Of a stretch of 32,849 nt of DNA, positions 1 through 32,849 are shown piece after piece. This DNA comes from Candidatus Thorarchaeota archaeon (lineage in GTDB: Archaea > Asgardarchaeota > Thorarchaeia > Thorarchaeales > Thorarchaeaceae): positions 1 to 32,849 of the forward strand of contig SDNP01000032.1 of NCBI GenBank assembly GCA_004524445.1. Direction: 5' to 3'. The notes below the pieces were generated by a model. The model had not been told where the DNA came from. It made no database searches and saw nothing but the letters and a program-made list of their open reading frames with translations. Numbering within the stretch: the first letter of the stretch is position 1; each line of letters starts with the position of its first letter. The translations under genes were made by a program, and so were the position numbers.

Positions 1-345
1 TACGTTGCTCCTCAATGGATGTTTGCCGCCATGGATAGCATACGTGAGAACGACGTATCTTTGAATATTGGTGATATTATGAAGCATCTGATGTCCCAGG
101 ATAGATTTCGGAAACATGGAAAAGAAGTCAAATCCATTGTCGATAGGATCGCGAAGGAGAATGGATTGTGGACCTATTCTGAAAATGCTGAGGCCGAAAT
201 GGAAGTATTAGAGGACTCCAGTGACTATATGGAATCTGAGCTGCAGATGGATATCAAAATTCATCCAGCCGATAATCCCAACTATAATCCACAAAACAAG
301 GCACGATTCGCGCTACCTGGAAGAGTTTCTATCTTCTTAGAATAG
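1..345 (+). CDS. leuS: Leucyl-tRNA synthetase, C-terminal fragment (5'-truncated by window edge)
   Basis: Frame is open from base 1 (YVAPQWMF...). It ends YNPQNKARFALPGRVSIFLE, matching the archaeal/eukaryotic LeuRS C-terminal motif (DPxxKAxxAxPxKPAIYxE). Confidence 0.85.
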   Translation, partial: YVAPQWMFAAMDSIRENDVSLNIGDIMKHLMSQDRFRKHGKEVKSIVDRIAKENGLWTYSENAEAEMEVLEDSSDYMESELQMDIKIHPADNPNYNPQNKARFALPGRVSIFLE

Positions 346-349
346 AACC

Positions 350-1246
350 CTAACGCCGAGTCACCGATTGAGCAAGGACCTCCTGAAAGTCCGCTCCCAC
401 GGTCAATAGCTGCTTAGCCTCTTTGACAATAATTTCAAATCTGAATATCAAGCCAAGATGCGTATTACTCCAGTAGAAGTATTCAGGCAGCTGAACAAAC
501 TTGAACCGCCACTCTTTGCACAAGCTGTCAAAAATTTCACGAATCTCTTGAATAGAATGATCACGATGCACATGTATATCAAATGTATAGCGAAAAATCT
601 CGTCTCCCTTCGTCAAATACCTCAGTTTCTCGACCGCCATGGATACTCTACTCTCATAGTCTTGTTCCTCGATCCATTCTCGCCCGCGATTTGCCATGTA
701 GTCATCAATGCGAATCCTGAAGTTTGTGACCTCCGATTCTAACACTTTGGTGTTGGGGACGTACTGCCTGTTATAGTCGGGTAACAATAGCCTTGTGTAA
801 TTCAGAGTGACTTCAAGCACAATCCCCTCCAGCGTTCCAATCCTAACATAATCGCCTACACGAAAAGGTCGAGCGGCGAGAACATAGATACCGCTGACGA
901 GATTACTGAGCGACTTGGAGAATGCTAGACCAACCGCAGTTCCGATAAGAGCGCTCAATGCAATCAGTTCTTGACCAAAAGCCAGATTTGTCACAGCAAG
1001 GACGGCAACAAAGGCAATCCCAAAGAAAATGAGCCTAATCAGGAAAATAAGACCCGCTCCAGCCTCTCGGGGCATTCCCACCTTTCTGAATGAAATTTTG
1101 GTCGCTCTAACGGTGGCCAGGTATATGATGTAGATGAGAATCAAGAATGGGAGGATAGCTATGAATTCCGCTGACCCCCCTAATCCAATCGGGGTTAGAA
1201 GACTCCTTATAATTCCAACGAAGCTTTCCCATGGTCCTTGTTGCAT
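350..1246 (-). CDS. MscS-family small-conductance mechanosensitive channel (paralog 1)
   Basis: Three N-terminal hydrophobic helices, then GTAVGLAFSKSLSNLVSG and RPFRVGDYVRIGTLEGIVLEVTLNYT...VPN (MscS beta-domain signature). Confidence 0.88.
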   Translation of the reverse strand: MQQGPWESFVGIIRSLLTPIGLGGSAEFIAILPFLILIYIIYLATVRATKISFRKVGMPREAGAGLIFLIRLIFFGIAFVAVLAVTNLAFGQELIALSALIGTAVGLAFSKSLSNLVSGIYVLAARPFRVGDYVRIGTLEGIVLEVTLNYTRLLLPDYNRQYVPNTKVLESEVTNFRIRIDDYMANRGREWIEEQDYESRVSMAVEKLRYLTKGDEIFRYTFDIHVHRDHSIQEIREIFDSLCKEWRFKFVQLPEYFYWSNTHLGLIFRFEIIVKEAKQLLTVGADFQEVLAQSVTRR

Positions 1247-1361
1247 CTTAGTTCTCTCCCAAACGCTATAGCAAAAGAATCACCCTATGTTAAAGCCTTC
1301 TCTCGTTCCGATATCCCTTATTCTGGCTCTCAACACAAAGCCGCTGGTCGACTATTTCTCT

Positions 1362-2249
1362 TTAACCATGAACTACTCTAACGAGTGCTTCTTGAAAGTC
1401 TGCCCCCTCATGCAGGAGTTTTAGGGGGTCTTCGACTATAATTGCGAATCCGAAGGCGACACCATTGTAGTCATTAGCACTATAATACATCTCTGGACTT
1501 GTCAGAAACTCCTTATCCCACTTCTGTACGACTTCTTCCAGTTTCGGTCTAACTGTACTGACCTCATATTGCCTGTGAACCATGACTTCGAATGTATATC
1601 TATAGACTTCTTCGCCTGTTGTGAGTGTCTTGAACGTCTTCATGGCTGTTCCAAGGTAGCCCTCTCGTTTCTCATCTTTTTCCTGTGTTAGATAATCTTC
1701 AGCTCTCACCCGGAAGTTGGTCAGCTTCGATTCTACAATGTCCGAGTTGGGAATCAATTCTGTTGTGAAGTCGGGTTTTGTTAGTCGCGTATAATTGAGG
1801 GTTATGTCACGTACGATTCCCTCCATAGAGCCCAGGCGAATGTAATCTCCCACCCGAAATGGCCTTGAAGCGAAGACGTAGAGCCCACTGACAATATTGC
1901 TCAATGAACGGGAAAACGCAAGGCCCACAGCAGTACCAGTCAATGCTCCAAACGCGATGACTCCTTCACCTGCCACGAGATTGGTGACTGCTAGTCCTGC
2001 AACTACCGCAATAGCGAAGAAAATCAATCTTACGATTAAGATGACTCCTGTCATAGCTTCTTTGGGAAGACCAGCTCTCCGGAATGAGATTCTGATTGAT
2101 CGCGCAACAACTAGATAGGCAATATAGAGAATGATGAGGAATGGAACTATTGCAATATACTGTGCGTACGGATCAAGCCCCAATGGCTGGAGTAACATTG
2201 CCAAGAAGTTTACAAAATCCTGATATGGATTGAAACCCTGCATCATCAT
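1362..2249 (-). CDS. MscS-family mechanosensitive channel (paralog 2); start at 2249/2246/2243 ATG or 2267 TTG
   Basis: GTAVGLAFSRSLSNIVSG...RPFRVGDYIRLGSMEGIVRDITLNYT...IPN. Colinear with paralog 1 over its whole length. Confidence 0.88.
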   Translation of the reverse strand: MMMQGFNPYQDFVNFLAMLLQPLGLDPYAQYIAIVPFLIILYIAYLVVARSIRISFRRAGLPKEAMTGVILIVRLIFFAIAVVAGLAVTNLVAGEGVIAFGALTGTAVGLAFSRSLSNIVSGLYVFASRPFRVGDYIRLGSMEGIVRDITLNYTRLTKPDFTTELIPNSDIVESKLTNFRVRAEDYLTQEKDEKREGYLGTAMKTFKTLTTGEEVYRYTFEVMVHRQYEVSTVRPKLEEVVQKWDKEFLTSPEMYYSANDYNGVAFGFAIIVEDPLKLLHEGADFQEALVRVVHG

Positions 2250-2322
2250 GGTTACACTCTGTTTCAAGAATCTATTAACAATAATTAAGGGTTATGATAG
2301 CCGGGTTGGGGAAAACAGCCGT

Positions 2323-2754
2323 TTAGAGGTAGTAGAAGACGTAGAAAGCTACGCCGCCCCCGAATGAATAGAGCCACAGAGCCAAGGCTGCATACATCAA
2401 TCGTCTTGAACCACACAGTAACGGGTCATTATTCCTCATCTTGAACAGGAATCTACCTGCAAATAACAAACCTAGCCCAACAGTCACACTTCCGACGATG
2501 CTATGAACAATCGTAATAGATTGCCCAATGTCTCCGGTATATGGGATGAGCGCATCGATATTCACGATGAGTGATGGCGCCATAATAGTCAATACTGTGA
2601 CCAAGTTGATTATGGTTGCAACGCCCATTATGATACCATGTACTCGGTATGGCTTTTTCTTTATCCAGCCTAGAACTAACATAATGACCAATGCAGCTTG
2701 GATAATCAAATTGATGTCATAGATCAATGCCGCTTGTGGTGAGAATAATCCCAT
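2323..2754 (-). CDS. DUF420-like four-helix membrane protein
   Basis: 143 aa with four hydrophobic segments and His residues in TM2/TM3 (VHGIIM, VHSIVG) plus LWLYSFGGG, as in DUF420-like proteins. Confidence 0.65.
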   Translation of the reverse strand: MGLFSPQAALIYDINLIIQAALVIMLVLGWIKKKPYRVHGIIMGVATIINLVTVLTIMAPSLIVNIDALIPYTGDIGQSITIVHSIVGSVTVGLGLLFAGRFLFKMRNNDPLLCGSRRLMYAALALWLYSFGGGVAFYVFYYL

Positions 2755-2839
2755 TCTAATCAGCTTTAATAGATGCCTATGGTTTCCCTTAAATCCTTCT
2801 CACAACTGATACTGGAGAAGAAATAGTGAAAGGAGATAT

Positions 2840-2906
2840 CCAGCGCCCCGGGCAGGGGTGTCCAACTCGGCTCACAACTTTACGCCGAGTCTTCATCCGC
2901 CGCTGG
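2840..2906 (-). promoter_or_regulatory. Eukaryote-type SECIS element at the 3' end of vhuU
   Basis: Minus strand reads CCAGCGGCGG-AUGAA-GACUCGGC-GUAAAGUUGUGA-GCCGAGUU-GGAC-ACCC-CUGCC-CGGGG-CGCUGG. This gives an AUGA...GA kink-turn core, an 8-bp upper helix, an apical AAA, and lower helices GGCGG/CUGCC and CCAGCG/CGCUGG. It lies about 82 nt downstream of an in-frame UGA. Confidence 0.82.
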
Positions 2907-3045
2907 TCACAATCTCCTTCCTGGCTATCTCGCGACCCTCATCATCCACGATGGTTAGATGAGCGCCGCAGGATAGTCAGCAGTCGTAGCAGCGAACCAC
3001 CATTTCCAGGAGGTTCAGCAGTCCTTCGGGTATGTCGTCTGTCAT
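2893..3045 (-). CDS. vhuU: Selenocysteine-containing [NiFeSe]-hydrogenase small peptide subunit VhuU (50 aa, Sec at codon 23, TGA at 2977-2979); absent from ORF track
   Basis: Manual translation: MTDDIPEGLLNLLEMVVRCYDC-U-LSCGAH-LTIVDDEGREIARKEIVTSGG*. It supplies the C-terminal Ni-binding motif (RxYDPCxxCxxH) that vhuA lacks, and the TGA falls exactly on the Cys/Sec ligand position. Confidence 0.92.
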
Positions 3046-3060
3046 TTTTTTGTTCACTTC

Positions 3061-4374
3061 TCATATCATGGGGTCCGGTAAGTCCAGACTCTCGTGTTCC
3101 TTATTTTCGAAAACTTGCTTGGCTGTCTTTAGGAGGCTTTTCTCAAGCCCCGCGATGTTATTGTTTGTGGCAACTACCATATTCACCTTTGTGATAATGC
3201 CATTGTCATCAGTCCAATAGTGGTGGATGAGTGTTCCTCTCGGTGCCTCCACACAACCGACACCATTGCCTTTTCTGGGTTCTACATCCGTCAGCTTGAC
3301 ATCTGTACTAACGATATCAGGGTCATTAAGGAGACCTTCCATCTCTTCTACAGCTTGAACCATCTCAATGACTCGTGCCCAATGGTACGCAAAGGTCGCG
3401 TGTATCGGGCGTCCTAAGGCGTCACGCATCTCTTCAAGGGCTTCTTGTGCAATGGGTGTAGCCATTTTATCCGCCACATTGATTCTTGCTAAGCTGTTTG
3501 CTCTCCAAACGCCCTCTGGATATCCCTTCTGCTTATAGTACACATGAGTTGCATAGGAATGGTCAGAAACGTATTCTCCGTAGTATTTTCGGTAATGCTT
3601 TGGATTGAAGTCCTCTACTATCTTCCCATCGGGGTCCATCACTCTTAGTTTGCCATCATAAATTTCCAAGTTGCCTTTGTCATGCAGTCCAAGGTAATAT
3701 GTAGGAACCACTGCGAGTTTGGTTATGGGGTCCCAGTAATCCTTCACGACTTTCTTGGCTAAATCAACAGTATCAAGGGTCTGTTGTTTCGTCTTCTCAA
3801 TCCGTTTCAGGAATTCATCTCGCTTTTCCTCTGAAAATGGATTCAGCATTCCTCCTGGTGTTGCAGTCACGGGATGGATTGCTTTCCCGCCAACAGCGGC
3901 ACACAGTTCCTGTCCGAACTTCATTACTTCAAGTGCCATCTTGCCTACATCTGGAAGGCTCTTGATTATATGGACAACATTTCGCTTTTCAGGCTCAGCA
4001 AACGGTCCCGCGAGAAAATCAGGTGCAGCAAGCGCAAAGAAATGCAAGGCATGACTACTGAATTGTTTTGCATTTATGAGTAGTCTTCGCAGTTTGATTG
4101 CAGCTGGTGGGGGCGTTACTTTCCATGCCGCCTCAACAGCCTTCACTGCTGCGAGGTGATGGGGTTCGGGACATATCCCGCAGATTCTTGGTGCTATACG
4201 TGGAGCCTCCTCAGCAAACCGGCCCTCTAAGAACTTCTCAAAGAAACGAGTACTGCTCACATTGAATTGAGCATCCTTGACTTTCCCATCCTTCCCCAAA
4301 ACAACAGTAATTTCACCATGTCCTTCCAAGCGAGTCACTGGTTCAATTCTGATTGTCTTTTCGTCTTTCGTCAT
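3061..4374 (-). CDS. vhuA: F420-non-reducing (group 3c) hydrogenase large subunit, lacking the C-terminal CxxC motif (split type)
   Basis: EPVTRLEGHG, RFFEKFLEGR, PRICGICPEPH (L1 motif), SHALHFFALAAPD and VEAPRGTLIHHY are all present. It ends ...LPDPMI-TGA with no DPCxxC motif. Confidence 0.93.
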   Translation of the reverse strand: MTKDEKTIRIEPVTRLEGHGEITVVLGKDGKVKDAQFNVSSTRFFEKFLEGRFAEEAPRIAPRICGICPEPHHLAAVKAVEAAWKVTPPPAAIKLRRLLINAKQFSSHALHFFALAAPDFLAGPFAEPEKRNVVHIIKSLPDVGKMALEVMKFGQELCAAVGGKAIHPVTATPGGMLNPFSEEKRDEFLKRIEKTKQQTLDTVDLAKKVVKDYWDPITKLAVVPTYYLGLHDKGNLEIYDGKLRVMDPDGKIVEDFNPKHYRKYYGEYVSDHSYATHVYYKQKGYPEGVWRANSLARINVADKMATPIAQEALEEMRDALGRPIHATFAYHWARVIEMVQAVEEMEGLLNDPDIVSTDVKLTDVEPRKGNGVGCVEAPRGTLIHHYWTDDNGIITKVNMVVATNNNIAGLEKSLLKTAKQVFENKEHESLDLPDPMI

Positions 4375-5291
4375 TTCTCTTCCTCTCTTTCTTTTCCCTT
4401 AATCTTCGAAAGGTACGAATCTGCATAATCTGTGAAATAGAATGAACCGATGGGATCTGGGAAGGCTGCCTTCAGCTCCTCCGGCTCCATCTCTGCAATG
4501 GCTCCCAACGCCGAGATTATTTTTGCACCGTGGTCCTTCACAGATGGAGGTGGACCGAAGCATCCTTTGCATGGTGTATTGACCGTTGGACACTGTGCTC
4601 CACACATTCCAATGGTTGCAAATCCTAGACAGAGATATCCTTGGTCCAGTAAACATTTGTCTGGGTCGATGTGACCCTCATGTGCACGATGAAACTTGGT
4701 GATGTGTTTGTCCTTCTTTTCCTTTGGACATTCATCACATACTGTCTTGGTGGGCAGCTCAAATGGTTGCCCCTTGATGAGAGCTGTTAATGCCTCAGCG
4801 GTGTTGTCACTCGTTGGAGGACAGCCGGGAAGCCGTACTTCAAAGGAAACGATGGATGGATTTGGTACAATGTGCTCAACAAATCCGGGCATGTTCTCGG
4901 TAGGAATTCTACCATCCTCGACGGTGTCTGCCTCGAGGAATTTTCGTCTTAGAAGCTCATCTAACGCCCATTGATTCCCAAGACCCTGTACTCCGCCGTA
5001 GACTGAGCAGGAGCCCCATGCTACCAAGACCTTGCTCTTTTTCCGCATGATCTTTAGTAGATGCTCGTCTTCCTTGGTTCTGCAGCTTCCTTCTACCATA
5101 CCAATGTGAATGGAACCATCCGGCATGTCTTCAAGGTCTTTCAACTTGAAGTCCACCACTGCTGGCCAATACACAATCTCTAGTTCAGGTAAGACGTCCA
5201 ATAAGCGAAGATGCAGGTCTACTAGTGCCTGGTCGCATCCCCAGCATGAAGTCAGTTGTGCAAGTGCTATTCTCTTGGTCATTTTAGTCAT
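4371..5291 (-). CDS. vhuG: F420-non-reducing hydrogenase small (FeS) subunit; start at 5291 or 5282
   Basis: SCWGC, VEGS, AWGSCSVYGG, LPGCPP, VCDECP, CLLDQGYLCLG...CGAQCP...PCKGCFGP. Its stop overlaps the vhuA start (ATGA). Confidence 0.92.
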   Translation of the reverse strand: MTKMTKRIALAQLTSCWGCDQALVDLHLRLLDVLPELEIVYWPAVVDFKLKDLEDMPDGSIHIGMVEGSCRTKEDEHLLKIMRKKSKVLVAWGSCSVYGGVQGLGNQWALDELLRRKFLEADTVEDGRIPTENMPGFVEHIVPNPSIVSFEVRLPGCPPTSDNTAEALTALIKGQPFELPTKTVCDECPKEKKDKHITKFHRAHEGHIDPDKCLLDQGYLCLGFATIGMCGAQCPTVNTPCKGCFGPPPSVKDHGAKIISALGAIAEMEPEELKAAFPDPIGSFYFTDYADSYLSKIKGKEREEEK

Positions 5292-5748
5292 CCTTCATTG
5301 CTGGATTGGGTCCTAGCTTTTTGATTCTCTCTACCATTGCCGTCACGCCTTGGGTAAATACATCGCCTTCAGCCGCACTTGCCCACTGTAGATGGACACG
5401 TCTTGGGTCTATACCAGCTTCCTTCAGCATGCTCTGGAGTAAAACGAATCTCCCTCTCATCTTCAGGTTGCCGCTTGTATAGTGACAGTCGCCAGGATGA
5501 CATCCACTGATGAGCACACCGTCTGCCCCCTGATTCAGCGCATCAAGAATGAAAACAGGGTCGATTCGCCCAGTACAATTGATTCTAATAATCCGTGCAT
5601 TTGGGGGCATTTGCATCCGGCTCGTTCCAGCAAGATCTGCTCCCGCATAGCTGCACCAATTACAGCAAAACGCCAAGATTCGGGGCTCAAAGCCTGCTTG
5701 CCGCTCCTTTTCCTTTTTTGTGGCTGTCTTCTGACTCGCTGATGTCAC
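5284..5748 (-). CDS. mvhD: MvhD/VhuD/FlpD-family [2Fe-2S] hydrogenase subunit (all-Cys form); probable GTG start at 5748
   Basis: FCCNWCSYAGADLAG, CTGRIDP, GADGVLISGCHPGDCHY and WASAAEG. A GGAGGT SD-like sequence lies about 10 nt upstream of the GTG at 5748. Confidence 0.93.
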   Translation of the reverse strand: MTSASQKTATKKEKERQAGFEPRILAFCCNWCSYAGADLAGTSRMQMPPNARIIRINCTGRIDPVFILDALNQGADGVLISGCHPGDCHYTSGNLKMRGRFVLLQSMLKEAGIDPRRVHLQWASAAEGDVFTQGVTAMVERIKKLGPNPAMKDD

Positions 5749-6010
5749 GCTGGAAATGACCTCCTGCGGCCTCAACTGCTCGGAATGATTATTGATTATT
5801 AAGATTCTGTTTAGTCGCACTTTTCTTTGGGCAGAAGCAATCAAAATTTTCTATAGAACTATGGTTTTCAAACACATTAAGATATGAGCTCTCGCGATGA
5901 ATTCTATCCGTCTGTACTAATATTTCATTCCTTGAATTTAGTAACAGTTTTTATGTCCCACTCCATCATCTATATGAGTTGTTGAGTCACAGTTGAAATG
6001 GTGATATGAT

Positions 6011-6247
6011 TTGATACTTGCGTTCATAATGGCCAAGCTCGAAAGCGCGAAAGCACGGAACGTACTCGAAGATGTGAGGGAACTCGAAGAAGTGTCAGAA
6101 GCACATCTCATATATGGAGCATACGACCTCATCATCAAAGGGAACTTCAAGACGCCCGAGGCACTGAGTTCCTTCGTTGTTGATACTCTACGGAAAATGG
6201 ATGGTGTGAAGGATACAGTAACAAATGTATGTGCCAGCCAGGAGTAG
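6011..6247 (+). CDS. Stand-alone Lrp/AsnC ligand-binding (RAM) domain protein without HTH
   Basis: 78 aa, AFIMAK...EVSEAHLIYGAYDLIIK...LRKMDGVKDTVT, the typical RAM-domain pattern. Confidence 0.85.
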   Translation: MILAFIMAKLESAKARNVLEDVRELEEVSEAHLIYGAYDLIIKGNFKTPEALSSFVVDTLRKMDGVKDTVTNVCASQE

Positions 6248-6282
6248 AGTACCAGCTGATTCACAGGAATTTTGCTCTTTCA

Positions 6283-8148
6283 CTAATTTACTGGAAGATT
6301 TAGGCGTTTCAGGGTTTCCTTCGTTGGTAGTCCTGTTTCTGGGTCCCATCCTCGAATCTCATAATATTCATCAAGCATTTCGTTCAATTCCACAACCTCT
6401 CCCTTAGAGGGCCCCTTCGGTGCAGGCACGTCCGTGAGTCGCTTGGGAAGCTGATCATCTTTTCGAGTCACACCTCGTCTAGCGTTGAAGAGTCGATTGA
6501 GGTTGACTATTCTCTCTCCGATTTCTCTCAATTCTTTAGCAGTGAACTCAAGTCCGTTGTGTATCCTTAGAGCAACTACAACATCATCATAGTAGAACTC
6601 GGGTGGTATCTGAGTTCCATATTTGCATAACCCAACGCTCTCAACTACAACCATGTAGTTCTCTGACTCGGCAACCATGATTCCCTTGTATTTCGGATTC
6701 AGGCGCTGTGCCATCTCTGGAAGATACTCCTCTCCGAAACGCTCCTTTATTTCTTCATCAAATCCGACTTCATCTAAGACTGGGAAGGCGTAGAGATGGT
6801 CCGCACCTCTCGCCGCAGTGACTGCAGCTAGCCCCATTGATTTCTGGGCTCTCGGTTCTTGTCCGGCTATCTCTTGCTTCTTGACAGTCATCACAAATTC
6901 TTCAGAACCTCGGCCAATCTTTTCCGCTGCTCGTTGACTCCCCTCAGCAAGAACATCACCAAATCCCTCACGATGAGCAATCATTTTGGTTAGTTTTACA
7001 ATCGCTTCATGATTTCCCCAACCGAGGTCAATCCCACCAGTATCCTCTTCTGTGATGAGTCCCTCGTCCCAGGCCTCCATTGCCCAGGATATGGTTGCGC
7101 CAAGGGAGATTGTATCCATCCCGTATTGGTTTGCCAAATGATGACTATATAGAATTGATTCTAGGTTCTCGTTTCCACAACGAGATCCGAGTGCGGATTG
7201 GGACTCGAATTCCGGTGAACCTCCCTCATAGCAATAGGGTCCCTTAGACACTCTTGTGTATCGACCACAGCGCTGCAGACACGCCCAGTCGGACCTTGGC
7301 TTAACAAGATAATCTTCAGTGATGGCTTCTCCACCAATCTTATCAGAACCCTCGAAGACACCTTGCCTCATATTGTATGAGGGCAGACGCCCGATGCTTT
7401 GCATCAATTCTATCAAGCTAGTTGTGCCATATTTTGCCCTGTCGGGCGTGAAGGGATTATCAAGCATTCGCCGGTGAAACTCGTCCATCCGTTTTAGATA
7501 CACATCTGGTTCTGCAACCTCAATCTTGCCAGTCCCACGAATACAGATTGCTTTGAGCTTCTTTGCTCCCATAACTGCTCCAAGACCCGAGCGCGCAGAG
7601 GCTCTGTCTCGGTCATTCATAATGGCTGCAAAACGAACCAGGTTTTCCCCCGCCTGTCCAATGGCTAGTGTTCGACACCGTATGCCATGACGTTCTCTCA
7701 AAATATCATCTGTTTCGAAGACATCCTTCCCCCACAAATCACTGGCATCAAGAATCTCCACTTTCTCGTTTCTGATATTAAGATAAACCGGTTTTTCTGA
7801 AGCACCGGTAAAGAAGATCGCATCATAACCTGCAAGCTTTAGTTCTGGGCCCCAAAAACCAGCAGCGTGACTCTCGCCCCATATATCCGTTAGTGGTGAG
7901 AGTGCTGCAATGACGTGTCTCGATGCTTGCGGAAACATTGAGCCAGTTAGGAGGCCCGTTGCCATTCCCAGCACATTCTCAGGTGACAATGGATCTGTAT
8001 CCGCGTCTGTTTGGTCATAGATGACCTTGGATAGAAGGCCCGCACCAAGGAGGTACTTCTGAATTAGTTCTTCATCAAGAGGTCTCTTCTCTATCTCCTT
8101 TGTCGTAAGGTCAATCCAGAGAATCTTCCCACCCACGCCCTTAATCAT
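6283..8148 (-). CDS. Tungsten-containing aldehyde:ferredoxin oxidoreductase family protein (AOR-1); probable start 8148 (MIKGVGGK)
   Basis: SPLTDIWGESHAAGFWGPELKLAGYD, SARSGLGAVMGAKKLKA, YGT, PEFES, GMDTISLG, RGADH and DEYYEIRGWD. A GGAGGTG SD-like sequence lies upstream of 8148. Confidence 0.93.
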   Translation of the reverse strand: MIKGVGGKILWIDLTTKEIEKRPLDEELIQKYLLGAGLLSKVIYDQTDADTDPLSPENVLGMATGLLTGSMFPQASRHVIAALSPLTDIWGESHAAGFWGPELKLAGYDAIFFTGASEKPVYLNIRNEKVEILDASDLWGKDVFETDDILRERHGIRCRTLAIGQAGENLVRFAAIMNDRDRASARSGLGAVMGAKKLKAICIRGTGKIEVAEPDVYLKRMDEFHRRMLDNPFTPDRAKYGTTSLIELMQSIGRLPSYNMRQGVFEGSDKIGGEAITEDYLVKPRSDWACLQRCGRYTRVSKGPYCYEGGSPEFESQSALGSRCGNENLESILYSHHLANQYGMDTISLGATISWAMEAWDEGLITEEDTGGIDLGWGNHEAIVKLTKMIAHREGFGDVLAEGSQRAAEKIGRGSEEFVMTVKKQEIAGQEPRAQKSMGLAAVTAARGADHLYAFPVLDEVGFDEEIKERFGEEYLPEMAQRLNPKYKGIMVAESENYMVVVESVGLCKYGTQIPPEFYYDDVVVALRIHNGLEFTAKELREIGERIVNLNRLFNARRGVTRKDDQLPKRLTDVPAPKGPSKGEVVELNEMLDEYYEIRGWDPETGLPTKETLKRLNLPVN

Positions 8149-8149
8149 T

Positions 8150-8635
8150 CTATTCAGCACCTCCGTAGAGCGCGTCTTCGTGTTTCTCATATAGGCTTTT
8201 CAGACGACCATCCTTGTCTTTTCTCTCGAGACCCTCATCAGTGGTCATCCATATTGCAAACACAGGACATCTCTTGATGCATTGCCCGCATTGGATACAT
8301 TTGATGGCTTTACCCGTATCGGGATTGATCTTTATTGCATCGTATGGACATGCCTTTATGCAATCACCATGACCTTTGCATTTATTCTTGTCAATGATGA
8401 CAATTCCCTTTGAGTTTCTCCTGATGGCCTCCACTGGACATGCCTCAATACAGGGCGCATCTTCGCAGTTACGGCAGAATAGGGGGAAATCGAGTCCGTT
8501 TTCCAAGCGGACAACTCTATTCCTTGCCTGCTCTGGACTGATGACTTTGTGAAAATGCATGCTACACGTCATCGAACAAATCATGCATCCTGTACAAACT
8601 TCGGGGTCTCCAAATACGTATCTTCTCGTAGACAT
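8150..8635 (-). CDS. 4Fe-4S dicluster (CooF/DmsB-like) electron-transfer subunit of AOR-1
   Basis: CTGCMICSMTC, CRNCEDAPCIEACP, CKGHGDCIKACP, KCIQCGQCIKRCP. Confidence 0.9.
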   Translation of the reverse strand: MSTRRYVFGDPEVCTGCMICSMTCSMHFHKVISPEQARNRVVRLENGLDFPLFCRNCEDAPCIEACPVEAIRRNSKGIVIIDKNKCKGHGDCIKACPYDAIKINPDTGKAIKCIQCGQCIKRCPVFAIWMTTDEGLERKDKDGRLKSLYEKHEDALYGGAE

Positions 8636-8647
8636 TCTGTCATACCT

Positions 8648-10006
8648 CTATAGGTGGATTGCGTCGCCCATCTTTTGGAACTGGCCATGTCCTGGCTTGA
8701 TGGTTGTTCTGTCGTCTTCAAATACTTTGACACCTCGCACAAATGTCATAATGGGCGCCCCGGTCATCTCCATCCCTTCATAGAGGGTCCAGCCACATTT
8801 TGAAAACATCATATCTGCAGAGATTTTTTCCTTCTTGGTTAGGTCTACCAAGACCATATCTGCATCGGACCCAACTGCAAGTACGCCTTTTTTTGGATAT
8901 AAACCGAAGAGCTTGGCTGGTTTGCTTGAAGTTACTTCAAGCAGGCGATGAAATGTCAAGCGATTCTTGTTGATTCCTTCAGACAGCAACACTCTGATTA
9001 TCATCTGAACACCATCGACCCCCGCCCACGCGTTTCGAATATCATGCTCTCCCTCTTCCTTCTTCTCTATTGGGGCGGGTGCATGATCACTGACAACAAT
9101 ATCGATTGTCCCTCGAAGTAAGGCTGACCATAGAGCAGCTCTATCTTGTTTGCTCCTCAGGGGCGGATTCATCTTGCTCTTCGTACCAAGGCGATTCATC
9201 TCATCTCGATGGAATTGCAAATGGTGTGGACAGACCTCCGTTGTTACAAGATCTCCATTTAGCTTCGCTCGTTCAACGGAAACTAATGCCCCTCTCGTGG
9301 TGATATGCGCGATATGGAGATGCCCTCCTGTCTTCTTCAATATTGCAATATTACGGTCAACCGCTATCTCCTCTGCAATCTCTGGTCGGGAGAGTGCATG
9401 ACTTATCGGAGCATCCCATTCTCCCTCCATCCTGCCAGAAAATTCGTCTAGTATATCTCTATCTTCAGAGTGAATTGCTAGGTGACCTCCATATTCAGAG
9501 GTCTCGCTTAGGGCTCTGACGATGGCACCAGTGCTTGCATAAAACGGCTCTGCAGTGAATGCCTTGAAGGCAGCAACTCCTGTATTGATAAGTTTGGGAA
9601 TCATTCCAACATTGTCAGAAGTGAGCATTCCACCATAGAGTGAAAAATCAACGATTGACATGTCTTGTCCCAGTCCCACCTTACATTCAACTGCCTCCAC
9701 AGTATCTACTTGAGATACCAGAGGCATATCGACAACTGTTGTCACCCCTCCAGCTGCAGCAGATCTGCTACCGGTGGTAAAATCCTCATGTTCCTCCATT
9801 TCCGGGTCATGAATATGAGCATGACCATCAATTAGGCCTGGTAGGAGGTATTTTTTCTCGGCATCAATAATTTCATCAGCCGGTGGCAAGTGCTCGTCAG
9901 AGGCGATAATCGCGATTCTTCCATTTGACACACCTACTCCGCCTCTTATTATTCCACTCTCAAGAACAAGTTTCGCATTTTTGATTACTAAGTCCAACTT
10001 TTTCAT
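8648..10006 (-). CDS. Cyclic amidohydrolase (allantoinase/dihydropyrimidinase/hydantoinase/dihydroorotase superfamily)
   Basis: PGLIDGHAH, AAAGGVTTVVDMP, the carbamylated-Lys region FKAF, HSED, HIAH, EVCPHHL, KMNPPLR, SDHAP and GSDAD. Confidence 0.88.
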   Translation of the reverse strand: MKKLDLVIKNAKLVLESGIIRGGVGVSNGRIAIIASDEHLPPADEIIDAEKKYLLPGLIDGHAHIHDPEMEEHEDFTTGSRSAAAGGVTTVVDMPLVSQVDTVEAVECKVGLGQDMSIVDFSLYGGMLTSDNVGMIPKLINTGVAAFKAFTAEPFYASTGAIVRALSETSEYGGHLAIHSEDRDILDEFSGRMEGEWDAPISHALSRPEIAEEIAVDRNIAILKKTGGHLHIAHITTRGALVSVERAKLNGDLVTTEVCPHHLQFHRDEMNRLGTKSKMNPPLRSKQDRAALWSALLRGTIDIVVSDHAPAPIEKKEEGEHDIRNAWAGVDGVQMIIRVLLSEGINKNRLTFHRLLEVTSSKPAKLFGLYPKKGVLAVGSDADMVLVDLTKKEKISADMMFSKCGWTLYEGMEMTGAPIMTFVRGVKVFEDDRTTIKPGHGQFQKMGDAIHL

Positions 10007-10009
10007 CTT

Positions 10010-10291
10010 TTATCCTCCTCCTACTGGTGGAAAGATTGCGATTGTATCCCCTAGCTCTAGCTCAGTATCACGGCCATCGAGAGTTTCTATCCTTTTTCCA
10101 TTCACCATAACAGAAAAGAATCGTTTAAGCTCTCCAGTATCAGGGTCAAAGACAGTCTTCTCAAATTCTGGGCCGAGCTTCTTCTTCAATTTCTCTAAGA
10201 GCTCTCCAACGTTTGCTGCTCTCATCTCTACAGACTTCTTTCCCGCCTTCTCTCTTACAGTTGCAAACAATTTGACTGTGACCTCTGGCAT
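10010..10291 (-). CDS. MoaD/ThiS/SAMP1-like ubiquitin-fold sulfur carrier; probable start 10291 (MPEV)
   Basis: VKLFATVRE...VMVNG...LELGDTIAIFPPVGGG with a C-terminal di-Gly. Confidence 0.9.
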   Translation of the reverse strand: MPEVTVKLFATVREKAGKKSVEMRAANVGELLEKLKKKLGPEFEKTVFDPDTGELKRFFSVMVNGKRIETLDGRDTELELGDTIAIFPPVGGG

Positions 10292-10471
10292 CAGATTGCC
10301 TCGCCTATCTTCCTTGGTGAGATGAGATATTAATAATTCCCAATGGACTTTCTTGTTTTTCTTGACTACATCCATCTTTTCTCACTGTAGATGAACTTCG
10401 TAGCAGTTATAGGTAATAGTGGGGATATATTTTCCTGAGTAGACATTCCCCTTGGTACTGAGGCCATCTAG

Positions 10472-11362
10472 ATGGAAATCATTGTCGTAGGACATCTGAG
10501 TAGAGATTTGATTATTACTCCGGATTATGAACGTGAAGCACTGGGTGGAGCCGCTGCCTATGCGATGGTCGCTCCCCACCTTGGTGCCCTCGGCGCAGGT
10601 ATAGTATCAAGAGTGGGAGAAGATTTCGAACAGACATATATCGACGACCTCCGCGAGGCAAATCTGGATCTCACAGGTCTCCGGGTTTCTGGAGAGAAAA
10701 CGACTCGGTTTGTCAACAAGTACGATAGGGACGGTAATCGTACACAATATGTCGAGGCAATAGCTCCTGAATTACGTGCCGCTGATTTATCTCCAGAGCA
10801 TCTTGAAGCCAATATATTTCATTTCAGCCCGATTATTGGGGAAGTACACCCCAGCTGTATTGAGGCGGCAAAGACCTATGGCGCACTGATTTCACTTGAT
10901 GTTCAAGGCTATGTGCGCGAGAATGATGAAGGAAAAGTAGTGCCCAAAGAATGGACGGATGCAGATCAAATAATACGGAATGTGGACATACTAAAGTGCG
11001 ACAAAGAAGAAATGAAGCTATTTGCTGATGACTATACTGAAGAGGACAGTGCTGAAAAGATACTGAGTTGGGGTCCCCATGCCATTATTGTTACTAAGAA
11101 CCAGGAGGGCTCAACCATCTATACCAGAAACATCCAGACTGATATCCCCTCTGTGGTGCCTGAGGACTATGTCGATTCGACTGGGTGCGGTGACACCTAT
11201 GCAATTGCCTTTCTCCTTGAATACATGAGAACCGGTGATGTCAAACGAGCCGGGCTTTTTGGGGCTACAACATCCTCATTTAATCTGGAACATGTTGGAC
11301 CATACTCTCTGCCATCACGGTCAGAGATCGAAGATAGGATGAAACAATATATGGAAGCCTGA
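10472..11362 (+). CDS. PfkB/ribokinase-family sugar or nucleoside kinase
   Basis: GHLSRD, LGGAAAY, VGEDF, SLDVQG and the PfkB signature 2 DSTGCGDTY. Confidence 0.88.
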   Translation: MEIIVVGHLSRDLIITPDYEREALGGAAAYAMVAPHLGALGAGIVSRVGEDFEQTYIDDLREANLDLTGLRVSGEKTTRFVNKYDRDGNRTQYVEAIAPELRAADLSPEHLEANIFHFSPIIGEVHPSCIEAAKTYGALISLDVQGYVRENDEGKVVPKEWTDADQIIRNVDILKCDKEEMKLFADDYTEEDSAEKILSWGPHAIIVTKNQEGSTIYTRNIQTDIPSVVPEDYVDSTGCGDTYAIAFLLEYMRTGDVKRAGLFGATTSSFNLEHVGPYSLPSRSEIEDRMKQYMEA

Positions 11363-11425
11363 ACACCTAATTGGAAACGCTTTTCTTACCAACGATATTC
11401 TCTGAAGGAGTGCTGAGGTGACCCC

Positions 11426-12610
11426 TTGCTCGAAGACCTTGATAACTTGATGGAAATTGAAGAGATTGACTCTCTAATGGTTTCTGGAAATGCATTCGAT
11501 AATCCGGATGTCTACTGGCTTACTGGTTTTCGTTCTCCTGATAACATTCTTTGCTTGCATAATCGTGGAGAGGAAACCATAGTTGCCACCGCATTCAAGA
11601 CCCTTGAGAGGCTGGAGAAAGAGAGTTTCATCGAAAAGACCTTTGATCTCACCGAGCTCTACCAGTCCTTTATGGAACGCGGAGAACGCGCAACAGATAA
11701 TCCTGAGAAAGTGATGGATGCAGTTCTCAAGGAGAATTTTGATGGAGAAGTGATTGGAGTACCCAGGCGGTTTCCATCAGATTTGTTAATTGCTATCCAA
11801 AACTTAGGATGTGAAGTAAAGCCCGTTCCTGATTTGCTCCTGCAAGCCAGAGCAACCAAATCCGAAGAAGAAATCAAAATGATTGAGAAGGCGGGAGAGG
11901 CTACTATCTGCGCTCTCTCGAATGTTATTGAGCTGATCAAGAACACTGGAATCGGTGCTAATGACGTTTTGCTAAGCGATGGTGAGCCGCTAACTGTGCG
12001 TGATGTAAAACAAGCATTGAACCATAATCTACTTGATATGACTGCAGAGGCGGCTGAAGACTCGATTGTTGCGGTTGGTCAGATGGGCTATGACTGGCAT
12101 TACCTAGGTGCTCCCGACGATAAAATCAAGGCTAATGTTCCCATTATTATGGATGTCTTTCCTAGACTTAAAATTGAACGATACGTGGCTGACGTCACCC
12201 GAACCGTTGTGAAGGGGACTCCCAGCGATAAGGTTCGGGAGATGTTTTATGCTGTCATGGAGGCCGGAGATGCAGTATTGGATGAGATGACTGCAGGTGC
12301 CAACATTGATGACGTGAACATGGCATGCTATAACACCCTAAAGGAGCATGGCTTTGGTTCTTCAAGGCTCAATCCTGGCGCAAAGGAAGGAATGACGCAT
12401 AGTCTTGGCCATGGTATTGGACTAGAGGTCCATGAATATCCAAGCATGTATGTTCGTGATGGCGAATTCAAGGAAGGCCATGTTGTTGCCATAGAGCCAG
12501 GAGTCTATTTGATGAATGAAGGTGGAGTTCGCATCGAAAATGACTTTGTGGTGACCAAGGACAAACCTAAAAGAACTACCATGGGCCTAGAAGAGATACT
12601 ATACTTGTAG
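11426..12610 (+). CDS. M24B Xaa-Pro aminopeptidase/prolidase family protein
   Basis: Metal ligands intact: MDVFP, ADVTRT, HSLGHGIGLEVHE, IEPG, GGVRIEND. Confidence 0.9.
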   Translation: MLEDLDNLMEIEEIDSLMVSGNAFDNPDVYWLTGFRSPDNILCLHNRGEETIVATAFKTLERLEKESFIEKTFDLTELYQSFMERGERATDNPEKVMDAVLKENFDGEVIGVPRRFPSDLLIAIQNLGCEVKPVPDLLLQARATKSEEEIKMIEKAGEATICALSNVIELIKNTGIGANDVLLSDGEPLTVRDVKQALNHNLLDMTAEAAEDSIVAVGQMGYDWHYLGAPDDKIKANVPIIMDVFPRLKIERYVADVTRTVVKGTPSDKVREMFYAVMEAGDAVLDEMTAGANIDDVNMACYNTLKEHGFGSSRLNPGAKEGMTHSLGHGIGLEVHEYPSMYVRDGEFKEGHVVAIEPGVYLMNEGGVRIENDFVVTKDKPKRTTMGLEEILYL

Positions 12611-12615
12611 AGCGG

Positions 12616-13710
12616 CTAACCCACACTCAATGCGTAGAATGGACAGACAGAGATGCACATTCCGCATCTCTGGCATCTATCTTCATCAATCCCAAAGAAG
12701 TCTTTTTTCTTGTTCACAGTGATTGCATTATATACACATGATTTTTCACAGAGTCCACATAGAGTGCACTTCTCAAGATTGACTTGGGGCTTGCCTCTCA
12801 GAGAATGCTTTTCTTTCAGATGAGGAAGTGCCAGTCCAGTCAACTGACTGACAGACTCGTACTGATGTTCTTTGAGCCAATCTGACATCTCACCTGCAAT
12901 TCTACCATAGACTGTCTGTCCCTCTAGGATAGCAGCTGTGCATACTTGAACAGCAGATGCGCCCGCCATCATGAACTCGATGGAATCTTCTCCAGACGAA
13001 ACTCCACCAACGGCAATAACCGGAATATCAACAGCACTGGCAATATCTGCAACACATCGCATTGCAATGGGTTTGAGAGCGGCACCACTTAGCCATCCCT
13101 CTCCCCCATCGCTGCCTAAGAATGGTTTCCCGGTTTCTATATCAATGCGTAGGCAAGGACCGTATGTGTTGATTGCCACAATCCCGTCAACATGCTTCTC
13201 GATTTCCTTTGCAACTGCAACCACATCGACCTTCGGGCTAAGCTTGGCAAAGATTGGGATATCTACGGCATCTTTCAGGGCCTTGGCAATCTCGACATGT
13301 CCTCCAACATAATGAGTACTAAATTCGATGGCTTGCACACCTGCATCCTCAATCTTAGGGGCAATCTCAGCAACTTCTTCAGGTGTGTAACCGACGCTAG
13401 CTATCACAGGAAGTCCAGAACTCAAAGCTATAGGATACTCCCTTTCTAGCCACTGCGATAACGGAATTTCACTCCACAGTTCTGCATTAAGCAATCCGCG
13501 TCGTGATTTCACTCTTCCCCGTCCGAGCGCAGTGATATTGGGATTTGGCACTTCTGCTGGCTTGATACTGACAGTCTTTGCGACTAATCCTCCTGCACCC
13601 CCTGTGGCAGCATTAAGCAGGGTCATGCCATCTCGTGCAGCTGGTCCTGCGGCTGTAAGGACTGGGTTTCTTAGTTTCAGGCCTGCTAAGTTGACTTTGA
13701 GGTCTGGCAT
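12616..13710 (-). CDS. DHODH/dihydropyrimidine dehydrogenase (PreA)-like FMN protein with C-terminal 2x[4Fe-4S] domain; non-canonical active-site loop
   Basis: LKLRNPVLTAAGP, VAKT, IPIFAKLSP, INT, GWLSGAALKP, AVGGV and AGASAVQVCTA. C-terminal CTLCGLCEKSC and CQRCGMCISVCP. Confidence 0.87.
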   Translation of the reverse strand: MPDLKVNLAGLKLRNPVLTAAGPAARDGMTLLNAATGGAGGLVAKTVSIKPAEVPNPNITALGRGRVKSRRGLLNAELWSEIPLSQWLEREYPIALSSGLPVIASVGYTPEEVAEIAPKIEDAGVQAIEFSTHYVGGHVEIAKALKDAVDIPIFAKLSPKVDVVAVAKEIEKHVDGIVAINTYGPCLRIDIETGKPFLGSDGGEGWLSGAALKPIAMRCVADIASAVDIPVIAVGGVSSGEDSIEFMMAGASAVQVCTAAILEGQTVYGRIAGEMSDWLKEHQYESVSQLTGLALPHLKEKHSLRGKPQVNLEKCTLCGLCEKSCVYNAITVNKKKDFFGIDEDRCQRCGMCISVCPFYALSVG

Positions 13711-13758
13711 ATCTGTTCTTCTTCATGTTTCAGCATATGAATCCTGCCCACAATCAGA

Positions 13759-15696
13759 CTATTGCTGGCCAGCGAGCATCTTTCTCTTTTTGAGGTCCTG
13801 AGCGACATAGTCCAACTGGAGTTTATCCAACTTAGACTCCAAGGGGAAACCGGTTTCACGATCACACCCACGGTACTTGTAGTACTCATCAAGCATCTCA
13901 TCCAAATCAGGAAGTCCACCTTTAGCGGGGCCTGTTGGCATTGGTTCTTTCAACAGACGACGGGGCAGGGTCTCCTGTTGTCGGGTTATTCCTAAGCGAT
14001 GATTGTACGCTCGTCGAAGATGACTGATTCGCGCTCCTGAACTCTTCACAAACGCTAGGTCTGCCCAGTCATCCATGCCTGTGAGTGGTGGGATGATATT
14101 CGCGAACGTTTCATAGTAGTATACGGGTGGCCACATGACGCCATACTTACAGATGACAGCAGAGTCAGTGATTGCATAGAGGTCCTCCATGTCTTTGATT
14201 AGTTCGCCCTTGTACTTGGGACTCATTATCTTCAAAATATCATCTGCCTTTTCTTCGCCAAACCGATGTATCGCAATCTCGGGGTATCCCAGTTCTTCAA
14301 GGCTGGAGAGGCTGCGAAGGTGGTCAGCACCTCTAACATTAGTGGCGTATGTTAATCCGACTGACTGATGTGCTCGCGGGTCTTGACCAGATGCCTCAAG
14401 CCCCTTCGAATGGACAGCGTATTTCCATGCATCTCCACCTATGATTTCCGCCGCTTGTCGAGTTCCTTTTGCCAAAATCTCGCCGAAGCCTTCCTTCTTT
14501 GCAATCATCTCGACGAGTTCTACCATTGAGTCGATATTTCCCCAACTCAGATCCAAGCCATTCGTGTCTTCCTTGTCGATGATTCCCTTCTCATAGAGCT
14601 CCATAGCAAAGCCAATGGTCTTCCCGCAAGATATGGTGTCCATCCCAAGCAAATCACATCGCTTACCTAGATGGAAGACTGATTCAATATCATCATTCAA
14701 GCAGTTGCTGCCGAATGCCATAATCGTTTCGTACTCGGGCCCGCCCACCGGGGTTGTCTTGAACTCACCCTCATTCACCCTGATGATATATTTGCAGCCA
14801 ACGACACAACCGTGGCAGGCCTCTTGAGCAATGCGATATTCATTTGCAATAATCTCAGGACCAATTTTATCTGCATCTTCAAAATATCCCGTCCAATGAT
14901 TCTTGGTGGGTAATCGCCCAATCTCATTTATTATCGAAACCAAATCGGTAGTGCCGTATTTTCTTAATGATTCAAGAGAGCTGGCCCAGAGCGGGTCTCT
15001 GACTCTCGCCATTTCTTCTTCATTGGCCTTCAAATATGCATCCATATCATGGGCATCGATTCCCATTGATCCGCTGACAGCAATTCCTTTGACATTCTTA
15101 GAGCCTAACACCGTTCCAAGACCCGCTCGACCCGCTGCCCTGTAGTAGTCAACAATTATGGCACCATACAGGACACCATTTTCTGCTGCAGGCCCTATCA
15201 CTGCTGTTTCTATGGATGGGTCTTTGTGTTTCTCTCTAATCATGTCAGTAGTAACATTCGTTTCTCTTCCCCAAAGGTCTGAAGCATCGAGAAGTTCTGC
15301 CTTGCCATCCTGAATGAATAGATAGACCGGTTTCTCGGAACGCCCGTTGAATATAACAAAATCAAAGCCTGCATATTTGAGCTCGGGTCCAAAGAATCCA
15401 CCAGAATGGCTCTCCGCCCATACTCCGGTAAGGGGTCCCTTTGATGCGAACATGAATCTCCCGGATGGGGAGAACATCGATCCTGTCAGAGGTCCTGTTC
15501 CAACGACCAATAGGTTATCGGGGGAGAGTGGGTCTGTTGACGGCCCAGTGCGGTCCCAGAGGATTTTTGCTGCTACTCCTGTTCCGCCCAGATAGAGTCT
15601 TGCCCATTCTTTTTTCATCTCCTTCTTGTGTATCTTGCCTTTCTCCAAGTCGATATCTAAGTATTCTCCTGCATAGCCCTTGTAAGGAAATGTCAC
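13759..15696 (-). CDS. Tungsten-containing aldehyde:ferredoxin oxidoreductase family protein (AOR-2)
   Basis: GPLTGVWAESHSGGFFGPELKYAGFD, AAGRAGLGTVLGSKNVKG, ACHGCVVGC, GGPEYET, GMDTISCG, RGADH, ICKY. Confidence 0.93.
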   Translation of the reverse strand: MTFPYKGYAGEYLDIDLEKGKIHKKEMKKEWARLYLGGTGVAAKILWDRTGPSTDPLSPDNLLVVGTGPLTGSMFSPSGRFMFASKGPLTGVWAESHSGGFFGPELKYAGFDFVIFNGRSEKPVYLFIQDGKAELLDASDLWGRETNVTTDMIREKHKDPSIETAVIGPAAENGVLYGAIIVDYYRAAGRAGLGTVLGSKNVKGIAVSGSMGIDAHDMDAYLKANEEEMARVRDPLWASSLESLRKYGTTDLVSIINEIGRLPTKNHWTGYFEDADKIGPEIIANEYRIAQEACHGCVVGCKYIIRVNEGEFKTTPVGGPEYETIMAFGSNCLNDDIESVFHLGKRCDLLGMDTISCGKTIGFAMELYEKGIIDKEDTNGLDLSWGNIDSMVELVEMIAKKEGFGEILAKGTRQAAEIIGGDAWKYAVHSKGLEASGQDPRAHQSVGLTYATNVRGADHLRSLSSLEELGYPEIAIHRFGEEKADDILKIMSPKYKGELIKDMEDLYAITDSAVICKYGVMWPPVYYYETFANIIPPLTGMDDWADLAFVKSSGARISHLRRAYNHRLGITRQQETLPRRLLKEPMPTGPAKGGLPDLDEMLDEYYKYRGCDRETGFPLESKLDKLQLDYVAQDLKKRKMLAGQQ

Positions 15697-15697
15697 T

Positions 15698-16207
15698 TCA
15701 AATCTCCTCCTGCACAGTCTGCATCTTTGCTACCGGTTCTATCCCTCTCTTTCGGTTCAAGAGCCCGCCTTCAGAGAATTCAACATATTCAATTGCACCA
15801 TATTCACATGCCTTCATGCATGCTGGATTCCCCTCACAGAGGTCACATTTTGCCGCCTTCTTTGTCACAGGATCTATTGAAATTCCTCCATAGATACAAG
15901 CAGTTACACAGCTTCCACAGCCTATGCATATTTCCGGTACCACATAGAGGGTGCCATTGGAATTTGGTCTAATCGCCCCAGTTGGACATGCTTCCTGACA
16001 GAGGGGTTCCTCACACTGAAGGCATACCATTGGTAAAATGATACCCTTATTCTCATTCTTGATAACTTTGATTCTCGACCTGCTTGGGTTGAATAGTCGA
16101 TAATGTTCAACAGAACATGCCAGCTCACAATTTCTGCAGCCTGTGCATTTCTTTACATCGACTGTCAGGATATGTTTCATTTTCTTCCATCCCTCTGCTA
16201 CTGTCAT
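15698..16207 (-). CDS. 4Fe-4S dicluster electron-transfer subunit of AOR-2 (start 16207 or 16180)
   Basis: CTGCRNCELAC, CLQCEEPLCQEACP, CIGCGSCVTAC, KCDLC...PACMKAC. Confidence 0.9.
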   Translation of the reverse strand: MTVAEGWKKMKHILTVDVKKCTGCRNCELACSVEHYRLFNPSRSRIKVIKNENKGIILPMVCLQCEEPLCQEACPTGAIRPNSNGTLYVVPEICIGCGSCVTACIYGGISIDPVTKKAAKCDLCEGNPACMKACEYGAIEYVEFSEGGLLNRKRGIEPVAKMQTVQEEI

Positions 16208-16402
16208 GGATGCAATCTAGGGCTTTGTAGCGTTGGTACTTTAACTTGTTGTAATCTGCGCTTTAGGGATTGCTCGGTGCTAGCTCTGCCAAAACAGTAT
16301 ATGGGGCAAAAGTATTAGTAGATATTATACTCTGCTGTCATTGCTCAGCAGCAAAGGGCACATGACGAAAAGGTGGGGAGCATTACAGGCGTGAATAATC
16401 AA

Positions 16403-18211
16403 ATGACAGAACACTCTGAAAAAGGCCCTCTCAGCATATCAAATCCTAGTCAATTCAAAATGCTGTTTGAACGAATTGGGCTCCCTGTGGTCGAACTGGA
16501 TAGACATTTCCATCTGATTCACGCCAATGCAGCTGCTCGGAAACTATTGGGCATCGAGGAGCGTGACTTAGACTCAAAGATAAGCGCGACAGACCTAGTT
16601 GTTGATGAACAGAGATCACTTGTTGTCCGGGGCCTCGAGAGTTTAGCCGAGGGTGCAGACTCAACCCCTATCACGTTACGAATAAAACGCTCAGATGGCG
16701 TAGAGAGCATGGCTGAGGTGTTCAGCGAGGTAATTCTAGAAGAGGGAGAGATTGCAGGTTATCGGACATATGCATTTGACTTAACCAGACGACTGGCACT
16801 TGAAGAACGGTTCAAGGAAAAGGAAGATATCTTTCAACTCATCGTAGAAAATGCAAGCTTCACAGGTATCTTGGTTGTTAATGGAGATTACAAGTTTGAA
16901 TACGTGAATGACAAGCTTTGTGACATGGTAGGATTATCTCGACGAGATCTCCTTGGTCTTGACTTCCGAGAAGTCTTGCATCCTGATAGCGTAAACCTTG
17001 TAAGCGACAGATATATTCAGCGACAGAGAGGCGAAAAGGTTCCAAGAGAATATGAGTTTCAGATAATACGTGCTGATGGCGAAGTAAGAGATGTTATGAT
17101 CAGCAGTAGTATCATACGCAGCAGCGATGAGCGAGTGAAAACAGTCGCCCAGATTCTTGACATAACTGAAGAGAAACAAAGCAAGCATAAACTTGAGGAG
17201 AGCGAGCGGCGACACAGAACACTGATAGAAACAATGGACTCTGGCTTGGCTGTAGATGACGAGGAAGGTATGACGGTTCTAGTAAACGAAGCTCTCGCCG
17301 ATATGCTCGGATATGACTCGGTAGATGAGATGATTGGCATACCTATTACTGAATGGGTTCATGGATGGACAGCAAGGAATGTAACTGAAAAGGCGCAGCT
17401 GCGGAAAGCAGGTCAAAAGGAGAATTATGAGCTGAATCTGCAGAGGAAGGATGGCAAGATTGTTCCAACTATTGTACAAGCCTCTCCAATATTCGACCCT
17501 GATTCAAATTACATAGGAAGTTTTGCTGTATTCACGGATGTTACTGAACTGAAAAAAGCTGAAGCAGAAGTTCGATTCTTTCTCGACCTTTTGTTGCATG
17601 ATATTGGAAATCAACTCCAGCTCATCTTGGCAGGAGCAGATATGCTATCTAGAGATGCTGATCAAGACCAAATCTCCAGGTCAAAGCAGTATGTATTGGA
17701 CGGCGCACGGCGGTGCCTCAATCTTATCACCAATATCCGTCGTACGGAACAGTCCAAGAGCGAACCTCTAGCTGCAGTGGATTTGACTGAGGTGCTTAAA
17801 ACACAGGTCCGGCTATTCTCAGGACAATATGGGCTTCATCCGACGGTGAAAGGGCTTCCTGATTCGATGCATGTAATTGCTGATAGCGCTCTAGGACACC
17901 TATTCTGGAATCTAATGGAAAATAGCATAAAACACAATCCCAGAGATGAGAAGACCCTAGAAATAACTGGTGAGCGAAAGGGAAAGACGTTCGTCGTTAG
18001 TTTCACAGACAACGGTCCTGGTCTTGAAGAAGAGAAAAAGCGGTCCCTTCTCGACCCCACAAGACGGTCTGGAGGTGTAGGTCTTCATCTCATCAGGAGA
18101 ATGATGGACAAATATGGCGGCGCCATTCATCTTGATGACCGAGTTGAAGGTAGCCCAGAAGAGGGTCTGTGTATTAGAATTGAACTTCTAATAGCCAACG
18201 AAAAATCATAG
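16403..18211 (+). CDS. Soluble three-PAS-domain sensor histidine kinase (start ATG 16403 or GTG 16373)
   Basis: Three PAS/PAC repeats (e.g. YVNDKLCDMVG...DITEEK), H-box LHDIGNQLQ, N-box NLMENSIKHN, G1 DNGPG, G2 GGVGL. No TM segment. Confidence 0.9.
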   Translation: MTEHSEKGPLSISNPSQFKMLFERIGLPVVELDRHFHLIHANAAARKLLGIEERDLDSKISATDLVVDEQRSLVVRGLESLAEGADSTPITLRIKRSDGVESMAEVFSEVILEEGEIAGYRTYAFDLTRRLALEERFKEKEDIFQLIVENASFTGILVVNGDYKFEYVNDKLCDMVGLSRRDLLGLDFREVLHPDSVNLVSDRYIQRQRGEKVPREYEFQIIRADGEVRDVMISSSIIRSSDERVKTVAQILDITEEKQSKHKLEESERRHRTLIETMDSGLAVDDEEGMTVLVNEALADMLGYDSVDEMIGIPITEWVHGWTARNVTEKAQLRKAGQKENYELNLQRKDGKIVPTIVQASPIFDPDSNYIGSFAVFTDVTELKKAEAEVRFFLDLLLHDIGNQLQLILAGADMLSRDADQDQISRSKQYVLDGARRCLNLITNIRRTEQSKSEPLAAVDLTEVLKTQVRLFSGQYGLHPTVKGLPDSMHVIADSALGHLFWNLMENSIKHNPRDEKTLEITGERKGKTFVVSFTDNGPGLEEEKKRSLLDPTRRSGGVGLHLIRRMMDKYGGAIHLDDRVEGSPEEGLCIRIELLIANEKS

Positions 18212-18268
18212 ACACCAAAATCGTTAATTCGAATCTTCGTTTTTGTTGTATATCCCGGAGAAGATTCA

Positions 18269-19666
18269 ATGTCTAAGTCAGGTTCAATTTTGATTAAAAA
18301 CGGATATGTATTGACTCTGAATCCCGAACGCAAGATAATCAGGGATGGTGCAGTTTACGTAGAAGGTGCAAACATAGCGGATGTTGACAAGAGTGCAGAC
18401 CTTTCCAAGTATTCTGCTGACCGAGTCATCGATGCAGGGGGAGGCATTGTCATGCCTGGGCTCATCGATACACACACACACCTTGCTCAAGCTCTCATCA
18501 GGGGGTGTGCAGATGATGTTTCTCTTGTTGATTGGCTGAAGAGGTACGTCTGGGTGTTACAGGGTAATTTCACCGAACTAGACGGAAAGGTATCTGCTGA
18601 GCTTTGCATGGCTGAGATGATTAAGAGTGGGACCACGTCTTTCATAGAATGCATGATTCACACCAGATATGGCTTCGATGGTATTGCTCGTGCGGTTGAT
18701 CGCATCGGAATGCGTGCTGCCCTGTCAAAGATAATTATGAACTCTACAGGATACGCCGACAGCCCTGATATCATGTATCCTGGTATGGTTGAAGACGAAG
18801 ATGCCTGCCTTCGCGAAACTAAAGAGATGCTGCAAAAATGGCATGGAAAAGCCGATGGACGTCTGCAGGTTTGGTATGGACTGAGATCCCTGGGTGCTGT
18901 CACTGATGACCTATTCAAAAAGGTCGTACATCTGGCTGACGAACACGACACTCACATGACAATGCATCTCGGTGAAGTGGTCGATGATGTTCGTTATGTA
19001 AGGGATAAGGGATATGATAATCTGACCGCCTTCGCAGAAGACATGGGACTACTGGGTTCCAATATGGTCTTTGCACATGGCATCCACTTCGAGGACTCTG
19101 AAATTGATCTCTTGGCAAAGACACAGAGCAATATCTCACACTGTCCCGCTAGCAATATGAAGCTAGCATCAGGATTCGCAAAAATACCCCTGATGTTGCA
19201 GAAGGGAGTTCCGGTATCATTGGGCTGTGATGGTGGGCCCAGCAACAATACATATGACATGGTATCGGAGATGCGCCTTGCCGCACTCATTCACAAAGCC
19301 TACTTCGAGGACCCCTTGGTGGTGCCTGCAGAAAAGGCGATAGAGATGGCAACTATAGGTGGAGCCAGGGCCATGGGCATTGAGGACCACGTTGGCTCTT
19401 TAGAGATTGGGAAATTGGCTGACTTAATTATCATCAATATTGACCATACCGGGCTTACTCCACATCCCAATCCGGTCTCAAATCTTGTCTATGCCGGTTC
19501 GGGACATTATGTTGACACAGTGATGTGCAACGGAAACCTGTTGATGCTGGACCGGGAACTACTCACTCTAGATGAAAGGAAAGTTAGAAAGCAGGCAAAT
19601 AAACAGATTGAGGCATTGCTTGACCGTGCAGATATAACTATCGAACCAAAGTGGGATACCCTGTAA
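18269..19666 (+). CDS. Amidohydrolase of the SsnA / MTA-SAH deaminase / 8-oxoguanine deaminase group
   Basis: PGLIDTHTH, SGTT, MHLGE, FAHG, HCPASNMKLASG, LGCDG, GSLEIGKLAD. Confidence 0.88.
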   Translation: MSKSGSILIKNGYVLTLNPERKIIRDGAVYVEGANIADVDKSADLSKYSADRVIDAGGGIVMPGLIDTHTHLAQALIRGCADDVSLVDWLKRYVWVLQGNFTELDGKVSAELCMAEMIKSGTTSFIECMIHTRYGFDGIARAVDRIGMRAALSKIIMNSTGYADSPDIMYPGMVEDEDACLRETKEMLQKWHGKADGRLQVWYGLRSLGAVTDDLFKKVVHLADEHDTHMTMHLGEVVDDVRYVRDKGYDNLTAFAEDMGLLGSNMVFAHGIHFEDSEIDLLAKTQSNISHCPASNMKLASGFAKIPLMLQKGVPVSLGCDGGPSNNTYDMVSEMRLAALIHKAYFEDPLVVPAEKAIEMATIGGARAMGIEDHVGSLEIGKLADLIIINIDHTGLTPHPNPVSNLVYAGSGHYVDTVMCNGNLLMLDRELLTLDERKVRKQANKQIEALLDRADITIEPKWDTL

Positions 19667-19689
19667 GATTAGGTTGACTTGTTCGGTGT

Positions 19690-21261
19690 CTATTGAACCG
19701 ACATGAACCACTTACGAATGCTCTCTTCTGGGCACAGCCAGCCTTGAGCTTCCTCATCCCAGAGGCTCTTTGGAAACTCAATGTTTGCAGTTATTGAATG
19801 CCCCAGGATGCCCGTCATGACCTCATTGGATAGAAGGTTTATCGACCTTGCAAACCCATATGCGCCAGCTTCCGGGAGGTCTGCTGCCAGTATCAATTTT
19901 CCATCTGTGGTGAACTGGACCTGACAATATGGCAATCGTTGCACCCATGAAGCTATGGATTGGCTCAAGTCCAAATGGTGACATATTAGGTAGACACACT
20001 CGTTCAGGCCAATATGCCTGAGACTCCAGCGTCGTTCAATCAGACCATTTTCCTTTAGTCTTTTCAGCCGTTCCTGTGCCCTGTTCTGCCCAATGTGCAG
20101 CTCTTTCCGTATCGTTCTTACAGATGTATTGCCTTTGAAGACCTGAGCCAAAATTTCCATATCTAGTTGGTCAAGGGTTAGGTCGGTGCGCTTCATCGGT
20201 TTCTCGGTTCTTGGAATGATATCTGCTAGGCCATCACTATGGATTCTCACGAGCTCGTGTTTCAATATATCCCACGGAATCTCCCACCTTCCTTGCTTTA
20301 TGGAGTAGAAATCATAACATCGGGGATATCCTGCAACTGCGGTATCAAATAACTGGACCCTTCTTCCACTTCGTCTAATTATCTTCATGAATTCATCCAC
20401 TGCTCGCATGCTCTTTTGGTTTTCAGGAACCGTAAGGAGGACCAGCAGGTTCCATTCTCCAGAGAGTATTCTTCTGTAAGAAAGGAAAAATGGACAATCC
20501 ACGATATAGTCTACAGGGTCAGTGGTGCCTTCATCCTTTCCTATCAACAGAAACACAAAATGAATTCCAACCTTTGAATATGGAACAAAATCCTGTCTGT
20601 ACAATACATAATTATCTAGCAGTTCGTTTTTCTTTCTTGAAACCCATTTGTATGAAACACCAATATGTTCTGCTAGTTCTCTCATAGTTATGCTTGGCTC
20701 TTCCATCAGATGTTCTACCATTTGAATCTCAGTTGCATCAAATTTGCGGCTCCATCTTCTGAAATCCTCAGATATGTGCGTGACATAGTTTTCATCGGTT
20801 AGCCGGAGGCCGGATTGCTTCCATTTTAGAAACTGGCGAGTCATATCTTCGAGGCCTCGGTCTCCCTGCAGATATTGAAGCAGTCGGAACATCTCGGCAG
20901 GGTAATAATTACGAATTTTTTCAGTATCCCTTCTTCCAACGCACTTATTCCATATGCCAAACCAATCTGACTGCTGTTCTCCCTCAAGATACTGTGCGGC
21001 ATAGGCATTGGATAGGTCTTCGATACATTGAGAGCACAATCTCTTCCTTCTGAGGACGGTTGCCATGTGAGATCTTGCAACTACGCCATCGAGGGGTACA
21101 TCATGTCCATCCAATACCAAAACCCCCTTACTGATTCTACCCCCAAACCAAGCGTTTTTCCTTTCCTCTTTATTTGACCGAATTTCTTCCGGCGGTCTTG
21201 CTGGTTCTAGTCCAAACCTCTCTTTGAGCTCTTCCCCAACACCCTCCCAAATCACTCTCAT
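19690..21261 (-). CDS. Large transcriptional regulator with two winged-HTH/Lrp-like modules (probable start 21261)
   Basis: HTH1 PSITMRELAEHIGVSYKWVSRKKNEL...PYSKVGI and HTH2 LDQLDMEILAQV...SVRTIRKELHIGQNRAQERLKRLKENGLI...HIGL, each followed by a ferredoxin-like beta region. Confidence 0.7.
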   Translation of the reverse strand: MRVIWEGVGEELKERFGLEPARPPEEIRSNKEERKNAWFGGRISKGVLVLDGHDVPLDGVVARSHMATVLRRKRLCSQCIEDLSNAYAAQYLEGEQQSDWFGIWNKCVGRRDTEKIRNYYPAEMFRLLQYLQGDRGLEDMTRQFLKWKQSGLRLTDENYVTHISEDFRRWSRKFDATEIQMVEHLMEEPSITMRELAEHIGVSYKWVSRKKNELLDNYVLYRQDFVPYSKVGIHFVFLLIGKDEGTTDPVDYIVDCPFFLSYRRILSGEWNLLVLLTVPENQKSMRAVDEFMKIIRRSGRRVQLFDTAVAGYPRCYDFYSIKQGRWEIPWDILKHELVRIHSDGLADIIPRTEKPMKRTDLTLDQLDMEILAQVFKGNTSVRTIRKELHIGQNRAQERLKRLKENGLIERRWSLRHIGLNECVYLICHHLDLSQSIASWVQRLPYCQVQFTTDGKLILAADLPEAGAYGFARSINLLSNEVMTGILGHSITANIEFPKSLWDEEAQGWLCPEESIRKWFMSVQ

Positions 21262-21698
21262 GGTTCCAAGGTTGGTCAAATGGAATAAACACCCTGTGTG
21301 AGGAATCATATGCAACCTGAAAAGAATTTCCTGAAGGGCGAAAATGAGGTCCCCCCTCCCCTACCGTTTTCGTTCTTATCACGGACAGCGAGAGTACTGT
21401 AGTCAACGATGAACAGAGAACTTGACACAAACTCGAGAGGAGAAAGAATTGAGTGACTGCACCAAGTTCTCAACCCAGTAATCTGGTTTCATCTTGAACT
21501 CTGTACGCCCTCAGCTAGTACAGTAACGCCACATAACAGATTTAGAGTATATATACTACAGGGCAATCCAGTAGATGTAACGCAAAACCCATTCCACAGC
21601 GATTCTAAGGGCACTTTGGCAATTCAGCACCCTATCACCTTGACCAGAATAGTAACGAGTTCTACTTCAGAAAAGCAAAACGGTAAAACTTGTTACTG

Positions 21699-22910
21699 CT
21701 AAGTGATTATTGCCTCGCGCTCGAACAGCTTTGCTCCGATGATCAAAAAGACTATTGTGAATGCTAGGAGATACAAAACGTTTCCAAGCAACGAGAGCGG
21801 GGTTCCAACACCCGACAGAACTCCATTAAGGAATATAATTGCATGGGTGAACGGAATCGCAAGCACGAAGATGCCAAAGAGACCTCCATACTGAAGAATA
21901 CTACCAGTGAACCCAAGGATACCTATAACCATCGTGGGGACCAGAAGGACAAGATTATTGATTGACTCAGCGGTGGCTTGATCTTTAGCAAGGCAAGAGA
22001 TGACCACCCCAATGCCAATAGCACAGAGAAGCACGAGGAATTGACAAAAGAAAATCAATGGAATCGTAGCAGTGTTGACCGTGTAGACATTGATATAGTA
22101 ATCAGCTGCACTTTGCGGCAATGGTGCAGCCCGAAAGATAATCGAGAAGTTATAGATCAATATACCCACGACAGTAAATGCGGAGTAAATCATGGTGAGA
22201 ATGAGTCCCGCCACCAATTTCGATCCCAGAATCTTGATCCGGCTCATGGGTACCACCAGCAATGCTTCCAGTGTATGCCTCTCTCGCTCTCCCGCAAAAG
22301 ACTTGCTTACATATGGTGCAGGTGCCAAGACTGACGTAATCATGACCAAGAATATTGCAAGCTGGTGACCGTAGGTAGATTCGGGGGCAATGGTATTCCA
22401 GCTGACCTGCAAGTCACGAATGATGATTATCTCATTGATTATCTGTTTGGCGAACAAATCAATCCGCTGAGCGGCAGCTGTGGCTCTGAAGTTGCCAGTG
22501 TTGACCCAGATTGTGAGTGTGCTCCGGTTACTCGTCTCAAGTTGCTCCGTAAAATTCTCTGGTATGAGCACCCACACAGATACCGATCTGTTTTCCACCA
22601 ATTCCTCGCCCCTCTCCTTGGTGACGCTTATCAGCGGGTCGATCAGTAGGTCATCTTGGTTCGCTTCAATTGCCGCGTATAGTGTATTTCCCCAATTATC
22701 GTCATCTGCGTTGGTGATGTAGACCGTTTCTGGCTCCTCGGTTGTCTGGGCAACAATGAATGAGAGGAATGCACCCTGAAACAGCCATGCAAAGAGTGGG
22801 CTAATGATGAATCCCAAGACAAGCCAACGGGACCGCAGAACGCTCTTTATTTCCTTCTTGAGCATCCAGATGGTCTTTTTGCCTGTTCTTCGCCTGTTGC
22901 TCTTTGCCAC
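21699..22910 (-). CDS. ABC-2/NatB-type ABC exporter permease
   Basis: WMLKKEIKS, one TM plus an extracellular domain, AGERERHTLEALLVVPMSR..ILGSK, IPFTHA and KLFERE. Confidence 0.88.
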   Translation of the reverse strand: MAKSNRRRTGKKTIWMLKKEIKSVLRSRWLVLGFIISPLFAWLFQGAFLSFIVAQTTEEPETVYITNADDDNWGNTLYAAIEANQDDLLIDPLISVTKERGEELVENRSVSVWVLIPENFTEQLETSNRSTLTIWVNTGNFRATAAAQRIDLFAKQIINEIIIIRDLQVSWNTIAPESTYGHQLAIFLVMITSVLAPAPYVSKSFAGERERHTLEALLVVPMSRIKILGSKLVAGLILTMIYSAFTVVGILIYNFSIIFRAAPLPQSAADYYINVYTVNTATIPLIFFCQFLVLLCAIGIGVVISCLAKDQATAESINNLVLLVPTMVIGILGFTGSILQYGGLFGIFVLAIPFTHAIIFLNGVLSGVGTPLSLLGNVLYLLAFTIVFLIIGAKLFEREAIIT

Positions 22911-22983
22911 TCTTGATCACCAAGTTCCTACAACTCGAATTTCATAGAGTCCTATAATGATTATGTATCAATCAATAGGATAC

Positions 22984-24333
22984 TCAGGACAGATGCGGGA
23001 GAATTTTGTCAGTGACCTTCTCGAATACGTGCGCCAAGCTATTCCCCAATATGCCGTACTTGCGTAGATAATGTTGGATGGTGCCCTTGTTTTTGGCAAA
23101 TCGCAGCTTCTCCTCTGAGAAATCGCCCTTGAAAAGCAGCTGATGGCGGTTTGCCTTTCCTCTCTGTTTCTTCCATTCTGAATCCGTTATTTTTGCTCTA
23201 ACCTTCGTGTAAAGTCCAGTGCCCACAATTGGGTAGGGAAAAGAGTATGAGAGATAATCAAGAGGTAGCTTGGATGAGAATCTTAATGTTTCGAGCAGAG
23301 AGTTGTCTGTTTCTCCTGGATATCCGAGAATGAAGAAGCCTCCCGTTTCAATACCTGCTTGCTTCGCGGAGTGAATTGCACTGGTTACGCTATCGAGGTT
23401 GATTTGTTTGTTCATGACTTCCAGCATTCTCTCATTTCCAGACTCGATTCCAAAGAATACCCGGACACATCCTGCTCTCGCCATCCTCTCTGCCATTTTT
23501 GGTGTCAAGGTATCTGCCCGGCTCAGGCACATCCAATCAAGGTTCAATTCAGATGAGACCAGTGTGTCGCATATTTTTTCAACTCGGTCCGGATTAAGTG
23601 TGAAACAATCGTCTTGGAAAAAGACCCTGTCATATCCGAGTTCCTCTATCTGTTTCATCTCTTCGACCACAGATTGAGCAGAGTACTCACGATAGCTTCT
23701 TCCATACACTGGATTGCTACAGAAATCACAGGCATATGGGCATCCACGAGTTGACATCATGCTTGTCGCCGTGTATTCATGATATCTATTCCAGTACTCT
23801 TTGTACTTCTCATTAGGAAACAGGTCCCTTGCAGGATGCGGTATCGTATCAAGTTCTGCAATATATGGGCGTGAGTCGTTGACGATAATGTTGCCGCTTT
23901 TATCTCTGTATGCAATACCCTTGATGTTATACCAATCTTTGTTCCCTTGTATCCTCTCTACCAGTTCAAGGAATGTTTCCTCCCCCTCATGCCGAACCAC
24001 TATATCGAAGATGTCAAGGAAACTCTCCGGTGTTATTGAAGGAAGCGGCCCTCCTGCAACAATCAATGGAACTTCGTTTCTTATGCTTCGAGCAATCCGT
24101 ATTGCATGATGGTTCATGGTGACCATCGAGTAGATTCCAACGACGTCAGGTTTGGCTCTTTTAATGACTTCTACGGCATCCCCGGGTTGGGAAAATGTAC
24201 AGTCAAGAAGCTGTGGCTCTATGCCAATTCCCCTCAGAACTGAGGCCAAGTATCCGAGACCCAAGGGGGGATAGCGGAAAATCGATCTATCTAACTCCTC
24301 GTTGAAATAGGGATAAACAAGCACCACTCTCAT
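22984..24333 (-). CDS. Cobalamin-binding radical SAM protein (class B methyltransferase-like)
   Basis: YPPLGLGYLAS, VAGGP, EGEETF, TRGCPYACDFC, FQDDCF and FGIESG. Confidence 0.9.
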   Translation of the reverse strand: MRVVLVYPYFNEELDRSIFRYPPLGLGYLASVLRGIGIEPQLLDCTFSQPGDAVEVIKRAKPDVVGIYSMVTMNHHAIRIARSIRNEVPLIVAGGPLPSITPESFLDIFDIVVRHEGEETFLELVERIQGNKDWYNIKGIAYRDKSGNIIVNDSRPYIAELDTIPHPARDLFPNEKYKEYWNRYHEYTATSMMSTRGCPYACDFCSNPVYGRSYREYSAQSVVEEMKQIEELGYDRVFFQDDCFTLNPDRVEKICDTLVSSELNLDWMCLSRADTLTPKMAERMARAGCVRVFFGIESGNERMLEVMNKQINLDSVTSAIHSAKQAGIETGGFFILGYPGETDNSLLETLRFSSKLPLDYLSYSFPYPIVGTGLYTKVRAKITDSEWKKQRGKANRHQLLFKGDFSEEKLRFAKNKGTIQHYLRKYGILGNSLAHVFEKVTDKILPHLS

Positions 24334-25190
24334 TTCTCTGCACCATTCATCTCGGATACCGGACCGATTTTCACCAGATACTTTATGCTCTTGGTGCTGG
24401 GTGGAAGCGAGAGAATAACTCCGCTCCAGCTTATGATGTCATCAATTATCTCTCTGCCTCTGAATGCACGCACTCCGTCTGGTATACTCACTTTAAAAAA
24501 CAGATTCGCTGCTGGGGAATAGAATGTTGCCTCTCTTCCTTCTATTTTGTCCCAGCCGGATATCTCATCCCGCCTCAGGCGAACCCCTGTATCATCTCGA
24601 TATGCATCAAATAGAATTCCTCCCATCTCATTGGAGAGAAAAATCTCTTGTAATCCCTCTCTATCAATTCCCTCTAAATTCATGGAGACTAAAATATCCT
24701 GTTTCTCATTCTCGAATTCATAGTCAACGGTTATGGTTCCTTTAGACTTGACCCTATAGAATGCCGGGGGACGACCCTCAACATTCACCCCTGTACTTCC
24801 TGCTATCCTACCGCTCAGCTCTATGAGCCGTCTACCCAAAGCTGTTTTGTAAGTACGATTGTACAGCCTCTGGTAGACCCAAGAGAAGGTCTCTGGTCTA
24901 GATGAAGCCTTCTTTTGATGCCTATCAATGAGATTCAAGTCGAATTTTTTCCATGCCCTCTGCGAGGTGATTTTGCCCTCTTCAGAGGTTGTTGCTGTTC
25001 CCGGAAAATAGAAATCTCGACGATATTTCAGTAGAGGGACACCTATACCAATTCCCTCTTCACACAGATCAGCACTGCCTTGTTTTCTGCTTGGAACTAC
25101 TCCCTTTTGAATTGGTGCGGCCTTCCCACATTGAGGTTTGGGGTCCTTACTTAGATATAGTCCTAAACGGTTATCCCCTGAAGAATTCAT
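24330..25190 (-). CDS. Hypothetical protein translationally coupled to the radical SAM gene
   Basis: 286-aa ORF whose stop overlaps the radical SAM start (ATGA). Contains EEGIGIGVP, NEMGG and GRE...SWSG motifs. No function recognised. Confidence 0.7.
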   Translation of the reverse strand: MNSSGDNRLGLYLSKDPKPQCGKAAPIQKGVVPSRKQGSADLCEEGIGIGVPLLKYRRDFYFPGTATTSEEGKITSQRAWKKFDLNLIDRHQKKASSRPETFSWVYQRLYNRTYKTALGRRLIELSGRIAGSTGVNVEGRPPAFYRVKSKGTITVDYEFENEKQDILVSMNLEGIDREGLQEIFLSNEMGGILFDAYRDDTGVRLRRDEISGWDKIEGREATFYSPAANLFFKVSIPDGVRAFRGREIIDDIISWSGVILSLPPSTKSIKYLVKIGPVSEMNGAEK

Positions 25191-25410
25191 TAGCAGCTAA
25201 AAGAGGCCAGCAGCCTATTTTAGGATTGGCAAACGTAGGTTATATCTTGGATGGAAAAGGAAGCATCCTCTAGAGCTTGATTTATTCTGATGCAGTTCAT
25301 GCTGCCTCCTGTACCAGCAATGAGCCACGCGAGAAGACGCTTCATCGAAATTTAGCAGTCAGAGAAACCAGACCATGGTGTACAAACAATTCGTGGACAG
25401 ATTGCGTCTC

Positions 25411-26178
25411 TCACTCTCCATATACTCCCTCGCCCGTGACGAGCCCTGTAAAGACCTCTTCCAGGTTTGCAGCCCTGAATTTATCTTCAAGCTGTGATGG
25501 CTTCCCAGTTGCCACTAGCTCTCCTTTGTTAAGAATACCAACTCTATCACAGAGCTCCGAGACCTCATTCAGATCATGTGTTGTCAGGATGATGGTTCTA
25601 TTCTCCTCCGAGCTAAGTCGTTTCAAGACGTTCCTCACTACTCTTGCCCCGATTGTATCTACGCCAGTCGTAGGTTCATCCAAAAAGACCACTTCTGGTT
25701 CGATAATCAGGGCTCGTGCAACAAGCACCTTTCTCTTCATCCCGCCGCTGAATCCCTTGACAAGATGGTCCTCTCTATCCTTTAGGTCAACTATCTCCAG
25801 TAATCTGTCCGCTCGCTTATTGAGCTCCTCCTCCTCGATACCGTAGAGCCCACCATAGAAGACCAGATTTTCTCGGGCGGTCAATAGCTCATAGATGCCT
25901 GCCTCTTGTGGAAGTAGGGCCGCTCTCTGACGGATGTACTGTTTTTCCTTTTCAACATCCTTACCGAGAACATAGGCCTTGCCTTTGGTTGGAGTGAGAA
26001 GTCCTAACAATATTCGGATCAGAGTTGTCTTGCCTGCACCATTGGGGCCCAAGAGTCCAAAGACCTCTCCCCTACCGATCTCTAGGTTGACGTCATTAAG
26101 GGCTGTGACCTCCTGTTTCTTTCCCTCCTCAAAGATTTTTGTCAGGCTCTCAGTCCTAATAATGGGTCCTTCACTCAT
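25411..26178 (-). CDS. ABC transporter ATP-binding protein (exporter type; start 26178 or 26193)
   Basis: Walker A GPNGAGKTT, signature FSGGMKRK, Walker B VFLDEPT, H-loop LTTH. Confidence 0.95.
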   Translation of the reverse strand: MSEGPIIRTESLTKIFEEGKKQEVTALNDVNLEIGRGEVFGLLGPNGAGKTTLIRILLGLLTPTKGKAYVLGKDVEKEKQYIRQRAALLPQEAGIYELLTARENLVFYGGLYGIEEEELNKRADRLLEIVDLKDREDHLVKGFSGGMKRKVLVARALIIEPEVVFLDEPTTGVDTIGARVVRNVLKRLSSEENRTIILTTHDLNEVSELCDRVGILNKGELVATGKPSQLEDKFRAANLEEVFTGLVTGEGVYGE

Positions 26179-26210
26179 CTTTGTTGACCTCATGTCTTTC
26201 GAAATTCTTT

Positions 26211-26978
26211 CTATTGCAGGTGTTCGATTTTTGGGAACGGTGGTTCCTTCTTGATCTCCTTCAGCAATTCATAGGCATCATCAATGTCATCGTCGCTACC
26301 TTCAATGAATAGCGAGATTGAGCCCTCGGCACCGTTCACTCCACCTGCTGCAATGGGAATTGCCTCTACATCAAAGAGAACATTTAGAGCATGAATCTCG
26401 GTGAAAGGAAAGCCCTGAGGAATAGCAATTGCACCTACAGGTGTACCAATGGCGAGGTCCCAGTCATCCTTTCCAAATCCTCCACTGAACTCGTCATATA
26501 ACACAGGTATGCACTTTTCGAGCCCGCTGGGCATGATGACTGTGATATTCTTTGAAGCAGCTGCTCCTAGAAAGGATCCGACGGTTCCCCCAGTCTCACT
26601 GGCAAGAAGCACGATAGGAACCATATCGGCATCAAAGGCATTGGCACTCTTGATGATGACATCGCCCTCTCCCATATCAGCAAGGACATCCTTGACCTTC
26701 TTCTTTTCAAGATACTCTCCTTTGTAGAAGATGGCATCATATGCGCGGCTGTCAGCTTCAGTAATCCACAATCCTTCGGATACCGTAACCCCCGCAATAT
26801 GCTTGGTCTTATCATAATCTGGTATCAGTTCCTCGACAAGATAACTAGACGTTGTTCCAAGAGTCACGCACAAGTATCCATTATCCAAGGCATATTGTAT
26901 CTCTTCAGTCGCAAGCAACCCTTTCGCGATAAGGCGTTTGCTCTGAGATGGTGTCAAAGTCACTAGGAGTTTCTTCAT
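26211..26978 (-). CDS. Conserved hypothetical protein
   Basis: 255-aa ORF with conserved-looking motifs TLTPSQSKRLIAKG, GTTSSY, KSANA, GGTVG, GLEK and AAGGVNGAEGS. A TATA-like GATATATT lies about 30 nt upstream. Confidence 0.75.
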   Translation of the reverse strand: MKKLLVTLTPSQSKRLIAKGLLATEEIQYALDNGYLCVTLGTTSSYLVEELIPDYDKTKHIAGVTVSEGLWITEADSRAYDAIFYKGEYLEKKKVKDVLADMGEGDVIIKSANAFDADMVPIVLLASETGGTVGSFLGAAASKNITVIMPSGLEKCIPVLYDEFSGGFGKDDWDLAIGTPVGAIAIPQGFPFTEIHALNVLFDVEAIPIAAGGVNGAEGSISLFIEGSDDDIDDAYELLKEIKKEPPFPKIEHLQ

Positions 26979-27019
26979 TGTCTATCAGTCCACATACGAA
27001 TTGAATATATCCTGCAATT

Positions 27020-28384
27020 TTACTCTGTCGAAGCGACATCATCCTGAAATGCTTCAATCGTTTTTTCTACGATTCTTCTTGAGCTCTCTCTGATTTGGTC
27101 GTAATACTCCTCGATATCGAATTTGTCTATATCCAGGTTGTCCGATACTTCTGAATCTTGTCGAATGAGTTCGAGCAGGTCCTTGTCCTCTTTTCTTGAC
27201 TGTTCTACAAGTTCTCTCAATCGTGCATGTGCCTTTGGGCGCTCAAGTCCTGCCCTTGTCAGCTTGGTGATGATGTACTCACTCAGAACCATCTCCTTTG
27301 AAACATTCAAGTTCTTTTCAATGGCATTCCTATCAAGCTCAAGCCCCTCTATCACCCTCCTCATCTCGCGTACCAGATAGTCCGTAAGAATGAACGCTTG
27401 GGGAATGACAAAACGCTCCGTTGAGGAATGACTGATATCTCGCTCCTCCCAGCTGACCACATTCTCCAGTGCGGGAGCTGCCAGGCTTCTTACCACTCGT
27501 GCAAGTCCTGAGATTTTTTCACAGATCACAGGATTCCTCTTATGAGGCATGGCAGACGAGCCAACTTGTTCGCCATGTTTGAACGGTTCATACATCTCTC
27601 CAATCTCAGTTCGCTGGAGATTTCTAATATCCGTTGCAATCTTGTCAAGGGAAGCGGCTAGATTCGCCAGGCAAAGTACCGCTTCTGCATGACGGTCTCT
27701 CTGGGTAATTTGAGTCGTTGCATTGGGCACCTGAAGACCGAGTTCTGTCAGAACCATCTCCTGCAGTTTTATTCCATCTGGGCCCAGGGCTGAGTGGCTC
27801 CCAGTAGCCCCTGCAATCTTGCCAACAACAACCCTGTTTCTTGCCTCTATCAAGCGTTGCCTGTGTCTTCGAATTTCATCAAGCCAAACAGCAAATCTTA
27901 GTCCGTAGGTGATTGGAACTGCATGCTGACCGTGGGACCGACCAATAGCAATCAGGTCCTTGAACTCAACGGCTCTGCTAGCCAGGTCTTCGCATAATGC
28001 ATCTATCTGCTGCAGAAAAACATGATACGCATAATGCATCTGCATACCTAGAGCTGTGTCCTTTATGTCGTTGCTCGTGAGCCCAAAATGCACCCATCGA
28101 GCACCTGCCCCTTCACACTGCTCGGCTATTGCCTCGTATAAAGCGGCCACATCGTGCCTAGTCTTTGCCTCAATCTCCATTGTGCGTGACAGTGTCACCT
28201 TTTCGGGCACTGCAACCATATAGATTTCTTCTGCTGCATCCGCTGGAATTATGCCAAGCTCCGCCTGTTTCTGCGCAATAGTCGCTTCTATTTGGAGCCA
28301 GAGACCATGACGACATTTCTCCTCGAAAATCTGAATCATCTCTTCATTTCCATATCTTCCATAATCTATCGGGTTGACAGGCAC
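27020..28384 (-). CDS. purB: Adenylosuccinate lyase
   Basis: TRHDV, VHFGLTSNDIKDT, GRSHGQHAVP, signature GSSAMPHKRNP, and ERDISHSSTER. Confidence 0.95.
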   Translation of the reverse strand: MPVNPIDYGRYGNEEMIQIFEEKCRHGLWLQIEATIAQKQAELGIIPADAAEEIYMVAVPEKVTLSRTMEIEAKTRHDVAALYEAIAEQCEGAGARWVHFGLTSNDIKDTALGMQMHYAYHVFLQQIDALCEDLASRAVEFKDLIAIGRSHGQHAVPITYGLRFAVWLDEIRRHRQRLIEARNRVVVGKIAGATGSHSALGPDGIKLQEMVLTELGLQVPNATTQITQRDRHAEAVLCLANLAASLDKIATDIRNLQRTEIGEMYEPFKHGEQVGSSAMPHKRNPVICEKISGLARVVRSLAAPALENVVSWEERDISHSSTERFVIPQAFILTDYLVREMRRVIEGLELDRNAIEKNLNVSKEMVLSEYIITKLTRAGLERPKAHARLRELVEQSRKEDKDLLELIRQDSEVSDNLDIDKFDIEEYYDQIRESSRRIVEKTIEAFQDDVASTE

Positions 28385-28472
28385 GACTTCACACCTATCT
28401 CTTTGCAGTACTTCACACTCTGATATGGTTTACCTATTTGCCAGTAAGCTGACTTATGAGAAAGGCTAATAC

Positions 28473-29486
28473 GTGAGCCTTGCATTTGATGGTGTGGTGG
28501 CAATGAGTTCGGGGCTAGAACACGGCTATAGGCCTGGTGAAATTCAGAAGATCTTGAATGATGCCCAGAGCATACTTGAAACCGATTTTACTGAAGTCAG
28601 AGCCCTTTCCAGCAATCTCGAGGTCATCGGAACTGCATATAGAAATCCTGAGCCCCAAGACAAGACCGCAGCTCGTATCTCGGTGGTACGCCTTGGTTGT
28701 CAAGAGGTGCCTCTCACGCCTCCTGACCAGTTTACGCTGTCCACAGAGGAGTTACTCAGCAACATCTGTTCCGCCAGCGAGAATGTCGATTTGATGCTGG
28801 TTTCCTTCATGGATCCCGAAACTTTTGGCCAGGGTCGCAGTATAGTTGAAGAGATACCCGGGCGAGTAGAATGCCCCGTGATTAATCTCCGAGATGATAT
28901 CTACGCCCCACAGGCGGCACTGAGCAATTTGCTTGGTATACAAAGCCGTCTGGGGCCACTCGCGGGCAAGCGAATTGCAATCTCTTGGGGGTTCGGTTCT
29001 GTCTTTCCACTACCAACTGTACCTCACAGCATGATAGCTGCAGCATCCCAATTAGGCGCAAAAATAAGAGTCGTGGCTCCAAAGGACTTTGGTTTGCTAC
29101 GTCGTGTCATTCGGGAAGCTGAGGAAAGCGCTCCCGATGATGTTTCCATTGAGGAAACCGACCAATTTGAGGGTGCCTTCGACGATGTCGATGTCATCTA
29201 TGCCCTGAACTGGTGTCGCCTAAGTGATTTCCAACATCCTGAACGAAATACCGAGTATGCCAGTGAATACCGTGACTGGTTCTTTACAACTGATAATACC
29301 CCTGAAAATGGGTTATTCCTCACTCAGGCTCCCGCTCAAACAGAGTTGCTAGCAAGCCAGAAACTATTATCGAGCGAGCGAAATATGACGCAAGACTGGC
29401 TAAAACGCCGTGTGGTAACTCTTGCTGCATCAATGGCATATCTCGCCCCATCACTAACGAACCCTCCTATGCGTCATCTCATTTAG
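28473..29486 (+). CDS. YgeW/OTCase-like carbamoyltransferase homolog with degenerate catalytic motifs
   Basis: CPVINLRDDIYAPQ, LAGKRIAISWGF...PTVPHS, VVAPKDF and EGAFDDVDVIYALNW follow the YgeW/OTCase scaffold. STRT, HPxQ and HCLP are absent. Confidence 0.75.
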   Translation: MSLAFDGVVAMSSGLEHGYRPGEIQKILNDAQSILETDFTEVRALSSNLEVIGTAYRNPEPQDKTAARISVVRLGCQEVPLTPPDQFTLSTEELLSNICSASENVDLMLVSFMDPETFGQGRSIVEEIPGRVECPVINLRDDIYAPQAALSNLLGIQSRLGPLAGKRIAISWGFGSVFPLPTVPHSMIAAASQLGAKIRVVAPKDFGLLRRVIREAEESAPDDVSIEETDQFEGAFDDVDVIYALNWCRLSDFQHPERNTEYASEYRDWFFTTDNTPENGLFLTQAPAQTELLASQKLLSSERNMTQDWLKRRVVTLAASMAYLAPSLTNPPMRHLI

Positions 29487-29498
29487 TACTTTCCGAGA

Positions 29499-29508
29499 GC
29501 TTTTATCA
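29499..29508 (+). promoter_or_regulatory. Putative archaeal TATA box (TTTTAT) with purine-rich BRE for a leaderless transcript
   Basis: GAGAGC-TTTTATCA about 31-25 nt upstream of the ATG at 29532; no SD sequence before that ATG. Confidence 0.45.
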
Positions 29509-29531
29509 AGAGATGCCATTGAAAGCTTGTT

Positions 29532-30629
29532 ATGTGGGACCGATTGCGACCTCAGGCTAGAGGTGTGTGGGAAAATCCGGAAGTGCTAAGTCGGCTGTCA
29601 CGCTATCGTGACATAATTGACAAGAAGCGATGGGCCAAATATATACTGGCAAAAGAAGTTCCCTGCGAGAAGAGCTTAGACCAACCATTGAATGACTTGT
29701 GGTCACTTCATGAGGAGGCTTCCAAGAATTTCTGGGACTATCTGGAATCGGTTGACTCAGGCGAGGAACGTGAAGATCAGTCGCCCTCTACTAGCTTCTT
29801 GGACTTGAAATCGGAGATTGCAAATCGGATTCTACAATCATGCCATTTCTGCGAGCGTAGATGCGGAGCTGATAGAACAAAGGATGAACTGGGATGGTGC
29901 AAACTGACATCAGAATCACGAGTTTCATCAGCTTTCCTACATACAGGTGAGGAGGCTCCGCTCGTTCCGAGTGGGACCATCTTCTTTGCATCATGCTGTT
30001 TTGGCTGTGTCTTCTGCCAGAACTACGACATCTCAACGAATCCCAATTCGGGCGACGTTGTGAATCCAAAGGAGCTCGCAGGTATTGCAGAGGGACTTGT
30101 AAGACGGGGCGCTCTGAATATCAACTATGTGGGCGGAGATCCTATCCCCAACACTCACACAATCGTTTCATCTCTCAAACATCAGACAGCTAACATCACC
30201 CAACTCTGGAATTCGAATCTATACTGCTCTCTTGAAACAATGAAGCTGCTCACCGAGATTTTTGATGTGTGGCTTCCAGATTTCAAATATGGAGATGATG
30301 AATGTGCAAAACGGCTCTCCGGAGTGACCAACTACTTCGAAGTCGTTTCTCGCAACCATCTCATGGCCTATAAGTCGGGGGAGGTAATAATCCGACACTT
30401 GGTCATGCCCAATCACATTGAATGCTGCAGTATACCCATTCTCGAATGGGTGGCCGAGAATATGCCTAACTGCATGGTGAATATCATGGGTCAATATAGG
30501 CCAACCCACAAAGTGCGACGGGGGAGTGACAGATTCAAGGACATCCAGAGATCTGTAAACAACACCGAGATGCAACGTGTACAAACAAAGGCTGATGAGC
30601 TGGATATTCTCTGGAGACCAGTCAGCTAG
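29532..30629 (+). CDS. PflX-like (PFL-activating-enzyme-related) radical SAM protein
   Basis: CHFCERRCGADR..GWC, HTGEEAPLVPSGTIFF, CCFGCVFCQNYDIS, NINYVGGDP, WNSN, PDFKYG, IIRHLVMPNH and NIMGQYRP. Confidence 0.88.
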   Translation: MWDRLRPQARGVWENPEVLSRLSRYRDIIDKKRWAKYILAKEVPCEKSLDQPLNDLWSLHEEASKNFWDYLESVDSGEEREDQSPSTSFLDLKSEIANRILQSCHFCERRCGADRTKDELGWCKLTSESRVSSAFLHTGEEAPLVPSGTIFFASCCFGCVFCQNYDISTNPNSGDVVNPKELAGIAEGLVRRGALNINYVGGDPIPNTHTIVSSLKHQTANITQLWNSNLYCSLETMKLLTEIFDVWLPDFKYGDDECAKRLSGVTNYFEVVSRNHLMAYKSGEVIIRHLVMPNHIECCSIPILEWVAENMPNCMVNIMGQYRPTHKVRRGSDRFKDIQRSVNNTEMQRVQTKADELDILWRPVS

Positions 30630-30740
30630 AATTCACTCTAACCGCATAGATATTCCGGTTTAAGTCTGCTTCTATTATGATTCATCTGTCATGCTGGATA
30701 GCAATTTGACATATGAAAAATCAACAATCTCAGCATATCA

Positions 30741-30782
30741 AGAAAAAATAGAAGAGAAAGAAGCGCGAAAAAATCCGCGCCT
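30741..30782 (-). terminator. Putative terminator downstream of the surface-protein gene
   Basis: Minus strand GCGCG-GATTTTTT-CGCGC hairpin followed by TTCTTTCTCTTCTATTTTTTCT, starting about 13 nt after the stop. Confidence 0.6.
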
Positions 30783-30793
30783 CTGGTACTATA

Positions 30794-32849
30794 CTATCGA
30801 CGTCTTATAATCACTATCAATAGAATAACGAATATGGCAGCCACACCGACCAGTGCTAGCAATATTGGGAGTGATAGTCCGCCTGGAATGACATCGGTGG
30901 GAGTCGTAGTGGTATCCGTGTCATCGGTTGTTGTAGTAGTTGTGGTTTCCTCAAGAACCGTGAGGATAACGGTATCAGTTGCAGAATTACCGCTCTCATC
31001 CTCAACTACCAATGTTAGATTATAAGTGCCTGCTTCAAGCCCATCCACATTAACCCAAATCTCGTTTCCACTGGACCAAGCACCTGTTTCATTAGAGGTA
31101 CCATTGATGAAAAGCTCCCATGTTCCTGGGTCGAGATCAGTGGCAGTCCAATTAACAAGATTGCCAGTCTCTCCTTCAGTGTATTCAAGGTCTGGCGGTG
31201 AACTCAGCACTGGTGCCGTAGTATCTTCGACTACCACAGTAACCGTATCGGAGGAAGTTTCACCATAGGCATCTGTCAGGGTCAAAGTGAAAACGTATGA
31301 GCCCACTTCGTAGCCATCAAGGGAGTATGATATGGCTCCTCCGTCCCAATTTCCACTATCAACACTCACAGCGTCTTCTTCAATGACGTAGCTATCCGGT
31401 CTATAGCTGAACGGGTTCCAGGTGATATCTACGCCTGTTGTACCTAATTCCATGACAATGTCCGAGGGCTCATCGATAAATGGTCGGTACATGAGTGCCA
31501 ACTCATTTATCCACACCTCAAGTCTGTCCTCATAGGTGGAATCATCTGTATCCGCACTGTATTGGCTGGTCAGATAGGAGTTGTATAACGTCTTACCGTC
31601 ATTTCTGAGAACAAGTGTTGCCTTGCCATCCTCAGGCGCAGCAGTGATTCCAGCCAATGCGGTGGCATTGTCGAAAACCTGTAGCAAGTCTCCTGTACTG
31701 CCATAATCCCTCGGTCCGCTATAATTGGAAGCTCCATATTCCAAAGGAATATTGAAGACGGGGTGATCAAAATCCCACATATATACGGGCGTTGGGTCTA
31801 CAAGGTCTCCCGTGTAGTTGATTCCTAGCTTCGGATAAAGGCTGTGATCAGGAGTGGCCGTCATAGAATACCAGTTCATGAGGAACCTGCCGCCACTATC
31901 AACATACCACTCGAAGTCGTCAAGATAATCTGCAGTGAAACCCCATGGTGCATCGATTACGACCAGCTTCCATGTCTGCTCGTAGAGTGAGCGGTTGAAG
32001 TACGACATCGTATGATAGATCATATAGGGGATACCAAGCTCGTTTGCTGCAAGTGCTACCGAGCTTTCAAGGGCATGAATACTCCTCCCAGTGGCAAACT
32101 GCTCTGCATTAGGGTCATTCGTGAAAATCAGAACCTGTGCATCATCAGATGCAAGCCAGTTAATCACATTAAATGTGAACTTGCGATTGCTTGCGTCATC
32201 AATATTGTTATCATCTGCGAAGTTGATGTCTGAAACCAACATGATGCGGCCGCTGCTGTGAATATCCACGCCAGCGTATGTATCTCCTGCTTCCCACCAA
32301 ACCGATACGGCATCGTCACTGACATTGACAAAGCCTGAAGCACCAACATCCAGAGATGTACAGTCTTCCACAGTTGGATGAGTACCATGGCCAGTAATAA
32401 TGCCGTCTCCATCACCAGTCTCGAAGATAGAAACATCGTATGGTGACAGGAGATGGTTCAGGTTCTGATTATATTCAATCAAAATGCTGGCCCATCTATC
32501 ACCGAATGCGTAAAGTCCTCCTCCGGAGCTGGTCCAGGATTGGACAGCAGAGACCTCTGCAGCCGTATAATTCAACATTGGAAGCACAGTTATCAGGACA
32601 TCGAAAGGTTCTAGTCGACTCAACGTGAGATTGCCATCGGGGGATGGATAGAGTTTGTCGAACGTAAGCCCTCTGCTTACGATGTCATCTCTTAGCTCTT
32701 CGTATCTTCCATAGGTATTAGCATAACTATCCCACGGGTCTACTGAGTAGTATGGCTTGTGAGAATAATCAAAAGCGACTCGCCCCTTAGGACGTGGAGA
32801 CATCCATTCTACAGCATCAACTATCATGTCATCAAAATCAGTTGAATAA
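30794..32849 (-). CDS. Large membrane-anchored extracellular protein (DUF4350/GATase-like domains, two Ig-like repeats, Thr-rich linker, C-terminal TM); 5'-truncated
   Basis: Frame is open to the window edge (YSTDFDDMIVDAV...). Contains AFDYSH...GGGLYAFGD...SGRIMLVSDINF, two ~87-aa beta repeats, TTTTTTTDDTDTTTTP, a hydrophobic helix and RRR, with many NxS/T sequons. Confidence 0.85.
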   Translation of the reverse strand, partial: YSTDFDDMIVDAVEWMSPRPKGRVAFDYSHKPYYSVDPWDSYANTYGRYEELRDDIVSRGLTFDKLYPSPDGNLTLSRLEPFDVLITVLPMLNYTAAEVSAVQSWTSSGGGLYAFGDRWASILIEYNQNLNHLLSPYDVSIFETGDGDGIITGHGTHPTVEDCTSLDVGASGFVNVSDDAVSVWWEAGDTYAGVDIHSSGRIMLVSDINFADDNNIDDASNRKFTFNVINWLASDDAQVLIFTNDPNAEQFATGRSIHALESSVALAANELGIPYMIYHTMSYFNRSLYEQTWKLVVIDAPWGFTADYLDDFEWYVDSGGRFLMNWYSMTATPDHSLYPKLGINYTGDLVDPTPVYMWDFDHPVFNIPLEYGASNYSGPRDYGSTGDLLQVFDNATALAGITAAPEDGKATLVLRNDGKTLYNSYLTSQYSADTDDSTYEDRLEVWINELALMYRPFIDEPSDIVMELGTTGVDITWNPFSYRPDSYVIEEDAVSVDSGNWDGGAISYSLDGYEVGSYVFTLTLTDAYGETSSDTVTVVVEDTTAPVLSSPPDLEYTEGETGNLVNWTATDLDPGTWELFINGTSNETGAWSSGNEIWVNVDGLEAGTYNLTLVVEDESGNSATDTVILTVLEETTTTTTTDDTDTTTTPTDVIPGGLSLPILLALVGVAAIFVILLIVIIRRR
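30955..31482 (-). repeat. Two tandem Ig-like protein repeats (~87 aa each)
   Basis: PFIDEPSDIVMELGTTGVDITW...GNWDGG..SLDGYEVGSYVFTLTLTDAYGETSSDTVTVVV aligns with PVLSSPPDLEYTEGETGNLVNW...GAWSSG..NVDGLEAGTYNLTLVVEDESGNSATDTVILTV. Confidence 0.75.

Follow-up and report, generated by a model that had tools for sequence, protein, structure and literature searches.

A split [NiFeSe] hydrogenase with a predicted UGA-encoded selenocysteine in a Thorarchaeota-like Asgard archaeon

We analysed a 32,849-nucleotide stretch of DNA (the window) from a Candidatus Thorarchaeota metagenome-assembled genome (MAG), following up an original prediction that a hidden selenoprotein gene completes a hydrogenase at this locus. 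Features of the locus are collected in Table 1. Four genes in the order vhuD-vhuG-vhuA-vhuU form an operon on the minus strand; the true start of vhuD probably lies inside its open reading frame. VhuD/MvhD and the small and large subunits are encoded together, the arrangement that marks a hydrogenase as Mvh/Vhu-type (group 3c), and no hdr genes were found within the window. The closest named relatives of VhuA come from Candidatus Thorarchaeota MAGs at 83-84% identity, and one archaeal MAG has a relative at 97%. The source genome comprises 64 contigs and is 90% complete with 5.4% contamination. As it is a MAG, the selenocysteine (Sec) machinery and the window lie on separate contigs.

Table 1. 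Positions of the operon genes and of the recoding features in the window
Feature	Position	Strand	Evidence or remark
vhuD/mvhD (iron-sulfur delta subunit, Cys-type)	5284..5844	-	Pfam FlpD E 4.7e-53; NCBIfam VhuD E 1.2e-42
vhuG, hydrogenase small subunit	4371..5291	-	NCBIfam VhuG E 2.4e-82; Pfam Oxidored_q6
vhuA, large subunit, 437 aa	3061..4374	-	NCBIfam VhuA E 1.5e-146, model positions 4-417 of 418
vhuU, putative selenoprotein C-terminal piece of large subunit, 50 codons + stop	2893..3045	-	
UGA predicted to be read as selenocysteine, codon 23	2977..2979	-	TGA invariant in 26/26 equal-length relatives
Predicted C-terminal extension, codons 30-50	2896..2958	-	inferred from [NiFe] maturation
Lower helix 5' strand, inside vhuU coding sequence	2901..2921	-	GGAAGGAGAU 2921..2912, bulge, CCAGCG 2906..2901
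SECIS core and upper hairpin	2860..2896	-	covarying stem; covariance model R1 47.8 bits
Mini hairpin CCCC-UGCCC-GGGG	2846..2858	-	97.5% paired; loop CGCAA in most relatives
Lower helix 3' strand, 3' UTR	2828..2845	-	CGCUGG 2845..2840, AU, AUCUCCUUUC 2837..2828

The remainder of the window carries genes of other kinds. Tandem paralogous MscS-type channel genes occupy 350-1246 and 1362-2267 on the minus strand (Pfam MS_channel_2nd, E ~1e-17 each), with a gene for a small DUF420-like membrane protein (2323-2754) upstream of both. Between 6283 and 19666 lie two genes for aldehyde:ferredoxin oxidoreductases, each paired with a poly-ferredoxin, among amidohydrolases, a DHODH-like flavoprotein, a ThiS-like protein and a PAS histidine kinase. 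The same genome also contains a second vhuG-vhuA-vhuU operon (G000:C16:72600-75100, minus strand), whose VhuG, VhuA and VhuU are 50%, 67% and 96% identical to the window proteins. At the nucleotide level the second vhuU is nearly identical to that of the window through the SECIS, the exceptions being two stem pairs with compensatory changes; this near-identity points to either gene conversion or a very strong constraint. It has ATA where the window has ATG, and may start at a TTG three codons upstream.

The two genes at the end of the operon tile a single large subunit. VhuA has the N-terminal ligands Cys65 and Cys68, in RICGICPEPHH, and it does end without the C-terminal Ni-binding DPCxxCxxH, as had been predicted, closing with ...LDLPDPMI-TGA. 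Its residues 1-420 align with 1-421 of a fused 477-residue Cys-type homologue from a bacterial MAG, and residues 5-29 of VhuU align to residues 428-452 of the same protein; the two alignments cover the fused protein end to end, so that together the window genes account for one complete subunit. The alignment of VhuU with this homologue places the UGA on the first C-terminal Ni ligand. The UGA thus pairs with Cys in fused homologues, as anticipated for codon 23, and it pairs with X (Sec) in chain M of PDB 9sfi, a 27-residue "F420 non-reducing hydrogenase subunit" that reads ...RAYDPXYSCAAHM.

Rereading the DNA reproduced every number predicted for vhuU, from its coordinates and the 15-nt gap to codon 23, His29 and the 21-residue tail, with the gene on the minus strand. 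The ATG (3045..3043) lies exactly 15 nt from the vhuA stop, and the frame reads MTDDIPEGLLNLLEMVVRCYDC-TGA-LSCGAHLTIVDDEGREIARKEIVTSGG-TGA with its stop at 2895..2893. The His is codon 29 (2961..2959) and is followed by 21 residues. The motif had been described less accurately. The UGA does occupy the first Cys of the C-terminal motif, but the wording DPCxxCxxH does not hold, since the residues are D-C-U-L-S-C-G-A-H and a Cys replaces the usual Pro. With C substituted for U, the frame matches the NCBIfam VhuU model NF041786 with an E-value of 2.9e-13; its score of 49.4 bits is below the curated equivalog cut-off of 70 bits, which is tuned to Methanococcales. The RCYDCU motif of the window (2959-2994, minus strand) carries two extra Cys relative to the RAYDPU of Methanococcales and to fused DPC forms, and the Cys just before Sec is retained in every Asgard copy examined, including the Cys-type YDCC.

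Conservation of the frame extends through the UGA and beyond it. A small open reading frame directly after vhuA on the same strand is also present in 26 relatives, and a six-frame search recovered the vhuU frame in 49 of 61 related genomes. At approximately 47 loci a single TGA interrupts the frame, each time at codon 23, and the alignment spans residues 1-50. Among 26 equal-length copies, variability in codons 24-40, after the TGA, is 0.235 at third positions and 0.068 and 0.023 at first and second positions. The pattern before the TGA is alike (0.292, 0.059 and 0.016). Sequence past the TGA is therefore conserved in homologues, as the original prediction required, with protein alignment and codon periodicity both carrying on. 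Together with the match to the VhuU model, this takes the frame far beyond what chance would give. Cys-type homologues (YDCCLSC) occur in Thorarchaeota and other Asgard MAGs, forming a classic Sec/Cys pair with the UGA-containing copies.

The expectation that gene callers would miss vhuU is borne out by public protein data. Among 5.8 billion protein clusters, every full-length homologue that we found was of the Cys type, and the one other entry was a 32-residue call (P0009), which ends ...RCYDC, exactly at the UGA.

All components sought for Sec decoding, namely tRNA-Sec, SelD, PSTK, SepSecS and EFSec, are present in the genome. With 54.7 bits the tRNA-Sec exceeds the Rfam cut-off, and ARAGORN calls it as tRNA-SeC with anticodon TCA. 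It is flanked on contig C49 by genes for SepSecS (E 9.6e-122) and PSTK (E 2.1e-41) and adjoined by an EFSec/SelB-type factor (279 bits), so that EFSec, SepSecS, tRNA-Sec and PSTK fall within 4.3 kb (G000:C49:35951-40184). PSTK reaches 142 bits against a curated cut-off of 290; it is the sole match in the genome and adjoins tRNA-Sec. The selD gene, on contig C19, itself carries an in-frame TGA, which falls in the active-site loop (HGUSCK) of the protein.

A SECIS element lies at the end of vhuU. Its AUGA (2896..2893) includes the UGA of the vhuU stop codon and is followed by an unpaired A at 2892. The upper stem pairs 2891..2884 with 2871..2864, giving 8 bp plus one A-G, and is capped by a 12-nt apical loop, GUAAAGUUGUGA (2883..2872), that begins GUAAAG. 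The 3' GA of the core (2862..2861) is carried by GGAC at 2863..2860. The element has each of the features by which the model of Huang 2024 defines type I of the Asgard eSECIS-like elements: an AUGA core, an upper stem of 7-15 bp, an apical loop of 8-20 nt with leading A's, a 3' GA or AA, and a position at or just past the stop codon. All relatives share ATGA at the stop, an unpaired or non-canonical A, an 8-bp stem, a loop of approximately 12 nt starting G/C-U/G-A-A-A, and then (N)GA-C. The euryarchaeal GAA_A internal bulge is absent from the conserved structure of the vhuU SECIS.

Folding statistics and covariation both point to a maintained RNA structure. The window SECIS has a minimum free energy of -43.2 kcal/mol (z -3.35). 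RNAalifold, run on an unbiased MAFFT alignment, returned three helices with 94.6% of cells paired, compared with 26-49% in control alignments that had been slid. Covariation in the alignment is 0.50 versus 0.30 in shuffles, a value reached by 0 of 500 shuffles, and in all 7 alifold pairs of the upper stem both partners vary. A scan of the entire window at Rfam gathering thresholds gave no match, so Rfam holds no model that catches this SECIS. We searched the genome with our own covariance model, R1, built from 28 vhuU SECIS hairpins, and the two vhuU copies were the sole accepted matches. A 20-bit match to R1 on contig C31 was rejected as it lies inside an ordinary coding frame. No SECIS was found at the Cys-type vhuU locus L080.

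The SECIS hairpin is part of a larger fold. Nearly all vhuU copies fold singly as a three-way junction (2828-2921 of the window, minus strand) whose arms are a long lower helix, the SECIS hairpin, and a mini hairpin that separates the 3' GA from the lower helix. The 5' strand of this helix extends 25 nt into the vhuU coding sequence. The helix covaries: its duplex energy is -30.05 kcal/mol for cognate strands versus -25.60 kcal/mol for non-cognate strands, and the cognate mean was attained in 0 of 10000 permutations. The same three-way layout recurs in selD of this genome (G000:C19 ~24300-24400, plus strand) and at most selD loci of relatives, with the stop inside [A/G]UGA, an NGC(A/G)A-pentaloop hairpin and a lower helix GAGAC/GUCUC that is partly coding. 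The vhuU genes of further families within the phylum show it as well, and it is missing from the Cys-type vhuU L080. A scan with a loose descriptor of the junction gave 18 matches versus 6 in the reversed control, three of which we judged convincing: the two vhuU copies and selD.

This three-way form is one possibly new detail of the locus. A search of the literature for archaeal SECIS elements with a three-way junction returned nothing relevant, and main-text passages of PMC4989117 and PMC11227280 make no mention of the NGCRA mini hairpin or of the long, partly coding outer helix. Tentatively, in Thorarchaeota and neighbouring families of Asgard archaea the SECIS may be a three-way junction, with the conserved NGC(A/G)A hairpin and the partly coding lower helix common to two unrelated selenoprotein mRNAs, vhuU and selD, unlike the published two-stem drawing. 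Such a junction could conceivably serve as a k-junction-like aid to recognition or folding that replaces the missing SBP2, a protein not known from Asgard archaea (PMC4989117). The form bears on how a eukaryote-like SECIS is recognized without SBP2.

Taken together, these results support vhuU as a real selenocysteine-coding gene, with incorporation of selenium predicted from the sequence. Two other readings of the codon-23 UGA would deny it that status, and we consider both very improbable. One holds that the UGA is a true stop, the downstream frame being an untranslated relic and the hydrogenase decaying or differently ligated. Under translation table 11 the frame does end there, as does the public call P0009. 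A relic of this kind would nevertheless have to be squared with the TGA kept at approximately 47 loci and with the protein conservation and third-position variability of the next 27 codons. It would also leave the essential CxxH ligands beyond the end of the protein, in a genome that has complete Sec machinery and a covarying SECIS. According to the other reading, to which we give just as little credence, UGA is decoded as Cys or Trp through genome-wide or near-cognate reassignment. The Cys-type YDCCLSC homologues, which imply that Cys is functional at this site, would suit such decoding. Yet TGA terminates vhuA, vhuU and selD in this same genome, and in-frame UGAs were found only at known Sec positions (vhuU twice, and selD), each with a SECIS. 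The placement of tRNA-Sec (TCA) beside SepSecS, PSTK and EFSec likewise argues for Sec.

A further alternative concerns the stop of vhuA rather than codon 23. The vhuA stop TGA (3063..3061) shares its frame with vhuU and precedes the SECIS core by 167 nt, and read-through would therefore join the two proteins; if this UGA too were read as Sec in this genome, a fused VhuA-VhuU would arise as a second product beside the split one. The choice of stop codons in relatives can be read in its favour, as vhuA ends in TAG (15) or TAA (9) in 24 of 26, as if UGA were avoided, and in TGA only in this genus (2). Mariotti 2016 made the same argument for hdrA (PMC4989117). The arrangement is not conserved, however. 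The gaps in relatives are spread over all three frames (11, 8 and 7 loci), and a same-genus genome has a 13-nt gap, so that read-through there would give an out-of-frame tail. Because the frame relation varies even within the genus, we rejected a programmed VhuA-VhuU fusion as a conserved feature, and we regard fusion in this genome as unlikely.

Reading the codon-23 UGA as Sec, we conclude that the operon of this Thorarchaeota-like Asgard archaeon very probably encodes a [NiFeSe] hydrogenase of the Mvh/Vhu type with a split large subunit. The analysis shows the anatomy and homology of the genes, the conserved UGA and coding sequence past it, the Sec machinery and the covarying RNA structure; Se incorporation, the cleavage site and the physiological partner are inferred. 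In the mechanism that we propose, Sec23 and Cys26 of VhuU would supply the C-terminal Ni-Fe ligands, and Cys65 and Cys68 of VhuA would supply the others. The SECIS, 83 nt past the Sec codon, would recruit EFSec with Sec-tRNA(Sec), and Sec would be inserted at codon 23. The 5' edge of the lower helix lies 55 nt past the Sec codon, and the element should therefore stay folded while a ribosome pauses there. Translation would then run for 27 more codons, melt the lower helix of the SECIS, and end at the UGA in the AUGA core. This stop UGA may escape recoding by being too near the element, or by being reached when the element is already unfolded (after Mariotti 2016).

Maturation would complete the subunit. 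Following metal insertion, a HycI-family endopeptidase is predicted to cleave VhuU behind His29, so that residues 30-50 are removed and the mature peptide has ~29 residues. Such a cut is consistent with the single gene for a HycI-family hydrogenase endopeptidase in the genome and with the end of the solved VhuU chain 9sfi_M, which stops one residue past the His. The vhuU of one relative (G044, locus L076, G044:C49:18700-19100) has a premature TAA eight codons past the His, with the downstream sequence and the SECIS retained at the usual distance. This TAA is consistent with a tail whose protein sequence can be lost and whose RNA is still needed.

The vhuA of this MAG is neither truncated nor broken, and a 50-codon selenoprotein gene completes the enzyme. 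Since ordinary gene callers cut vhuU at the UGA, an intact [NiFeSe] hydrogenase of the Mvh/Vhu type should be included in metabolic reconstructions; this genome has two such operons. The gene and its recoding signal have already been published for Asgard archaea, in 2016 and 2024, and what we report is a gain in annotation and no discovery.

Fused Cys-type Mvh-like subunits (Anaerolineae and other bacterial MAGs, L053-L066; MvhA of PDB 5odc_F and 9sw2_F) share 41-44% identity with VhuA 1-420, and their C-terminal ...EGMLN.. stretch and tail align with VhuU; they differ in being single polypeptides with Cys for Sec and no SECIS. The VhuU of Methanococcales (NF041786, 9sfi_M) is alike in its split large subunit, its short peptide and its Sec as the first residue of UxxCxxH. 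It has RAYDPU, whereas the window and all examined Asgard copies have R-C/A-Y/F-D-C-U. The methanogen SECIS is of the GAA_A bulge type, according to the Asgard SECIS papers, and that of the window is of the AUGA_GA type. The window element resembles the eukaryotic type I SECIS in its position in the 3' UTR, its AUGA_GA kink-turn-like core, its unpaired apical A's and its lower helix. It differs in its shorter upper stem, the stop codon within the core, the partly coding lower helix, and the extra hairpin that makes it a three-way junction.

The closest counterparts are those of other Asgard archaea. Mariotti 2016 described a Lokiarchaeota VhuU selenoprotein with a "lokiSECIS", in which the AUGA of VhuU.1 is the stop codon (PMC4989117). 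The Asgard survey of Huang 2024, which includes Thorarchaeia, reported FrhA, MvhA and VhuU selenoproteins; Sec is used by 77% of Thorarchaeia, and 68% of the Sec users have FrhA/VhuU selenoproteins (PMC11227280). Like Lokiarchaeota VhuU.1 and Asgard VhuU, the window gene encodes a peptide of ~50 residues with a single predicted Sec downstream of vhuA. Its SECIS shares with lokiSECIS the AUGA that doubles as stop, a stem of 8-9 bp, an A-rich apical loop and the 3' GA, and it matches the Thorarchaeia variant of Huang 2024, with apical G[U/G]AAA and lower stem [U/C]GG_C[C/U][A/G]. We see no essential difference from the systems of these two papers, whose main texts give an internal loop and a lower stem. 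For the field, the locus is a further instance of the published Asgard Sec system.

Follow-up and report, generated by a model that had tools for sequence, protein, structure and literature searches.

A probable selenocysteine insertion element at the vhuU stop codon of a Candidatus Thorarchaeota genome and its predicted three-way-junction fold

The window analysed here is a stretch of 32,849 nucleotides from Candidatus Thorarchaeota archaeon (assembly GCA_004524445.1, contig SDNP01000032.1, positions 1 to 32,849). All genes within its first 8 kb lie on the minus strand, and among them a vhuD-vhuG-vhuA operon was recognized by Pfam annotation, with vhuU starting 15 nt after vhuA (Table 1). The vhuU frame begins with an ATG at position 3045 and, according to its translation, opens with M-T-D-D, carries one in-frame UGA at the position of a selenocysteine (Sec) codon in the motif RCYDC-U-LSCGAH, and continues after the histidine of this motif with a tail of 21 residues that ends in T-S-G-G. 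In VhuD of the same operon the relevant positions are occupied by Cys, and its frame contains no in-frame UGA. The nearest public relatives of VhuA are from metagenome-assembled genomes (MAGs) of Candidatus Thorarchaeota with 83-84% identity; VhuA-like proteins with 40-44% identity over query residues 1-420 also occur in bacterial MAGs (Anaerolineae, Chloroflexota and others; L038-L051). In the nickel-site motif of VhuU a Cys replaces the usual Pro before Sec, and this Cys is kept in 30 of 30 class-level orthologues. The tail that follows the nickel-site His is cleaved during the maturation of [NiFe] hydrogenases, and the same is expected for VhuU; its codons would therefore be free to serve RNA structure.

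Table 1. Genes and predicted RNA features at the vhuU locus (coordinates of the window; RNA letters are given in the 5' to 3' direction of the minus strand).
Feature	Coordinates	Strand	Description and basis
vhuD	5844..5284	-	Pfam FlpD
vhuG	5291..4371	-	Pfam
vhuA	4374..3061	-	Pfam; without C-terminal nickel site
vhuU CDS	2893..3045	-	50 codons plus stop; translation
Nickel-site motif of VhuU	2959-2994	-	R-C-Y-D-C-U-L-S-C-G-A-H
vhuU Sec codon UGA	2979-2977	-	translation
vhuU stop codon UGA	2895-2893	-	inside AUGA 2896-2893
Probable vhuU SECIS, whole element	2921..2828	-	predicted three-way junction
P1 closing helix, 5' strand	2901..2921	-	GGAAGGAGAU (2921-2912) and CCAGCG (2906-2901), internal loop UGUGA between them
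Linker from P1 to core	2897..2900	-	GCGG; column counts
Core, 5' half	2893..2896	-	AUGA, its UGA being the vhuU stop; sequence
P2 upper stem	2864..2891	-	GACUCGGC (2891-2884) with GCCGAGUU (2871-2864), 8 bp
P2 apical loop	2883-2872	-	GUAAAGUUGUGA, 12 nt, starts with GUAAA
Core, 3' half	2860..2863	-	G-GA-C; GA (2862-2861) faces the GA of AUGA
P3 side hairpin	2846..2858	-	CCCC (2858-2855), loop UGCCC (2854-2850), GGGG (2849-2846)
P1 closing helix, 3' strand	2828..2845	-	CGCUGG (2845-2840) and AUCUCCUUUC (2837-2828)

A preliminary description of positions 2840 to 2906 had proposed a selenocysteine insertion sequence (SECIS) of eukaryotic type whose AUGA core contains the stop codon of vhuU, and its motifs, letters and coordinates were all located in the sequence at the places given. 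The lower helix reaches past the borders drawn there, since GGAAGGAGAU pairs with AUCUCCUUUC, and the closing helix P1 thus comprises about 16 bp overall (2921-2901 with 2845-2828). The 5' strand of P1 is entirely coding and corresponds to the last 9-10 vhuU codons, while its 3' strand is followed by a U-rich tract. The two G before AUGA, which never vary in the class set and hardly vary across the phylum, overlap the Gly codon GGA. Between core and upper stem A2892 stands opposite G2863 as a non-standard pair, and within the apical loop at most a marginal 2-bp pairing was obtained by folding. The side hairpin P3 begins 2 nt after the GA-C and is part of the minimum free energy (MFE) folds obtained for this locus and for many orthologues. 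The element is thus modelled as a three-way junction in which the closing helix P1 meets the side hairpin P3 and the upper stem P2, whose base carries the core. The AUGA and GA halves of the core would form a kink-turn-type pair of sheared G-A pairs, as inferred from the base sequence.

Folding of the full element (2923-2826, 98 nt) gave -42.6 kcal/mol with a z-score of -3.94, and none of 200 shuffled sequences folded as well; the 67-nt stretch of the preliminary description (67-86 nt folded alone) was no better than shuffles (z -0.71). Matches to vhuU were detected in 69 of the 87 class genomes searched and in 213 of 400 phylum genomes, with one in-frame TGA in every match among the matches listed. 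In an alignment of 31 class-level sequences prepared with MAFFT and evaluated for the three-helix structure, 93.7% of the cells were paired, compared with 23-43% when the partners were slid against each other, and 13 of 21 pairs changed on both sides. In the phylum alignment (26 sequences from other families), 95.2% of the cells were paired and two-sided changes occurred in 19 of 20 pairs; because the sequences were fitted to the model, these values favour the three-helix structure in advance. Two-sided changes were found in 3/7 P1a pairs within the class and 7/7 across the phylum, and in 8/9 and 9/9 P2 pairs, respectively. P3 was 98.5% paired in the class with two co-varying pairs, and 97.1% paired across the phylum, where three of its four pairs co-vary. 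The long lower helix was independently predicted in most of 58 orthologues. The core itself is nearly fixed: AUGA is present in 31/31 class-level sequences, and across the phylum UGA is kept in 26/26 and the preceding A in 23/26. In the columns of the 3' half of the core, the A was found in 57/57 sequences, preceded by G in 52 and by A in 5, and followed by C in 56/57. The vhuU element is more than a chance structure.

The loop of P3 follows the pattern Y-G-C-N-N phylum-wide, with G in 57/57 and C in 53/57 sequences, and the stem below it co-varies freely. In Thorarchaeia the GC in this loop can pair with a GC in the linker; this pairing was rejected as a general explanation, as no Loki-type counterpart was seen by eye.

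How the lower part of the element folds is the point at which the preliminary description and the three-way model diverge. In the former, a linear eukaryote-like SECIS without side hairpin was drawn, in which a helix I composed of CCAGCG/CGCUGG and GGCGG/CUGCC leads through an internal loop to the core and on to helix II. Its outer helix CCAGCG/CGCUGG stood: it covers the T-S-G codons and co-varies, including a Ser/Gly codon change that is accompanied by a compensating change in the 3' strand. The inner helix GGCGG/CUGCC, which has one G in common with CCAGCG, found no support from covariation, and its bases belong to the co-varying P3 (2858-2846). Within the class, the four linker pairs GCGG/CYGC are 99.2% pairable, the lower-stem consensus [U/C]GG_C[C/U][A/G] published for frhA describes the same pairing (Huang 2024, PMC11227280), and RNAalifold also returned a G-rich lower stem, in a different register. 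The class value is weak evidence because the 5' bases are fixed by Gly codons, and no pair of the inner helix showed a two-sided change in the class or the phylum alignment. Across the phylum GGCGG/CUGCC is only 63.2% paired, with its two outer pairs mostly broken, whereas the competing P3 is 97-98% paired, co-varies and appears in the MFE folds of the locus and of numerous orthologues. The linear two-helix fold is therefore regarded as improbable, although GCGG/CYGC pairing may still arise as an alternative conformer within the class. The three-way junction is used as the structural model in the following.

The claim that the UGA of the AUGA core is the stop codon of vhuU follows from the sequence, and the proposed comparison of orthologous 3' ends for covariation and for conservation of the overlap bore it out, as the stem co-varies and the overlap is kept. 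At 30/30 class-level loci the frame ends in ..G-G-UGA 28 codons after Sec, within GGAUGA followed by a variable stem and GAC. In other families of the phylum, most of the loci read also end in UGA 28 codons past Sec, within NUGA; the base before the stop is usually A outside the class and sometimes U or C. The last vhuU codon is mostly GGA, and G-G-A is required by the RNA ahead of UGA. The RNA seems to have had as large a part as the protein in shaping the residues of the tail. Orthologues with UAA or UAG at this position and no compensating SECIS had been named as an observation that would speak against the overlap. Four vhuU orthologues with a UAA stop were found, all in other Asgard families (L061, L064, L066 and L067). 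In three of them (L064, L066 and L067) the AUGA element is displaced 20-25 nt further downstream. In L061 the hairpin is homologous but reads AUGC where AUGA would be expected, possibly a variant without the standard core. In a subclade of the same class as the vhuU described here (L082, L083 and L084) a 4-codon acidic insert in the VhuU tail extends the distance from Sec to stop to 32 codons, and the overlap of stop and AUGA is kept.

The overlap of stop and core is already known, and this gene is already catalogued: the AUGA of Loki VhuU.1 doubles as stop codon (Mariotti 2016, PMC4989117), and in Lokiarchaeia UGA stops often overlap the AUGA motif (Huang 2024, PMC11227280), whose supplementary file 74 lists both VhuU frames of the present genome letter for letter as GCA_004524445_U and GCA_004524445_U_2. 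The vhuU locus provides a clean and well-conserved Thorarchaeota example of a published principle. Asgard SECIS elements have been proposed as a link between the archaeal and the eukaryotic ways of reading UGA as selenocysteine.

The assembly searched for the Sec machinery and for other UGA-containing genes comprises 2.79 Mb in 64 contigs and is 90% complete. It was found to contain a tRNA-Sec with anticodon UCA, a SepSecS gene, a SelB-like factor above the NCBIfam cut-off and a selD gene with one in-frame TGA, and the organism therefore has the Sec trait. The genes for the SelB-like factor, SepSecS and tRNA-Sec (UCA) are clustered within 3.5 kb on contig C49 (35951-39446). A second vhuU copy (L002; contig C16:72646-72867, minus strand) has 91% DNA identity to the first and its own SECIS, with compensated changes in the upper stem. 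In this copy ATG is replaced by ATA, and the start is probably an in-frame TTG four codons upstream. Two vhuU copies are also present in a genome of the same genus (G076).

The selD gene ends with E-F-P-UGA, and its stop UGA (contig C19:24341-24343, corresponding to L098:1142-1144) again lies inside AUGA. The element that follows extends about 70 nt after the stop. Its stem of 7 bp carries an A-rich loop and is succeeded by GA and by a side hairpin whose loop reads AGCAA. Drawing a closing helix around these parts by hand is possible; the unconstrained MFE fold shows the upper stem and the side hairpin but lacks this closing helix. The Sec codon of selD lies about 990 nt upstream of its element. 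The preliminary description had held that the cleavable tail of VhuU provides the spacing of about 82 nt between Sec codon and SECIS. This does not hold as a requirement: with an element of the same kind lying about 990 nt from its Sec codon in the same genome, the 82-84 nt in vhuU are not demanded by the machinery, and only a minimum distance is arguable.

When the genome of 2.8 Mb was scanned with a descriptor of the three-way junction, the top three hits were the ends of selD and of the two vhuU copies; it is the location of these hits and not their count that serves as evidence, as shuffled or reversed genomes yielded 1-3 sites at similar scores. A relaxed version of the descriptor returned mostly chance matches. 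Covariance models built from the vhuU elements of the class (R1) and of the phylum (R2) recovered both vhuU copies and nothing else in the genome, so that selD was missed; such models are too gene-specific for SECIS searches in general.

Taken together, these observations make it very probable that the element is the vhuU SECIS of a Thorarchaeota-type Asgard archaeon, that it is of the eukaryote-like kind described in the literature (lokiSECIS or eSECIS-like type I), that the UGA of its AUGA core is the stop codon, and that it folds as a three-way junction. Compared with the type I model of Huang 2024 (PMC11227280), the core GA..[G/A]A is present (GA 2894-2893 and GA 2862-2861) and recurs in 57/57 aligned relatives. 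The upper stem of 8 bp without mismatch falls within the 7-15 bp with at most two mismatches of that model, the 12-nt loop within its 8-20 nt without ministem, and the gene that carries the element at its 3' end has an in-frame UGA, the Sec machinery being encoded in the same genome. The loop start G[U/G]AAA reported there for Thorarchaeia frhA is matched by GUAAA. The lokiSECIS arrangement of AUGA before and GA after the stem (AA in Loki VhuU) is likewise found, if A2892 and G2863 are counted as a ninth, non-standard pair. The element departs slightly from the strict Loki form, which has 9 bp and an 11-nt loop compared with 8 bp plus A-G and a 12-nt loop here, and several relatives have 9 bp and an 11-nt loop ending in G. 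In lokiSECIS the first five loop bases are A-rich and the last is G, whereas GUAAAGUUGUGA has three A among the first five and the G in second position from the end. Shared with these published Asgard elements are the short stem, the A-rich loop of about 11-12 nt, the location at the very end of vhuU and the use of the core UGA as stop. The published Asgard models consulted comprise core, stem and loop, or a plain lower stem, to which the vhuU element adds the side hairpin and the coding closing helix.

The eukaryotic type I SECIS (RF00031) resembles the element in its quartet-type AUGA..GA core, unpaired A residues in the loop, a lower helix and action at a distance from the 3' end. It differs in that the vhuU stem is shorter (8-9 bp), as the preliminary description had already remarked, and in that the vhuU element overlaps coding sequence and stop and bears a hairpin on the 3' strand beside the core. 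Rfam searches gave no match to any SECIS family, RF00031 included, at the gathering score, nor at E <=10 for positions 2700-3100; only noise-level miRNA and sR30 matches were returned. The SECIS of Methanococcales and Methanopyrus (eaSECIS, GAA_A type) shares with the element the gene vhuU, the position at the mRNA 3' end and the archaeal SelB, but the GAA_A bulge and the upper stem of three G-C pairs are absent here. A GAA_A descriptor scan of 2930-2700 gave no hit within the element and a single loose match from 2802 (GGAU/AUCU) without the G-C triple. The earlier assignment to the eukaryote-like rather than the GAA_A architecture is thereby upheld, core and stem fitting the published Asgard models. 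Bacterial SECIS elements also overlap coding sequence and are melted by the ribosome in every round; they lie directly 3' of the Sec codon and lack a kink-turn-type core, while the vhuU element is situated 28 codons downstream and spans the stop.

The geometry of the element suggests how one UGA could be recoded and the other obeyed. While the Sec UGA occupies the A site, the element would still be intact and folded, starting 55 nt downstream and outside the ribosome, and could deliver Sec-tRNA via the archaeal SelB. The ribosome would then translate 27 further codons and would have to melt the closing helix P1 on the way. By the time it reached the stop, the 5' arm of P2 would be located 2-9 nt downstream, within the mRNA channel, so that the signal would be gone and the release factor would win. 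We infer from this geometry that proximity and unwinding of the SECIS would block recoding of the true stop, as the preliminary description had supposed; the argument that proximity protects the stop was already made for Lokiarchaeota (Mariotti 2016, PMC4989117).

Alternatively, the second UGA might sometimes be read as Sec or read through, the overlap being tolerated as the tail is cleaved. The next in-frame stop is only 7 codons on, so that the tail would grow by 6 codons up to the in-frame UGA at 2874-2872, and the removal of the tail expected for [NiFe] hydrogenases would fit such leniency. The same overlap in selD, for which no tail cleavage is known, argues against this, as does the position of the stop 2 nt from P2, which should leave the element unfolded while the stop is decoded. 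A minimum distance was also argued by Mariotti 2016 (PMC4989117). Readthrough of the stop is thus considered quite unlikely. Least credible of all is a hairpin without any recoding function, whether it stabilizes or terminates the transcript at its 3' end or serves as an L7Ae kink-turn site, for instance in a box C/D-like RNA. The Rfam model of box C/D sR30 matches 2900-2846 weakly (10.2 bits, threshold 38, E 4.6), and this match and the U-rich tract behind the closing helix point that way, but no D box (CUGA) is present, a search for an intrinsic-terminator pattern found none, the same architecture recurs at the stops of both vhuU copies and selD, all with in-frame UGA, a fourth UGA-containing ORF (described below) is followed by a related AUGA element, and the element lies behind vhuU even where the stop is UAA.

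In its three-way fold the SECIS resembles the k-junction, in which the non-bulged strand of a kink turn bears a third helix (Wang 2014, PMC4005666; Li 2023, PMC10573300). At the level of secondary structure and conservation, its topology is reproduced by the tandem G-A pairs, by a candidate 3-nt loop G-A-U on the 5' strand and by P3 on the opposite, non-bulged strand. The first pair of the C helix could consist of two nearly invariant bases, the G located two positions ahead of AUGA and the C that follows GA; at the second pair, Loki-type sequences have A-U, and most Thorarchaeia have C-A. The known k-junctions occur in TPP riboswitches and DUF-3268 RNA and are not recoding signals, and L7Ae does not fold them (PMC10573300). 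Within the genome, a small hairpin occupies the place of P3 in the vhuU elements, in the selD element and in the fourth candidate. It is put forward tentatively, at somewhat less than an even chance, that the functional unit of the Asgard SECIS is a k-junction-like three-way junction with a kink turn, a coding closing helix and a Y-G-C side hairpin, instead of core, stem and loop. If so, P3 could contact an Asgard-specific partner, either SelB or another protein. No SBP2 was found in Lokiarchaeota (Mariotti 2016, PMC4989117) and none is known in Asgard archaea.

Mariotti 2016, Huang 2024 and a 2026 review do not mention a side hairpin or three-way junction in their main texts, although the supplements of the first two may draw it, and a full-text literature search combining SECIS, "three-way junction" and archaea returned nothing relevant. 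Adding the closing helix and the side hairpin to the published search models would sharpen SECIS detection, and structure probing and binding assays could be aimed directly at the three-way shape. Besides this conserved shape, the residual interest of the analysis lies in a candidate gene for a small selenoprotein.

This gene is a small unlisted ORF on contig C52 (53056-53334, plus strand; L097:257-535) that was picked up when the genome was scanned with a plain AUGA-stem-loop-GA pattern. It encodes an N-terminal membrane helix and contains an in-frame UGA within the conserved motif P-D-N-R-T-U-x-x-Y-E-Y-I-D; its stop codon is UAG. About 30 nt past the stop (from about L097:566) an element composed of AUGA, a stem with a GUAAAGC loop and GA follows, with a small hairpin behind it. 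No Pfam family was found for the ORF, and it resembles none of the seven families of Asgard selenoproteins that Huang 2024 (PMC11227280) names. Matches were obtained in 6-7 of 400 phylum genomes, all of Thorarchaeia type, one of them weak and without the TGA, and in G075 the reading frame of the match is ambiguous. In four relatives (G076, G073, G074 and G017) the TGA, the motif downstream and a co-varying stem are all kept, and the ORF is listed as a candidate new small selenoprotein.

Follow-up and report, generated by a model that had tools for sequence, protein, structure and literature searches.

A gene island at about positions 6283-19666 of a 32,849-nt contig (the window, i.e., the whole stretch of DNA analysed) from Candidatus Thorarchaeota archaeon, an Asgard archaeon, places two AOR/WOR-family enzymes and their polyferredoxins beside relatives of ring-reducing and ring-opening enzymes, and thereby predicts an untested job for the tungsten-type AOR family. 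We tentatively read it as coding for the “upper” steps, redox and ring opening, of an anaerobic route for breaking down purine-type rings, in which the AORs stand where bacteria use Mo hydroxylases and act on a ring carbon, a reading that is possible and that we favour without being able to call it probable. We know of no AOR-family enzyme acting on a heterocycle. No paper describing an AOR-linked purine-ring breakdown island was found in the literature, and neither purines nor heterocycles come up in a 2025 review of tungsten enzymes. “Tungsten” is merely assumed from the family for the two enzymes at hand, as W or Mo has not been determined, and WtpA was not found.

Both operons, with intergenic gaps of 1 to 48 nt, lie on the minus strand (Table 1): MoaD, the hydantoinase/allantoinase-like amidohydrolase AmhA, polyferredoxin Fd1 and AOR1 make up operon A, and polyferredoxin Fd2, AOR2 and a PreA-like flavoprotein operon B, so that the two AOR-FeS pairs, each co-oriented with a nucleobase-ring enzyme, and the PfkB kinase between them are just as the initial annotation had described. 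The gene it had called “SsnA/deaminase-type” (AmhB) is of the deaminase type, but not of the SsnA type (137 bits to E. coli GuaD vs. 56 bits to SsnA), and does flank operon B, but with a PAS histidine kinase in between. The true start of the MoaD/ThiS gene is probably some 30 codons downstream of the one called, and that of AOR1 is probably Met15, at about 8148.

Table 1. Features of the island and of the remaining window, with the matches on which their naming rests.
Feature	Coordinates	Strand	Matches and remarks
VhuD-VhuG-VhuA(-VhuU) F420-non-reducing [NiFe(Se)] hydrogenase	2893..5844	-	NCBIfam VhuA 488, VhuG 276, VhuD 145 bits; VhuU part putative
Stand-alone RAM (AsnC ligand-binding) domain protein	6011..6247	+	PF01037 55.7 bits; convergent with AOR1
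AOR1, AOR/WOR-family catalytic subunit	6283..8190	-	AFOR_N + AFOR_C; beta subgroup of purine-linked clade
Fd1, AorA-like polyferredoxin	8150..8635	-	Fer4 families; 4x[4Fe-4S], 16 Cys
AmhA, hydantoinase/allantoinase-type cyclic amidohydrolase	8648..10006	-	TIGR03178 allantoinase 364 bits (cut-off 358)
MoaD/ThiS-like small protein	10010..10375	-	First gene of operon A; PF02597 60 bits, TIGR01687 moaD_arch 72 bits
PfkB-family kinase	10472..11362	+	PF00294; divergent from operon A
M24 metallohydrolase, prolidase/creatinase type	11426..12610	+	PF00557 + Creatinase_N
PreA-like flavoprotein	12616..13710	-	PF01180 120 bits; DHO_dh barrel + 2x[4Fe-4S]
AOR2, AOR/WOR-family catalytic subunit	13759..15696	-	AFOR_N + AFOR_C; alpha subgroup
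Fd2, polyferredoxin	15698..16207	-	First gene of operon B; Fer4 families; 4x[4Fe-4S]
PAS-domain histidine-kinase-like sensor	16373..18211	+	PAS repeats + HATPase_c; divergent from operon B
AmhB, COG0402 purine-type aminohydrolase	18269..19666	+	Best NCBIfam match 5'-deoxyadenosine deaminase, 422 bits (cut-off 522, not passed)
purB	27020..28384		TIGR00928 475 bits (cut-off 326)
YgeW-like carbamoyltransferase-like gene	28473..29486		Degenerate; 39-43 bits (cut-offs 453-500)

The linkage is not peculiar to this contig. Among 98 AORs from 80 species genomes and additional loci, a cyclic amidohydrolase, COG0402 or PreA-like gene lies within 4 kb of 15 of the 22 AORs of one clade and of 2 of the 76 outside it (Fisher p about 1e-10, a value inflated by genome relatedness). 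When anchored on the flavoprotein instead, the search finds AORs in 50 of 80 metagenome contigs, and all 36 of those placed in the tree fall within the very same clade, where they make up three ortholog groups, each at a fixed position. The linkage is seen in Thorarchaeota, Bathyarchaeia, Spirochaetales, Anaerolineales, Neomarinimicrobiota and unbinned sediment contigs, and the flavoprotein, a core trait of this archaeal family, in 71 of the 76 genomes sampled from it; such recurrence, within the family and in other phyla, makes the arrangement more than a matter of chance. The closest relatives of AOR1 and AOR2 recur with hydantoinase-like, PreA-like, SsnA-like and YgeY genes: in Spirochaetales, L048 has the order YgeY (434 bits, cut-off 321), SsnA-like, PreA-like, AOR, and a second bacterial locus (L022) the order PreA-like, COG0402, AOR, both paralleling E. 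coli ygfK-ssnA-ygfM-xdhD. The initial annotation's nucleobase-degradation interpretation, which a lack of conserved linkage and a place within characterised aldehyde-oxidising clades would have counted against, met with neither and is, overall, supported.

The anaerobic uric-acid/purine pathway of gut bacteria was published in 2025 (Li et al., 10.1101/2025.05.19.654654; Liu et al., 10.1101/2025.04.24.650524), its reductive uric-acid/2,8-dioxopurine cluster being ygeW-ygeX-ygeY-hyuA-yqeA ... ygfK-ssnA-ygfM-xdhD in E. coli, with C. difficile/C. sporogenes variants carrying UacX and UacY; neither paper mentions archaea or tungsten. The island shares with this cluster a DHO_dh-fold Fe-S flavoprotein that, as reported for UacX, carries no NAD(P)H module, a HyuA-like ring opener of the hydantoinase type and COG0402 amidohydrolases; it differs from it in having no XDH-family enzyme and, across such clusters, one to three AOR-family enzymes with polyferredoxins instead, in adding PfkB, M24, the PAS kinase and a neighbouring Vhu hydrogenase, and in its Asgard host. 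In the related route that we envisage, the flavoprotein, as the UacX/YgfK counterpart, would reduce the ring, AmhA, as that of HyuA, would open a hydantoin-type ring, AmhB would deaminate an amino-purine, and PfkB may act on the nucleoside or on its ribose. The two AORs, each with its four-cluster polyferredoxin, would take the place of the xanthine-dehydrogenase-family Mo enzymes (XDH, XdhD/DOPDH), adding or removing oxygen at a ring carbon, a lactam/amidine interconversion that in formal terms resembles that of acid and aldehyde. Electrons would travel via the polyferredoxins, which in operon B would hand them straight to the flavoprotein, with the Vhu hydrogenase as a possible donor. Replacement of the molybdenum hydroxylases is what we deem most likely; it is inferred, as are the substrates, the direction of electron flow and any AOR action on the heterocycle itself. 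Support comes from an electron-donor gap in the bacterial pathway, where Li et al. (10.1101/2025.05.19.654654) report UacX to be without an FAD/NAD(P)H module and probably dependent on a ferredoxin-type donor.

The tie to the urate pathway runs, as far as sequence comparison can tell, through the basal members of the flavoprotein family. An SsnA-like gene directly adjoins the flavoprotein gene in 26 of the 27 basal contigs, where HyuA-like genes are also among the neighbours, XDH occurs in 4, full-length YgfK in 3 and an AOR in none; one such SsnA, at locus L166, passes the NCBI cut-off (568 vs. 444 bits). AmhA orthologs (360-402 bits), too, adjoin SsnA-like and PreA-like genes in AOR-free contigs. 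The island protein belongs to this SsnA-linked family, which we call UacX-like without a direct comparison with the C. difficile UacX sequence. With PreA/DPD and class 1B DHODH (PyrD) it shares the FMN TIM barrel and the conserved Lys and Gly-rich FMN motifs, and with PreA the C-terminal 2x[4Fe-4S] domain. In contrast to them, it has neither a PreT nor a PyrK partner, and the catalytic-Cys loop (..SCP..), present in E. coli PreA and in this genome's own PyrD, has been lost from all 85 family members compared; a conserved STHY motif occupies its position. As the flavoprotein and AmhA are additional to the genome's PyrD-like (31% identity) and PyrC-like (on another contig, 29% identity) proteins, they are not housekeeping copies.

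What XDH-family genes do elsewhere bears on the replacement idea both ways. The absence of XDH from the window, noted initially, extends to the whole genome (90% complete), in which no XDH Mo-binding domain was found, nor was one in the two Bathyarchaeia genomes with AOR-linked clusters; the three bacterial genomes with AOR-linked modules have XDH-family genes elsewhere, and an either/or pattern of AOR and XDH is weak, since XDH lies within 8 kb in just 4 of the 27 AOR-free clusters. YgeX and YgeY, already noted as lacking from the window, were not found above cut-off anywhere in this genome, the island has no true SsnA, and the only SsnA-like gene of the genome is unlinked and below cut-off (383 vs. 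444 bits), so no complete pathway to pyruvate is recognisably encoded.

The catalytic subunits themselves, 43% identical to each other, form with their relatives a clade separate from those holding the AOR sensu stricto structures. The latter (P. furiosus 1AOR, 9MQX, 9G7J, and 8C0Z, AorABC(DE) of Aromatoleum aromaticum) are their nearest solved relatives, at 382-458 bits, where members of the sensu stricto clades reach 550-831 bits. Shared with them are the two-domain architecture, the cluster motif and the Glu/His catalytic pair of AORs that oxidise aldehydes, a pair unchanged across the whole purine-linked clade; AOR2 retains all four cluster Cys, whereas the first is Asp in 121 of 121 Thor-type AOR1 sequences (Cys in 80 of 81 other AORs). 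Resemblance to AorABC(DE) goes further, to a MoaD-like gene in the operon and a four-cluster polyferredoxin as in AorA (in Fd2, a paralog of Fd1, 16 Cys in four CxxCxxCxxxC-type groups are invariant across 14 orthologs), and ends at the third subunit, here a PreA-like FMN/Fe-S protein and not the FAD/NAD subunit AorC; the neighbours, too, set the island apart, being nucleobase-type enzymes. BamB of class II benzoyl-CoA reductase (4Z3W) is a distant relative (215-242 bits over the N-terminal two thirds) with another partner set, BamCDEFGHI. As a member of the AOR family that works with an Fe-S partner and carries out non-aldehyde chemistry on a ring, it sets a precedent for new substrates within the family.

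The unchanged Glu/His pair, the bacterial XDH genes and a sister subgroup (which includes this genome's third paralog, has only a polyferredoxin at its side and sits by glutamate dehydrogenase and an aminotransferase, a setting ordinary for AORs) weaken the favoured reading, and they also speak for an alternative that is unlikely: the same pathway, with AORs that oxidise an aldehyde, be it a ring-opened intermediate or an external one, and feed the electrons through the polyferredoxins to the PreA-like ring reductase, as a donor module and no XDH replacement. The cluster ligands, like the Glu/His pair, match those of aldehyde-oxidising AORs, the sister subgroup's amino-acid setting would produce aldehydes, the alpha-type AOR (subgroup support 0.97) invariably sits between polyferredoxin and flavoprotein as AorB does between AorA and AorC, with the FAD subunit swapped, and reductases of the UacX type have no NAD(P)H module of their own (10.1101/2025.05.19.654654). 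Such a module, however, would have to draw on an aldehyde that the characterised pathway of the homologous SsnA, HyuA and YgeY, ending in pyruvate, does not contain, or on a stoichiometric external supply that is hard to picture for purine breakdown, and it does not account for why a cluster has two or three distinct AOR paralogs or why XDH is absent from the archaeal genomes.

As for the ring, the evidence points to a purine rather than a pyrimidine. That another N-heterocycle (a pyrimidine, orotate, a 5-substituted hydantoin or a nicotinate-like ring) is degraded by reductive pyrimidine or nicotinate reductase/enamidase logic, the likeness to the urate cluster being only at the family level, seems rather improbable. 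AmhA, whose metal ligands (HxH, Lys, His, His, Asp) are all in register and which comes closest, among solved structures, to L-hydantoinase 1GKR (268 bits) and allantoinase 3HM7, does give similar scores for allantoinase, dihydroorotase, hydantoinase and dihydropyrimidinase, the solved structures nearest to the flavoprotein are those of DHOD B and DPD, the Thor island has no true SsnA, and M24 and PfkB have no urate-cluster counterpart. The lost Cys loop and the basal flavoproteins' ties to SsnA, YgfK, XDH and YgeY nevertheless speak for purines, as do AmhB (best solved relative MTA/SAH deaminase, 256 bits; 8-oxoguanine deaminase, 196 bits) and its recurring orthologs, all purine-type deaminases, the same type standing at 495-534 bits beside Fd-AOR-PreA-like in four non-Thor contigs (L131, L141, L143, L144), and a purine-nucleoside-type Bmp ABC transporter flanking one AOR-amidohydrolase pair. 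Very improbable, and already disfavoured, is that the AORs are ordinary broad-range aldehyde oxidoreductases whose neighbourhood reflects shared regulation or inherited order and no shared pathway: the genome does have ten AOR paralogs, MoaD or polyferredoxin neighbours are common in all AOR clades (which makes MoaD a general AOR accessory) and closely related Thorarchaeota contribute much of the linkage counted, but the linkage is confined to one clade, holds from the flavoprotein side as well and reappears, its genes in altered order, in no fewer than five distant lineages, among them bacteria.

Of the remaining genes, purB and the YgeW-like gene, which the initial annotation counted towards the system, are present, but neither is demonstrably a member, the YgeW match is weak, and both are probably bystanders. 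PfkB and M24 are kept in Thor-type loci only. The best solved relative of PfkB (72 bits), deposited as a “sugar kinase”, is M. jannaschii MJ0406, which we take to be a nucleoside kinase, and PfkB is possibly a nucleoside or ribose-1-phosphate kinase. The M24 gene, situated like PfkB between the two operons, was missing from the initial gene list; its product is closest among solved structures to Pyrococcus prolidases, and an amide or ureido compound further down the route may be what it hydrolyses. The PAS-domain sensor, a likely regulator, lies upstream of Fd-AOR-PreA-like wherever Thor-type contigs reach that far. The Vhu hydrogenase is an adjacent but separate transcription unit, and of the 13 Thor-type loci with enough downstream DNA (this window included), 8 have an MvhD-type gene after AOR1. 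A 108-aa minus-strand ORF over the RAM-domain gene was rejected as an antisense artefact; the RAM-domain gene itself also follows AOR1 in locus L001.

The gene-neighbourhood comparison that the initial annotation had named as a check on its idea of AORs serving nucleobase breakdown came out in favour of linkage. In a tree of clustered-library relatives and the genome's own paralogs, AOR1, AOR2 and a further paralog, encoded on contig C62, group in a single clade (support 0.999; referred to here as the N clade). After neighbours had also been scored for 80 AOR loci from species genomes, ring-enzyme neighbours within 4 kb were found on the AOR tree to accompany 15 of the 22 N-clade AORs versus 2 of the 76 outside it, one of the two lying in the sister group. 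Neighbours were detected by single-sequence phmmer searches (E < 1e-6), which miss distant families, with the window's proteins and E. coli YgeW, YgeX, YgeY, HyuA, YqeA, YgfK, SsnA, XdhD and XdhA as queries. The corresponding Fisher p of ~1e-10 is overstated, since some of the sampled genomes are related; the independent lineages with linkage are Thorarchaeota, Bathyarchaeia (loci L012 and L013), Spirochaetales (L048), Anaerolineales (L078) and Neomarinimicrobiota (L022). The best 120 AOR1 homologs are all Asgard proteins (76-94% identical), the next relatives in a 50%-clustered library being at most 48% identical. N-clade contexts comprise the full island repeated in another Thorarchaeota MAG, a run of AOR (fragment), PreA-like, polyferredoxin (Fd), AOR and amidohydrolase genes, a Bmp-type nucleoside ABC transporter beside Fd, AOR and amidohydrolase genes, an AOR followed by an amidohydrolase, and, in L048, the order YgeY (434 bits, cut-off 321), SsnA-like, PreA-like, AOR. 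One bacterial N-clade AOR stands alone, and one subgroup has a polyferredoxin as the sole neighbour; the latter includes the third N-clade paralog of the window's genome (C62:26517-28910, locus L090; Fd + AOR, 43-46% identical to AOR1/AOR2), which adjoins genes for a class IV aminotransferase and for glutamate dehydrogenase, as is ordinary for genes of amino-acid fermentation.

The same association emerges when the flavoprotein, i.e., the PreA-like protein, is taken as the anchor. Eighty metagenome contigs encoding its relatives (47-75% identity), scanned with a five-sequence alignment, fall into three sets, the first being Thor-type contigs, which carry the Thorarchaeota version of the island (histidine kinase / Fd-AOR-PreA-like / M24, PfkB / MoaD-AmhA-Fd-AOR). 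The second (51-56% identity) is arranged as Fd-AOR-PreA-like-Fd-(MoaD)-AOR, frequently extended by a third AOR, by amidohydrolases of SsnA-like or AmhB type, by carbamoyltransferases or by a carbamate kinase. The third, basal set (27 contigs) has no AOR; an SsnA-like gene lies directly beside the flavoprotein gene in 26 of them, often together with an AmhA ortholog, while XDH is present in 4 and full-length YgfK in 3, and one SsnA of this set passes the NCBI SsnA cut-off (568 bits vs. 444). For 36 AORs from these contigs a position in the tree was determined, and every one of them belongs to the N clade. They divide into three ortholog groups, each with a fixed place in the gene order: the alpha group (AOR2 type) is always found as Fd > AOR > PreA-like, the beta group (AOR1 type) follows an amidohydrolase and Fd, and the gamma group follows PreA-like-Fd or Fd-MoaD. 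Across 301 genomes sampled from the phylum, the gene for the flavoprotein occurs in 71 of the 76 that belong to the window's own family and in 14 of the 19 of one other family.

An ORF listing combined with Pfam/NCBIfam scans (see the table) bore out the gene list of the initial annotation and added the M24 hydrolase gene, which that list had lacked; gaps within operons A and B are only 1-48 nt, and the host MAG (2.79 Mb, 90% complete) holds ten AOR paralogs.

Features of the island and its flanks (window coordinates)
Feature	Position	Strand	Unit
VhuD-G-A hydrogenase genes	3061-5844	-	separate unit adjoining AOR1 side
Stand-alone RAM (AsnC ligand-binding) domain protein, 78 aa	6011-6247	+	convergent with AOR1
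AOR1	6283-8190	-	operon A
Fd1 polyferredoxin	8150-8635	-	operon A
AmhA cyclic amidohydrolase	8648-10006	-	operon A
MoaD/ThiS-like	10010-10375	-	operon A
PfkB kinase	10472-11362	+	between operons A and B
M24 hydrolase	11426-12610	+	between operons A and B
PreA-like, 364 residues, DHO_dh barrel + C-terminal 2x[4Fe-4S] domain	12616-13710	-	operon B
AOR2	13759-15696	-	operon B
Fd2 polyferredoxin	15698-16207	-	operon B
PAS histidine-kinase-like gene	16373-18211		divergent from operon B
AmhB, COG0402 amidohydrolase	18269-19666		divergent from operon B

Membership of the hydrogenase genes in operon A had to be dropped, as the 108-aa minus-strand ORF (5938-6264) that would bridge the two is a low-complexity antisense shadow; the real gene following AOR1 is the convergent one for the RAM-domain protein, conserved at this place in other Thorarchaeota, and VhuD-G-A is therefore a separate adjacent unit. 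The purB and "YgeW-like" genes, which had been counted towards the system, did not hold up as parts of it either: the genome has no adenylosuccinate lyase gene other than purB, which passes the biosynthetic model, the OTC-like gene matches YgeW at only ~40 bits, and their synteny with the island is seen only within Thorarchaeota (L017).

Both AORs are full length (Pfam AFOR_N + AFOR_C, 253 + 435 bits for AOR1 and 247 + 406 bits for AOR2) and keep the Glu/His pair of aldehyde-oxidising AORs. AOR2 has all four [4Fe-4S] Cys ligands as well as the Glu313/His448-equivalent pair; AOR1 retains three of the Cys, the Glu and the His, and has Asp (residue 301, window about 7288-7290) at the first cluster Cys. 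This Asp is present in 121 of 121 Thor-type AOR1 sequences versus Cys in 80 of 81 other AORs, and the nearest non-Thor relatives of AOR1 (L003, L004) retain the Cys. The closest solved relatives of the two are AOR sensu stricto chains (9MQX, 1AOR, 9G7J, 8C0Z), which they match at only 382-458 bits, whereas AORs of two other tree clades (at L021 and L040) reach 550-831 bits against the same chains. Thus, AOR1 and AOR2 appear to fall outside the AOR sensu stricto clade and score range, and the outcome that would have spoken against the original idea, a position within characterised aldehyde-oxidising clades, did not come about; this placement rests on score comparisons, since the reference sequences were not in the trees, which are FastTree approximations. 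A W (or Mo) bis-pterin cofactor and aldehyde oxidation can be ascribed to AOR1 and AOR2 as family traits only, in the absence of metal analysis or assays, and the genome search for a tungstate-binding protein of WtpA type came out negative despite the ten AORs (TupA and ModA were outside the search).

The pathway that the island most invites comparison with is the bacterial reductive uric-acid/2,8-dioxopurine one, as described by Li et al. (10.1101/2025.05.19.654654) and Liu et al. (10.1101/2025.04.24.650524), in which urate is converted to 2,8-dioxopurine by XdhD/DOPDH, the ring is reduced by YgfK or, in C. difficile, by UacX (a PF01180 protein without the FAD module, thought to need reduced ferredoxin) and opened by SsnA and HyuA, ureido cleavage is carried out by YgeW/YqeA or UacY and by YgeY, the YgeX step yields pyruvate, and hypoxanthine and xanthine enter via a separate XDH. 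The window offers a probable counterpart of UacX in the PreA-like protein and one of HyuA in AmhA, besides a deaminase of purine type. In architecture the PreA-like protein agrees with what is reported for UacX, and it is 47-55% identical to proteins encoded beside SsnA, XDH and YgfK, albeit without a direct comparison to C. difficile UacX. It is devoid of the catalytic-Cys loop of DHOD and DPD, having STHY instead of the ..SCP.. loop retained by E. coli PreA and by the PyrD of this genome; as the same deletion, with STHY in place, is shared by 85 of the 85 family members aligned, XDH-linked ones included, it is a family trait, and decay of the protein was rejected as an explanation. The STHY motif (window about 13297-13326) is conserved across the whole SsnA-linked flavoprotein family, with its His or Tyr a candidate for the proton donor. 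Orthologs of Fd2 have 16 invariant Cys, enough for four clusters, which makes it comparable to AorA, the four-cluster polyferredoxin of AorABC-type AORs, whereas the FAD/NAD subunit AorC of the latter is absent here and the PreA-like protein is in its place. A complex prediction for Fd2 and the PreA-like protein scored 0.00 against a mark of 0.32, and counts neither for nor against such a complex.

AmhA is a full cyclic amidohydrolase with all metal ligands kept, top-scoring as allantoinase or L-hydantoinase; it matches E. coli HyuA at 193-195 bits, its orthologs occur in SsnA-like/PreA-like clusters, and on these grounds together it qualifies as a HyuA-type hydantoinase. Separate PyrC-like and PyrD-like paralogs (29-31% identical to AmhA and the PreA-like protein, respectively) are encoded in the genome, and the two island proteins are therefore extra copies. 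As for AmhB, of the "SsnA/deaminase-type" label given to it initially only the second half stands: E. coli GuaD matches it at 137 bits vs. 56 bits for SsnA, SsnA models give 204-220 bits against cut-offs of 444-456, which rules out SsnA, and among solved structures it comes closest to MTA/SAH deaminase and 8-oxoguanine deaminase, so that AmhB, judged by sequence, is a purine-type deaminase. The closest solved relative of PfkB, by a weak match, is M. jannaschii MJ0406, a nucleoside kinase, and M24 is nearest to prolidases.

The remaining steps are not covered by a complete set of recognisable enzymes. The absence of XDH from the window, pointed out initially, extends to the whole 90%-complete genome, where the XDH Mo domain (PF02738) has no match and XdhD/DOPDH is hence unaccounted for, and so does that of YgeX and YgeY, whose best genome-wide scores (51 bits vs. 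a cut-off of 532, and 129 vs. 321.5, respectively) do not reach the cut-offs. The genome's best SsnA-like gene (C21:34081-35406, i.e., L094 4081-5406; 383 bits vs. 444) is below the cut-off and unlinked to the island. No lower pathway (YgeW + YqeA or UacY, YgeY, YgeX) could be put together from the genome, which offers only the OTC-like gene and a carbamate kinase on contig C6, likewise unlinked. The surroundings of these C21 and C6 genes are uninformative, the SsnA-like one being preceded by a HEAT-repeat protein gene and followed by an ABC ATPase gene. XDH is also absent from two Bathyarchaeia genomes with AOR-linked clusters, and three bacterial genomes with such clusters have XDH genes elsewhere.

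Flavoprotein, SsnA-like and HyuA-like proteins occur in XDH-linked and AOR-linked clusters alike, which is most simply read as both proceeding through the same intermediates; the AORs would then fill the only gaps left in the enzyme set, where oxygen is inserted at, or removed from, ring carbons. That they do so at purine-type ring carbons seems, with neither experiment nor expression data behind it, quite possible, if short of probable. The E. coli order ygfK-ssnA-ygfM-xdhD is mirrored by the PreA-like, SsnA-like and AOR orders in L022 and L048, and the two Mo hydroxylases of C. sporogenes resemble the two or three AOR paralogs per cluster, both of which fit this reading; conversion of a lactam carbon to an amidine carbon would, moreover, be formally like the acid-to-aldehyde reduction already performed by AORs. 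More tentatively still, the N-clade AORs could be pterin-dependent purine hydroxylases/dehydroxylases, wired by polyferredoxins to the Cys-less flavoprotein ring reductase as a self-balancing unit in which ring hydroxylation would pay for ring dehydroxylation and reduction, thereby standing in for both xanthine dehydrogenase and 2,8-dioxopurine dehydrogenase in anaerobic archaea and certain bacteria. This unit might be topped up with H2 via the neighbouring Vhu hydrogenase; an MvhD-type gene after AOR1 in 8 of 13 Thor-type loci (the window counted), a further observation in keeping with AOR action at the ring, suggests H2 as a donor. Any functional tie of the hydrogenase to the island is only a guess.

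The main rival, ordinary aldehyde chemistry with the AORs acting as the electron-donor module of the flavoprotein, is rather unlikely but has on its side that the Glu/His pair is unchanged and that the sister subgroup occurs in an amino-acid context; it has to contend with a known pathway that contains no aldehyde at all. Action of the island on other ring substrates is decidedly less likely, and mere co-location of the AORs with ring-enzyme genes less likely still.

Should the AORs indeed act on purine rings, the possible new substrate class carried by the island would be the first non-aldehyde, N-heterocyclic one for the AOR family apart from BamB, widening tungsten AOR chemistry from aldehydes (and benzoyl-CoA) to N-heterocycles, and identical steps of purine breakdown would be served in anaerobes by two kinds of pterin enzyme unrelated to each other. 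It would also mean a purine fermentation route in Asgard archaea, a defined way of living on nucleic-acid bases for Thorarchaeota and other sediment archaea (e.g., Bathyarchaeia), with a bearing on sediment carbon and nitrogen turnover and on models of Asgard metabolism. The prediction is a concrete one, naming genes, candidate substrates and a clear assay. No description linking AOR/tungsten enzymes to purines, hydantoinase, ssnA or N-heterocycles was found in the literature: a 2025 review of obligately tungsten-dependent enzymes does not mention purines or heterocycles, and neither 10.1101/2025.05.19.654654 nor 10.1101/2025.04.24.650524 mentions tungsten, archaea or ferredoxin-linked AORs.

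Several smaller features of the Thorarchaeota loci may be recorded as well. At a distance of 0.45-0.85 kb downstream of AOR1, the window and L001, L104, L107, L114, L119, L121 and L124 have a Vhu/Mvh-type hydrogenase or an MvhD-type gene, with L001 having an MvhD-ferredoxin fusion and a further polyferredoxin there. In L009, the AOR2 and PreA-like genes are separated by an inserted gene for a CLC-type channel that has CBS domains (2633-4438, +), and unannotated gaps of ~2 kb, the same size as this insert, are found at that place in L096, L103, L105-L107, L109, L110 and L114. Lastly, an ABC-2 exporter-like block adjoins AmhB in several Thorarchaeota (window 21699-26978; L017, L116, L117, L121), consisting of an ABC-2 permease and, on contigs that reach that far, also a 255-aa protein and an ABC ATPase, with or without a B12-radical-SAM gene.
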